Assembly: GCA_964106645.2 (NCBI GenBank)
Contig: OZ067038.1
Reading direction: 5' to 3' (one strand)
Length of the DNA stretch: 64,000 nt
DNA from: Podarcis pityusensis
Taxonomy: Eukaryota
Part shown: in pieces, positions 1 through 64,000 of the stretch
Layout: each line of letters opens with the position of its first letter
Numbering within the stretch: position 1 is the stretch's first letter
Translations under genes and position numbers: made by a program
The notes under the pieces: generated by a model
What the model was told of the DNA's origin: nothing
Databases searched by the model: none
What the model saw: only the letters and a program-made list of their open reading frames with translations

Positions 1-1074
1 ATTTAGATACCATACCTGGGCCTACTCTTTAGTGAAACCCTCTTTTGGAAGTGCCATATGGAGGCAGTGAAAGCCAAAGCACAAAAAACTATAGCAGCAG
101 TGATGAAGTTCTGTTACAGTAAGGGAGGGAAACTGATTGAACCTGCCATAAAAATATTTGGTAACAAACCACTTATTCAAATCCTCTTTGTAGCATTGAA
201 ATATGTGGCTTTGATTCAACTCCATTAAAGTTTTGGAAATTGCGCAGAATGTCCCCCCCCCCCCCAAAAAGCTATACTCTCTACAAACAGGAATATCAGC
301 AGCTCGTCCTCATAAAGAACCAATTAAGGCAAGAGTGGATAGTTTAAGTATATTTTTAAAAATACTACTATGCCTATTGAGAGTTTTCCTGTACTGTGCT
401 GTATGGAATTGGTTGAAAACCAACTCTGGAAAGCAGCTTAGATCATTATTGTTTTCTAGAACTGAGCTCTGCTTTGACCTTGAATAAGTGTCAACTAAGG
501 GATTGGCTCTGCTGGATAGAATCCAGAAAGGACCTGCAGCTAATTAGAAATACCACATTCTCTTTCCCCACCCCCTGGTATCCACTCTTGATAACTATTT
601 CAGTGAAGCATAGATTAGAAAAGCCTACTGCTAAATAATACAACAAATGAATGGCCATGGTATATGAAGCTTAGGGTGCTTCAAATGTAACACCAACCAT
701 AATTTGGTGTTATGAGAACACAGTATCATTTTCAGGCAAATGGAAATAATGGTTTTCCAGTTTGGATGAAAAAGCAAGCCAGCTAAGTTTCAGTCCTGAT
801 TTTCAGTAATCAGTTACTGATTTTCAGGAATCAGTAATGTACAAGGGGAGGAGAATGTGCAAGTCAAAGACTCCTCAGGCATTCTTACATTCCTGAATGT
901 AAACCCATGGTTGAATAACCCATTAAAGTTGTTCAGATCTCAGTGATGTTTGTCACATGGGGGGAAAATGAAGTAGAAACACAAAGTCTATATGGCTAGG
1001 CTGTGGAATTTTCAACACAATATTCAGCAGTCAGATTCAACCATAATCTAAAGTCCTTTAACATCTCATGCCTC

Positions 1075-1207
1075 AGGAATGGTGAGCCTGTGACCTTTCA
1101 GACGTTGTTGGACTCTAACCTTCATCTTATCCAGCCAGCATTGCCAATGATCAGGGATGATAGGAACTGTAATCCTACATCCGAAGGGTCACAGGTTCAC
1201 CATTCCT
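1075..1207. mobile_element. ~130-bp palindromic MITE family (other copies ~6226-6350, 9275-9360, 9944-10077, 25469-25600, 30808-30935)
   Basis: Termini aggaatggtga(g/a)cctgtgacc inverted; shared core cagatgttgttggact...ccagcatggccaatggtcagggatgatggga. Confidence 0.75.
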
Positions 1208-3770
1208 AGAGCATGGAATGTTAAAGGAGTCTAGATTATGGTTGAGTCTGAACGCTGAATATTGTGAGTTGGTGAAGTCTTGCGCAACTCTTTTATTTTG
1301 CTGACTTTTGTGTAAAAGCATTTAGATCTGGATCAGATTTTTAAATGAATAGGCATATTTAGCTACAACACTACCTGACACTAGGGAAAATGGGATTTCA
1401 AAAAATATTTTCACTGTGTCTGCCTCCAAATGGAGAACAGACCTAGCTGAAAGATCCAGAGTAAGAGGAGTTATTTCATAATATGATAGGAAGAATTAAG
1501 ATATGCTTAACTCTCTGCTAGAAGTAGGATCAGTCTCCACTGAACACTCAAGTTTTTTAGGTGGTATGAAATTTGTCTATAGTGTTTGGTCTGTGGTGGT
1601 CATTTCAGTAAGCTTCTCAGTAGAGTGATACCAAACTTTTTTTGGACCTGTGGGTACACATAAATTGGATAAACTGTTGAGAGTGCCGCACACCTCATCC
1701 ACATGCACACCACATGTTCTGTTAGCTACAATTGGAGTCCTTTTTTAAAGCTTAACTTAGCAGGGTAAGGTGCTCCAGGGAAGACTTCTGTAGGTGTATG
1801 TGCACACCCAGGAACCACATTGATGATCCCAGTTCTAAGTCATCGTGAGGAAAATGTATATGTAAATTCGTCCATAAAGCTATATAAACAAATACCACAT
1901 GGGTTTTGTTCAGCAGAATCCCAAATACCCAGTACTCCAAATTCTTTCCCATCCACTTGTTTGGCAATGTCTACATTCAACAACCAGTTTTCCATGTTCA
2001 GCAAGAGTCTTCTTTCTGTACATGGGATGTAAAAATAATAAATTCTCCTGCCAAAATGAATATCAGTAGCATATCTGCCTCATAGAGCTCATAACTTATT
2101 CTTAAGTGCTTTGCTAGTGCAGATCTGGCAAAACTGTAGCCTCCCCCCCAACACTGCAGTGATCTAGTTGCGCACCACGAGCTGAGAATATTCAGAATCC
2201 CTTGATAGAAGAAAGCTTGGGGCTGTCTGCATCCTACTGCCAGGGTAGGGTTTTTTTTTGGACAATTTCAGATAACTGTGAGAGTAAGTTGCTGGAACTA
2301 GAGTTGTTTCAAAACGAATGAGTCACGGCAAATGCTGGTTAGAGTTTCCATAGAAACTGGGTATATTGCTAAGGGCAGATGGTTGACTGCAATTTAAGCA
2401 TGGTTACAGCATTAGCTAATAGCTCAGAGGAGCAAAGTGTCTTGCTCTTTACCCCCACTGAGGTCAAGCATCTCCTTCAGCCTGGAGAGACTAGCAAAGA
2501 ATAGCTGAGGCTGACTTTGCTGATCTGCTGTGCCCTGAATACTTCCTGATCTGCCTTGAAGATCATCTGCCCATATATGTCGTGTTTTGTCTGGTTACAG
2601 GAATGTGATTTGACTTGCTGCGCAATAAGCTTACAGCCATCTGGAAAATAAGGACAATGAAATAATTATGTAAGCATTGAAGGAGAAGGGAAGAGGTCTT
2701 GTGCAAATCGCAGCTCCCTTCAACACTCAGAATTTGGACAAACACTGGTGAATTTTTTGAGAAATGTCCAGAGATTCCTTTAATGAAGCATGAGTGACAT
2801 TCATTTGACCTTCTCTGACCATATATTTATTGAAATGCTAATATTGATCTCTGATATTAGCTGTAGCATTAGCTTTGGTCACAGTAACTTAACTTCTGTT
2901 TGAGGGCTGATGTTTTAGACCGGTTGTTTTCGGAGGCGCTTTCTGTTTCTTCTTGTTTCATGATAGAACTGTGTTCATGTCCTACCTCTTGAGAACAATG
3001 ATTAACCTTTCTAGTGATCTCATATATGTGGTTATTTATTGACCAGTGGTGTGCCTCCTTTGGTGGTGACTCTAATCAGGAGTCCATTAATGTTTAGTGA
3101 ACATCCAAAATTCTAAAACTGTTGTCTTTCTCAAGCTAATAATGACATTTCTTCATGGAGAAGGTCCAAAAGTACTAGGAACTGAGTTCTTCTCAAACCC
3201 CAGAACTCTTTGGCTGCTTTTTCAACATGCGTCACTCAAGGACAACCTGTCTATTGTTGAATCTGCCCCCTCACAGTTCTGCTTGTAGCACTGTGAGGAA
3301 TCCTCATGTGTGTGTCTGTTGTTGGTTTGATAGGCCAGCGGGGCAAGGAGTATTTGGGCACCCTTCCAGTGCAACACCTTGCTGTGCAAGCTGTTTGGCT
3401 ATTTGCCAACTCTACCAATGGAGCGCAGGAAATGGGAGCCTTTAGAATCAATGCGTCAGGCAGGGGGTTGGTGTAATCTGTTGCATTTCCCTGCCGTTTT
3501 GGCTTGTATGCTACAAACAGAAAGCAACCAGGTCGTATTTGCACAGGAGGGGGAAATGGATGGAGTACAGCCAGTGGTGTTCCCCTAGCCAGCCCCCTCT
3601 CACCTTTGATATGAGGAAAGGTTCTTCTGGACAAGACATCTGTGGCCATATATAAAGGAGCAGCTTTGGGAGATGATATTGAAGATTGCTATGTATTTGC
3701 TTGCTTGATCTGTGAATCCCTGTGCTCTTCCTTCTGGGGTTTTTAGGAGAGCAGTTAAAGCTTGGAAAAC

Positions 3771-3903
3771 ATGGAGCAATACCCAGATCTACAGGAAGAC
3801 CTGAGTTTGGAGGATACCAATGAATCCCTTAATCAGCTCAAATTGGCCTCTCTAGATGATAAGAACTGGCCACCAGATGAAGTGCCTGTTTTTCCTAAAT
3901 CAG
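3771..3903 (+). CDS. ARHGAP1: ARHGAP1 coding exon 1 (exon starts 3747)
   Basis: ttttag acceptor at 3746, ATG 3771, [44 protein letters not shown], donor gtgagt. Confidence 0.95.
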
Positions 3904-6900
3904 GTGAGTACTTTTACTAGCAATGAAGTGACTAGAAAGGAATCTATATGCTGCAGCACTAATCTTAAAATATACCTTTAATAGCTTTTTATTTATTAGA
4001 TTTATTTATATCCAGACTTTCAGGATAGGCAGCATCCAAATGATATCAAAATAATTAATAACATAATAAATAAGTGGAAAAATAACAAGATTCAGGGTTC
4101 AGCAGGTTCTTTTTGTGTTATATTCTTGCATGATAGTTGTATACAGTATAGCCCTGTGGGGGCAAGGGTAGTCTAGTGGAGCACTCTCTGAGGTCTTTGC
4201 CTGTCTGCGTCTCTTTCCTCTTTAAGATGCTGCAGAAGTACTAGTTAGCCCCTGTATCTAAACTGGGATGTAGATCTTATCTAAATGGGGTGGTGAGAGC
4301 ATGGAATGCTACAGACCTTATATGCCAGAGAAGTATCTGTCTCTCTGTGCAGTGTAAATAGTTTATTCTAGTGGATGAATGTGGAATTCTGTAGTGGAGA
4401 ATTTTAGATCATTGATTACTTTCCACTTATAGTGTGTTTATACATTTGAGGCAAATATTGACAAACAAGCTAGCACAATTGGTCTGAATGCATGCAGTGT
4501 TTTGTATTGAACATAAAATGAATAATTGCACAAAACTAATGCTATTCATCACAGTTCCTTCTGGTTCCGTGATATACCTGATCCCTTCTCTGTGTTTTTG
4601 TATCTTCGTATAGCTGTGCTGGTTTTTATGTTCTCTGCATTTTCCTCTCACCCCATCCCCTTTATTTTAAAATGTAGATGACTTCAAGGGCTCCCCTGAC
4701 CCTGTCACTCACTTACGATGGGATGACCCATACTACGACATTGCTAGACACCAGATTGTGGAAGTGGCAGGTAATGGGTTCTTTTCATTTCTTTGTCTTC
4801 TACTTCAGAAAGCATTTTGATACGGCATAATGACTTGGGATATAGGGTCTATTTTATTGTTTTGCTGTTTTGTTTTATTTATGTTCATGTTTTAATCCTG
4901 TATTTTATTCTGTGAACTGCCCTGAGATCTTATGATGAAGGGCAGTATATAAATCTAATAAAAAAGTAAAAAATAAAATAAAAAATAAAATAAAATAAAC
5001 CAGCCCAGCAGTGGCCCAACAATAGGTTGGATCCCAAGTTGTCTTTTAGTGAATGATAGGATTCCTTCTGTTTGTAGAAGGAGCCAAGATCCAGCAGAGG
5101 CTCCTGCTGGAGGAAGCAAGCAGGGAGGAAGCTGTTTTTGCCTGTTCCCCTTGCAGGTCACGGCACAACTGTCCATGCTGTACTGGAAGATTCTTTGACT
5201 CGTAGGTGCAGTTCTGCCCATGGGTAGTCTGGATCCAGCCAAATAGCTTGATTCACATAGTGGTCATCGTCGTTGTGAAAATAGCAATTGTACAGAGCAA
5301 GAGAACTTTGAGAACCATGGGCCCATTAGAGTTATTTGATAGTCACTTGAAGCAGCAATCTGACCCCAGACTTACAAACTATGTTATGAACTCCTCAGTC
5401 AGATGTTGCATTGGCTGATAGTACCATGAGTTACTGAGGTTTGGTTGGCTGGGGTCTGGAGAAGGGCCTTTTCTATTGTAGCATCTGCTCAATGGGATGC
5501 ATTCCAGGGTGGATGGGTTCCAAAACTGGAATGTTTCCACCAACTGTTGAAGACCTGTCTCTTTCCCCTGGCATTTCCTGACAATCACCAGTTTGTTGTT
5601 CCAGTTACTGTGGTTATTGCAATAATGGTTTTACTTGATTTTAATTGTTTGTTTTACTTGATTTTAATGGATTTTGTGTATTGTGAACTGCATCAATATT
5701 TTTGCTAATGAAAAGTATCACATAAGCTTTGAGAATACATTCTGATAAATAGTGACTATAGCACACTGGACTTAGAAGAGTTCAAATCCATGGTCTGCCA
5801 TGAAGTCTACTAGATGACCTTGGGTCATTCATTGGCTTGTATCAGACTGAGTCATACTCAGAATAATTTAATTCCATTGATTGCAGTGTGTCCACTGTCA
5901 GTATGACATAATCAGATAGAACCCATTATCCCTCATCCTGGCCTACCACATAGAGTTGTTATGAGAATAAATAGCAGGAAGGGAGGACCACGAACATGTA
6001 CTGTACCTAACCTTGAGTTCTTTGGAGAGAAGGTGGGAGAAAAATAGTATGTGCAAACCTGAAAACTCATTCTCCCGAAGAAAAACTGTTTTAACTTGTT
6101 TGCAGGCTAGAAGAGGCTCTGCATGTGTGCCTCTAATTTTCCTGAGCCATGGCAAATCCCTCAACTGTCTAAACAAATCAGTCAACTTTAGGTGACTGCC
6201 AAGTCACACTTGAGTCCAGGGCATCAGTGGGCAACCTGTGAACTTCCCTATGTTGCTGGACTCCAGCCCCAACCAGAATTGCCAATGGTAATGGAATATG
6301 AGAAATGTAGTCCAGTATCACCTGGAATGCCACAGGTTCCCCACTTCTCCTGTGGAGCATCCTGGAGTGTGGAATTGTGCCACAGCTGCAAGGAAAGAGT
6401 TAAATCTTAATTATTTTTTTAAAAAACTTATTGATAAATGCAATACTTAGAAACACAAAACAGAACGCTAAACAAACTTATTATACATAGATACACACAC
6501 CTCTCAATTTAGATTACAAAAAAGAAAACAAACAAACAAAACATACAAACATAAATCTTGACTTCCCTCCACCTATGTGTGGCTTCCTTTATTTCTTTTC
6601 TTCTTTTCGCTGTGTTATCACTATTATTTTTGACTATCTCATCTTATACCCATTTCTTCTTAATTTTTTACTCTATAAGTTTCATTCATTGCATATTGAT
6701 ATATTAATACCAGAACAATGTTTTTTGATGTATTCCTTCACGCAAGTCCACTCCTTATCAGTTTTTGGTCTGATTGGCCTCTTACCACTGCTGTAAGTCT
6801 TTCTGAATCTATATATTCACAAAATCTTATTTGCCATTCTCTTATTGAGGGAGCTTTTTCTCCCTTCCAGTTTTTTGCTATAATCATTCTGGCCGCAGCG

Positions 6901-9900
6901 GTTGCATATAAGAAAACTTTTTTCCTAGTGGCAGGAATGTCAGTCGATATAATTCCCAAGAGGAACGCCTCTGGGGTTTTTTACATGATATTTTAAGCAT
7001 TTTTTTTAATATACACACACTCCCACCGCATATGATACATGGTTCCTATCTCTGTTTTATATCTCCAGCACAAATTAGATTTTGATTTATAAATTTTCGC
7101 CAATTTGACCGCGGTTAAATACCATTAATATATCATTCTCATTATATTTTCTCTGATTGTGACACAGGCTGTGAATTTGATATCATATTTCCATCATTTC
7201 TCCCACTGATCTAAACAAATCATGTGGCCTATATCTGTGGCCCACTTAATCATAACTTGCTTCACCTCTTCATCTTTTAATACCTATTCTAATAATAGAT
7301 TATACATTTTAGATAATATCTTTTTATGATTTTTTAATAACTCTGTTTGTAGTTTTGATTCTTCTTTGCCAAATCCGATAATCTTATCCTGCCTGAATAG
7401 GTGATCAATTTGATAATATTGTAGCCATGTATTACAATATTGGCCAAGTTCTTCATAAGATCTTAACCTTAATTGGCCTTGATCTTCTTTTACTAATTGC
7501 TGATATGTGACCCATTTGCCTTCCGTATTTTTCTTTTTTCTTTTTTCCTTACATTTCACTGACATTCCTGGGTTGTCCTGTATGGCTGCTTCACTTACAT
7601 TGTCTGCAGTTCAGTTACTGATTTTAGCAAACTTGGTTTCCTGCAAAGAGGAAATTTGCTGTGGAAATGATTGCTGGCAGATTGCTGGCAGTGCTGTTCA
7701 GAAACTGGAGGCAGGAATAAATGCTGGGAGTTTATTTATCACCAGCTTTTGCTATTGACCATTATGCCAGGTATTGCAACAGTACATCCTCTTGGCTATA
7801 CAGACCATTATTCCTTATGCACATTGATAGCTACTGCCAACCAGTGCAATATAGAAGTGAAGACTGGTTAATTTATAGCAAGCAATTGATCGTTAGAAAA
7901 GGGAAGAAATTGAAATGGCAAATGATCTGGAAGAAGTAGGAGCTGTGCTTAGCTTTTACTTACGCTTTTACTTACATTTTACTAACATCTGCGTGGAGTT
8001 CATCTCCTCCCTTCTTGGTAGCAATGTTTGTTTTGGGCTCTAAAATTACTGAATTCTCTGGAGTTTCTCTCCTCCAGACATTCTGGCTGCTCAGGATAGT
8101 TCAAGGAATGGTTATTTCCTCTGAGACAAAACACATCTTAACAGTTTTTGAATTTAGTTTTGATTTTCAGTGTGTGACCTGAGAAGTCCTCAGGATGGGA
8201 TAGTTCTCTCCTCCCATTGCAGATACATTGAGGATATCTTTCTATTCCCTGGGATGGTGAATTGACATTAAACAATTTAATCAAACAAAGATCCCCAGTG
8301 TTAAGTGACTAGATGAGTTCAAACAAGATATTTTCTGATACACATTGTATTCAAATGTATAATAATAGCTCTATTGCTGACATTCCAGGATTTCAGCCAA
8401 TTGAATGAGCTTCACTAACATCATGCCCAACTCTGGCAGTATTGCACATTCATATACTTTGATAAATAAAGAATTCCCTAACAACTGACATATCCTTTTC
8501 CACTATTGATAACATTAGTTATTTCTTTGTTCGTATAGATGTATTTTGAAGTGCTTTCCCCTGTAGGACTATGTATTACTGAAGATTCATTTCACTTAAT
8601 ATTTTTTTAACTGGCAACCACATGCCTTAGATTCCTTTAACATCTATCACCCAGAGCGTTAGCACTGTGTTGGCTTCTGACATACTGAATGATGGAAAAA
8701 AATCTCTTCACTGTGGGCTCCCTTAGCTCTCAACATGGTTCTGTGAATTTTCAGTGCCAATTAGGCTTGTGGGTGGAGTTGCAGTGTGAGTGAAGAGCAA
8801 GCTGGAATTTAACTAATAGCTATATATCTTTAAAATGTGGATTGCATAGATGCATTTCTAGCACCACTAGTATACTCAATATTTAGAGAATCATCTCAGA
8901 AAGTAAAAGCTTTAAATACACATAAATGTGTAGGCTCTTTATTACTATACTTACAATAGAGGCACATCGGCAAGGGTTGTGTGGGATTGTATATACTGCC
9001 AATAGCCTCCATTTACTGAAATTCCCTGTTCAGAGTTCTTGTCCTAATTAGGAAAAGTTAATTTGTCCACCTTTTGCCAAAAAAATTAAAAAAGCACAAC
9101 TAAACAAAATGACTGCAAAGAAATAGTTTGACTAGATGCTGTATCTGTTGGCAGCTATCAATGTCTTGAAGGCATTTCAAGGCTGATTTTGTTCTATCTC
9201 CAGGTGACAACCTGAACCACTGCTGCTACTGATTGATAGCTTGCACAATGGAAGCAGGAGGCTCTTTTTAATCCTCTAACCTGTGCCCTTTCAGATGTTG
9301 TTGGACTCCCACCACAGCCAACAATGCCTGTGGTCACAAATGATGGGAGCTGTAGTTGTAGCTAAATATTAGGCTAGTCTAGGTAGATATGCAACTTCCT
9401 TGTTGAACTAGGGATGGTTGTCTGAGGCAGAGACACAACCTCAACTTTGGGGAAATGTGGTCATTTCTGATACCAGGCAGTGTTGTAACTTTGGTTTCAA
9501 AGACAATGGAAATGCCATGTCCTTATCCCAAGTGATCATCCAGATTACATGCCATAGGCTATTCTGAATTTAACCTTTGAGACGCCTATCTTTTATTACT
9601 GTGGGCTTGGGGCCTTGACAATTTTGGGGTTCTCTGGAGTCTAGAAGTATGAAAGTTGCTGGAATAGCTTGTGATGGGGAGCATTGATTAGTAAATCTTT
9701 TGGTTTCCTTTCTTTGTTTGATTCTGCTTTAGGCTGAATTATTGGAAATGATTGTTAATGCTTTTGAATTCAGTTACTTCAGTGTCTGATGAGCAATTAT
9801 CATGCTGTACTCCAGTGATTGACTTGGGGAAAGCCTCTTAAGGCTTTCTTTCTGTGTTCTTGCAGCAGCATTTTTAAAACTGGGAGACTGCCGTTGAGCA

Positions 9901-12900
9901 TGCGTCTATGTGTTGTAGTGGGACTTTGGGACACTCCAGGTAAAGGATAGGGAACCTGTGGCCCTCTAAATGTTGTTGGTCTACATCACCCATCAGTCCT
10001 GGCCAGCATGGCCAATGGTCAGGGATGATTGGAGTTGTAGTCCCAACAACATCTGAAGGATCCAGGTTCAGCATCGTTGTTCTAGGATCTGGCCTAGGGC
10101 TGTCCTTTGGCGATGTACATCCTTTTGCCTCAAATGGAGCATGCTTACTTTCCTGTAATCTACAGGAACTTCTCTTCCTGCTTCTGCCTGTGTATGTTTG
10201 CTGGCTTTTCAGAGGTATTGACCAAGTAATGAGGGATTTGATTTCCTGAATTATTGTTTTGTTTTTTTTAGTTCTGCCGAGCAAGAAGCAGTCCTTGATC
10301 CCAGAAGTGTTAGGAACTGAAGTTATTTCTTAAACTCCCCTGTGACTGGCTACTCTTGGGTCTCAAAACTTGTGTGAAAGAGGAGTGGAACAGGTGGTGG
10401 TTCTGAGTTCTTAAATCCTAGAGCATTTTGTAACTGAAAATGGGTTCACTGACTTTTCAGTATTATCAATATCCTGTTGTTTAAATGTCTGGTAGTATGA
10501 AAAAGCTATTGTTTACCTTTTCATGCATACCTTGTATGGGAAACCTGACATATAAAAAAGCAATAGTTCATCCAGATTGTAGCAGAGTCTAGAAAGGGAG
10601 GAGGGGGAAAAATCAACTTCTAGATTTATCTAGTTAACAACTAGGTAATCATGTTTTTGAGCTTGTTGTAGTTGTGAGTGTATGCAACTGTGTGTGTGTG
10701 TTGGAACTTTTCTGTCCAGCCCTTTCAGCTCAGTCCTTAAGATTATTCTGGTTCAAGGACTTTGGTTATTATGGTATAATGTAACTTTGTTTCTGTTCCT
10801 CCAGGGCAGGGTGCACTTCATGGGGTCCAGCCAGGTAGGTGGAATACCTGGTGTCATTGGCATTTAAAGAATGTGGCATTCTTTAGCATGACTGTGGCCT
10901 GTGGCTGGGTTATCTCAGGGGAGCCCAAATTCTGCAAAGCTGAGGGTGGCATCCCAGAACCTCAAAGTTGTACTTGATGTGCATTATGTCAAGTAGATTG
11001 CAGCCATGCTTCTCTAAGCTGGTGGTATAGCCATCTTGGTAGCTTTCCAAACTGGATATGTGGCTTGGAAATTCCCTGGCAGAGCTCTGTGTGGACTTCA
11101 GCTTGCGGTCTTCACTTTGGGTGCCGCAGTTCTCATTTGATGCTTCAGCCTGCCTTCTTTTTTTCTTGAATGGTGATGGGTGTACTATCCATCAGGACAT
11201 GTCTCCCAGGCAGTCATTACTGCTAACTTTCCCAATCGGAAATCTTTTGCGGGTGATTTCTTCTGCAGCTAAGAGTTTGCAGGATATTGCATGACAGTGA
11301 TGTGTGATTTATCTTATTTGGAATCTATGCAGGATGGAGCTGTTGTTGCTTTATTCCCACTATGGCATCATTCAGACACAAATCTTTGGCAGAACTTGGC
11401 CTCCTTTATCCCCTGTGACCCAGCGGTAGGCTGAACCCATTGTTTGCTGAACAGCCTATGCAAGTACATTTGCCTGCCATTCTCTGTTTATTCCGTAGTA
11501 GGTCTTCCATTCTTCATCATCTCTTCTTGCAAGTGGTCACTGGCCTGCTGTATCTGCAGATCATGTCTCTGATTCTATGCTAATCATTTCTCCACCAATT
11601 TAGATGCAAGTAGATGGTTACTTTGAAACACTGACTAGTGTCAGTTCTCCACTGTGCTATTTTTCTAGAAGAAGAGGTGCCAGAACTCATCATGAACACC
11701 TCCCTCGTTCTCTTATAATGGCAACCTGAGAGGTGCTGGAACTGAGTTGTGGCTGAAAAATGCCCCAGTTCTCCATCTCTAAATGTAGCCATCGACTTTT
11801 GGCTTCCTCAGGCATCTCTGCATATATCTAGAAGCTCCAAGAAGGTCACTTTGATCACAGAAGTGGTGTAGGGGAAGCACCTTGGACTGCCACAAACCCT
11901 GAAAATTGTCAGCCTTGTTTATGATGACAAGACTGTTTCCGCTTTTGTATTCTTTATAATGCTTTTGTACCTTCAGAAATATAAATACCCTAGACAAAGA
12001 GGTGCTGGCTCTTAACTATACCACCATTGCTTTCATTTCTTTGCCCGGGTTATGTCTCAAGCCATTTCCCCGATCACTTTAAGGGCCGTGTCATCAACTT
12101 GATAGTGCAGGAAAAGGAGCAGCCGTAGACTTCCTGTTTAATCAAGAGATGTGACAACTCACTGTGTTATTTGCAACATGCAGTTCTCCACATTCTGCAT
12201 TCTGAGAACTTCTCTGAGGCTTTTTAAACAATCTGGCGTTTCCTTACTCACTTAGGTTAATTTAGATGTATCCCCCCCCCCCCCAGATGGAAAGAATCCC
12301 TGCTATGGGAAGTGCGGTTGTTAACTAGAGTATTCTCAGAGGAATAAAAGAACTGCTGCACGTCCAACAATGTGACGTGGACATGTTTTCCTAGATGGGG
12401 AGAATGTCAGTGTGTATGTGTGTGTCTGTGTGAATTATAAAATGGTGCTGTGTTATAGCCTAGGGTATTTTACACTTTTTACTGCAATAGCAGAACATTT
12501 CTAATTAAATGGGCTGCCTTGTGCAGATGAGTACTGTAATTCCATACCTGAGGCATTAATCAGGTAATAAAAAAAATATCTTTTCTCATTTGATTTGCAT
12601 AGAAACTTGACACATGGGTTATTGTTTCATAGTTTTCCTGAAGTTTATCACACTTTGGACTTGTTGCTCAAATTTCAAATGGCCTGGGCATTTTTCTAGA
12701 TAATGCACAACATGGAAGTGCTTTAGTTTATTTGAAAATAGTCTTGTAGAAGTTGTTGTCATTGTTAGCTTTGCAGCTGTACCTGGTAACAACAGGGCCA
12801 CACACCACAACTGTGCATTGGAATTTCTAATGCATACAATATTTTTATGGTTCAACACCAGCAGGGGCTTTATTTCAGATTTAAGCAGGAGCTTTTATGA

Positions 12901-15900
12901 TAATTACAGCTAACCCGTTTGGGACAAAGGTGGCTGAATAATTGTTTACTGTTGGGTGCATGCTGAATGCTCCCTGCATGGACTGATGGGACTCTATCTA
13001 GTTGTGTCATACAAGAATAGTGCATATTTGCATTTAATGGAATGTTATGCTACCTTGACTAGAGCTTGGTCTAGAAGTAGACGCCTATAGAAAGAAGCCT
13101 TGCTTAGTCTATGAAAAACAAATAGAACTATCAGGAGATGAGCTAGAAAGAATCAGTGACTATTAAGAGGCTTTATCACTTGATTTGAGATTGCATATGG
13201 GATACTTACTTCAGGTAACCAGAAGCTTGTGGGACAAGTGTAACCATAAACTGGCTTTTAATTGTCCAGTTCCTGAGGAGCTAGGTTTGACCTGAAGTTG
13301 TAGTCTTTTCCAACTTTAAGACCTTGAAGTGGAACCATAGTTATATGTGTTCCTTTCTCTTGACACTTACAGCTGGCAATTTGAAGATCCATCCGAAATA
13401 CCCCATCTGCCTGATGTTGTTTTCTGACCCACCAGTTGGAAAATGCTGCTCTAAAGCAGTAGATGTCAATATGGTTTGATCTTGCATTGTGTTCTATTTA
13501 TACACTGCCAAGTTTTGAAAATCAATTTCTCAAAAACATCTGCACAGGACTAATTATCATAATATGTTGCATTGGTGAAAGTGACTACTATAATTCCACA
13601 CCTGAGTTATTAATCTATTCAGGTTCTTTTCCCATTTCCCATTACAGAAATTCACATTGTCTGAAACTACCTCTTTGTCAAAGGAAGATTCTCCATTTCT
13701 TAATAGAACAGCTGTGGTTTGCAGAGTCAACAGATACTACCATTCAGGTCTTGCCACTCAGATTTCTTTGGGCAGGAGCATTTCTTCTTCCAACCTAATA
13801 GGGTTTCTTTTCATGATATATTGCACCATCATGCGTACCGGGAATTATTTTTGTTCTCATCAAAAAGGGGTGCAAGGCTGCAAAATATCTCATAGGAGCA
13901 CCATTTTACTACATTGGTCACAAGATTGTGGCACCATTCAATGTACTGCCAGGAGCATCTGCAATCTACTCCAGTGCGTACACTGGATGTGCGTACACAC
14001 AGTTTGTGGCCATTGAATATATGGGAAGCTGTTTGGAAGTCCCTTGGTTAGGTACTCTATTTTTGGGCAACCGTGGGATAAACTGTTGGACATTGGTCTT
14101 GTAATCTGGCTGTAGTTTTGTACGGTTGTTCCAGATGACCTCTGCATTGCTCTTCTTTTTTTTCTGTCTCTGGTGGGTGCCATGTTGTCCTGCAATGTCT
14201 TCTACCTTCGCATGCTTCACATGTGTTCATGTGATGGTATATCATCCTTGCATCCCCATGGCATTTACCTGGTGCTCCCCCTCTACCTTAAGCATGTCCT
14301 TGACTTCCCATGCTGCAGCTGTTTGCATATTTTTTTTGGGGGTGGGTGGAGTAAGTTTTATAGCTACATAATCTCTGTTTATGTGTTGAAGGAAGTCAAA
14401 TGAGAAGAGGAAAATAGGCAGGATGAAGGGAAATCTCTTATTATGGTTAGGGTTTTAGGTGGGTAGAGTAGCATACTAGATACATAGCTTAATTGACTCT
14501 TTCTGTTCCTGTGATGTGCAGATTGTCATTCCTTTTGTGTATATACAACATACCAGAGACTGCCACTCCTACTTTCTCTGCTCTGTGAAGTAAAACACTG
14601 AAAGATGTATCCATGACTTTTAGTTACTTCCCTCTCATGAAGGCATTTGATTTGTTTGGATCATGGGTTGTAGTTGGTATATTTAAAGCTTTTCTACCTT
14701 GCTTTTTAGTAAAAAAAAAAAGCTAGTGCAGCTTAGCCTAGAGATCAATAAAAACAAGACTGTCCCTGCTTACTTTCTTAAAAACACAGAGAAAGGGAGA
14801 GAAAGTGATAAGGAAGGAAGAGGAAAACATGTAAAGTCTGGCACCAGATTGTAAAGTTACAAAGCTATTATGAAGACCAACTGGGATAGCAAGGGTCCAG
14901 GGAGAAGAATTGCCAAAAGGAGCTAGTTCCTTAGAGTTTATGGAATGCTCCTGCTTTCCATCTCCCTCATTTGTAACTTAATGGAATGGTTGCTGCTAAG
15001 TGACAGTTGAGGGTAGAGGGAAGACCAAAGGGTTGCCTTCTAAATTAGATAAATCTTTATCACCCATGAATGAGTTTTATTTACCATCCAGTATGTGTAC
15101 TGAACAGACTTCATGCTTTTTGTTCTTTTGAGTATGTAGAACTCACAGAATCCTGAGGCCATCTTCCTTATTTTATTTTACTTTTTAAAAAACAAAACTC
15201 TATTCCCTTCTGAGCCTGGATTAAGTATAAAGTGGGCTGGTAGTGGTAATAAATGTGAGGTAAAGGTAATAAATGATGGTGGCTGACTTTGCAGCATGGA
15301 AGATGTACATTTTTAACATCTTCAGTGTTATGATAGTGAAAGCCCCAAAGAGCTTTGTGGCACAATCTGGTCCCTCCTCATATGCAGAAATGTGTACCTT
15401 TGCACACATAGGAGATGGTCATTGGTACACAATTTCTTCCTCATGGGTACAGGTTTGTGTGCGTGAAGAGATTGATCCTGAGAGAGGGTGATTCAGACCA
15501 AAATTTATTGTAGCATGAATGTTCTTAGAATAGAGCTAGCATTGTCAAATGCAACCAGCTGCTGATGAGGTAACTTCTAGTGAGAAGTCCATGATCAACC
15601 AGAGCATTTAATGGCCATTCATTAATATGACCCGCTTCCTTCTACAATTTTGTCTTACTTATCAAATGCTTTTAGCTCCGCTCATTGTAAGTAGACAGAG
15701 AGGCAAGACCTGTGTTTATGCGTTGTTCTACTGATAAGTCATTATTACTGCTCTCAGCCATAGATTATTGCAAAAGCTTTTACTGTTGTCATAAATTTCA
15801 CATTAGTGGTAATTTCACTGTCACGAAATAACCAGAAAAAACCCATGGTAAGGCATTTATTGGACTTTCATGTGACAAGAGCTATATATCACCCCCAGGC

Positions 15901-17666
15901 CTAGTTTGTAACACTGCTGAAGCAGACTTACTAGGTCATCTGCCTCATTTGGGACTGGGGAAGAAGTTAAAGATTATTTTACAGAGTATTTGTTCCAGGC
16001 TGATAGCACAAAATCTTGTGCTTCTGCAGTTTGCTGGTGGCTTCTTCTCACAGCTGATTTGCTTTCTGATCCATAGTGTTTCAGGCCAATTCGTCATTGT
16101 GCAGTCCTTGATTTTGTTTGTGTTCTAGTTCTTTCTTTATCTACAAGGACAGCAGGTGGTATGGAACTGTGGATACACTGGGGGGAAATGATGGACAAGG
16201 CCAATACTTTGTAAAGGATCAGTGACCTTTTCTCTGAATGTTTGTGGGGGAAGTATTGTCTTTCCTCCCCTCTCCACCTTGGAATCACAAACCTCAGCAA
16301 TGCTTACTAGAATAACCCTGTGGATACTCTGCTCCTCTGGGGGTATTTTAGGCTATTTCCTGCTTGAGAATCATTTCAAATTGTCTGCTCGTGATCCAAG
16401 AGTATGTGCCCCTCATAATTTCTTTTCATCATGCCTTGGTCTATTCCACTTCTCACCCTTGGGTCCTCTCAAAATGCAGCCTTCTCTCCCTACTGGTGAA
16501 GTTTCATGTTGCATTGTTAACTTTTTTGACAAAGCAGAGCCTTTGAACTTTCCACTAGTATCACCTTGGAATAGTTGAGTACTCCACAAGCAGTGCTCCA
16601 TTATTTGCCTATTGTGGTGTCTTCATGCTTTGTCTTTCAACCTGCTGTGATGTGTGGCATTTTTTGTCCTCAGGTGACGACAAGTATGGGCGGAAAGTAA
16701 TTCTGTTCAGTGCCTGCCGGATGCCTCCCAGCTATCAGCTTGATCATGTGAAACTGCTGAGGTGAGTGCTGCTGGAGCGAACCACCTGCTTTGGTGAAGA
16801 TTAGACCTGAGACTTTCCCCTGATCATTCAAATCTGTAATGATTTTGACTACATGAATTTGGGTACCAATTAACCCCCAACTAAGATATAAGTCAAAATT
16901 CCTTAAGCACTTGGTTAGGAGTGCCCTTCATCAATCTGACCCCACCCTCTGGCTGTATATTCACTACCTCTGTGCCTGTGTTACCTATATTACTTTCCTT
17001 ATGCTGTGACTGCAGGAGGCAAAGAAGCAAATACATATTTTTTAAAAACTCTGGAGCTTAGGTATGTCCATCTCTCCTTAGCTATTTGAAGTATACATTG
17101 GACCAGTATGTTGAGAGTGATTACACCTTAGTCTACTTGCACCATGGCCTGACCAGTGAGAACAAGCCATCCCTGAGCTGGCTGCGGGATGCCTACCGGG
17201 AATTTGACCGCAAGTAAGTGTGTGTGGCTGTGGATTTTGCAAGGGTCAAATTGCTGTGCGGGAACTTTTTTGGGTGAAAGGGTTGGCTTGGCTTCTCATC
17301 TTTCTCTCATTATTAGATACAAGAAGAACATCAAAGCATTGTACATTGTGCACCCAACGATGTTCATCAAGACACTGCTGATTCTCTTCAAGCCCTTGAT
17401 CAGGTAGGAAAGTGCAAAGGTACTTTGCTCTGTGGTGGAACTCGCTTTGGTATGAGGGGTTTTATCATCAGAATCCTGAGACTTTTTTGTTAAGTAGGTT
17501 GCTGGTAACTTGTGTATTTGTAAACACTTACTGTGATGACAGCATCTGATAACACCTTTCATTTAATTTTACATTTTTATCCATGTCCTTCCTCCATGAA
17601 GCTTGAGGGTAGCATGCATTGTTACCCACAGTTTTATCCTCGTAACAACTCTATGAGATAGATTAG

Positions 17667-17706
<40 letters not shown>

Positions 17707-18827
17707 TGACTCACAGTTGCAGGTTCAGATCCCCACTTTGCATCTCCGTGGCTTGTCAGTACACAAAATATTGGCTCTAATTTCTATAAGCTATATTTTC
17801 TATAATGTGGGGCTCCTAGAGTGTTTGTTCATTGCAAGGATATGCATAGATGGCTCATCTTGTATATTCCATATCATTTTTAGACAGCTGTTGCTCACTG
17901 ATGTCAGCTATATCCTGTCATAGTTGCAAGATCCCCTCCATTTTCTGTCCAAAGCTTTCAGTGTGTGCCTTGAATTGCATTATATAGTCCTATGAGGTCA
18001 GAGGAAAGTGGGTATCATGTTCCTGCATACTCTTGATCTCTATCTGAGAGTGTGGAAATTGTGCTGCAGATTAGTACTTCACTGGAGCTTGTTGCTTCCT
18101 CTTTTCTGTCTAACTGAAGAATTAGGTTTGATAAACTTTGTTTCTGACTTATGCTGAGTGACTGACCCTGACATGCAGGCCCCTGCTTGCATTGTTGTCC
18201 TTTAGTTGGCTAATAGCCCAGACTTGCTTCAGATATTTCCTGGCCTCTGCCAGAGAATGAGGAGGAAATAACAAAGGACATAACATGTATTGTCAGCAAA
18301 ATCCCCAGGTTGAGGCACCAGAGAAGTACCTTTTAGCACATTGTCAGGCCTAGCTGGGGTATTTCAGTAATGGACAAATCCATGCCTACGTGTTGGGGAA
18401 CTGCAGAGTGGTGCAACTGGTACACAAGCATTACCTCACAGTTCTCGGTACCATTTTTACCTCTTCATCTCATCTCTACAAGCCACCCACAGGTGTACTA
18501 GTGCTGCTACTCTGTACCCTAATTTCTTTCTTACTGGTTTGTCACCTGTCTTGCAGCTTTAAGTTTGGACGGAAGATTTTCTATGCAAACTACCTGAGTG
18601 ACCTGGAGGAGCATGTGAAACTGGAGCAGCTGGGTATCCCAAGCCAGGTGCTAAAGTGAGAGCATGTTTAATTATTTGCTGGTGTTTAATTTTACTGTTT
18701 ACTATTAGATTCTGATGGATTGTTTAATGTTGCTTTGTTTGACATAAGTTGTTTGTTTTAAAGTTATTGTGACTTTTTATATTGGATTAGATTGTTATTG
18801 TTTGATGTTTCATTATGCTTTTATACC

Positions 18828-18858
<31 letters not shown>

Positions 18859-21800
18859 ATTATTATTTATTATCAACATCATCATCATTATCCACTTTGC
18901 CTACTAGCTTACCTTTTGTTTCTGTAGAGGAGGCTGTAACAGGGAGGAGAACAGGGTGAGCAGAGAGGGAGTGGGGTGGCGAAGGGACACTGGGAGTCTG
19001 ACTTGTCGGCACATACAGTATGATGTTGTGAGCTGCTGAGATGGCTCTCTCCTCTGCATGGCTTGCTCTTTATTGTCATGTGACCCTCAGAAGGTTTCCC
19101 AAGAGGGAGTGTGGCTTCGGGCTAAAAAAGGATCCTCGCAACTGATGTAGCAGAAGTAGCTTGTAAGTACTTCTTACAAGAAGTAGCTTGTAACTAGCGT
19201 AGTGCCAGGGCCTCTGGGCTTGTGTTTACAGGATAATGGGACACTGGACACCAGCTTAGCACTTTTTGGTGTAGTTTAGAATGATTCCATACATACATGT
19301 TTGTGTCTGTCTCTCACTGTAGGTATGATGAATATCTGAGATCCCTGCAGAAGCCCTCCCAAGTGCCTCAGAAAGTAACCCCACCACGCCCACCTCTGCC
19401 AAACCAACAGTTTGGAGTTTCTCTCCAGCAGTGAGTATCCTCATCTTTTTTCTTTTCTTGGTGGACCAGTGATACCTATAGTCTATCTGTGGGTAGTTCT
19501 GGAAATGCTTTCCAATCATCTTGAATCGGCACCTGTGGTTAGCTTGACTTTTGCCAGCCTTGAGCTTTCTAGATCAGGGCCAGTGATACACTGGATATTA
19601 TGTCTGATTCAAAGATGTTTCTTTGGGGGAAGTGACAGGAAGAGTCTAAGCTTCTCCTTTCTCAACAGCTTACGGGAGAAGAGCTTGGATCAGAATCCCA
19701 TTCCACTTGTGGTAAGGGAGACCATTGCCTATCTGCAGCAGCATGGTGAGTGAGCTAGGAAGAACCCTCTTCTGACTTGTCTTGTTGCTACATCCACTGT
19801 CCTTTGTCTCCCAACAGCACCCTTCTGTTGCATCAGCCTAGCCTTTTTAAGATGCCTTAGCACAGACTCATTCTTTTTCCACTGCCCATCTTACTATCTT
19901 TCTTGTCATTTGATTCTGGTCTTCAGAAAGACACAGCAAAATTGAACACTAGGGAGCTGAGGGATTCTACTAACCTAATTCCCCAAGTGCCTTCTGCATA
20001 GCTGTTCCCATGCAAGTGTCCCTGTGCATGTGGCTTTCAGGATGTCCTTGTCCTGTGATATTGGAAAGACTTGCTGTTATGTGTGGTAGGTCTTCCCTGA
20101 GACTGTGCTCTTCTGTTTCTCTTTGTCCCCAGCTCTTAACACAGAGGGGATTTTCCGACGATCAGCAAACACCCAGACAGTCAGAGAAGTTCAGCAGAAA
20201 TATAATATGGGTAAGTGCCTGCATTAGGTTCCAGAAGTCTGCTTAAGCTACTCCACTGCCCCTTTCCACCATTCTTTTTGTCTAGGCCCCAAATCTGCCC
20301 TTAGCACTTTGGACTTGTGCTCTCCCACAACGTGCTTTAACTTCTGAATAGATCTCTGTTTGAAACTTGGCTGGAATCCAAGGAGTTTATTCCTTTTGAC
20401 ATAAACCTATTCCAGTCTAAATCTATACCCCCTGGATAAAGGAGGTGCTTAACCTTCCACAGCAATTTTGTTTGATCAATGTATAATGTGTTTCCTCTGT
20501 TTCATCCTCTGGGGTGTGTGTCTCTCCATTTCCCTAATATTTGCTGGAATCCTGTTGCTGGTATTTTTGAAGCAATTCTTCCAATGCTCCTAATGAATGC
20601 TGCTTTGGAGGAGGATTGAGTACCACTGATCCTTTTTTTTTTTTTGACAATGTGTTTACCTGCTCCTGCCATGCTCCTGCCTCTAGTTCCCAGTCTTTGG
20701 ATAAGTTCCTTATTCTGCCAGGTGGAGGGGGTTCAGCCCTGGTGCTCTAGTTATGGCTTTGAACCTATCCACTTTCTTACCAGGGCTGCCTGTGGACTTT
20801 GTGCAATATGAGGACGTGCACCTGCCCGCTGTGATTCTCAAGACCTTCTTGCGGGAGCTGCCTGAGCCTCTCCTCACCTATGGTCTCTACAACGACGTCG
20901 TCAGTTTCTACAGTGAGTGGCTACCAAGAGTGTCCTGATCCCAAAGCAGAAAACTCCTCTAAATACGCTCTACCCAGAGTTGTGCTGTACTCTCACAGCA
21001 GATTGGCTGTATTACGCTTTCCCAGGGCAGCATAGTAAAAGTCCTAATTCTAGTACAGCCATACCTTGGAAGTTGAACGGAATCCATTCCAGAAGTCTGT
21101 TCAACTTCCAAGCTCCTGCAGCCAATTGGAAGCTGCGGAATCCCCATCGGACGTTCGGGTTCCAAAGAACATTCACAAACTGGAACACTCGCTTCCGGGT
21201 TTGCGGCGTTCAGGAGTCAAAACGTTTGACTTGCAAGGCGTTTGGGATCCAAGGTATGACTTTTTGAGGGCTTTTCCTCTGCAATCCATCTCTTCACATG
21301 AAAGCTAGGACTTTGCTTGCTGGTATAAATGCCCCACTTGCTTTCCTTTCCAGGTGTAGAGGAAGAAAAGCGTGTAGATATTGTTCGCAAAACCCTTCAG
21401 AGTCTCCCGGAAGAAAATTACCAAGTGCTGTGTTCACTGATGTCCTTCCTTGTGCAGGTGAGCTGTCCCAAAGCATTTCTTTGCACAGCATATATGCAAC
21501 ATCTGAAATTCACTGCCACAAGATACGGTGATAGGAACGGGTTTAAATGGCTTTCAGGCTGAATTAGGCTTTTCTCTCTTGTGAATTTGCGAACTATAGT
21601 GACTAAATGGCTCCTGTGTGTTCAGAAGCAGAGTACATCTGGATACTTGATGCTGGGGACAGCCAATGGGGTGGGATTGTTGCTGTTACACCCCACAAAA
21701 GGCTATGATTTACAACATCTGTTTTGCCATTTAAGTAATCTGTTAATGCTTTTCTCTGAAAGCTTGAAGCCTAAATGATTAAAGAAGGAGTTGGTGCAAA

Positions 21801-22238
21801 AGTAGGTTTTATTTCGATTAATCAATAGAAGAAAACAGTTTCAGGCTAAAATTTCCAGCCTGTGAAGAAGCAAGAATGATTGCTGCCACATTTTAGTGTC
21901 TCGTCTGCAAGTTATCTCTTCATGCATGCTTTCCATTGGATGTTCCTTTGTGTATAAGCCTAGAGTTCTCTAGAGGCAGATGGTGAGGAACTAGGGAAGA
22001 CAGAATCAAAATATATTTGTCTCTAAAGTGAAGTATTTTCTTCCTCCCTCCTACATAGGTCTCTGCTAACAGCGACATCAACAAGATGACCAACACTAAC
22101 CTGGCCGTCGTTTTTGGCCCAAACCTGCTGTGGGCCAAAGATGCAGCCATTACCCTCAAAGCCATTAATCCTATCAATACGTTCAGCAAATTCCTACTGG
22201 ACAACCAGAGGGAGCTTTTCCAGAGCCTGGAGGCTTGA
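3771..22238 (+). CDS. ARHGAP1: Rho GTPase-activating protein 1 (p50RhoGAP/Cdc42GAP; BCH/CRAL-TRIO + RhoGAP), 12 coding exons, 435 aa
   Basis: join(3771..3903,4678..4770,16674..16761,17082..17213,17317..17403,18557..18655,19323..19430,19669..19745,20133..20210,20784..20912,21354..21457,22059..22238) = 1308 nt. All introns are GT-AG and phases are consistent. Translation [27 protein letters not shown]...[25 protein letters not shown]...EGIFRRSAN...[18 protein letters not shown] matches vertebrate ARHGAP1. Confidence 0.97.
4678..4770 (+). CDS. ARHGAP1: ARHGAP1 coding exon 2
   Basis: [31 protein letters not shown]; ag/gt flanks. Confidence 0.95.
6410..7550 (-). mobile_element. L1-clade LINE 3-prime fragment (ORF2 C-terminus and 3-prime UTR), decayed
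   Basis: Minus-strand peptides [18 protein letters not shown] (CCHC knuckle region) and [27 protein letters not shown]; A-rich tail near 6410. Confidence 0.8.
10805..10834 (+). CDS. ARHGAP1: Candidate 30-nt in-frame alternative microexon of ARHGAP1 ([10 protein letters not shown])
   Basis: Pyrimidine tract ttgtttctgttcctccag, 30 nt, CAG|gtaggt donor, phase 1-1 matching the host intron, no stop. Confidence 0.55.
13870..14330 (-). mobile_element. Possible decayed Ty3/Gypsy pol fragment (integrase N-terminal region)
   Basis: Frameshifted minus-strand pieces [33 protein letters not shown] and TLNG-HNLVT loosely follow the Gypsy H2C2-integrase order; recognition by eye only. Confidence 0.35.
16674..16761 (+). 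CDS. ARHGAP1: ARHGAP1 coding exon 3
   Basis: [29 protein letters not shown]; ag/gtgagt. Confidence 0.95.
17082..17213 (+). CDS. ARHGAP1: ARHGAP1 coding exon 4
   Basis: [43 protein letters not shown]; ag/gtaagt. Confidence 0.95.
17317..17403 (+). CDS. ARHGAP1: ARHGAP1 coding exon 5
   Basis: [28 protein letters not shown]. Confidence 0.95.
17670..17702. repeat. (GA)n microsatellite
   Basis: Direct reading. Confidence 0.95.
18557..18655 (+). CDS. ARHGAP1: ARHGAP1 coding exon 6
   Basis: [32 protein letters not shown]. Confidence 0.95.
18829..18870. repeat. (TTG)n/(TTA)n microsatellite
   Basis: Direct reading. Confidence 0.9.
19323..19430 (+). CDS. ARHGAP1: ARHGAP1 coding exon 7 (Pro-rich SH3-binding segment)
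   Basis: [35 protein letters not shown]. Confidence 0.95.
19669..19745 (+). CDS. ARHGAP1: ARHGAP1 coding exon 8
   Basis: [25 protein letters not shown]. Confidence 0.95.
20133..20210 (+). CDS. ARHGAP1: ARHGAP1 coding exon 9 (arginine finger)
   Basis: [26 protein letters not shown]; GIFR catalytic motif intact. Confidence 0.96.
20784..20912 (+). CDS. ARHGAP1: ARHGAP1 coding exon 10
   Basis: [43 protein letters not shown]. Confidence 0.95.
21056..21262. mobile_element. Tc1/mariner (Tigger/pogo-like) MITE
   Basis: TA|cagccataccttgg ... ccaaggtatgact termini; right end degraded. Confidence 0.7.
21354..21457 (+). CDS. ARHGAP1: ARHGAP1 coding exon 11
   Basis: [34 protein letters not shown]. 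Confidence 0.95.
22059..22238 (+). CDS. ARHGAP1: ARHGAP1 coding exon 12 (stop)
   Basis: [62 protein letters not shown]. Confidence 0.95.
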   Translation, partial: VSANSDINKMTNTNLAVVFGPNLLWAKDAAITLKAINPINTFSKFLLDNQRELFQSLEA

Positions 22239-22284
22239 TTGAGAGCCTGTTTGTGCTGACACACCATGTGTCCACTGTGACCAC

Positions 22285-22349
22285 TTCCTTCCTTCCTTCC
22301 TTCCTTCCTTCCTTCCTTCCTTCCTTCCTTCCTTCCTTCCTTCCTTCCC
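22285..22349. repeat. (TTCC)n microsatellite in ARHGAP1 3-prime UTR
   Basis: Direct reading, ~16 units. Confidence 0.95.
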
Positions 22350-22486
22350 TCCCCCTCCCCTTTTCCTTTCTACTTTATCTTGGAACCGTGGCCAAGCTTA
22401 GAAAAGCATAAGGTGATGAGTGGAGTGAAAGAGGAGTAGGAGATGGCATTGAGCGTGTGTGTGTGTGTACACGTGTGCATGAAAGA

Positions 22487-22490
<4 letters not shown>

Positions 22491-22522
<32 letters not shown>
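22491..22522. repeat. (GA)n microsatellite in ARHGAP1 3-prime UTR
   Basis: Direct reading. Confidence 0.95.
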
Positions 22523-22526
<4 letters not shown>

Positions 22527-25500
22527 AGGGGTGGTCAAGTGGGCTGGGAAGCTGGCCTCCCCATCTCTAGAAGTGGAGTGTCCAGATTCCTCTTAATTCC
22601 TTCAGTTCCCTTCCTTTCCCAAATTGCTCCCATCAAGTAGCTCTTCTTGTACCCCAGCAGAATCCCTACCTCTTGGTGCCTGTGTGATCTGGACTAATAT
22701 GTGTTGCTGCAGTGGCCCTTTGGCTGAGAGGAATCTATTTCTACTTCTCTTCTTTGGCTCACATTGGTTCTCCACATGCACCCAAATCAGTTCTGAGCAT
22801 TCCCATTTTGGAAGGCTACGGCCGCTACTGAACACAACCAGCTTGCTACCCTTGATGGAAAAGCTGACCCCTAGCCCTATGGAAAACATGGGGTATAAAA
22901 GAAGATTGCTTTGTCCTGGAAGTGCCCATGTTTCTGAATAGAGAGCTATTTGTACATTTCAAGGAACTCTACCACTTGTGGTAGGTGCTGTTACAATTTC
23001 CCTGCCATGATTTAAAGGTTAGTGCCCTCAGATATTGTGGAGCCCACTCTATCTTTTTGTAATGCCCTTCTGAAGAGAGTGTCTCTGCGAAACTGGCCTT
23101 GCCATTAAGGTTTTCCATTTTTTTGGGGGGGGGGGATAGTGATTTTGTGTGTGCTTTGCTCTCCCCCCTGCCAGACGGTAGGAGTCATGCAGAGGGTGTC
23201 TGCTGTGGTGGTATTAGCTCTTCAAAATGCCAAAGGCCAGATTAAAACACTGCCCATTCCTGTAACTGAAGCACAGACATCTGTGCCTCTGGTTGCTGCT
23301 GCCTTACCATTGTGATGAGAGCATACTCAAGCAAAAGACAGATCACTGAGGCCAAACTCAATAACCTCATGCAGTGCAGAAACCTCCTTGCCCCAATCGA
23401 CTGGGCAATCTTGTGCCAAAATTAGGGGAAGGTGAGTTTTCTCATTGAAGGACCACTGCCATTGTGTCCTTGTTCAGCTGAAATATAGTTGTTTTACGAA
23501 GACCAGAATGGCTCTGATGGACCCTTTGTTTCCTTGGCACATGGAGATAGGAAGCATTGCTGCTCTTTTCTCTGACCTGAGAAAGGGTATGCAGTCATGC
23601 AGTATGGTTATTCCATAGATTCATGCCTATGTGAGTTGTTCCCCCTTTCAGATCAGAAAGCTGAGTTATGCTGAACTCTAAACTAGGCTAAGCCATTGGC
23701 CTAAGCACATAAGTTTTAAGCCAAATGTGTTCTCTCAAAAATAGCAGTTTTCTGCTGGGCCTGTAGAAGCTTTTGCTTTTTAATAGTGTTGTAAAAGTGC
23801 ATTTTCACAATGTATTACTGCCAACTGTCGTAAGGCTATTTTGTCCACACCCAACCCATTAGTTGGCCCTGTAAAATAGCAAGCTTGGAATTTCACAGGA
23901 TTACAGAGAAGTTGGAGGTGCTTTTCTCCACCTTCCCAGAACCTGTGGCTTCCTGTCACAAGACAGTTAGAGGGAAGCTGGCAAGGTGTGTTTTGTAAAT
24001 GCACAGTAGGCTACTGTTTAAAACTGAATAAAGGCCTGTGCTATGGCTTTAAAGTGACAAAGTGAGCACTAAAATCTGCATGTGAATTATCAGTGCCCAT
24101 AGCCCAACCAGATCCAGTGAATTGGATTCCACATCTGTCGCAGATGGCTGGAAATGGTGAAGTGAAGTGCTTGACACTATTATGAGGAGCTGACGAATGT
24201 GTTGGTCAGAGTTCATCATCCTGCGTAAGGTACAGGATCAGTCAGCATATAGGAAGTGTTCAGTCTGGTAACATATAAACTTAGTTCAAAATTTTGGAAC
24301 AACACAGCAGTTGGGAACATTGATTTTTCTGTTTAGCTGAGACATGGAGAGGCTTTCACCAAGAACACTAACAAGTGAACGGCTATGGGAGGAACAAGAG
24401 CCTTTTGCCTTCTAGTATCTCTTGTATAGAATAGTTTAGCATGGTTAACTTGCTCGCTCCTGTTCGAAGTTCCCAGGTTAGAAGGAGAAGCAGCTGGTTT
24501 CTATGGAAATCATTGCCTCGGAATTGGAAGGCCCAGGCACTTTAGGAGACAAGGCTGCAGGTTCAGCCACTGCACTGTAACATTAATTCCTCATCTTCTT
24601 TTAGGATTAGGAGCAAGATCAGGCAGGAGGGAGAAAGTGCTGTCATAGCTGCCCAGTAACTCTTTTATGAAGTCCACAGATTCCCAATTTGTGTGTGTGT
24701 GTGATTTCCCCCACCCCCAAACACATTGCAAATCTTTGTATTGCTAGCTACTGCACACAGTTAAAAGTGCACTCACAAAGCCCTGCAAGTAAGCCAGTGT
24801 AATAGCTCTGTTGCTTTCCCTACTTTGTGGGAGCTTCCAGGACACCTGGAGTACATACATGGCAGCAATGTCTGCTTTGTCTCACTGCCCTCTCCCCTCA
24901 CCATTTTTTTTTCATTTTCAAATCTCTTACCATTGTGGGTGATCGGTGGAGCTGCATGCTAGGCCTGACTGCACCCTACGAATTAAGTTTGCATCTTTGG
25001 CCAGTTAACTCCGAACTTCCTTCCCCTTCCCTTTTTTTGATTGCTGCCATGTGTGCTATCTGAATTAGGATGGTAGGCATCCAAGCAAGTGGTTGGAATT
25101 ACTAGAAGACCAGCATCTCAAAGGGCCAATTATGTCCTTCCATGCTCCTCTTGTAATAGAGGCCAAGAGCTGGTTAGATCGCCATGGCTGCACAATGTTT
25201 TCTGTCCTCCTGCAAACTTCCAGTGCTACGCCTGCTTGGCTGCCCTCTTGTCATGTAGCTTCCATGTTAGATATTGGCCACAGTGCTTCTGTGGGTGGAG
25301 CGCTCCATCTCTATTGTATCCTTTGCTTGCCTAATAAAGCCCATCAGTGTCTTGGTACCCCCTGAATACACTCTGTGCTCTCACCTCTAGCAGTCAGTCA
25401 TGTATCTGTAGTGAGAACAGCTTATGGGTGGTGCTGCTTATGCTGAAGCTAATTGGATGCCTTGTGGTAGGAGTGAGGAACCTGTGGTCCTCCAGATGTT

Positions 25501-25872
25501 GGACTCCAGTGCCCATTAGCCATAGCCAGCCTGGCCAGTTTTCAGGGATGATGGGAATTGTGATCCAGTAACATCTGGAAGGCCACCGGTTTTCCACCTT
25601 TGCCTTATGGCAAATCTCTTTGCTGACTCAGCAGAGGTCTTGGATGGCCAAGTGACCCCTGGCTGCGTGTTCTCCACTGGGGTCTGTATGCAGAGTTTAC
25701 AGCTTTGCTTTTTGTTGCTGTTACCTTGCATTTTTGTTCTCATTGATGTTTATTGGGAGCAGGGCTGGGTTTTTTATTTTTATTTTTACTGTGACATTAA
25801 TTTACACACCCATGTTTATTTCCTTCTAATGGTACCAATCTTGTATTTCACAGTTTGCACTTTTTGTACTTC

Positions 25873-25878
25873 AATAAA
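25873..25878 (+). terminator. ARHGAP1: Likely main ARHGAP1 polyadenylation signal
   Basis: AATAAA with upstream TGTA elements and a downstream GU/U-rich tract (gttttggtgtttttc). Other AATAAA sites at 24027 and 25333. Confidence 0.6.
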
Positions 25879-26406
25879 AACCCAAAGCCAATACCAGTTT
25901 TGGTGTTTTTCTTCAATGTGTTGTTCTAGAATCAGTCAACAAAAGAGACTGATTAGTATCATCCACCTGGTGCCTATACAACAATACAGTATGTGGTGAA
26001 ATTCAAATCTAATCCCTTTCAGGGAGAAGGTCCTTTGTTCATCCTTGAGCTCATCCTTTGTCCAGTGTAGCATTGTCTGGTAGGTGTAAATTGATCATGG
26101 GACCTTTCCACCTTTTATTCAGGCTGTACTTTGTTACATTACTTGCTTCATAGCTGTCTGTGCTATATACAGTAAACCTGCAACTTGTGCTTGTTTTACT
26201 TGTGCAGTCACCTTATGCAGATGAGGAATAGAGAGCTGGGGAAACCCTCCCCTGTGCATATTTAGCCCGCACCCCACACACCCAGTGGGGTATTCCGTGT
26301 TTACTGGGCCTGGGGAAGGGAGTGCATAACTTGACTTTGAGTGTAGACCCCTGGAACTGAACCCTCATGTAGGCCCACTGTATTTAATATAGTATATTAA
26401 TATAGT

Positions 26407-26770
26407 CGGGATGGGGGTGGCGCTGTGGGTAAAACCTCAGCGCCTAGGACTTGCCGATCGCATGGTCGGCGGTTCGAATCCCCGTGGCGGGGTGAGCTCC
26501 CGTCATTCGGTCCCAGCTCCTGCCCACCTAGCAGTTCGAAAGCACCCTAAAGTGCAAGTAGATAAATAGGTACCGCTTTATAGCGGGAAGGTAAACGGCG
26601 TTTCCGTGTGCTGCTCTGGTGCTGGCTTGCCAGCTGCAGCTTCGTCACGCTGGCCACGTGACCCGGAAGTGTCTGTGGACAGCACTGGCTCCCGGCCTCT
26701 AGAGTGAGATGGGCGCACAACCCTAGAGTCTGTCAAGACTGGCCCGTACAGGCAGGGGTACCTTTACCTT
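26407..26770 (+). mobile_element. Sauria SINE (full length)
   Basis: tRNA-like head with B box ggttcgaatcc, ACCTTT tail, 12-bp TSD tattaatatagt (26395..26406 / 26771..26782). Confidence 0.92.
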
Positions 26771-26837
26771 TATTAATATAGTATATAGTATATACTATAG
26801 TACTATATATAATATAGTAATATAGTATATTCATCTT

Positions 26838-27171
26838 GAGAGTCCCATGGACTGCAAGAAGATCAAACACATCCATTCTTAAGGAAATTAGCCCTGAGCG
26901 CTCACTGGAAGGACAGATCGTGAAGCTGAGGCTCCAATACTTTGGCCACCTCATGAGAAGAGAAGACTCCCTGGAAAAGACCCTGATGCTGGGAAAGACT
27001 GAGGGCACGAGGAGAAGGGGACGACAGAGGACGAGATGGTTGGACAGTGTTCTTGAAACTACAAACATGAGTCTGACCAAACTGCGGGAGGCAGTGGAAG
27101 ACAGGCGTGCCTGGTGTGCTCTGGTCCATGGGGTCACGAAGAGTCGGACACGACTAAACGACTAAACAACA
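26838..27171 (+). mobile_element. BovB (RTE) LINE, 5-prime truncated
   Basis: RVPWTARRSN...LQYFGHLMRREDSLEKTLMLGK..GRQRTRWLD...HGVTKSRTRLND, (CAA) tail, TSD attcatctt (26829..26837 / 27172..27180). Confidence 0.93.
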
Positions 27172-27559
27172 ATTCATCTTCAACATAACTAGCACCAAGT
27201 TCCTAGTTTTAAGGTTTATTCATCTTACGTTCACCAACCTGAACTCATAGTTGATCATTTCCAGGCAATCATGTTCCCCCAAGTGAAAGCTGGTGAAAAT
27301 CAATCTTTGCTAGATAATGGGTATGACAAATGTTTTCCCCTGTGTGAAGGGAGGATGTGCCCCTGCCTTTGACCCCCCCTTTTTTTACTGGCTTTTGGTT
27401 TAAGAATGGCACTACCACCAACTTCTGTGTTGGTAACCTCAAGGCTGGATCATTCCAATGAACTTTCTGTGGCTAGCCCTCGGGCCTGATGCAGAACCTC
27501 CAGCTGGTGCAGATTGTGGTAGCTAGACTGATGGGGGCACATGGCTGACAACACTAATT

Positions 27560-27990
27560 AAAACATCTACACTGGTTGCCTGTTAATATAAGGATGTTGA
27601 ACTTGGCTTGGTAGTTAATTTACAAACACTAAACAACTTGGGCCTGAGGTACCTTTGGGACCATCTGAACCAGCTCAATTACTGAGTGCCTCTGTAGGCA
27701 CATTGCTGGTCATCCCCTGGTATGGCTTATTTGACACCAACAAGAAACCAAGTCTTTCATGCCATTGGCCCAATCCTGTGGAATACTCTTCCACTGGAGA
27801 CTGAATAGGTATGTTCAATATTCACCTTCAAAACCTTTTGATGGCATCAGACATATGCATAATAAGAAAAACTTTTGTCTGGAATATAGGTAGTTGATGA
27901 CCTGTGATTTTAAATGTTTTTATTGTGTATATAGAATTGCTGTAAATCACGTTGATTTTTTAAAAAAATGAAATTGCAGTATACAAGTTT
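27560..27990 (+). mobile_element. Old L2-like LINE 3-prime fragment
   Basis: ctacactggttgcct (LHWLP) and ctgtggaatactcttcc (LWNTLP) motifs typical of the L2 ORF2 end. Confidence 0.55.
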
Positions 27991-28225
27991 TTCAGTAACT
28001 AAAGTAGTTGAAAAATTAGCATTTTCCAGCAGCTCCACCACTTACCTCTTTGAAATAAGACTTTTCACTAGGCCTCTGGCTTACAGCTGAAGTAAGTGAC
28101 ATAACATTTTTATTGGAAAGTATATGAATACATGTTGAAGTAACTCTTGAAAATTAGTTCCAAAGAAATATAATTGAGGACCCTTCTCCTTTTAACCAAA
28201 ACACTTGTAAATTATTAGCTATGTA

Positions 28226-28452
28226 CAGTGGTACCTCGGGTTACAGACGCTTCAGGTTACAGACTCCGCTAAGCTAGAAATAGTACCTCGGGTTAAGAAC
28301 TTTTGCTTCAGGATGAGAACAGAAATCGTGCAGCGGTGGTGCAGCGGCAGCGGGAGGTCCCATTAGCTAAAGTGGTACCTCAAGTTAAGAACAGTTTCAG
28401 GTTAAGAACGGACCTCCGGAACGAATTAAGTTCGTAACTAGAGGTACCACTG
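28226..28452. mobile_element. Tc1/mariner MITE
   Basis: TIRs cagtggtacctc(gg/ta)gttac; TA TSD on both sides (28224-25, 28453-54). Confidence 0.9.
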
Positions 28453-30660
28453 TACTATCATCAGCTGGTCTTGGGAAAACCATTGGTCACCTTGTAGGTC
28501 ATTATTGGAATATAATTCCATTGTGCTATATTCCAGTCTGGCTAGAAGGATAAAGAATTCCCAAAGCACCTAACAAACCACAGAAGGCCCTGGATCAGAC
28601 ATTATACAGTTTGTGGCATTCTGCAAGAGACTTTTAGGGGTAGTTTTGATATTGATATTACTTCTGCCAAAGACAAATGCCCAGGAGCACTTTAGGCTAG
28701 AGACTGGGGTTAGATCATGTTTTTTCATGGACCAGTGTCATGCAAAGGTATTGCCAGTAGCTACTTTGAATACAAATTGAAATGCCATATTTGAGCACTT
28801 AAATAAACTCACAATTTTGAGAGTTAGTAATGCAAAACAGCAACATGCTTGAAGGCAAGAAATTGGAGCTTCAGCTCCTTTCTGTCCAGCAGTAGGGGTG
28901 AGAAACCTTGAGAGGTTACATGGTTAGATGATGGCTGTTGCCTAAAACAAACAAACCCCCTTTATCAACAAGAAATGGAACCATATACTTCAGGAAGTTA
29001 ACATCTCATTACTTTAATCAGGAAACCATAAATGGTCCTTCATGTCCACAGTCATAAGAAATAGTTTATAAGATAACAGGTTGCAGGGAATGGTCTTCGG
29101 CATTTTACAGTACAATCCTAAGCATGTTTCCTCAGAATTAACTTCCCCAGAGTTTAATGGGATTTACTCGCAAGAAAGTTTGCACAGGATTGCAGTCTCA
29201 GCCTGGTTTCTAATGAAAAGGAAGAAATAAGTTGTGCCCAGAGTCTTATCCCTGAGCTGATGCTTAGTGTTGTTTTTCCTTCCCCATATTTGGTGAAGAA
29301 CAGAGCAGGCAGATCAAACACATAGCAATGTCAGCCAATCACACTGCTTAATGGCTAAGTCATTACAAAAATAAACTTTTAGCCAATCAAAACCCCATCA
29401 ATTAAAACAAGTACCACAAACTTCTTTAAAATGTGCTTGTCTGAAAAAGCTACTTTCTAACTAAGTGCAGATCACAGCGAATGTATAAGCCTGTCAGAGA
29501 CAATCATTTTAGAAACTTTCTACCAGTGCACTGCATCAACATGTGCATTTTTATTTATGACATCCACAGACCCAACAGGGCAGAATGGAAATCGAGTCAC
29601 CAGAAGAGATCATTTTGAAAGCATAACCATGTCTGTTTCTGAAAATAAGTATTATAGTTTACCCTGCAAACGGGAGTGGGGGAAATGACAGCTGTTTGGA
29701 ACAACATACTTGCAGTGACAAAGGACAAAGCAGCCTATATGGCTACTTTACAAAGTGAAAGCATCCACATACATTTTTTTTTAAATATAGGTTTCCTTTA
29801 GAGTAATAAATATTTCTTATTTTATGATAGAGCAGCAACATTTGAGGGGAATAAAGAACTTTGGACTAAAGACCCCCCCCCCAATTAAATAACCCTAGAG
29901 AATTAGGATTCCTAATTCATATTTACAACTGCTGACTGTAAACACAGCCTACAAACTCTGGATCTTCTCCAAATGCCACAGACCATGCTTGTGGTCTTGG
30001 GGAGGCAATATATTGACACACACCATGTTGGCAGGTAATATACAAAAAACAATTCTTTTAGCGTCTGTGGCTTACCTAGAAACTGCACTAGACAATCAGG
30101 TCAGGCCCCTCAATTCTTGTTTCCACACAGATGTGCAACATTGTGTTTGTTTAGGGCACCACTGGTGAAAAACGGCCCCTTGCCCTTATGTTTTAGCTGC
30201 ACTTGCTGAAGGCAAGCCAGTGTTTGAACCACGCTAGCAGAATCTACAGTGCTCGCAAGACAGTTACATTTAGTCAGAGTTATTTCTGCTTGGCGTTACT
30301 GCAGATGCAGGGAAAAAGACTGTCCCCAGGAAACCAGATTGTAGAGCCCTGTTGAGGGAGGAAGAAGCATCGGTGTCTCTCAACACATGAGAAAACGGAA
30401 GAACAGGCCTTGATCTTGTTTCCTAATGCACTGTATTCAATACGAACCTCACACGGGTAGGAAAGCAAGTCACACCCTTCCCAAGGACTAGTTCAAAGAG
30501 ATACAGACCACTGTTTCTGCACCTGACAGAGCAAAGCAATAGTGCCTACGAAATTGGAGGATGGGGACAGAACAAGACACTAAGGGAAGAAAGGCAGAAT
30601 GCATGGGCTTCCTTTTCCAGGGTGTCTAAAAAGTTCAATGCCGCTGTAGAATAAGCCGTT

Positions 30661-30738
30661 TTACTGTAAGGTCTCTACAAAGGCATCAAATTCTTTGACA
30701 TTTTTCTCATGGACAGCCAGTTTATCTGGTAGAGAATC
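30661..30738 (-). CDS. ATG13: ATG13 coding exon 17 (stop)
   Basis: [28 protein letters not shown]. Confidence 0.95.
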
Positions 30739-33700
30739 CTGTGAAGACAAAGAAAAATTATCAGTAGCTACATTAGCCAGTTCTTTTTTTTTAACATAAT
30801 ACACAGCAGGTGTGGGGGCCCTCCAGATGTTGTTGAACTCCAACTCCCATCAGCACCAGCCAACATGGTCAATGGTAAGGGATGATGGGCATGGTAGTCC
30901 AAGAGCATTTGAGGGACCACAAGCTCCTCACCCCTGAGACACAGGAGTAAAAGAGGTAGTTCAAAAAACATAAAACAGAAGAGCAGAGTAAGGCATAATT
31001 AATAATAATAATGCCTTATCTGAAGACAGATTTGATTCAATAGATTCAGCACAACATTACTATCAAACTATGAAATGCTCTCAAGATCTCCCAACCTGTA
31101 TGCAGAGCTATCCTGGAAAGGAGTAAAATGCTGTAAACAGCATCTATCCAAGTCCATGGCTTGTTTGTAGGTGTGAGGTGCATGAGATTGTGACCTCTGA
31201 AATTTGCTGGAACAGCTTTAGCACAATTACACTTGTCAGCCTGCTGCTAACAGATGGCAACTTGCAGGGATTTTCTTTAAAAACCTTTTGTACATTTTAC
31301 AGAGTTTCAGAGGCAAAAACAAACATGTCATTAACCATGAAGAGCATATGATCTATAATAAAGCAGAGAAAACAAAAGGGAGGGAGAGAAGAGTGTGAAC
31401 AAATGCAGTCAGACTTGCTCGGCTACAGTTGGGAATGAAGACTGAAGAGTTAAGACAAAGACCTCATGGGAAAGATATGCTCAAGGGGCAGGGGGAGCAC
31501 TGTGCTTAAGGAATCAGCTCTGCACATAGGAGAAAATATGAAGTTGTGACTGAGTGCAGGATACTGTCTGAGGGAGCTACGGATGGTACAATTCTGAAGA
31601 TGTAGGGAAGCAGGGAAATGAGAAGCAGTGTCAGAAAACACCTCAGATGATCTTGTAACAACATATTTATGTGGTACCAAAATGTTACTTCTTCATATAC
31701 TGTGCTTTATCTCAAGGAACCCTACAAAAACCCTGTAAGGCATGTCAAAATGATTATTCCAATACATTGTGTGGGTGGTCACTGGGGCGGTCTAAGGTGA
31801 TGAAAAAGTGGCCTGCCTAAGGCTATGTATTTTTATAGCACTTACAAAAGATTTGAACTTGGAGCTTTGGCACTTTTGAGTTCACAGCACAGTTATCTAA
31901 TACATTAAATAATGAATGACCTGTTTGATCAGTCCTCTCAAATAAGGCATATTTGGTTTATGTATGGCAGGGAGCAATGTCCCTCAAACTGAAATCCCAT
32001 TTTTGCATACCAGATCTTCTGCCATGGACTGAGCCCCAATGTCAATGGAGAGGCTGCTGAGCTGAGGAGGATTCTGAAATTCACGGTAGAATGTTCCAAG
32101 GTCTATTGGGAGAATGTCATCCTTAGAAAATGCCGGTTTCTAGAATTAAATGGACAAATATCAGTCAGCTGTACATTGATAACACAACAGTGCTCTGTTC
32201 AACCATCATCTCATAATGTATTTAACCACTATCAATGAAATGCATTCCATTGTTTCACCCAACAACAGCACAATGTACGGCATATAGTAGAACATGTTTT
32301 CATCTTTGTCCTATCAAAACTGGTCATCTGGCTATTCTCTGGACTGCAGGTGAACCTTTAGTCTGTAGTGTGTGATGTTATATTGCTTTTACTATTTTTG
32401 TTGGGAGCCGCCCAGAGTGGCTGGGGCAACCCAGTCAAATAGGCAGCATATAAATAATAAATTGTTATTATTATAACCTGTGTTGTAGACCACCTTCTTA
32501 GATACTGCTCTTTGCTCATGTCACCCTATAATCTGAGTGATGTAGAGAATTTGCTGAGATTGATTTGGGGTGACAGTTTGTGAAAAGGGCCACTTTTGGA
32601 CAGAAGGCTGCATCAAATAGCCTTTGAGTTCTAGTCCTATGAGTAAAACTCATCATGGGTTCTTAAGAATAAAAGTTTCAGGTCTCTCAAAAGGGTCCAG
32701 TATGCTGGAATTCCTGCAAGCTCAGTCTTTCAATATTCTGGGAGGCCACATCAGTACACTTCTGCTTTTTAATGAAATAATATTCAGAGCCATTTGCCCC
32801 ACACTGGTTCTGTGAAGATGCCTTTTCCCAAGGAATTTCATATATTTTAGCATTTCAGTTCTGCTTCAGACATCGAGGCGAAGGATGTATGTGTATGTAA
32901 AGGGCTGCATCAACTTACAAAATCAACCATAACAAAATCGTCATGGATGTTCCCATTGCTGCTGCCACTGGAGCCCACTGAGTGTAGGCTGCCCTGGAGG
33001 GGAGACTCTATTTCTGGAGAGTCAGGAGGATTCACCTGTTGAAGAGATCCAAGTGTCAGACCAACATACCCAAATACTGGCATGAGGGAATTAAATGGAT
33101 GCTAAAAGTTATGTTTTTCAGTCAGAAAACACAAGCATGCTAATGGCTGGGTTAGGAAATTCAGACCCACTCAAATCTGAGAAGGCAGGACTGAGCAAGA
33201 CTGGCATTTCTTACCATGGGGTCATTATCTTCTGGCTCAATGTTCTTGGGAGCAAACATAGCAAAAGGAATGTCCAAACTGGCCATGGTCACCTAGAAAG
33301 GATCAAAAGACAGAATCCCAAATGTTCAGTCAAATGCTGCTCCTCTTACCCAGCATGCAACACAGCACTGTGAATCTTCAAACTATGATCAACTAATGTT
33401 CAAAGGAGAAAGAAATAGAAAGGCTGCTGTTGTTTTCTGCCTGCTGTTTCAAGGGAGAGGATATTCCTTGTGTTTTTTCTTTCCTAAAGAACAGCACATC
33501 ATAGAATTTCAGAGCTGGAAAAGACCTTGTCCAACCCCTTGCTCAATGCAAGTCTTGCAACCACCATATTTCTGACACAAAGTCTCCAAGAGCAATGAAC
33601 TTAAATTACCTGGTTGATAGGTTTATTGACAAAGGCTCCCACCTTCCGCACAAATATTGTCTCCCAGAGATCATGTGGGGACCCACTCTTTCCTTCACTG

Positions 33701-36700
33701 CTGTTAGATACAGTTTCTGTGTCCTCACTGAGAGAGAAAAGAGAAGGGGTATTAATTGATTTCCTTTTGTTTTTCTTGCTCTGCACAAGCTCTGGAATGA
33801 AGCACTGGTACATGAGAGTGTATTATTTGTTTACCCATATGTTGTACTGCAGGTACAAAAGGCAGTATTCTACACACAAAGGACAATGCATAATGTGTAA
33901 AAAATATCAGCAAAGTTCATGGTGAATCAAAGTCATCTCAGTAGTCATCCCAAGTAAAACTGAAAAGGCCCTCTCCTGGGTACCCACTTGCTGTATTTCA
34001 GATAGTGGTGAGGGTGGTGATCTCAAAGGAAGGTATCCAAAGTGGAGTAGAAATCCTGGACAGACTCATTTGCAGGGGGTGTGTGTCTTAACATATTGTG
34101 GTCCCAAGATTTTAAATATCAAAGCCAACATTTTGAATTGAGCCTGAGAACAAACTGGTAACCAGTGAAGTTGGTGGAGGATTTGTGTAATACAATTTGA
34201 ACAGAACCCTCCCAGCAACATTCTGGATAAAAGACTACAAAACTGTTCCCACAGAATATTTCACTACTCTTTTCTCTTTCTTTGTGCAAAACAGAATTTT
34301 CCTCAATGGATTTTGTTTTCTTAATATTTTCATGGGTATCTCCCCACTTCAAGTTGTGATTTGTATGTTGAATTAATATCCACACCATAAATGTCTTCAA
34401 AAGGCAATGTCATTCCAGGCCTTTAGAGCCTCCTGATCATATCCCTCATGGATGCAGGTACAGGTGTGGAGAGGGAGATTACAGCCATATGAACAGGGGC
34501 ACTACCCAGACATTATGGAATACACGTGAACAGGCCCTAGACCAAATAGTGCCCCCTACACCTATTCAGCTTTTGAAAGCCCTATTTTTTATTGCATTTG
34601 TATCCCATTTCATGACTTTGAGGTGTAGTATGCATGGATGATTTATTCCTGTCAAATAATGGTGATTAATTGGCAAATGTGGATCTGTCAATCTGTATAT
34701 ATTGATATCACACATAAACATAAAAAACACTAAATTGGCTTCTTCTAAGCTTGTGGGAGCTTCCTAACATTAATTGAAATGTACTAACATCAAGAAATTG
34801 AACTGTACAGCAGTGCTGGCTGGACCAGTATTAAATAGTGTTACAGCTTTACAAGTGAAGATGAAGTGTTTGCATGTTTATTTAAGTTTATTTAAGGGGA
34901 CAGACAGTGGGCAATTTGAGACTAGCATCCCAGGCACTTGTCTAAATTACATCCTCAGGAAAAATAGAAATGTTAAATTTGCCAAAGCTACCAGTATTAA
35001 ACTGCAAATGTCAGTGTTGGTACTGTCCTCATCTCTAAAGGGCAAGGTTTGTGCTTAACCCTAACAGAAGCTCTGCAGGAATTGGTGTTTGAGGTATTCT
35101 TGTTAGAAGCTACAGCTATGCTTTAGTACCTGCAGTCAGTCATTTTACAGAAATGAAACCACAACTACTTTATTATTACTAATGAAGAGTCTAGTATGTG
35201 GAACTAATGAAATGTCACAAGGTGGAAATAGTGGCATTAAAAGTAGCTGGATCAGACAGATGTAGATCTTACTAAGAGTACAGCTCCAGTTCTTACATTT
35301 TTAGCTGCTACTGAAATTTGTAAAGTTTCCAAAGTCCGAAACAATGCTGAACTTTAGGTGCTGATCCATCAAGAATAGTGAAAGTTACTGTAATTACTGA
35401 ATACTAAATAATGTTGATTTTATGTGTGTAGATGCATTTTACTATGAAAACATTCTATCAAACAGCTGTTGGATTTGTAAAATTACTGTCCTATCTTCCT
35501 ACAGGGCTGTAGTTACTGCAAATGTAGGAGAATCCTACTTACACATGCTTTCTCTGCACTTTCACTTTGGGGGGAAAGAAAGGGAGGAAAAAGAATCTGA
35601 ATTAGGGAAAGTTAAAATCCTCTAATGATCTTCCTAACTGCCTCTTTCCAGAAAGCTGCTTATAGCCTAGCAAATGAATTATTATTTTTAAAACCTGTAG
35701 TAAGACTATGAATCACCATGGAGAGATGGAAAACTTACCTGCTAGCTGGAGTAACTGCAGAGTAGTGACCCCCATCCAAAGGGGTGCATGTGGCCATTCT
35801 CTCATGATCAGCCTGAGTGCCATGAACTGGTTGGCTAGGAATCAAGGGCACTCCTCCATCCTTCCCTGGAACCATCAACTGGAGGAGAAAGGGATAAGAA
35901 AATTAGATATTTTAGTATTCATTTAAAAAAGCTCTAGGCTCTTTTATTTTCAAATGTATGGTTGCCTGACTCTCAGTGATAGGTAGCTGACAGCTGGTTA
36001 CATGTTATACTCATGATATGAGAAACAGCCTGGTTCTGCCTGAAGGCTTCCTACCAACAGGTAAAGAGAGCTGGAGAGGATCTCAGTCACTTACAATGAA
36101 GTTAAGACAGGGAGCACCAGAAGAAATTATCAACTAAGGAGAGTGATAACCAGACATGACAAAGAAAGCTGGGCACTGGCCCCACATTCCCAGCACTTGA
36201 CTAGGATATCCTCCAGTTTTCTTTGCTTTATGGCAGAAAGCCTTCAAATTTCTTAACAGGCAAAGCAAGGCTGCTTCTCATGTTGCTCAGCTCTGACTGT
36301 ACCCTACAAGTAAAATAATGGGGTAAGAATGGATAGAGAAATATGTCAACAGTTAAGGAACAGAGTTAGCTATGAGACATATAAAATGGTCTCAAACCTC
36401 TAAGAATACCTGGTGAGGATGTGCAGCACTCAAGCCGCCAGCAAAGACTACTGGGTAGGCCAGGTCAGCTGATCCAACTCCCAGGGCTGTAGGCTGATAA
36501 GAAAGACGAGAGCTGGAGAGCTAAGAAATGAGAGGGGGAAAGGGAAAGGGAGAGAAAGGGAAAACCCCACACAGTCTGAATAATTTTCAGAATTACTGGA
36601 AAAGGCCAGGAAAAGAAATCAGATTTACAGAATAAAATACTAGGCTGGAACTGAGGTAGTCTGAGCCACATGCACACACAAAACCAAACTAAACCAAACC

Positions 36701-39700
36701 AATCCTAAACATCTTTACTTAAAAGAAAAAGTTGCCACCGATTTCAATGGAACTTATTTTCAAGTTGTGTTTAGGATTACCAGGGACCACTCTCAAGCCT
36801 GGATTTTGCTTTAAAATGATGCTCAACACCTACAAATGATGGAGATGACATTCATATAGGACTGAGAGGATAGTATGAAGTATGTTGACCAATAACATGC
36901 TGGACAAGAGAGCAATTACTTAAAAGCTGTGTTTATTATTTGTTTTCTATGAGTTTTTTTTAAATGACTGTTCTGTGTTTTATTGAAATGTTTTATATAT
37001 TATTGTTATATGCTACTTCAACTTCCTATTGATCTTCACTGCCTTTATTAAATAAATGCTACAGAAGAAGCCTGGAAAACCATTGCTCTGACAGCAGACT
37101 CTAACTGTGGATATAGGTTCATTGTCAAACAAATCATGTGACCAACTGCATGCCTCTCTTTGACTCCCACACCAAGAAGGGCAAAGCCCGAACATAAAGC
37201 CTCACATTCTGCATCTCAGTTATAGAGGCAAAAGTTTCCAGAGCAGGCATTTTATAGTCCTCAATGTGAAAGTCCACCTCATAGCCCAAACCTTCCTCTG
37301 CTTAATATTTTAAAAATCTTTAAATTGTATATATAACCTAATAAACAATATCATTAAAACAAGAATACTACATCAAACCCTTAAAAGAACAGTTGTGTAA
37401 AAGCATATAAAACAAATGAAAACAGGATTTCAGGGAATTCAAACAAATAAAAACAGGACTGTTTTCAAAATGACTCAGGTAACATTAAAAAATAGAATCT
37501 ATTGGTATCACACCCCCAAAGCACAGTCTGAAACAGCTACAGAAAAACATTGGACAACAAAATATTAAATTCCTCACTGGGCTATCAGAAAGCTCTGGAA
37601 AAGAAACAGAAGAAATGCCTATGTGGAATACTGGGCTCACAGTAATTAATTAATGTGCTCCAAAAGCCAATGTCTAAGGCCAACTGTAACAAAATTAATC
37701 CACTAGAATAAAATTGACTCCTGAGGTACAATAACTGCTTCAGGCCTTTATAATGGTGACAATAAACTTTTAATTTCTTTAGAGGTGAAAAATATTGTTT
37801 ATTTCCTGTCCCCTGGTCAACTCAAGAAAACACACAGCAATTTCCAGAAAACTATTCCACGAAGCGATCAGTATTCTACGATTGCTCTATAAAGTTTGCC
37901 CTGTAGTCTAAACTACATATTTTCATTGCTTCTTTGCAAATTTCCTGTTCAGCAATAAAGACAATAAATTTATAACTTCAGAGATGTTTGATTCATTTTC
38001 TTTTCTAAAAGGTAGTAAGTGACTGAACAGATTTTGCAAACCTCTAAGCACATTAAACTCAAATGCATGTTTCATTTTAGGCTAACCAGCCTAAAGAGCC
38101 AAATCTAAGGAAAATTATTTACTAGTTAGTGAAAAAATACTTTTGTCATGCACCTTCTTTATTTTAAAGGTGATGTCAGGCCAAACATATTTTTTTCTAC
38201 TATGAACTCACTTGATGTGAAAAGGTCAGCCCCATCAAAGGGCCCTTCAATGTATCCGTCACGACAGGAGGAGGGGTCTGAAAATGTGCTTTAGTGACAG
38301 TAAATACACACTGAACACAGACACACAAAAGGAAAAGAAAGAAAAAGACTTCAGAAAGAAAAACTGAAAAGAGTTGGATGAAGTGAATGTTGGTGAGGAC
38401 TGTGGCTACAGCTATGAGAAACATTCATACATGTCAAAGAGTTGCAGAATTGCAGGGGAGCTGCATGCTTTATAAAGGGTTTAAAATGTCAGGAAACTGT
38501 TGTCTGCTTTTTAAAAAAAGTGTTCCTAGTTGTAGTCTTTATCAATGAATTCACTGCTGATCATATATAACCAACAGCCTGAAACTCTCTTCTAAAGTCA
38601 GATGTTGTAGGACTTTTACTGATCATCTTAACAACTAGGCTTGAATAGCTGTTGGTGACAACTGAGCAAAGGGGGAGCTATATAAAGTGGAGATCACTCT
38701 AAGTCCTCATGCATCTCAGTGATCAAAGCAATCTCCAGTTGCACTAGGCTTGAAGGTTCAATACAAACAGTAAGACAATAGGCTTTGTCAAACACTGCTT
38801 TTTTAAAAAAAGATACCTCACCCTGTTACAAAGCAGCTGAACACAAACCCTAGCAAGAACAGAGCAAAAGCCTTGAGCCACAAACTCATCAGCTGTGCTG
38901 GCTGTCAAAGTCAGAAGCCATGTGTCTTCAGACTAGAGTTTGATTGAGACAACTGAAGTAATAGATTCAGAACCTTTTATAGGAACTTGTTTCTTTTGTG
39001 ATATTTGACTGGGCAACCAGGAGAGCCCCTAAGCATAAGGCAAAAATCTTTAGAGTGCCCCAAAACATACATAAATTGGAACTGGACACTTTGATCCAGG
39101 AAAACAGGGGTGAAGCAGAAGGCTGTGCCCAACCCACAGCTGCCTGTAGAGCATGCTCATCCCCTAGCCTGAAGTTAAGATATGATCCTCAGCAGTTTCC
39201 TAGGATTATGTGCACCACAAGTGTTACATGCCTTCTCCTTCCCTAACAACATCTGTTTACATATCTTCTCTTCTGGAAATGCAATCAGAAACTCATTTCC
39301 ACACCAGGGTTGCCCTAGTGAAGGAGATTCGAAAACTAAACCTTCAACACCAACTGCACAGCTCCAAAGGCTCTTTGCCAGTCTTTTAAATCTATAGAAT
39401 ACATCGGCCAGAATATGGAAAGTTTTAAAAGGAAAAGAGAAGAGAAAAGTGACCCAATCTTTAAGTATTTTACACTTGCCAGGTATAGAGAAAGGTTTTT
39501 AAATTGCAGCAGGATGGAAACAGGTGAATACTATGCAATCAACAGATTGTCAGCAAAATTGATTCAGAACTTAAACTGTACTCTGTGCAATCAAGTGTGA
39601 CCAATACCACATTGTTTTATCTATAAAGAGACAGAATTTTTGTATGCACAAGGAAACTTATCATTAGGCACAGATGTAGTAAACTATCATTTAGTTTTCA

Positions 39701-42700
39701 GTAACCTTCATTTTTGTATTTGTCTAACAATCTGTAATATTCAATTTTTTAAAACGTTAACTAAAAATACAAGTGTCTGTAAACTAAAACGTGCCTTGTT
39801 GACAAACACGACAATACAGCTAGCTGCCTCTCTGAAAGAGGCATGCTGGAAAACATACAATGGTCTCTGAAAAATTGTTTACCTGTGATGGTGGAGAAGT
39901 AGAAAAAGAGGTGGTGCAGGCTTCTTGAGAATCTTCCACTGATGGGTATGCATTTTCCTCACCAGCTGTTCTGTAACAGAAGGAGATAAACTTCAAAATG
40001 GGAATGTTCAATAAAACACAAGATTTAAAGTACATACAGAGACAGACATTGTAGACAGAACATCTGAGTGGAGTTGAAAGGAGAATTATGAAGGAGCTCT
40101 AACTCTTTCCATATCGGGGTTTAAATAAATGCTACTAGAGTGGATTAAGTCTGGATTTTATTTGTCCAGGAGAAGTATGAAACATTATTCACCTATCTGC
40201 CTTTTAGTTTTTGTTAGGAAGATTCTTCCTGATAAATGTTACCTATGCTACCAGCTGTAGAACATAGCTGTCAACGTTTCCCTTTTTTAAAGGGAAATTC
40301 CCTTATTCCGAACAGGATCCCTGACAAGAAAAGGGAAATGTTGACAGCTATGCTGTAGAGATGTACAAAATGTAGCTTCAAAGCCAGTTTAAAGCACCTT
40401 ATCATTGCTTTTGGTCTGACTGCAAAGGAAATGTTTATAAAATAAAACCTTTTACTAAAAGAACCCTTTGATTTTTATGACCACCTGTTATGTATGCTTC
40501 AGTTGAGATTCCTGCACTGCAGAGGGTTGGACTAGAGGACCCTTCAAACTCTAAAATTCTATGATTCTTTGTCAAAATATTATACATTGCAATGGGTTGG
40601 CTCTAGGCTTCCCATAAGTGGAATTCCACTTCCAAGATGCTTCCGCTGGATAAGGAGGGGGTAGTTATTCATCAGTTCCTAGTTTCACTGCTCCTGAGGG
40701 TTGCAAAAAGTGAGGGAGATGGCATACCTCCAGTCCCTCTTCCTCCAGCAGAAGCATCTGCTGGTAAACATTCCCTTTCACAAATTAAAGTAGATCCAGT
40801 ATTTGAAAACTATATGAAATAAATGAACCACGAATGCTTTTGAATGCTGACACTTGAGTGTACAAACACTAAAATCAATGCTTGCAATGCACTGTGTTAG
40901 CTTTCTTCTGCAACTCATTTCACTTAGCAGTTAAGAGTTTTCCCTCTGCATTGTATTTTTTTCTGATTATATACTAATGATGCAAATGAGAATTCATGTG
41001 AACCACTGTCTACATGAACTGGAGAGAGTCTGAAAGTCTAAGAACCCTCTAGACCATATGCCATTCACCCACTTCTTATAGAATAGAAAATGCAGGGTTT
41101 TCCATTTCATGTAAGGACTTTTTCTTTTCTCCACCCAGCAGTGCATGATGCAGAGGCTCTGTATTTGGGAAGAACTGCCTTCACCTATGATCTGTGATTT
41201 GCATTTCCTCACCTGTAATTGCAGGGATGCATGGGTGAGGAGCTGGGGTAGGGACGGTCCACAAAGTGATCAATGATAATCCCCATGATAGGTGGGGTCC
41301 TCTCAAACTGCCTGCAATGCAACAAGCAAATGGTGTTATTCATAAGACTGTGTTCTCTTCTCTGCTGCAACCCCAATTCTGACAGCTAGACTGCTCTTCT
41401 GCATCAGTTAATGGGAAGCAGAGCATCCCCACAATTCAACCCTGCAACTCCACACATGAACAAGGAAATTGGTGTTCAGGAGCATGACTCAGGGCTACCA
41501 AACAATATCACTCCACAAAATCTGAGAAGCCCAGGATTTGGGGCTTCAGAAATGGAAAGTGTCCTGGAAAATGTGGATTAGTTTGACTCTCATGCTCTCA
41601 CCTGGTAGACATGAAAGCTAGGTTGATTCTGTAGGCACAGGACAAAGTGATGGTGCCTAATGGAGTACCCACTGTCCCAACACGGACGGTCTGAAATCCT
41701 ATGGAAATAGAAGAAAAATTACCAATAATAATAATAATAATAATAATTATTATTATTTAATAGTCAGCATTAAAGATAAAGATTGATTTGCCATTTCTCT
41801 GTTGCTGAATGACAATTTATGTCATTCTGCTAGCAACAAAGGGATAACAATATGCTCTCCTGCCATATCCCTTACTGAAGGCATACCTCTTCCTAATAAA
41901 TCTCTCAGCATCTTTTTTTAAAAAGTTGTTTTACTAATTGTGCTAGTCCATGTAGGGACTGATGCACGTGCTGTTAATAAATGTTATATTGCTATTATTG
42001 ACCTCCAGTAAGGGACTCTCCTAATTTCCCCTACATCCAAAATCCTTCATGTTACTGGTATATAGTAATTGGTTTTTTTTTAAGTCTTCAGCTAGTTTGT
42101 TCATTGGCAAACCATACCTTCTCCCAAGCCACTCAGCTGAACTTCTCCGAAGTATATCCTATGAGAGAGAGAGAGTGCACATTAAATATAGTCTACTAGG
42201 TAGTATAAAGTCAGGTGCACTAAGTGTTTATCATTGAGCTGGGTCTTCTGATTTACAAAGTACTTTACAAGATTAAGATTCTTTACCTATACAATATTTA
42301 TCTGAGTATTATTGCTTTTTACTCATGAGTACATTGTTGTTAGCCGCCCTGAGCCCGGCTTCGGCTGGGGAGGGCGGGATATAAATAAAAATTTATTATT
42401 ATTATTATTAACTGGGACTGAAAGACAGCAGTTTGTCCAATGCAGTCATCCAGTAAATTCATGGCTGAGCTGGAAATCTGAACCCACAGCTCATATTCCA
42501 TTCACTGGTCATCAGATGAACCAGAAGTACCATTGCAAGACCCAATTCAGGCTTGCCCTTTCTATTTAAAAAGGATCCCCCCTCACCTGCCAAACCTTTA
42601 GCGGTTCGAAAACTTTCTACCAGACATGTTCTAAGACAAAGATGGGAGAAAAAAGTTATGTTTTAACTAAGGATCCTTTTAAAGGAAACAACTGAGGAAG

Positions 42701-45700
42701 CAAGTTGGCTTTTAAAGGGAAAGATATTCTAAGAATATGGAGAAGCTAAAGAAAAATAATGAAGCGTTGATCAAGAATTGCAAAATACCATAGGAAAAAA
42801 TAAGTGGGAAAAGTGCATAAGAGCCAATAGTTCTATTGTTTCTATTTCAATATTTATTACCTGTACAATATTACATATTCATGACCTTGTTTCCTGGAGA
42901 GTCTGTAGGCAGGAGTCACCCTTGTTATAGCAAGTAAAGACTTCAGTAATAGAGACAGTCTGTTGTACACAGTGTAGGAAACTTTGATTTCTTTATCACA
43001 CCTAAAAAGCACAGAGAAATGAGTTAGTCCAATATTCTCAATGAAGTGACACAAAGTACACTAATACAAGCTAGAGACAGTGACATTTGTGGTCTACTTT
43101 AGATTTAGCCATGTAAAATAGAAGCAATTGAGATTACAACTTGCCCTCAGAAACACAATCTATTCATATACCTTATGCAATTTGTTCCCAAAGAATATTT
43201 ATCTAATTGCAAAAAAGTATTTGCAGAAGTTACAAATAATCTTGTACTAGAATTAATCAATGTTAAGTTTTTGAGCATTTTGTAGCTTATTTTCTTATAT
43301 AGCTTGTAGATACCTATATAATTATCTTGCATAATTCTTATTTTTAATCAGTTAGAAATCCTTGTACTTCAGCACCTAGCCAAAAAGATACACATGACTT
43401 TAAATACTGAACAGGTATGTTCTGTGAAAAGACACTTGAATTTCTCAGCTAACAGATACCAAGAGTTCTCTCTTACTTGAATGATAAATGTCGTAAAACC
43501 TTAAGTCCCTTTGCAATTTTTCTAGTCTAGGAGACAAGTAAAAGCTACGAAGCAGCAGATGCTTGTGGCTAATTATGTTTGCCTGATACAGAATTAAAAA
43601 AAAAATCAGAACTAAACTGCTGACTCACTGTAGATAATTTAACTCCAGTGTCTTCTACAACATTGTTAAATCAAAACAGGCCATTTAAATCATGGGTCAA
43701 TAGGAGGATTTATTTTAGAGTTTTCTGCCATCTAATAATAACTGCCCTTTTAGATCCAGGGTGAATTGATTTAAATTAGTCATTTAAAATCACCAACAAC
43801 CAAAACAACCAACAGAAAACAACCTAATTTAACTCAACTTTCCTATTTTGTAATTCATGCATTTCCTAAACCTGAGTGCACACGGAGTGGTTGCTATTAC
43901 CATTTAACCATATTGGCTTGCAACTATAGTCATTGAAGATAATCCAAACCTCACATGGTTTTAGCTCTACCCTGTTATATCTGCTTCAAGGCAAGTGGGG
44001 AAACTGTGAACATGACTCAGAACATAAGAAGAGTCCTGCTGTATCAGACCAAATAACTATTTCGTTGAGTCTTCTGTTTCCCACAGTGGCCAACCAAATG
44101 CATATGGGAAGCCCACAAACAGAACATGAGTGCAACAGCCCTCTCCCATTGTTGTTTCCCAGCAACTAGTATTCAGATGAAGTTCTGTGCCCTTATGCAC
44201 TCAGTCAGCCAAGGAATATCTGCTTATTGGACAAGAATCAGCAACACACACTTACTTTTCATTCATTTCCAAACACCAAATTTCCAACTCCATGGAATCC
44301 CCCTGCAGTGGAAAAAGGAATGTTTAAATAACATCTTTGTGAGATGCTCAATGAATGGGAAAAACCTGCAAAATAAGTTTATCATCATATGAATAATCTT
44401 TTTTGATCTTACTGTGGTTCCTTTGGAAGTTGAATGGAGACACAAAATTCAAAATACTTCATGTAATAATGAATTTGTAGCTATGGTTTGCTCCTTCTGA
44501 TTCATAAGATTAAAGATTTGTATATAAAAACAGGAGCACCTTTCCCCCCTTGTGAGATGCGCTCAGCTTCCTTTTGACTTCAAATGACAAATATACTTAC
44601 AAATGGCCTCAACAGTTTGGCCCACATGCTTCTGGTGGGCTGTTTGTTGAAAGCAGTTTGTTTGCTTGTTTAAAGCTCAACCCTATACGTGGTAACCATC
44701 ATACAGTTCATGTTTTATTTTTCTAATGATGATTATTTTAAAAACAGATACTGTATTTAGGCTGAAAAACTATTTTGGATAGTTAGGGTGCCTCTACACA
44801 ACCCTCTATAAAGAATGTGACAACAACATAGTAACTGCAGTTTATGACCTAGGGTGGCTCTTTTTTATGTATAGACTCTCCTTAACAGTGTCAGTAGTGG
44901 TGCGCTAAAAAACGCTTGCAATAGATATCATGTGTATAGTATGAAGACATTGCTGACATGAGCCTTAAAGCATGAAGATGGCAGAAGTATAGTTTTGCTT
45001 AGGCTTTACCTCAGAGGTTTTGAGAGAGATTTCCACACACATTGACCGCCCAACAGCAGGCAGCTGTCCTGCCAAGGCTTTTTTTGCTTCATGGGTAACT
45101 TCTGGGATATCTTTGATTGCCAAGTTGAACTGCAAAATTAAGAGAGTTGATTTTACTTTTGAGGAACTTATTTGAGAAATCTACCATGTGTCACACAACA
45201 GGAATGTATGTATTGGAACTTACAACTTACTGTATTTACTCAAATGTAATGCACACCTTTTTTTGCCAAATTTCATCACAAAAATTATTGTGCGCATTAG
45301 ATTTGATGCCGCATTTACATTCGCAAGCAAATACTTTTTTGGTTTCCAGGTTTTGAAATTTGAGGTACACATTAGATTCGTATAAAGATGACAACAGGAC
45401 AAAATATTCTCTGCTGTCACACACTGATGATTACTAATAACAGTCTTGCTTTACTTTTTTTTTGGTAAAGCAGATAATATCATCACAAAAATTTCCCAGC
45501 TCCTTCCTTGTTCTCTCTATTTACAGTTCCTCTCTTGAGAGCTTTTATCAGAGCCACAGATGAAAAGTAATTAAGAGAAATCTACCCAGAATCAGCTGAG
45601 GTAGAAACTATTCAGACATATATATTATTTTTATATCCAGTACCACAAGATGCCCAAATAGTAGTTTTATGTGGTTAAAAAGAAAAGGAATACTGTTTTA

Positions 45701-46688
45701 ACATTTTTGCATGGTTCTATGTCTGCAGTTCTGCTTCAGTCTTATGTTTCCTGTATCTTAACATGACACAAGTATGGGAATAATGGGATTGCTATGAGGA
45801 ATATAGTTTACCCAGTCAGAGCCTGTTGGCGAGGATGATGATCGAGTACAGATTTTTTCACCAAGTCGGGCCTGGACAATCACTTGTACAGTCTGAAAGA
45901 GAAAATATGAGATTTGTGAGAAGTCAAGATTTGTTACTAAACAGGAGAGAGATGAGATGAAACACAGAAACAAAAGTAACCGCTTTCACTACTTCAGTGT
46001 TTTTGTTGGTCTTCCATGATTTTATCCTTCCCCTCTTGCTGTCAAGATCATTCACCTCTCTTGTTGGTAAAACCATACATTTCTCCTTTAATCTGTACAT
46101 ACGCTTTACCAGCTTGCTCTGCAACATCTATACTAATCTCAGTCAATCAGCGCAGGACAATCAATGGGTGCTATAGGATGCTGTCTATAAGCAAGGCTTT
46201 GATATCTAGATACCTCCCTTCCCTTCCCTAACCTCACCACTGTGTGGCTTCCTGCTTTGTCTACCTGGAATCCCAGTTCCAAACTCCCTTTCCTTGACTC
46301 TTAAGCATATGTGATTCAGTCCCAAGGTCTGCAGACAAGTCACCTGACAGTCAAATAAGAGCTTGTCATATTCAAAAGCTGGATGACTATGGGGCTTTGT
46401 TTTGTTTTGATACTATAATCTATATTTTTAGAAATCCAAATGAAGTCAGAGATCAGCAGAAAATGTTGTTTTAAAAGGTTTTGACATTGCATCAATCAAC
46501 ATTATGGCACGGCAGCATGTGGCATTGCAATAAGTACAGGGAGTTTTGGTTTGTCACAGTGCAACAGGAATGTGGATTTTTTTTTTTTTTTACTTCTATT
46601 CCAAAAAACAAAAAATTACCTTCAGAGCAAAAAATTTGATGAACTTGTCCAGGTCCTTCCTGTCCTGGGAGCTGAGATCAGTGTCCAT
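30661..46688 (-). CDS. ATG13: Autophagy-related protein 13 (HORMA domain, LIR, ULK1-binding C-terminus), 17 coding exons, 550 aa longest form
   Basis: complement(join(30661..30738,32011..32139,32919..33035,33215..33292,33610..33727,35739..35878,36410..36520,38212..38310,39883..39970,41213..41311,41602..41698,42118..42158,42861..43001,44256..44302,45010..45129,45812..45892,46620..46688)) = 1653 nt, all GT-AG. Translation [36 protein letters not shown]...DDFVMVDF...[10 protein letters not shown]. Confidence 0.97.
32011..32139 (-). CDS. ATG13: ATG13 coding exon 16
   Basis: [43 protein letters not shown]. Confidence 0.95.
32919..33035 (-). CDS. ATG13: ATG13 coding exon 15 (LIR motif DDFVMV)
   Basis: [39 protein letters not shown]. 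Confidence 0.95.
33215..33292 (-). CDS. ATG13: ATG13 coding exon 14
   Basis: [26 protein letters not shown]. Confidence 0.94.
33610..33727 (-). CDS. ATG13: ATG13 coding exon 13
   Basis: [39 protein letters not shown]. Confidence 0.95.
35739..35878 (-). CDS. ATG13: ATG13 coding exon 12
   Basis: [46 protein letters not shown]. Confidence 0.93.
36410..36520 (-). CDS. ATG13: ATG13 coding exon 11 (111-nt, cassette in mammals)
   Basis: [37 protein letters not shown]; phase 0-0. Confidence 0.92.
38212..38310 (-). CDS. ATG13: ATG13 coding exon 10 (99-nt cassette exon)
   Basis: [33 protein letters not shown]; phase 0-0; resembles the insert of the longest mammalian isoform. Confidence 0.9.
39883..39970 (-). 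CDS. ATG13: ATG13 coding exon 9
   Basis: [29 protein letters not shown]. Confidence 0.94.
40263..40352. mobile_element. 90-bp hAT-type MITE
   Basis: 24-bp TIRs catagctgtcaac(g/a)tttccctttt; 8-bp TSD ctgtagaa/ctgtagag. Confidence 0.85.
40505..40570 (+). mobile_element. CR1 3-prime tail remnant
   Basis: gggttggactagaggacccttcaaactctaaaattctatgattct. Confidence 0.7.
41213..41311 (-). CDS. ATG13: ATG13 coding exon 8
   Basis: [33 protein letters not shown]. Confidence 0.95.
41602..41698 (-). CDS. ATG13: ATG13 coding exon 7
   Basis: [32 protein letters not shown]. Confidence 0.95.
41724..41757. repeat. (AAT)n/(TAT)n microsatellite just upstream of the ATG13 exon 7 acceptor
   Basis: Direct reading. 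Confidence 0.9.
42118..42158 (-). CDS. ATG13: ATG13 coding exon 6
   Basis: [14 protein letters not shown]. Confidence 0.93.
42861..43001 (-). CDS. ATG13: ATG13 coding exon 5
   Basis: [47 protein letters not shown]. Confidence 0.95.
44256..44302 (-). CDS. ATG13: ATG13 coding exon 4
   Basis: [16 protein letters not shown]. Confidence 0.95.
45010..45129 (-). CDS. ATG13: ATG13 coding exon 3
   Basis: [40 protein letters not shown]. Confidence 0.95.
45228..45390. mobile_element. Degenerate Tc2/pogo-like MITE
   Basis: ta|ctgtatttactcaaatgtaatgcacac with inverted gtgcgcattagattt and gtacacattagattcg copies. Confidence 0.5.
45812..45892 (-). CDS. ATG13: ATG13 coding exon 2
   Basis: [27 protein letters not shown]. 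Confidence 0.95.
46620..46688 (-). CDS. ATG13: ATG13 coding exon 1 (exon starts 46701)
   Basis: [23 protein letters not shown]. Confidence 0.95.
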
Positions 46689-48321
46689 TGCATATGGAAA
46701 TCTAGAATAGAACAGGCATAAATATTCCAATTTGTTACTAATAGAAGAGCTTACTATATTATTTAAACTAATCAAAGTTAATGAACTTCAGGAAACTATG
46801 GTAATCTTAAAGAGACATAAAACTAATCTTAACCTTGCTGAGATAAATTTGTGTGATTTACATTAATAAACTACTAGCCACGAAGAGAATATGCACCAGT
46901 GAAAAGTTTATGTGCATTTTGAGAATCAGCTCAGTTGTTATGGGAACTGGAGCAGGAAAAGATCACATTTTATTTAAGCTGCTGAACTTGCTAGAACTAA
47001 GTGCCAAATGAGTTTGGTCATTATATGCATTTAAAGAAGCACATTTGTACAAAGCAATGAGAGTCTACACATGGAAGTCATTCTTTGCATAAAAATTGAC
47101 CTATGTAGGCAGCAGAGCAGTACTGGCAGGTAACTGACCCCCTGATGGCAGTATAGCTGATGATATTTTTATTAAGTCCTCCAATTGTGTTGCTGGAGTG
47201 GATATGTGGGCAGACCTTGCATTTGTCATGTCACAGCCCTACTGTAGCTTAGTCATACTTATGAGCAGGTGCTAGTCTGTGAAAGTTCATGCCATAATAA
47301 ATGTCTTCAAGATACCCCCAGACACTCCCCACCATCCCATCTCTCCACCATCCCAGAATGCTTCACAGGTACATTCCTTGAAACAATATAATGTTAAAAT
47401 GCAATGGACTCAGCACTGGGCAAAAGTGCAAAGTACACCTGAATAATACTGTCCCTTTCTCTAAACAGGTGTTATATTTGATAAACTATTTCATTTCTTG
47501 ATAAATGAACAATGATACCTACCTAGTTATCATGAAACTGTGACAGATAAAATGCAGTGTAGAACAAAAAGGGCCAACAGATTTGACCTAAGCTGTAGTT
47601 AGGAAAATTTGCATGTTTGCTTGCTGAAAATAAAGTTTTATATATCAGAATTTGACCAATATATGGATCATGAGCTGGATACAGACTAAGTCGTGCTTGA
47701 GAAGACCCACTGAAATCAATGGAACACAAATTGACTAACTTGTCCCCTGAATTTGAGTGGATCATGCTAAACATCACACACTATTTTTCTCAGTGATCTA
47801 CCAATGTTACTGAACACAGCTGGAGCCTTAATGTCAGAATATTTATTTTCAGCCCAGAGGATAACATTATCTAAAAGGTGATATTTTTTACCTATGAGCT
47901 AGCCAGGTCAGGGAACTATTGGGTTCTAGGCTTCAGAAAGCTTTTTTGCAACTGACATCCCCATCCTCACATGAAAATCAATACACACAAACTGTAGCAC
48001 TTATCAAAATTTTCATTTTTGAAGTTTTGAAGAAAAACTTCCATTATATAATGGAAATTAACACAAATTCACATATGTGACACACCTTCTTTGTGATGGT
48101 CTATTGTATATTTCAGACATGCTTGTGCTTTACTGCATGGTGGTAATTTCCACGGGACCAATCCTACTCTAAACCCTTGTTGCTTTTAGTGCCTCTTTCC
48201 TGAGTAACTATAATACACAGCATATCTAAAGCATAATATTTCATTTATTATTATTTATATAACACTTTTCAGGAAAATCTCACAAAGCGGTTTACAAAAA
48301 AAATTAAATTAATAAGTATTA

Positions 48322-48965
48322 CCGTATTTTTCGTCCCATAGGACGCACCTAGTTTTTTTTTGGGGGGGGGGAAATAAAGGAAAAATTTTTTCCCTTTATT
48401 TCCCCCCCAAAAGCAGGTCGGGGAAACTGAACAAGGTCGAGGAACAGCGGGATGGCGGCGCTGCGCCTCCCTGCTGTCCCCCGAGCTTGTGGGGCTGGCC
48501 GATGTCTGCCCGGCGCGCGGGGCGCTCTGCTTCAGGGCGCCCCGCCCGCTGGGCAGCAGGCTGCTATCCGCAGCGTGGGGAGCCCTGCAGGGAACTCCTG
48601 CAGGGCTCCCCACGCTGCGGATGTGTTCCCGAAGCGCCGGGCGCTCTGCTTTCAGGGTGCCCGGCGCTCCGGGAAGCAGGCTGCTATCCGCAGCCTAGAA
48701 ATCCCTGCAGGACCTCCCGCAGGCCTGCCTAGGCTGCGGATGTGTTCCCGAAGCGCCGGGCGCTTGCTTTCAACGCGCCCGGCACTCTGGGAAGCAGGCT
48801 GCGGATGTCTTCCTGAAGCCTGGAGAGCGAGAGGGGTTGGTGCGCACCGACCCCTCTCGCTCTCCAAGCTTCAGCGAAAGCCTGCATTCGCCCCATAGGA
48901 CGCACCCAGATTTCCCCTTCATTTTTGGAGGGGAAAAAGTGCGTCCTATAGGGTGAAAAATACGG
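48322..48965. mobile_element. Young Tc2/pogo-like non-autonomous DNA transposon with GC-rich internal palindromic repeats
   Basis: TIRs ccgtatttttc(gtcccatagg/accctatagg)acgcac; TA TSD (48320-21, 48966-67); CpG-rich interior. Confidence 0.9.
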
Positions 48966-49312
48966 TAATTAAAACGGAGTAATAAAGCAGCAAAAACAAA
49001 TTACAATGACTTTTTTTCCAAAAGCTAGATATTGCCTTCTCTCAGATCAAAACTGTTCTTCAATAACACTGTGGTGGCAGGTTTCTTTTTACAGGGTAAG
49101 GAAACAGCTTTCTTTGCTCTCCATTCTGGCAGACACATTTAAAACAAAGGGTGTTAAGAAATGAGTAACCTCAACCCATATAGTATTTCAATGAGAATAC
49201 AGGATGGACAATTATACTGGTTATGTCTCTCAGTGCAGTGATTCTAGAACCTTCACAAGGTACTAGAATATCAGAGATACTTCATGATTCTCAGGTTACA
49301 GATCATTCACTT

Positions 49313-49505
49313 TGGGCCAAGCTGTAGCTCAGTAGTAAGGCATTAACTTTGGAGGCAGAAAGTTCCAGGTTTAATCACCAGTTAAAAGCACTTCGGTAAC
49401 AGGAGGATGTGAAAAACTTTGGTTCAACAACTTTGAAAGCTACTGCCAGTCAAAACAACCAATACTGGGCTAGATGCACTCAGTATAAGACAGTTTTCTA
49501 TTTCA
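49313..49505 (+). mobile_element. tRNA-derived SINE (Squam3-like), degraded
   Basis: tagctcagtagtaagg A box, ccaggtttaatc B-box remnant, ctgccagtc...aatactgggctagatg body. Confidence 0.65.
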
Positions 49506-49902
49506 CAAGGCTTTCCAATTAACAGCAGCATTGCTTTCTCTAGTGCAAACTCCTTAAAAGCAGGAAAACATTTTAAAAGAGCCCAATTAAAAAATTCAAA
49601 TAAAAGCCAAACACATCTGGTTGACACACAAAGCATTTATGAACCTGCTCCTCCTTTGCCTGTTTACCATGTTTTGAGAGTAGGGAGCAGTTGTCTTGGC
49701 AACATTTGCATCACAATCTCCTAAGAGGAACAAGAAACACTAGATAGAGCTCCAACTTAGGGGTTGATTCTTTCAGGAGAAATAATTATCCTTGAATTCA
49801 AGTCCAGGCAGATCTAATGTATGCCACCTCACCATTAGTCTTTCTTGGACCCAGAGAACTGAGTGTAATGTTAAAGGCAAGAAATTTCAGCCTGCTCAGT
49901 AC

Positions 49903-49947
49903 CTAGGAAGGAGAGTTTGTGGGAATCCACTGTAAGTTACTGATTTC
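49903..49947 (-). other. ATG13: Candidate 45-nt non-coding (5-prime UTR) cassette exon of ATG13
   Basis: Minus strand: ttttttaattcag|GAAATCAGTAACTTACAGTGGATTCCCACAAACTCTCCTTCCTAG|gtactg. Confidence 0.45.
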
Positions 49948-50469
49948 CTGAATTAAAAAACAACAGCTACATGTAATAATAATCATAAATTATTTAACAA
50001 CATTAGAAGAAAACTGACTATATAATATTTTGGGGCAGTAAGAATATGTTGCAGTATGGAGTGCTTCTGTATGGTGCTCCAGTCAGCCAAGCCTTCCTTC
50101 CTTACACTCCTGGCATCACCCACCTCAGTCAACGTACTCAGCCTTCAATGGGCTGTTTTGACTCCCCTGCCTCAACCTAAAGATTTTTAGTACTTTTGCA
50201 AGCTGGGATACCCAGAAGCCTGCTGATATCTCTCTCTTGTGCATGCATGGTAATGTTTTGATTACATAAACACTGGCACTTGGATAATTGAATTTGCTCT
50301 TAGTACAGATTCTATGATAGAAAGCATATGTTTATAAACTTGACAAGCTGGATCTCATTTTGTTCTGGAATGAAAATTATTTCTGTTACATTATGAACAT
50401 ATATTTCTAAATTTGGAGAAAATACTAAATATGATGTCCTAAAGACCTATGGTTCACTTATCCCCATTT

Positions 50470-50681
50470 CTTCCAGTAGCACCTTAAAGACCAACTAAGT
50501 TAGTTCTTGGTATGAGCTTTCGTGTGCAAGCACACTTCTTCAGATACACACTGTGTATCTGAAGAAGTGTGCTTGCACACGAAAGCTCATACCAAGAACT
50601 AACTTAGTCGGTCTTTAAGGTGCTACTGGAAGGAATTTTTTTGTTTTGACTATGGCAGACCAACACGGCTACCTATCTGTA
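50470..50681. mobile_element. Penelope-like retroelement terminal fragment with inverted duplication
   Basis: 81-bp inverted arms (50470..50550 / 50552..50632), PLE-type tail gactatggcagaccaacacggctacc, 14-bp TSD acttatccccattt (50456..50469 / 50682..50695). Confidence 0.85.
50555..50592 (+). ncRNA. Minimal type I hammerhead ribozyme motif (PLE type); mirror copy on minus strand at 50510..50547
   Basis: GUAU-CUGAAGA-A-GUGUGC-UU-GCACAC-GAAA-GC-UC-AUAC: helix I GUAU/AUAC, catalytic core, helix II, palindromic AGCU in place of helix III. Confidence 0.7.
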
Positions 50682-52079
50682 ACTTATCCCCATTTATTAT
50701 ATTTCCTAAAATAGTGAGACAGCTTACAAGAATTCCCCATTTTGTACCTCCTGAGGGCTGCTTCCAATGTGCATAGTATGTGTACCTACAACACTGCCCA
50801 CTATGTGCAAGAACCATATTCTGTTTGATTTGTGTGCGCACTACAGATGTCATCAAAAGCTACGGCTGGCTCTGGGGTCTCTCAGTGAATGCAGCATACA
50901 TGAAAATAAACTAGAGCAGACATAAAATTCTAACACTTTACAAGGAACCCTATTGGCAGATATAGTACACAGAGGCATATGCCTTAATTCCTGTAAATAT
51001 GAAGCAGCCCTATTTTAGGTTTTGAGGTAGATTTTCTTCTTGATAGGAACCAAACTATGATTATCAACTTTTTTATTCTTGTTGTTACAACAAACTGGAA
51101 GGTAGCAAACATTGCTTAGTCCCTAAGTTAATATAAGTTCTAGGGGAAAAGAAATGTAATTTTAAGGCAAATAAAAATATGTTTCTAAAATGCCTTTTCT
51201 CTTTTATTGAAATTCAAAAAAGCCAGTGATTCTAACTAAACTATTTTTTGTTTATGCGAATGGCCTAGTTTTTCCATTACGCAATAGGTATTTTAAAGAC
51301 CCAGAGCCACATTCCAATGCAGAGTTAGGCACACCAAGACTGAAATACTAAAAGTATTAACTAGAGAGAAAGTCCCACTCCTCGTAGCAGAACTGCACTG
51401 TTTTGGTTAAGATTTCAGTGAACTTAAGCATACTTGAATTTGTGTTGAATTGTGGCCCAAGAGTTAGAAAAGCCTCACATTATTTCAGTCACATTGTTGC
51501 CTGAAAGATTTAGAAATATCTCTAGATCAAAAGACCATGAGGTCAGATCACATGATGAAGACAAAGTATGCAGCATAAAGACTGGCAGCTTGATCCTCAA
51601 AGGAACACATGATGTAGAACTAGTTAGTGAAAATAGGCCCTGTGTTACTGGAATCCTTTGAATACTGTTGCTTTAAAGCAGCTTAATCAGTTATCAACAG
51701 CAGATCTGAAACAACGTCAGTCAACAAAACTCCCTTTTGGCAAGGTCATGAAATAAGTTACAGATATATTCAAGCTCCCACATCACACATGCTAAGAAAT
51801 TTAGTGGTGCAGCTGGGTTTAAACCCAAGGGCATGCACGTGCCACGTCATACGTTGACTACATCACATCCTCAAGGAGGTTTTATTTTCAGTACTCCTTA
51901 GGTTCTGAAAGGTTTGTCTGGAAATAAACAGTCCTCACAGCCCTATTTTCCCTACTACCCACAACTCTATACAATCAGACTGTGATCCGCTGCTCTCCCC
52001 ACCCCTACCTACTCTGTGGGAGCAGACCCATCACCCTACTCCAGCAGAAGCCTAGTCGAAACCCATCAAATTATGTGCA

Positions 52080-53330
52080 TCTGAGGTGCAGGGGGGAATT
52101 ACCTGCGGGGAGACGGCTGAGGTGACGGCTCGGGGTCTCATTCCGGGGACGAGCCCGGAGGCTATCTTAGTCCCTCCTCATGGTCAGACCCAGTGGGCCT
52201 CTCCGAAATCCTCGCGGCTGGTTTCGACTCGAAGGGCTGGAAGGTGCCGCCCTCGCCGCCTCCTGTGGCTTCTTTCCTCAGAGAGGAGACGTGGCAGTGA
52301 ACGTCCTTTGCTGGCGTCACCTCAGGAACCCCAAGACCCCTCCGGCCCCGCAGACTTGAGGGCCGCCCGCCTCTCGTCTCCCTTCTTCCTGGCGCACCTT
52401 TCGCGCTCGGCTCCGCTGCCCAATTCCCGCGCGGGACAAGGCTTTTTCCTCAGCCCCGTCTGGGAATATGGCGGGGGGGGGGGTGGTTCGTAGATTCGTA
52501 GCCCAAGCCTGCCGGGAAAACAGCGCCTGCTGGGGGGAAGGGATGTTGGGACCTTTAGTCCCGAGGCGGGTGACCAATATCCGGCCTCCACTCGCCGCTG
52601 CCCAGCGCTTGGTCCAGCCCAGGGAAGGGGTTGGGAATGCCCGAGGCTGGCTGGCCCGCGTACGAGTGGAGTCTCCGCTTGCGCCGCCCCTTCGAGGAAG
52701 GCTCTGAGGAACCGGCGCCGGCCTTCGAGGAGAAGTCGCTCAGTCTGCCGGCCCTACGAGCCGACCTGCCCGTCGTCGCAGGTTACACAGCCAGAGTGTC
52801 CCTCACGGCCGCAGACTCCCCCTGCAGCCGCCGACACCGCCGCCATTGCTGCTGTTTGTTTTCATCCGCTCAGGGCGAGCGGGGAGCGCTGACTCCGCAT
52901 CCGCCGCGGCACTTTCCACAGAGACGAGGACCCGCCTCCCGTTATCAGCGACCCCCCCCCGCCCCAGTGGGCCAGCCCGCAGCCGTTAATTATCGGCGGG
53001 AGGCGAGAATGCCCACCTGGGAGGCTTAAAGGGGTGAAGGGCCGGTCTCGTGAGGAATCTGCGATTGGGAATGAACAGGCCGGGCGTCGTGAGAGGGACT
53101 TGGAGCTCCGCCTCGGGATCCGGGTGCTGGGAAGGGACTTCGGGACGGGCTCCCTTGCGCTATCGGGGTAAATCGGGGGCCCGGCGGAGAGGGAGGTGTG
53201 GACGCGTAGCCGCGCCGCGAAACATGCTTATATCCTGCGCTTTCAGTCTTTCTCCAAGCGCAGAACCCCTCTCCCGCTTCCGTCCACCCTTGCGCCCCCC
53301 CCCAGTCTTCTCCCCGCTTCTCTAGGGAGG
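52080..53330. promoter_or_regulatory. CpG-island bidirectional promoter shared by ATG13 (-) and HARBI1 (+)
   Basis: Very high GC/CpG against a CpG-poor background. GC boxes, CCAAT boxes (~52574 and reverse ~53064), no TATA. Head-to-head gene arrangement as in mammals. Candidate HARBI1 exon-1 donor GGG|gtaaat at 53168. Confidence 0.9.
52103..52920 (-). other. ATG13: ATG13 first (non-coding) exon region with uORFs; 5-prime boundary approximate, internal splicing possible
   Basis: CpG island, strong donor CCGCAG|gtaatt at 52102, YY1-like ATGGCGGC near 52846. Confidence 0.6.
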
Positions 53331-53346
53331 AACTTGTAGTCCACCA

Positions 53347-53700
53347 CAGGGCCGGATTTAGGTTTGATGAGGCCCTAGGCTACTGAAGGTAATGGGACCC
53401 TTTATATGTCCAGCTGTCCTTTGTCAACAACAAATTGCCGCTGTTTTTTGTGTTGAATACTGTATATACTATATAGTAATTTATGGACCTAATAGGTATC
53501 TAAAGCCGTTTGCACATAACAAATAGGAGCCTACACAACACAAAATACTGTTGCTGTATGTAGGTTTTATTTTATTTGTTTTTTATCTTATATTTTGGAA
53601 ATGTACATCCATTTTTTTCCCCTTTAAATTTTTTTGGGACCCCCAAGAGAGTGGAGCCCTAAGCTATAACTTGTTTAGCTTATACGTAAATCGGGCACTG
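53347..53700. mobile_element. hAT-type MITE at the edge of the promoter CpG island
   Basis: TIRs cagggccggatttagg / cagtgcccgatttacg; exact 8-bp TSD gtccacca (53339..53346 / 53701..53708). Confidence 0.88.
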
Positions 53701-54571
53701 GTCCACCAGATGGTGTTGCACTACCGTTGCCACCATTGGCCATGCTGGCCGGTGCTGATGGGGAGAGTTGGAGCGGGTGAGATTTCCCACAACTACTGTT
53801 GGGTTACCCTGCTGCATGTTCCGCTTTCACAGCATCCTCCAATAAGGCAAATTCATGCCCCTTTCGCAGAGACCTGTCTGCTTTTCAGCTCTCTTTTGCA
53901 GTTCCTGCTTCATCAGGTGCCCTTCACTTCCCACCACAAACAGTTTAATGCCTCGTTGCCATTCTTCTCCCTCTCTTGCACCCCTTCACCTTCCGTCATT
54001 CATGCTTTGGGTCCTTTAGGAAAGTCATTCCTGGTGGCTCAACCGAGAAGCGTGAATGAAACCTTGAAAGTGACACATGAGAACCCAGCTGGATTAGACC
54101 ACAGGCCCATTTGATTCTGTATTGTGCTCTCACACAGTGACTAACCAGATGCCTGGAGATGGCCTCCTTCTTTGGGTGCACTCTCTTCTTCAAACATAGT
54201 CTTGAGTGTCAGACGTGTATTTTGCTGCACAAAGGTTATTGCATGTTTTTGTAGACATACTCATATAGATGTGTCTCATGTATGTTACAAAACAAAACAT
54301 TGCATTCTCAGACATTGATAATGATGCTACATTTCCTCCTAAATCTATTTACAGTATCTCAAAATGATGATAGGGATATTAATGACATATCAGTTACAAC
54401 AGTTAATTGTGGGCTTAACAACTAGCTGCTAAATACCAGGAATAATTTTTTTAAGTAGACATATTGCCTCAGCTGTTACTGAGACAAAATAATATATTAC
54501 ACATATGTCAGTTGCAACTACTTTTGTATTCATCGCTGGAAAAAGGAAAGCATTTATCTTTTAGTCTCTTG

Positions 54572-54740
54572 GCTGGAATCTACACACATTTAGGAAACAC
54601 TATGAAAATGCTTTTTTAAAAAAAGTTTTGAAAAATACATTGAATTTGGCATAGCTCACTCTCGCCATCTAGTGTCACATTTGTATATTGCACTCTACAA
54701 CACATTTAAAGTATTTTATTTGCAGCTGTGTAGCTGAGTC
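54572..54740. mobile_element. PIF/Harbinger-like MITE (copy 1)
   Basis: Termini gctggaatctacac / gtgtagctgagtc, 3-bp flanking duplication ttg; related to 62125..62303. Confidence 0.5.
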
Positions 54741-56692
54741 TTGGTAGCAGAGTCTGTATGTATGCTGGCACGTCTTCTGAGTTGGTTTATTGACGTAGGT
54801 AAAACCTGCCTTGTTTTTGACAACTTGCCTGGTACTCATGGGTGACCAAGAAATTCATGTAGGTGAATGAACAGGTTGGTGGAGGAGGAGTGGGTTACTT
54901 GGTCTCTTTTCTGCCAGTCCACTTGGTTTCTTTGCTAGCCAGGCAGGAAGGAAAGCCTATTCTTTCATAACCACGAAATAGGCTAGTGAAGGAGGAGCAG
55001 ATATACCCTTCCTTCCTACATGCCCTTTCACTTAGCAAGCTGGTTAAAAAAGCTGACTTCTAAGAGTCTAGTAGCTTGCATTTTCATGTTGGCCACAGAA
55101 GAGGGGTCTTTCCCTCCTCCATGGCCACCATGGCAACACAGACTTCTGGCTTCTTAGTAAGCTGTGGTGATGAGCTAATTACTTTTGTGGGCTTATTTTC
55201 AATGATGGCTAATACTAGGTAATCCCTCAGTTGTTTGGGGGAATTCACACCTTTGGTATCAGATGTTCATAGAGGAACCAGACCAGATTCAATCCATTGG
55301 TTTTTGGTTTTTATTATTATTAAATTGTTAATCTTGTGAGTGCACAATAACACAACTATTATGAGAGAGGGGATGACAATCAAGCATTGTCCATACATTC
55401 AGAGGGACAGAATGTTATGTTTATGTAATGCAACACATGGGTATATGAAGAGGGGGAAATGCTTATTACATGAGGAGTGAGGAGATAATGCAAACTATTA
55501 ACATTTTGGCTCTTTCCAGCAATGGACTCCAACTGAGAACAGAAAAATTCTCTTGTAGAGATGCCACCCTAAACTTATAGGCTATATCTGATACCAAAGT
55601 GCCCCTTACATTGCTATTTAATTAGATACCTACCTGCCTCCTTTGTATTATAACTACTGGGAGTCACTGGTGGACATTAAAAAACAGGATACAAGAAATA
55701 CAGTATTACTTTGTTGAAACTTTGATTTTGCAAGATTGGAACTCCTTGGTTCTCAAGACAGCTCCTTGCCACTAGAATATGACTGACTTGTTTAACAATG
55801 GAAAAGAGTGGTTGGGTGAAGCATCTCTGTTTATATAACTTGCTCTTCTTAGGCACATAGTTTCAGTACATTTATCAACTCCAGTTGTTCCAGAATTCTA
55901 GATTTTGTGTGCACTTGGACAAACAGAAAAAATATCCTTGAGGGACAGCACAGCTTATTAACAAGCATTAGAACAAAGCAACTCTTTGTTTCTCAGTGCT
56001 TTACGTTTCTAAAAATATCACCAGCTTAAGTTTTGCCAATTCACACCCTCATGCCTCATACAGCCAATTAATTTTAATGCAGTAACACATAAAGAAAGAA
56101 ATTTTCCTAGTCTTGTTTAACCGGTTCAGAGAGAGAATGTAAACATAGCACTAATTTATTGTGAAATATGTACTCAACAGTTCCAATTTTGCGTATGACC
56201 CAAGGTCAGTACTAATTGTGCATTCTTGCTTTCTCAAGAATGTCCCATGACCCTGTGTGAAATTATATACAGCTCCAAAAAAAATTCCACTGGAAATTTC
56301 CCAGAACTACGACCATGATTCATTGGCTCTTTCATTGAAATTAATAGCAGAATCCCATGGAGATAATATTGTCAACTTTTCTGGTAGAATGTTATCTGGT
56401 AGGACTCAGCCACGTTAATAGGACTGTGGGAAAGTTTTCTATATTTCTTTTCCTTGTGTTCTCAGTTGTATGATCTGGTCTCATAGCAATTAGTGTAAAT
56501 GCCAAGTTAAATTAAAGTGTACATTTGTAAACTAATTTCAAAACCCTATTTACTTAAGCCAATAGGTTTATTTGTGTGTAATTAGTATGAAATTGACAGT
56601 AGAGTCAAGTAGGCTGTTAGGATCCATGTCCTCAATTTTCCTTTTTTTTTGCTCCAGTGTAGGTGAGTAGAGAGAAGAAAGATCAACCCATC

Positions 56693-57362
56693 ATGGCTGT
56701 TCCCATAGCCATTCTTGATTGTGATCTCTTGCTATATGGTCGTGGGCATCGAACACTTGATCGTTTCAAACTGGAGGATGTGACTGATGAATATCTGGTG
56801 TCTATGTATGGCTTCCCACGTCACTTCATTTACTATCTGGTGGATTTTCTGGGTGCCAGCCTTTCTCGTCCTACACAACGATCAAGGGCCATTAGCCCAG
56901 AGACGCAAATTCTTGCTGCATTAGGTTTTTACACTTCTGGTTCTTTCCAGACTCGCATGGGAGATGCCATTGGCATCAGCCAGGCCTCTATGAGCCGTTG
57001 TGTTGCCAATGTTACTGAGGCCCTGGTGGAGAGGGCATCTCAGTTCATTCATTTCCCAGATGATGAAGTGTCGGTGCATCATCTGAAAGATGACTTTTAT
57101 GGGCTGGCAGGTATGCCAGGGGTACTAGGACTAGTTGATTGCAACCATGTCGCAATAAAGGCACCCAGTGCTGAGGACTTGTCATATGTGAATAGAAAGG
57201 GCCTTCATTCTTTAAACTGCCTGATGGTTTGTGACGCCAGGGGAATGCTACTGAGTGCGGAAACACACTGGCCAGGCAGCTTGCAGGACTGTGCTGTGCT
57301 GCAGCAGTCAGCCCTCAGGAACCAGTTTGAAGCTGGCATGCACAAAGATGGCTGGCTACTTG
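56693..57362 (+). CDS. HARBI1: HARBI1 coding exon 1
   Basis: ATG in cccatcATGg context; ends WLL-G|gtaagt. Confidence 0.95.
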
Positions 57363-58448
57363 GTAAGTTCTTTCTCATGACTGGCATCTTTGAAAGTCTA
57401 TTTTGGTGGAATTTCTGTTTGGTTCTGTGACATGCCACATAACATTTATGTGTCAAAACTGCAGATTTTACAGTTCTCCCTCTATAAAGATAAATCAAAC
57501 AAAGGTAGCATGAAACAGAATAATAGGGTAGCATAAAACATAGAATCTTAGAGTTGGAAGGGACCCCAAGGGTCATGTAGCCCAACCCCTTGCAATGCAG
57601 GAACCTCTGCAAAAGCATCAGTGACAGATGGCCATCCAACCTTTGGTTAAAAACCTTCAAGGAGGGAGAGTCCACCACTTCTCGTGGTCAACAGCTCTGA
57701 CTGTCTGAAAGTTTTACCGAATGTTTAGTCTGAATCTCCTTTCTTGCAACTTGAAGCCATTGGTTCGAGTCCTACCCTCCAGAGCAGGAGAAAACAAGCA
57801 TGCTCCCTCCTCCATGTGGCAGGCCTTAAGATATTTGAAGATGGCTATCATATCTCCTCTGAGTCTCCTCTTTCCCAAGCTAAACATACCCAGCTCCTTC
57901 AAGCGCTCCTCATAAGGCTTAGTTTCCAGACCCTTGATCATCTTGGTTGCCCTCCTGGCTTCATACACCTATCTGGCTTCATATAGATGCCTGGTTTTAT
58001 TATCAGGTGATGGAATTATTTGCACTCTCCTGTCCCTGTTTGGTTTGTGATCTTTCTTTTTCTTTTGACAGGTGATAGTTCATTCTTTCTTCGCACTTGG
58101 CTAATGACCCCTCTGCATATTCCTGAAACGCCTGCAGAGTGCCGGTATAACATGGCACATTCAGCCACTCACAATGTCATTGAACGTACATTCAGGACAA
58201 TTCGGTCCCACTTCCGTTGCCTGGATGGGTCAAAGGGCACGTTGCAGTATTCTCCCGAGAAGGCCAGCCACATCATTCTGGCTTGCTGTGTGCTTCATAA
58301 CATTTCTCTAGAGCATGGACTGGATGTGTGGTCTTCCCAAACGATGGGACAGATGGAACAGCCAGAGGAAGAATATGAACATATGGAATCACTTGACTCT
58401 GAAGCTGATCGAGTTCGTCAGGAATTATTACTCGCTCATTTTAGCTAA
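56693..58448 (+). CDS. HARBI1: Putative nuclease HARBI1 (Harbinger transposase-derived, DDE), 2 coding exons, 348 aa
   Basis: join(56693..57362,58072..58448) = 1047 nt. Translation [27 protein letters not shown]...LVDCNHV...WLLGDSSFFL...NVIERTF...ELLLAHFS. Confidence 0.97.
57536..57960 (-). mobile_element. CR1 LINE 3-prime fragment in HARBI1 intron
   Basis: [44 protein letters not shown]...[19 protein letters not shown] and ttccaactctaagattctatg tail. Confidence 0.93.
58072..58448 (+). CDS. HARBI1: HARBI1 coding exon 2 (stop)
   Basis: ttttgacag acceptor; [14 protein letters not shown]...ACCVLHN...HFS-TAA; AATAAA at 58537 and 58769. Confidence 0.95.
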
Positions 58449-59429
58449 CATTACAAGACATACTAAGTTTGACATATTAAAAGACATGCAAACGGTTATG
58501 ATAGATCCTGATTTTCCTCTTACATTCAGCAAGAGAAATAAATGGGGATGCAACTATTGAAATTGAAATTTTGTGTTTGTATAATATTTTGCATTTAATA
58601 TACTATTTTGGTTTCATTGTGCACATTGTATCTGATTCCGTCAGTACTCAGTATTTCAGTACCTGCTACTTTTTAGTGTCCAGCCTTATTAGAGGACCAT
58701 TTTTCAAGGACAATATGATATGGGAGGAATGCATATTCAGTTTAATATTGTAGTTTTAAGTACTTAAAAATAAAAAAAATGTATCTTGTGTATGGTGTAA
58801 CAGATTCGGAACACTTTTGTTTCAGTTATTAACTGAAGTTCACCCATATTGGTCTGTACAGACACAGCAGGTGCTGTAATTCACCCAACAGTTTAACTTT
58901 ACCCTTGATGGCGCACTTTTCCATTGTCTCTTGAGACAGATGAATGCCAACTAACTAAACTGTAAAGGCGGCTTAAACATGGTTAAAAATAGAAGCATTC
59001 CTCTTTTTTTGCTTGGTAACTTATCACTCTTGTCTATCTTTTTTCATCTAACAGCAACTGGATTTGTGTAACGGAAAGGGATGTTGTTATTACATAGATT
59101 GAGGCAGGAGGGAAGGAATGGTTTGTGGTCCATTTTGTTGTCCCAGTTACAAAATGGGAAAATGGCCAACATTGAAATGGACATGTAATTCCTGAGTCAT
59201 CAAGAATGAGAGGTCAGAGCAAAAATAGCCTCAACAAATCTACAAAAATATTCCCTATGATCAAATATCCTTACTTCTGCCCAATGTACTAACACAAATC
59301 TATGTAAAGTCTTAGTAAACATTAACCTAGAGATTAACCTCTCACTGTGGGTGTAAGAAAGGTTTATTGTAGAGACCCCTACATTCTTCACAGAGACTTG
59401 CACCCCATGGAGTCTATGTTGGTGTCAGA

Positions 59430-60530
59430 TTACGGAGTCTTCTTCTTTGGCGATCACTCATAACCGAGTAAGATTGTCTTCCATAAACACGGTTTTTGTT
59501 TTTTTATAACAATTTATTAATTTTCCAAAAAGAACATAAAAAATAAACATAAAAACAACAATATATAATGGAGAAAAAACCCATCATAATCAAAAATTTT
59601 AAACCATTATTTTTGCTTGACTTCCCTCCCCTCCCCCTCTTGGTTTCATTGTTTAATACTTGTTCGTGCACGTCCTTATAACCTTATAATCTTAATAATT
59701 CAACTTTTAAACTTTGTTCATCTTAATACAAGTGAGTTTTAAAAGTTATACTAACGTGAAAGTCTGTACACAAAGCTTAAAAGAAGAGCATTAAACCTTT
59801 ACCCCTTTTTTATTATTCAAAGTCCTCTTTCTGTCTTGGGTTCTACATTAACTGGTTTATCCTGTATAGTTCAATAGTTTAGTTTACCAGTCTTCTTCGT
59901 CTTCTTTAACGGAGGCTTATTCCTTCTGCAGGGGCTGGCTGGTCTTGGCCTGGCGTCCAATCTTGCGTACTGGAACAATGTCTTTTGTTCAATAAGTCCA
60001 ACAAGTTCTGTACATCTCCATGTAATAACTTCAGTTTTTTTTAACAACAATCATTTCCCAATTTGTTTTCAAATCTCTATATGTCTTATCCCAGGCTTTT
60101 TTAATGATTTTACATTGCCGCCACATATAATAACCTTTTATGCTTTTTGCTCTCCCTTTCTGTTTTTTCTCTATCACAGTCAAAGCCTTCTCACACAGGG
60201 TATCATTTTTATCTTGGACCAAGTCATAGGCCTCCCAAATCAATTCACACAAGGTGTCATTAACTCATAAACACAGTTTTAACAGTGATTCCATAAGGGA
60301 CTATGGAGGCCAATTCTGGATCTACACATCCTTCCACAGTGGGGACATAGGTTTCCAGGCGGGAGTTGATCACTGTGAGGGTTTGCCAAGTGTGCCTTCC
60401 TCTTAGCATGTTTCTCCCTTTCGTCCTGAGTTCGAGTGTCTTCAAAGCCCATGACACCTTTGGTAAAGGCTGTTCTCCAATTGGAGTGCTCGCAGGCCAG
60501 TGTTTCCCAGTTGTTGGTGTTTATGGTTTC
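59430..60530 (-). mobile_element. RTE-clade LINE 3-prime fragment, split by a nested insertion
   Basis: WETLACEHSNWRTAFTKG...CPHCGRMCRSRIGLHS at 60279..60530; its 3-prime tail continues at 59430..59496. Confidence 0.8.
59497..60265 (-). mobile_element. L1-type insertion nested in the RTE fragment
   Basis: Poly-T at 59497, 15-bp TSD cataaacac(g/a)gtttt (59482..59496 / 60266..60280), ttgacttccctcc motif shared with the L1 at ~6560. Confidence 0.75.
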
Positions 60531-60945
60531 CAGTGATGGGTTAAGGATTTGGTTCCAGCACCCTTTTTCCATTCTTAACTACTTCTACCCCAGGTGAGGC
60601 CCTGGCCTGGAAAAGAAGTCCTGATGGCACTCCATGCCCAGTACAATCTCAACAATTGGGGGGGGGGGGGAAACCTGCCCTCTCAAAAAAACCTGAGGTG
60701 GCGCAAAGAGCCTTGGCCCCTTGAAGCCAGTGCTTATGATAGGAATAAATTCTGACCTGCTTATTTGTCTTGGTAATGTTGCAGCTAGATCTAACTGTGT
60801 GCCAAATATATAGAAAGCTAGGAACCATGGTGAGGAAAAGCTTTTTGAACTCATTTGTAGAAAAATTGACTCCATATTCCAAAATTTATTTTACAAGATA
60901 TGTAAAGTACTTCTGTAATTTAAATGTTTGCTATGGTATTTGAGA

Positions 60946-61302
60946 TCCGGGACACGGGTGGCACTGTGGGTTAAACCACAGAGCCTAGGACTTGCCAATC
61001 AGAAGGTCAGCGGTTCGAATCCCCGTGACGGGATGAGCTCCCGTTGCTCGGTCCCTGCTCCTGCCAACCTAGCAGTTCGAAAGCAAGTCAGAGTACAAGT
61101 AGATAAATAGGTACCGCTCCAACAGGAATGTAAACGGCGTTTCCGTGCACTGCTCTGGTTCGCCAGAAGCAGCTTAGTCATGCTGGCCACGTGACCTGGA
61201 AGCTGTATGCCGGCTCCCTTGGTCAATAAAGCGAGATGAGCGCCGCAACCCCAGAGTCGGCCACGACTGGACCTAATGGTCAGGGGTCCCTTTACCTTTT
61301 AC
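60946..61302 (+). mobile_element. Sauria SINE (second subfamily)
   Basis: ggttcgaatcc B box, ACCTTT tail, 15-bp TSD ctatggtatttgaga (60931..60945 / 61303..61317). Confidence 0.92.
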
Positions 61303-62124
61303 CTATGGTATTTGAGAACATGCTGCAATGCTAGGATGTGCTGCTGTAACTCTGAACGAATGTTTGTCAGGTTAGCATTTAGGCAACAATGCTAATATAT
61401 GCTAAACTCAGAAACCAGATTGAGGCAAAATTCAGGGACAGACTTTGGTAATCTGTTGTAATGTGGTGCCTCGGGTGAGGACAAAATTTGGTGCCATTCA
61501 AAATGGATCTTCTCAGTTATGGATCTTCTCAATTTTTCTCCCCCTCAGCTTAGTGCCCTGTGCAGGGGGAATCACCAACACCACCCTAAATCTGGTGCTG
61601 CAAAACTGATTAGAAACGAGAGGGCCTTATGAAACTCAGACACCTACATGTACAACATATTGTTCCACAAGCAGGTGATGCAGGACCTTCATTAAGTACC
61701 TGTTCTTAATTATATTTGTGTTGTAATTATGATGCATAGCTCCTGGTGAGATCATGGCAGAGCTGTCAGTGACTCTGAGAGCTAAGAGGACTAGATGGGA
61801 AAAGATGGGAAAAGCAAGCCTAAAGAGAGCCTAGTCTTAATGCAATCCTAACTTTGTCTACTCAGAGAAAATCCTATTGAATTCAATGGGGTTTACTCCC
61901 AGGTAAAAGGGGTTATGATTGCAGCTGTTGCACAGGGAGTAGTACATTTTGCTTTGTGAGTTGTTGAATACAAGCATTTGCTTCTTGTGCTTTTTTTTAG
62001 TTTATTAGCAGAACTAATATCCTCAGACACATCTAGAAAGTCATGCAGCACAACCTTATGTAGGCTTACTCAGAAGTAAATCACAATGTGGTAGCAGTAG
62101 GAGGCCTCTTAAGTCTCTGTTTCA

Positions 62125-62303
62125 GCGTGGATCTACACACAGGAAAAAACACGATAAGTAAGTCACAAATTAAATCGTTACAAAAAACGAAAAAAAACAC
62201 TATGTAAAATCTCATAGAAAAAGTTTGTTCTACAGCACCATCTGGTGTTGCATGTTTATAACATTCAAAACACTGGTGTTTTTTTACTAATGTAGGTGAG
62301 TCA
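62125..62303. mobile_element. PIF/Harbinger-like MITE (copy 2)
   Basis: Termini gcgtggatctacac / tgtaggtgagtca, 3-bp TSD tca. Confidence 0.5.
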
Positions 62304-62749
62304 TCAGTGCCACCAGTTTTAACAGCAACCCTGTGCATATTTACTTCATACAAGTCCTGGTGAGTTCAGTGGGGCTTATCCTAAGCCAACAGCCATACAT
62401 ATAAAGTGCATGGTTTCCCCCAAATCCTAGCACAAACTACGGGGAAAGCTTTCAATGTATGGTGTGGATGTGAACCTTTTTTTCTGCACGAAAGTGTGCG
62501 TTCATTATAAAAAGTGGAATTGATAGTGTATGGGGAAATTTGGGAAATGTGATTTTTTTTGGGGGGGGAGAAATATCCAGTGCACAGTCATGGTTTGCCA
62601 AATAAAGTTATACTGATTTTTTTTTTTTAAGTCTTACAATAAAAATGTATTGGAGGCAGTGGTGGTTATTTATGGCTTTGATTTTGCGGGGGGGTGGTGT
62701 AGCCATTTTTAAAGAACATGTGTTGTACTTTATGGAGGTCCCTGGCAGA

Positions 62750-63900
62750 TGATTACCAAGGGGACGAGGGCGATGTGAAGGTGAACATCTCCCCTCCACG
62801 TATCCCTCGGCTAAGGGCTCGTTTCGCAGCAGACGATCTCAGAGCCCCGGAAGGAGGCGCCTCCTGACGCAGGCCTCTCCGTGGGCCCCTCCCCCTGCCT
62901 TCTTTCCCCGCCCTCCCGGTCGCGAGGACAGCGCCGATCCCGCTCTCTGCGTTCCATTCGTCAGCTCTGCTCCGCTTTTTGCGCCTGCCGTTCGATTGGC
63001 TCGGCACTCGGCATCTCCGCACTCGGCTGCTTAGGTGCTCGGCTAGGCGCCCTGGCCTTGGTAGTAACTCGGAGCAGCAGCAGCGGCGGCAGAAACTGCA
63101 GGGGGAGAGGCCGCCGTCGGATTTGGGTTGTCCCTCCCTGGACCAGGCCCCGACCAGCCCGGAGCGTGCCTCACGCCACCGCTCCGGTCCTCTCCGGGAT
63201 TCGAGGGCGCCAGGCCTTGGCCAGCCCCCCCCCGCCGCCTCAGGTAGGCTCTGGGCCTAGAGGCTCCGGGCCTGCCTCCTCTCTAGGGGGGTTGCCGGGC
63301 TCCCTCAACCGGCGGGGAGAGAAACGCGGCGGGTGGGGTCGGCCGGGGAGTTGGGGAGCCTGAGGCGAAGGGCGGGACGCGTTTCAGGAAGGGTCTCCTG
63401 GCGGCGTCGAGTTCCTCCGCTCCACCCCGCCCACCGCGGAGCCTCCCGCGGCCGCGTCTTTCTCGCGAGGAGGCTGCCTGGCTGTGGCCCCCGCGTCCTC
63501 CCCGCTCGGAGAACCGGCTAGCCAGACTCCTGGCGGCCTTGGCCTTCCTTCCCGGGACCCGCAGAGCGAGGCTCTGAAGGCCCGCCCTGTGTTGTTTCCG
63601 GAGCCGTCGGTCTAAATACGGGGAGGCAGCGCTTCCTTAATTTAAAATACATTCGGTTCCCCTCCGCCCACGTAAACAGTCGGCCGCACGATTTTTTCCC
63701 CTTTTTCAGGGATGCGAGGAGGAATTTTCGCAGCGGGATGTCTGTTTTCCTGTGCGAATGTGGCTCCGAGCCTGCCCGCGCTTCCTTGAGAGTAAGGCCT
63801 GGTGGGCACGGGGACCACGACGGCTTGGCTCTGAGGAAACGAGCACGAGATTGCAGGGAGAGTTGGCTGTTAGCTCGCTGGGGTCTCTCTGTACACGGGT
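62750..63900 (+). promoter_or_regulatory. AMBRA1: CpG island; probable AMBRA1 promoter and non-coding exon 1 (donor at 63244)
   Basis: CpG island with reverse CCAAT (~62995), CRE-like TGACGCA (~62865) and donor CTCAG|gtaggc. Gene identity is inferred only from conserved synteny ARHGAP1-ATG13-HARBI1-AMBRA1; no coding exon lies in the window. Confidence 0.7.
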
Positions 63901-64000
63901 CCTAATTAATTAATTATTATTAATTAAGAATAATTAAATGTGAAGTGGGTTGTGAGGCTTTGTATGTAGAAGAAGGTATTTGGTTCGGAGAACTCAAGCC

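Follow-up and report, generated by a model that had tools for sequence, protein, structure and literature searches.

The ATG13 leader and its upstream AUGs

The window analyzed here, a 64,000-nt stretch of Podarcis pityusensis contig OZ067038.1 (GCA_964106645.2), carries ATG13 on its minus strand, and a search for genomic copies of the locus returned one match only, with no second copy. AUG 46688, proposed as the ATG13 start in a first-pass annotation of this DNA, was confirmed by tblastn with squamate ATG13 proteins, 106 of the 107 protein hits with a recognisable start beginning there. An in-frame N-terminal extension of ATG13 was considered and rejected, as there is an in-frame stop at the 52141 AUG and the only extended protein of the 107 looks intron-derived.

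To describe the leader, we combined the sequence with RNA contigs from four runs (four organisms, three studies, depth 27-180) of relatives approximately 96% identical to the window. None of these runs is known to be from the window's own species, and their status as RNA was guessed, not being on record (18 of 24 rows found). On this combined basis, the spliced leader has five to six upstream AUGs (Table 1). From the donor at 52103, exon 1 extends 5' for no less than 690 nt, and the contigs of the four relatives are continuous from 52103 out to 52794, 52833, 52984, and 53082. Because the human 15-aa uORF begins at nucleotide 13 of ENST00000524625, the homologous lizard start is placed just above 52846, and the AUG at 52846 is likely the first efficient start of the leader. 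The 12-codon uORF farther 5' is in the mRNA only if transcription starts upstream of 52900.

Table 1. Features of the ATG13 leader region in the window.
Feature	Coordinates	Strand	Basis
12-codon uORF, weak context	52862..52900	-	sequence; covered by 2/4 contigs
ATG13 non-coding exon 1, GC-rich island	52103..52880	-	contigs; 5' end near 52860-52880 inferred
20-codon uORF (MKTN...), weak context; counterpart of human c11norep68	52803..52865	-	sequence, human comparison
30-codon uORF (MAA...), strong context; counterpart of human 15-aa uORF	52754..52846	-	sequence, human comparison
4-codon uORF	52167..52181	-	sequence
Overlapping ORF, start and first 13 codons (MRPR...), 39 nt before donor	52103..52141	-	sequence
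Intron 1, 5401 nt, GT..AG	46702..52102	-	skipped in 4/4 runs
45-nt exon, unsupported candidate	49903..49947	-	without contig cover; weak donor
First coding exon, 82 nt including 13 nt of leader; overlapping ORF stop at 46678	46620..46701	-	sequence, contigs, tblastn
Predicted second overlapping ORF, 23 codons, weak-context AUG 5 nt before main start	46622..46693	-	sequence
ATG13 start codon, strong context	46686..46688	-	sequence, protein comparison

The first-pass annotation had presented the leader as one of two AUGs. Both are present, and each element ascribed to them was found in the sequence: the 4-codon uORF (52181-52167) with its 25-nt gap to the next AUG matched letter for letter, the 13 codons from AUG 52141 to the donor at 52103 are exact, and direct splicing puts the 52141 ORF out of frame over the ATG13 start, with its stop at 46678, 11 nt inside the CDS. 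The two-AUG picture itself does not hold, further AUGs at 52865, 52846, and 46693 having been overlooked. In all four runs, the relatives end the 4-codon uORF with TAG instead of TAA and have a changed codon 4 (differences at 52167 and 52171). None of the sequence differences listed hits an AUG, whether among the substitutions (33 of 35 listed for run X1, 18 of 26 for X3, 14 of 32 for X8, and 11 of 28 for X17) or among the 12 listed of 36 indel rows.

We compared this arrangement to 5000 dinucleotide shuffles of the leader, which leave aside the selection against upstream AUGs that acts on real leaders. The six AUGs observed compare with 4.9 +/- 1.8 expected, an overlapping ORF was present in 54% of shuffled leaders, and a uORF of at most five codons within 100 nt before an overlapping ORF occurred in 3.8%. 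The predicted fold around the uORF pair is nothing special for a structured RNA element (z 0.15), no Rfam match lies within 46000-54000, and none of the 38 candidates for a plus-strand open frame across both AUGs scored in a protein search.

Splicing of the leader and the 45-nt candidate exon

The donor at 52103 is used as the first-pass annotation had supposed, with one contig in each of the four runs from related lizards carrying the junction 52103-46701. The same annotation had proposed that a 45-nt exon (49947-49903) can be included between these sites, closing the overlapping ORF with a TAG at the exon's end, 13 nt before the main AUG. That TAG is present. Inclusion of the exon found no support: depth over it was 0 in all four runs, and no joint touches it among the 15 listed of 16. 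Its donor scores 3.6 bits, under all 17 real ATG13 donors, on a matrix trained on those same 17 donors, and its acceptor scores 7.0 bits, inside the real range of 4.4-15.4. Among 4603 intronic AG/GT pairs, 38 score at least as high as the candidate, and 21 of 23 plausible pseudo-exons would likewise end the overlapping ORF early, i.e., an internal stop is the default. No alternative leader exon closing the overlapping ORF was found in the four contig sets, which lose rare variants, such that a minor isoform may go unseen. The broader claim, that splicing can alter the fate of the overlapping ORF, is documented in the human orthologue (c11riboseqorf49-53, PMC10032668, supplementary file 2).

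Comparison with human and mouse ATG13

Whereas the lizard sequence, the splice in relatives, and the positional matches to human are our own observations, translation in human and mouse is taken from published papers. The corresponding human AUG, a start catalogued by Ribo-seq in human and mouse, lies 40 nt from the donor and opens the peptide MRAR..., and all five ORFs c11riboseqorf49-53 start at it; through alternative exons, c11riboseqorf49, 50, and 53 are closed, while 51 and 52 are overlapping (PMC10032668, supplementary file 2). The human 15-aa uORF ENST00000524625_13_58 has 1810 P-sites and is translated in mouse and rat (PMC10032668, supplementary file 5). Human ATG13 leader ORFs with mouse matches are also found in PMC4739776 (supplementary files 1 and 2), the mouse overlapping uORF is 135 nt, equal in length to the human one, and several human ATG13 uORFs are catalogued as primate-young.

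The lizard AUG lies 39 nt before its exon-1 donor and, as in human, is not in frame with the CDS; the next exon is 82 nt in both species. The 5' AUG pair (52865 and 52846 in the lizard) is 19 nt apart in both and opens MKTN and MAA peptides in both, although the MAA start is 744 nt from the donor in the lizard and 302 nt in human, the lizard exon 1 being longer. The lizard overlapping ORF is in the other frame and has 20 codons against 44 in human; the lizard ORF from 46693 reads in the frame of the human overlapping ORF. The lizard also adds the 4-codon uORF, which has no counterpart among the catalogued human ATG13 ORFs, and a further AUG only 5 nt from the main start; cassette exons as documented in human have no match in the lizard contigs. 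The uORF peptides diverge from those of mammals after 3-4 residues, with human similarity confined to the first residues and no Pfam match. Since the lizard start codons match, the comparison suggests that the ATG13 starts are probably far older than their peptides, with lizard and mammal as the only two end points compared. Searching metagenomes for the motif of the two 5' AUGs returned 17 loci, none resembling the window beyond the motif and none ATG13 by tblastn, and hence yielded no further vertebrate leaders.

Assessment of an ATF4-like stress switch

In ATF4, a short uORF is followed by a uORF overlapping the main start (PMC5972666). The lizard leader likewise has a short uORF, whose permissiveness is putative, upstream of an inhibitory ORF that runs across the main start in another frame, the latter by direct splicing in all four runs. 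It differs from ATF4 in having further uORFs upstream of the 4-codon uORF, and also in its spacings, which the first-pass annotation had correctly called shorter: 25 and 77 nt against 87 and 184 nt (PMC11790910). The lizard main AUG, 77 nt after the short uORF, thus sits approximately where the inhibitory AUG of ATF4 does (87 nt).

A scanning model with assumed parameters, with stalling, queuing, and structure left out, was run over 1458 parameter sets. The stress/basal ratio had a median of 0.89 and a maximum of 1.29 for the lizard leader, against 1.62 and 8.25 for the ATF4 control; for the lizard it was above 1.2 in 7% of sets and above 2 in 0%, against 68% and 30% for ATF4. Under these assumed parameters, the lizard spacing would not have most 40S subunits loaded ahead of the inhibitory AUG at rest and beyond it in stress, as in the ATF4/GCN4 class. 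Loss of AUG 52141 raised modeled output 2.0-fold (1.4-3.5), loss of AUG 52181 changed it 0.99-fold (0.26-1.37), and inclusion of the 45-nt exon had a small effect of 1.17-fold (1.02-1.8).

Human ATG13 is not induced under arsenite (translation efficiency [TE] Z of 0.62 against 8.16 for ATF4), a low Z possibly stemming from low counts (Andreev et al.), nor under tunicamycin (1.06-fold against 6.41-fold). As no 4-codon uORF is catalogued for the human leader, these integrated stress response (ISR) data are not a direct test of the lizard pair. In contrast to ATF4, human ATG13 shows mild basal repression: its ribosome/mRNA ratio is 0.57 times the 48-gene median, against 0.06 for ATF4. Of these 48, which are background genes with adequate counts taken from the opening portion of a table of 10,943 rows, 13 are lower than ATG13. 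Mouse Atg13 has a log2 TE of 0.13, which is steady on Denr depletion (log2FC 0.03, p 0.79). The first-pass annotation's suggestion of ATF4-type stress induction is not supported by the spacing, the model, or the human ISR data.

Interpretation

The ATG13 leader is probably an old multi-uORF leader, with three AUGs placed as in human, that constantly dampens ATG13 and is not stress-switched. The strong 5' uORF and AUG 52141 would draw away the majority of ribosomes, leaving ATG13 to be made by the ones leaking past or resuming scanning after the upstream ORFs. We infer that the lizard ORFs are translated, and the model points to a brake of approximately twofold from AUG 52141. For the 4-codon uORF, the prediction is almost no effect at rest and, under scarce ternary complex, a drop in output if it has any effect.

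A different reading is that the AUGs are tolerated passengers or are kept for other reasons, such as promoter elements of the island shared by ATG13 and HARBI1 or exon-end splice signals, with little effect on ATG13 protein. Consistent with this are an AUG count at chance level, an ordinary fold, two 5' AUGs located at the putative transcription start, an overlap frame that is not the same in lizard as in mammals (39 vs 40 nt), quickly diverging peptides, and human and mouse TE without strong depression. However, translation of the counterparts is documented in human and mouse, and by established scanning rules the fair-context AUG 52 nt before the main start would be expected to divert scanning ribosomes; we regard this reading as unlikely. 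It is very unlikely that in lizards the overlapping ORF is closed in some tissues by a cassette exon within intron 1, either the 45-nt candidate or a different one, with a resulting shift in ATG13 output. Human exons act in this way on the orthologous ORF, the candidate acceptor is within the real range, and contigs hide rare isoforms, but the direct joint stands alone in all four runs, the candidate donor falls below the very donors that trained the matrix, a stop within the exon is the default, and the predicted effect is small. Such splicing is compatible with a constant damper.

Delayed reinitiation of the ATF4 kind would have ribosomes captured at 52141 at rest after the 4-codon uORF and skipping it under eIF2-alpha phosphorylation, with ATG13 going up in stress. 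The order of parts is as in ATF4 (PMC5972666), the pairing of a short uORF with an overlap is uncommon in shuffles, and the stop of the short uORF survives the TAA/TAG change in all four relatives. Against these stand the short spacings, a model ratio that never exceeds 2, a 4-codon uORF that is not first in the leader, and a human orthologue that is not induced, which together leave this reading very unlikely. A broader proposal holds that, across amniotes, ULK1-complex supply is set by an inhibitory AUG at the end of ATG13 exon 1, and that lacertids have added a 4-codon uORF 25 nt before it through which ATG13 translation responds to ternary-complex levels. This uORF could then work either as a resting-state bypass that is lost in stress, opposite to ATF4, or as a genuine stress switch. 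We consider this proposal quite unlikely.

Our literature search, with subscription papers and bioRxiv supplements outside its scope, found no study of ATG13 leader uORF function. In yeast, ATG-gene uORFs are reported to affect translation (Yang et al., cited in PMC12885402), a parallel from a different kingdom. What is new here is the extension of the ATG13 multi-uORF leader to squamates, together with the extra 4-codon uORF. The regulation itself would be nothing new in kind. Nevertheless, the matching starts make the AUG before the exon-1 donor a sensible target for a simple reporter test of what sets the cellular level of this core subunit of autophagy initiation.

Splicing and upstream start codons of the ATG13 leader

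The ATG13 leader is real and spliced, carries several uORFs and has an orthologue already on record in mammals. On re-reading of the sequence, the coordinates and translations given for it in the first-pass annotation were all correct, and the predicted junction 52103-46701 is present, with a GT..AG intron, in contigs of all four related runs (four organisms, three studies, exon 1 about 96% identical, joint depth 27-180). The runs are presumed to be RNA, splicing being shown by the joint itself. Contigs with the joint reach 52794, 52833, 52984 and 53082, which makes exon 1 no shorter than 690 nt; transcription start and strand are not readable from contigs, and the longest one may include antisense RNA of the neighbouring gene.

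The spliced leader contains AUGs at 52900 (if included), 52865, 52846, 52181, 52141 and 46693, of which only 52846 shares full strong context with the main AUG. Their number is at chance level by shuffling, and the pairing of a short uORF with an overlapping ORF arises in 3.8% of 5000 shuffles. The region surrounding 52181 and 52141 is single copy. All four relatives retain a stop in the 4-codon uORF (TAG), with codon 4 altered, and none of the differences listed disrupts an AUG (33 of 35 substitutions for one relative, X1, and smaller shares for the others). Three of the four carry a 19-nt insertion that the window's species lacks, with further small indels besides: the middle of exon 1 is free to drift.

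The head-to-head neighbour of ATG13 is a HARBI1-type gene with a DDE_Tnp_4 domain, presumably HARBI1; on the other side, in tail-to-tail orientation, is a CRAL-TRIO/RhoGAP gene, presumably ARHGAP1. Lacertid lizard proteins are the nearest named matches.

Features of the ATG13 locus and its surroundings
Feature	Position	Strand	Remark
4-codon uORF	52181-52167	minus	
Main AUG	46688	minus	
ATG13 coding exons	46701 to about 30664	minus	tblastn
Optional coding exons	41213-41311 (99 nt); 38212-38310 (99 nt); 36410-36520 (111 nt)	minus	optional among lacertid protein isoforms
19-nt insertion in relatives	52330		
Candidate 45-nt exon	49947-49903	minus	
53-nt AG/GT pair	49668-49720	minus	17.0 bits vs 10.6 for the 45-nt exon; would likewise close the overlapping ORF; absent from joints listed
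Element in intron 1	48318-48969		31-bp terminal inverted repeats, internal 119-bp tandem array; many contigs match its ends; looks like a non-autonomous DNA transposon
Palindrome in intron 1	50466-50636		near-perfect, 85-nt arms, 98%; belongs to a repeat whose summed contig depth is very high
Contig pieces upstream of exon 1	53004-53374		low depth, two runs; possibly first exon of the head-to-head gene
Repeat upstream of exon 1	from ~53347		
Pfam DDE_Tnp_4	56663-58445		
Second GC-rich island	62750-64000		probable AMBRA1 promoter, going by synteny

The candidate cassette exon

A 45-nt cassette exon in intron 1 had been proposed to end the overlapping ORF before the main AUG. Its bin shows zero depth in all four runs, and the exon is untouched by the joints listed; a minor isoform could be hidden from contigs. 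Its donor (3.6) scores below all 17 real ATG13 donors (4.5-12.8) on a matrix trained on ATG13's own sites, and thus biased toward real donors, and its acceptor is mid-range on that matrix. Scores this good are reached by 38 of 4603 intronic AG/GT pairs. Because 21 of 23 plausible pseudo-exons also end the ORF early, the early stop is no sign of design. The cassette exon is unsupported.

Counterparts in human and mouse

In the supplementary ORF lists of PMC10032668 and PMC4739776, five human ATG13 Ribo-seq ORFs share one AUG, 40 nt before the exon 1 donor. When that donor joins the 82-nt first coding exon directly, the ORF is 44 aa long and overlapping; with alternative exons it becomes a closed uORF in three cases and a longer overlap in one. 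The mouse overlapping uORF is 135 nt, equal to the human one. The lizard AUG lies 39 nt before its donor, again with an 82-nt exon next, and the peptides begin MRPR in lizard and MRAR in human. Further 5', two uORF starts 19 nt apart (MKTN and MAA) are alike in human and at lizard 52865/52846. These matching positions and peptide beginnings make it very likely that the three lizard start codons are orthologous to human ones; frames and peptides are not preserved. A human counterpart of the 4-codon uORF is absent from the same lists, which are non-exhaustive for very short ORFs. The label "conserved" for c11riboseqorf51 in PMC10032668 denotes amino-acid similarity, which can be explained by CDS overlap. 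The leader bases before the lizard start (46689-46701, minus strand) read F-P-Y-A in frame, and a bird ATG13 protein model (P0107) also has P-Y-A; from this protein-level match, AUG 46693, 5 nt before the main start, may be common to birds.

Stress-responsive switch or constant damper

The first-pass annotation likened the leader to the ATF4 switch. The order of parts is indeed that of ATF4, but the spacing differs: the inhibitory AUG and CDS follow uORF1 by 87 and 184 nt in ATF4 (PMC11790910), whereas in the lizard they follow the 4-codon uORF by 25 and 77 nt. A simple scanning model, with assumed parameters and without stalling, queuing or structure, places the loading rate that maximises output via the short uORF at 0.022 per nt (ATF4: 0.008); less ternary complex would accordingly tend to lower ATG13. 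Across the 1458 parameter sets assumed, the full lizard leader has a modelled stress/basal ratio of 0.89 (0.43-1.29), the short leader first described one of 0.90 and ATF4 one of 1.62 (0.85-8.25). Inclusion of the 45-nt exon alters modelled basal output 1.17-fold; removing AUG 52141 doubles it.

Nor does the orthologue behave like ATF4. Under arsenite in HEK293T cells, PMC4383229 gives a TE fold of 0.22 (Z 0.62) for ATG13 and 1.3 (Z 8.16) for ATF4, with a threshold of 4. Under tunicamycin, TE changes 1.06-fold for ATG13 vs 6.41-fold for ATF4 relative to the median of 48 genes (59 rows of the first part of the table in PMC4341466, minus low-count and duplicate rows); for tunicamycin vs tunicamycin plus ISRIB the values are 1.15 and 7.73. 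In these rows basal ATG13 TE is 0.57 of the 48-gene median. Mouse Atg13 is unchanged on Denr depletion (PMC6547434). These orthologues have no known 4-codon uORF, so the data count against a lizard-specific switch without excluding one. A review table (PMC7082396) lists ATG13 mRNA as rising with tunicamycin through ATF4 in LNCaP cells, which points to coupling of ATG13 to the ISR through transcription.

The multi-uORF leader is most likely a constant damper of ATG13. What is new is modest in weight: three start codons that are apparently conserved between lizard and mammals, and an additional 4-codon uORF so far found only in these lizards.

Follow-up and report, generated by a model that had tools for sequence, protein, structure and literature searches.

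The window, a 64-kb stretch of Podarcis pityusensis DNA, contains exons of ATG13 on its minus strand. Two exon frames matched ATG13 chains in the PDB (E about 1e-14 and 5e-20), in agreement with the host gene and strand named in an earlier sequence-only reading of this DNA; neither a search of the genome with the PF10033 profile nor Pfam scans of four ATG13 exon frames taken singly gave a match. The first coding exon (46620..46688, minus strand, ATG at 46688) was assigned by its translation and by adjacent exons that match ATG13, its N-terminal match being partly our assumption. A 45-nt stretch flanked by AG..GT (49903..49947, minus strand) is, from its sequence only, a candidate ATG13 5'-UTR exon. 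It had been placed about 520 nt from the insertion described below and was found at 523 nt; the distance thus held, and the exon stays a candidate. Run X15, which is RNA-like and from another species, covers neither this stretch nor the coding exon at 46688. RNA-like contigs of another species cover a GC-rich region at 52103-52769, and because the insertion lies between this region and the first coding ATG, it likely sits in the ATG13 5'-UTR intron.

The surroundings contain several further features. At 52330, in what is likely the first ATG13 exon, three sequencing runs (X1, X2 and X3) all have 19 extra bases that are absent from the window, and this absence is likely an allele or an assembly error. 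Two DDE_Tnp_4 exons on the plus strand (56663-58448) form a gene which we take to be HARBI1-like and which lies head to head with ATG13 across a CpG island. The same intron carries a high-copy element at 48318-48969 whose 31-nt terminal inverted repeats are 90% complementary and whose interior contains many GC-rich hairpins; it looks like a MITE, and we guess it to be of Tc1/pogo type. Frames at 57714-57968, 60279-60578 and about 61000-61300 presumably represent CR1, RTE and Sauria SINE repeats, which they resemble.

The insertion contains two reverse-complementary arms of 81 bp (50470-50550 and 50552-50632) with a single central base (50551) between them. Sequence comparison and folding confirmed these arms and their one mismatch: the hairpin has a fold z-score of -23, and none of 200 shuffled sequences was equally stable. 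The 1-nt loop proposed earlier cannot form, the fold prediction giving a loop of 3 nt. The mismatch involves A at 50493 and C at 50609, of which the left arm has the family base; in RNA of the minus strand (that of ATG13), the two positions are predicted to pair as G-U, which would leave the stem without interruption.

The insertion is flanked by an exact repeat of 14 bp, the longest one found, with the left copy at 50456..50469 and the right copy at 50682..50695 (both given on the plus strand). One contig each from run X2 (same species label as the assembly, other study) and run X3 (sister species) joins 50455 to 50682 and contains the 14-mer once, which represents the empty site. The target-site duplication noted before is therefore real, and the insertion added 226 bp relative to the empty site. 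The first 3 nt of the right copy (ACT) are identical to the usual 3' end of the element, thus 11-14 bp of this copy are derived from the target. In run X1, one contig (48943-50495) enters the left arm with zero differences and a second (50660-52483) enters the right end; both outer junctions are present, with the element 3' ends facing outward. The insertion is accordingly not fixed, being present in one of two runs of the same species, as its proposed youth and presence/absence polymorphism had implied. An assembly artefact, an objection raised earlier, could account for a palindrome centre that none of the contigs spans, and run X1 may be the assembly's own sample. Against it stand both outer junctions in the X1 contigs, an exact duplication compared with the empty allele, and about 1,000 sister palindromes with junction sequences that vary over hundreds of loci; we regard an artefact as next to impossible. 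The hairpin in the ATG13 intron consists of the 5' leader of a Penelope-like element that inserted recently and is polymorphic, and the locus is an ordinary young insertion that can serve as a presence/absence marker.

Comparison with other copies revealed the composition of the insertion (in element coordinates, 0 is the C of CUGAAGA). The short, tail-less arm (50470..50549, sense on the minus strand) comprises element positions -6 to +73, and the long, tailed arm (50553..50684, plus strand) positions -6 to +125. The 3 nt at the head-to-head junction (50550..50552) are a plain continuation of the element on neither arm and may be an untemplated addition or a 2-nt slip. The tail between the two clustered 3' ends of the family (about +90 to +125; 50649..50684, plus strand) carries the first 11 codons of the element open reading frame, which starts at +93 (ATG at 50652, MADQHGYLSVT). 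Two other identities were rejected. As a microRNA precursor (MIR1222 and others) the hairpin reached 74 bits against a gathering threshold of 90, with matches in structure only. A MITE or DNA transposon does not fit, since one arm is 52 nt longer, ends and sizes vary and the parent is a reverse transcriptase (RT) element.

To identify this parent, the 1.5-Gb genome was searched; the first DNA search favoured copies that begin like the window copy, and its 19 other loci were excluded from all frequencies. The hammerhead 35-mer has 4368 exact matches in the genome. Natural copies form a tandem unit of 3010 bp with a 910-aa open reading frame, in which RVT_1 (E 4e-12) and GIY-YIG (E 2e-4; at 22.0 bits just under the cut-off of 22.6) were detected, in line with the Penelope-like identity suggested beforehand. 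The frame is uninterrupted in four of the 11 loci examined, namely L116 (G000:C9:17784500-17793500, with two such copies in tandem), L117, L122 and L128, and the family is therefore probably still active. Like other endonuclease-bearing (EN+) Penelope-like elements, it has a single frame with RT and C-terminal GIY-YIG, present in the window copy as the 11 codons alone, as well as tandem pseudo-LTRs, an inverted 5'-truncated copy, a tail and a target duplication. The linker CX2-5CxxC of the Neptune clade was found as CNKPRCQLC between RT and EN in the protein P0001. Linkers of the CxxxxCxxC type mark Neptune/Nematis elements (PMC8557442), and on this motif the parent element would be classified as Neptune-like. 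Longer copies run upstream into the end of the frame, and at 136 places the sequence reads beyond the usual 3' end (+125) into the start of the frame; +125 is thus an internal start, as in the anole Poseidon element (PMC11167929).

The hammerhead core pattern has two matches in the window, one on each strand, and the string reported for both strands was indeed present. The plus copy occupies 50555..50592 with a predicted cut after C50588, and the minus copy, located on the ATG13 pre-mRNA, runs from 50547 to 50510 with a predicted cut after the C at 50514 (both from sequence and fold). Both have the CUGANGA and GAAA cores, the NUH site, a helix I of 4-5 bp, helix II, an extra base at 9/10.1, the pair G10.1-C11.1 and a palindromic stub for helix III, which supports their description as minimal type I hammerheads (PMC4209133). 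The earlier reading gave stem II 6 bp and a loop of 2 nt; in the fold prediction it has 5 bp and is capped by CUUG. The Rfam search suggested for their verification returned no hammerhead model among 13 weak matches at E<=10, likely because helix III is missing.

Fold predictions were compared for different contexts of the ribozyme. In a lone copy, stem I forms with a probability of about 0.65 and stem II of about 0.7. Within the palindrome the probability of stem I drops to 0 on either strand, with a penalty of 67.5 kcal/mol, so that the sequestration proposed before is also what the model predicts. That the antisense arm is transcribed before the ribozyme holds on the ATG13 strand; it is not specific for this direction, since it precedes the ribozyme on both strands. 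Sequestration is therefore independent of the direction of ATG13 and follows from the head-to-head geometry. In read-through RNA containing the upstream pseudo-LTR, stem I is likewise predicted to be blocked (probability 0.001). At L116 (-19 to +8), the model pairs the catalytic core with sequence just upstream of the presumed transcription start; read-through RNA would thus switch the ribozyme off, and RNA beginning at the start site would let it fold.

Small Penelope hammerheads reportedly cleave as dimers, according to one study. Lone minimal hammerheads have been reported to be inactive as monomers (PMC4209133; PMC11167929). The ribozymes at this locus are predicted to be locked in an inactive state inside the 81-bp duplex. 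Cleavage of the ATG13 pre-mRNA by the hammerhead appears unlikely, because the palindrome is predicted to lock stem I, published monomers do not cut and the templates that are copied are mostly uncut (see below).

The arrangement is not special to the ATG13 locus. The first 100 copies on contig C1 fall into 73 insertion clusters, and inverted pairs were the commonest form (42, two of them with a non-standard end), next to 15 long-only and 16 short-only clusters, one of the latter being the far arm of one such pair. A duplication of at least 10 bp flanks 9 of the 16 short-only clusters. Genome-wide, the search for cores lying head to head gave 1002 matches separated by no more than 30 nt (a few loci counted twice, older subfamilies included) and 564 separated by no more than 14 nt. 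The same test gave 15 matches in a segment 27 nt upstream of the core and 95 around the cleavage site, where most of the 50 matches listed fold in stem II; these counts rest on different 14-mers with unequal subfamily coverage, so their ratios are rough. Twelve cleavage-site junctions have at most 8 nt between the arms, and in three of these both arms end exactly at the cut.

The two arms of a palindrome were nearly always of different type. Of the 49 distinct places among the matches listed for the 30-nt test, 47 were used as short palindromes; 44 of these combine a long with a short arm and three continue into a tandem unit; all 25 paired long palindromes are also long plus short. No pair of two long or two short arms occurs among these 25 long and 47 short palindromes, six pairs first scored as short plus short and two unpaired loci having been assigned by eye (older subfamilies, tail on one arm). 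The 3' ends fall into two clusters at about +82 to +91 and +121 to +126, and the outer ends often share bases with the target. Target duplications measure 11-16 bp in 60 of 70 pairs, most frequently 12 bp (28 pairs). The 5' ends of the arms of long pairs are at most 30 nt apart in 11 of 25 cases (permutation mean 2.2; reached in 0 of 20000 permutations; two of 27 long loci with arms more than 60 nt apart were excluded). On the 5' side, the short arm exceeds the long one by over 50 nt in nine of the 25, and the long arm exceeds the short one by over 50 nt in five. The subfamily marker is concordant between the arms in all 66 pairs compared, and 57 of these show no difference over 70 nt. Some junctions lie on natural palindromes (the -10/0 class, stem II and AGCT). 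Short head-to-tail arrays were also observed at L036, L100, L107 and G000:C3:108157282-108157607, with periods of 74, 179, 183 and 59 bp; those examined restart at -4 to -6, in agreement with template jumps that set out from the 5' end of the RNA, and the arrays have a retrozyme-like look. Inverted pseudo-LTRs, one-sided tails and hammerheads on opposite strands have been published before (PMC8557442; PMC3846280; PMC4209133).

The 5' ends of the copies cluster immediately upstream of the hammerhead. Among the first 100 copies on contig C1, 52 begin at 0 to -12, with peaks at -6 (14 copies) and -4 (13), and tandem units begin again at -4 to -7. The base before GTGTAT in copies starting at -6 is T in 683 and C or G in 132 cases, and this could reflect an added base, a slip of 2 nt or the last base of the partner arm. 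Intact copies carry the motif TATATAG, whose first base lies 30 nt ahead of A(-7) in TTTC-A-GT, and 30 nt is the textbook spacing between TATA box and initiator. We infer that the element RNA starts at about A(-7), from a putative TATA/initiator promoter in the pseudo-LTR. TATA and initiator have been described in a rotifer pseudo-LTR (PMC3846280); the Drosophila Penelope promoter is TATA-less (PMC2377424).

Other origins of this boundary were considered. Hammerhead cleavage would place the RNA 5' end at the cut site, yet the boundary lies about 36 nt further upstream, and this origin was rejected. A stop of the RT at a predicted upstream hairpin would be expected at the 3' foot of that hairpin and not at -6. 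What speaks against the start-site reading is that the boundary resembles a 3' splice site, and in Drosophila virilis an intron does end at helix I (PMC4209133); the sequence fits, yet in none of the 73 sampled insertions is upstream element sequence joined in sense to the boundary, which disfavours splicing.

We favour, with somewhat better than even confidence, the explanation that the palindromes arise when both cut target strands each prime cDNA synthesis on one uncleaved element RNA. The pseudo-LTR promoter would yield an RNA that begins at about A(-7), with stem I of the hammerhead following 3 nt later, and the element enzyme would cut the target with a stagger of roughly 12 nt. Priming would then occur at two internal sites, one target end using the far site (+125) and the second end the near site (about +90, in the window copy +73). 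Both cDNAs would pass the uncut hammerhead and reach the RNA 5' end, where host repair would join them, in many cases adding or re-copying a few bases, followed by fill-in; the palindrome itself would be a by-product. The short arm appears to be copied from RNA and not from the first cDNA, since short-only insertions carry duplications and short arms exceed long arms. The proximity of the 5' ends in 11 of 25 pairs together with the full marker agreement argues for one template, and the scarcity of junctions at the cleavage site (12, three of them exact) argues for a template that is mostly uncut. In vitro work on the anole Poseidon protein is in keeping with these steps: the protein cuts and extends both target strands, it uses two adjacent RT start sites whose spacing equals the tail, and uncut RNA is the main substrate, hammerhead cleavage needing the protein (PMC11167929). 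Against the model, this work concerns a Poseidon and not a Neptune element, and the start site did not differ between the strands (PMC11167929).

Part of this evidence can be read differently. Coupled 5' ends and near-identical arms fit equally well with a fold-back, in which target-primed cDNA from +125 reaches the RNA 5' end, folds and serves as its own template up to a stop or cut near +90, after which the other target end is joined to the snap-back strand. Such a fold-back would also account for junctions on short palindromes and for the absence of pairs with two long arms, and the subfamily agreement may merely mirror different activity times. We consider it possible though doubtful, because nine of the 16 short-only insertions have duplications, nine of 25 pairs have a short arm that goes beyond the 5' end of the long arm from which it would have been copied, and both strands are extended in vitro (PMC11167929). 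For rotifer Penelope elements, self-priming on an antisense transcript was published as an explanation of head-to-head junctions with palindromes (PMC3846280). Here the junctions cluster at the TATA/initiator spacing of the sense strand, and the outer ends lie at two clustered sites and often share target bases, as priming on a sense template predicts, which leaves antisense self-priming highly improbable. If palindromes lose sequence from their centre at a later time, a short arm could seem longer than it was, a point that bears on the lengths used against fold-back.

A function at ATG13, through a self-cleaving, edited or diced hairpin that alters splicing of the 45-nt candidate exon or the ATG13 level, would draw on the predicted uninterrupted 81-bp duplex on the ATG13 strand, 523 nt from that candidate. 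The insertion is absent from another individual with the same species label and from a sister species, about 1,000 similar palindromes exist, and the ribozyme is predicted to be locked; a function is thus very unlikely, and the hairpin in the ATG13 pre-mRNA is most likely a near-neutral intronic passenger.

The two-primer explanation can be narrowed to a dimeric enzyme acting on one RNA with two fixed internal primer sites and a 12-nt stagger, of which inverted repeats and the one-sided tail would be direct products and in which palindrome centres would map the transcription start to the base; we hold this more specific version to be evenly balanced. The origin of Penelope inverted repeats and the one-sided tail has been described as unresolved (PMC8557442; PMC3846280), and the passages considered from a 2026 retrozyme preprint do not address it. 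The two-primer model and the start-site hotspot were not found in the openly accessible main texts searched. With thousands of near-identical copies and intact 910-aa frames, the junction statistics of this family discriminate between models and give exact predictions for in vitro work. They also suggest that the hammerheads of this Penelope-like family rarely cut the RNAs that get copied. If the more specific version is true, about 1,000 perfect leader hairpins of 80-100 bp would be a built-in source of silencing RNA against the element.

The proposed process resembles L1 twin priming, in which both target strands prime on one RNA and a head-to-head joint with microhomology or added bases results. 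The L1 cDNAs copy non-overlapping parts, giving an inversion, whereas here they would copy the same part from two fixed sites, giving an inverted duplication. Metazoan Penelope-like elements have the same minimal hammerheads, with a short helix I, the extra base between 9 and 10.1, G10.1-C11.1, palindromic 15.2-16.2 and no helix III (PMC4209133). Hammerhead pairs on opposite strands are 100-700 bp apart there (PMC4209133), whereas the copies described here are only about 7 nt apart and mutually antisense, and therefore form a duplex and not a double hammerhead. With the anole Poseidon element PAc, the family has in common internal RT starts at two sites a tail apart, the use of uncut RNA, cutting and extension of both target strands and the hammerhead type (PMC11167929). 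The main text on PAc does not treat inverted copies, and in PAc the open reading frame starts at stem II and RT about 111-118 nt into it, in contrast to the frame at +93 and starts at about +90 and +125 in this family (PMC11167929). Elements of the Neptune clade have the same single frame with RT and C-terminal GIY-YIG, the CX2-5CxxC linker, pseudo-LTR tandems, an inverted 5'-truncated copy, a tail of 30-40 bp at one end and a hammerhead in the pseudo-LTR (PMC8557442). Their tail was ascribed to resolution by the endonuclease (PMC8557442), whereas in the family described here it would represent the gap between two priming sites.
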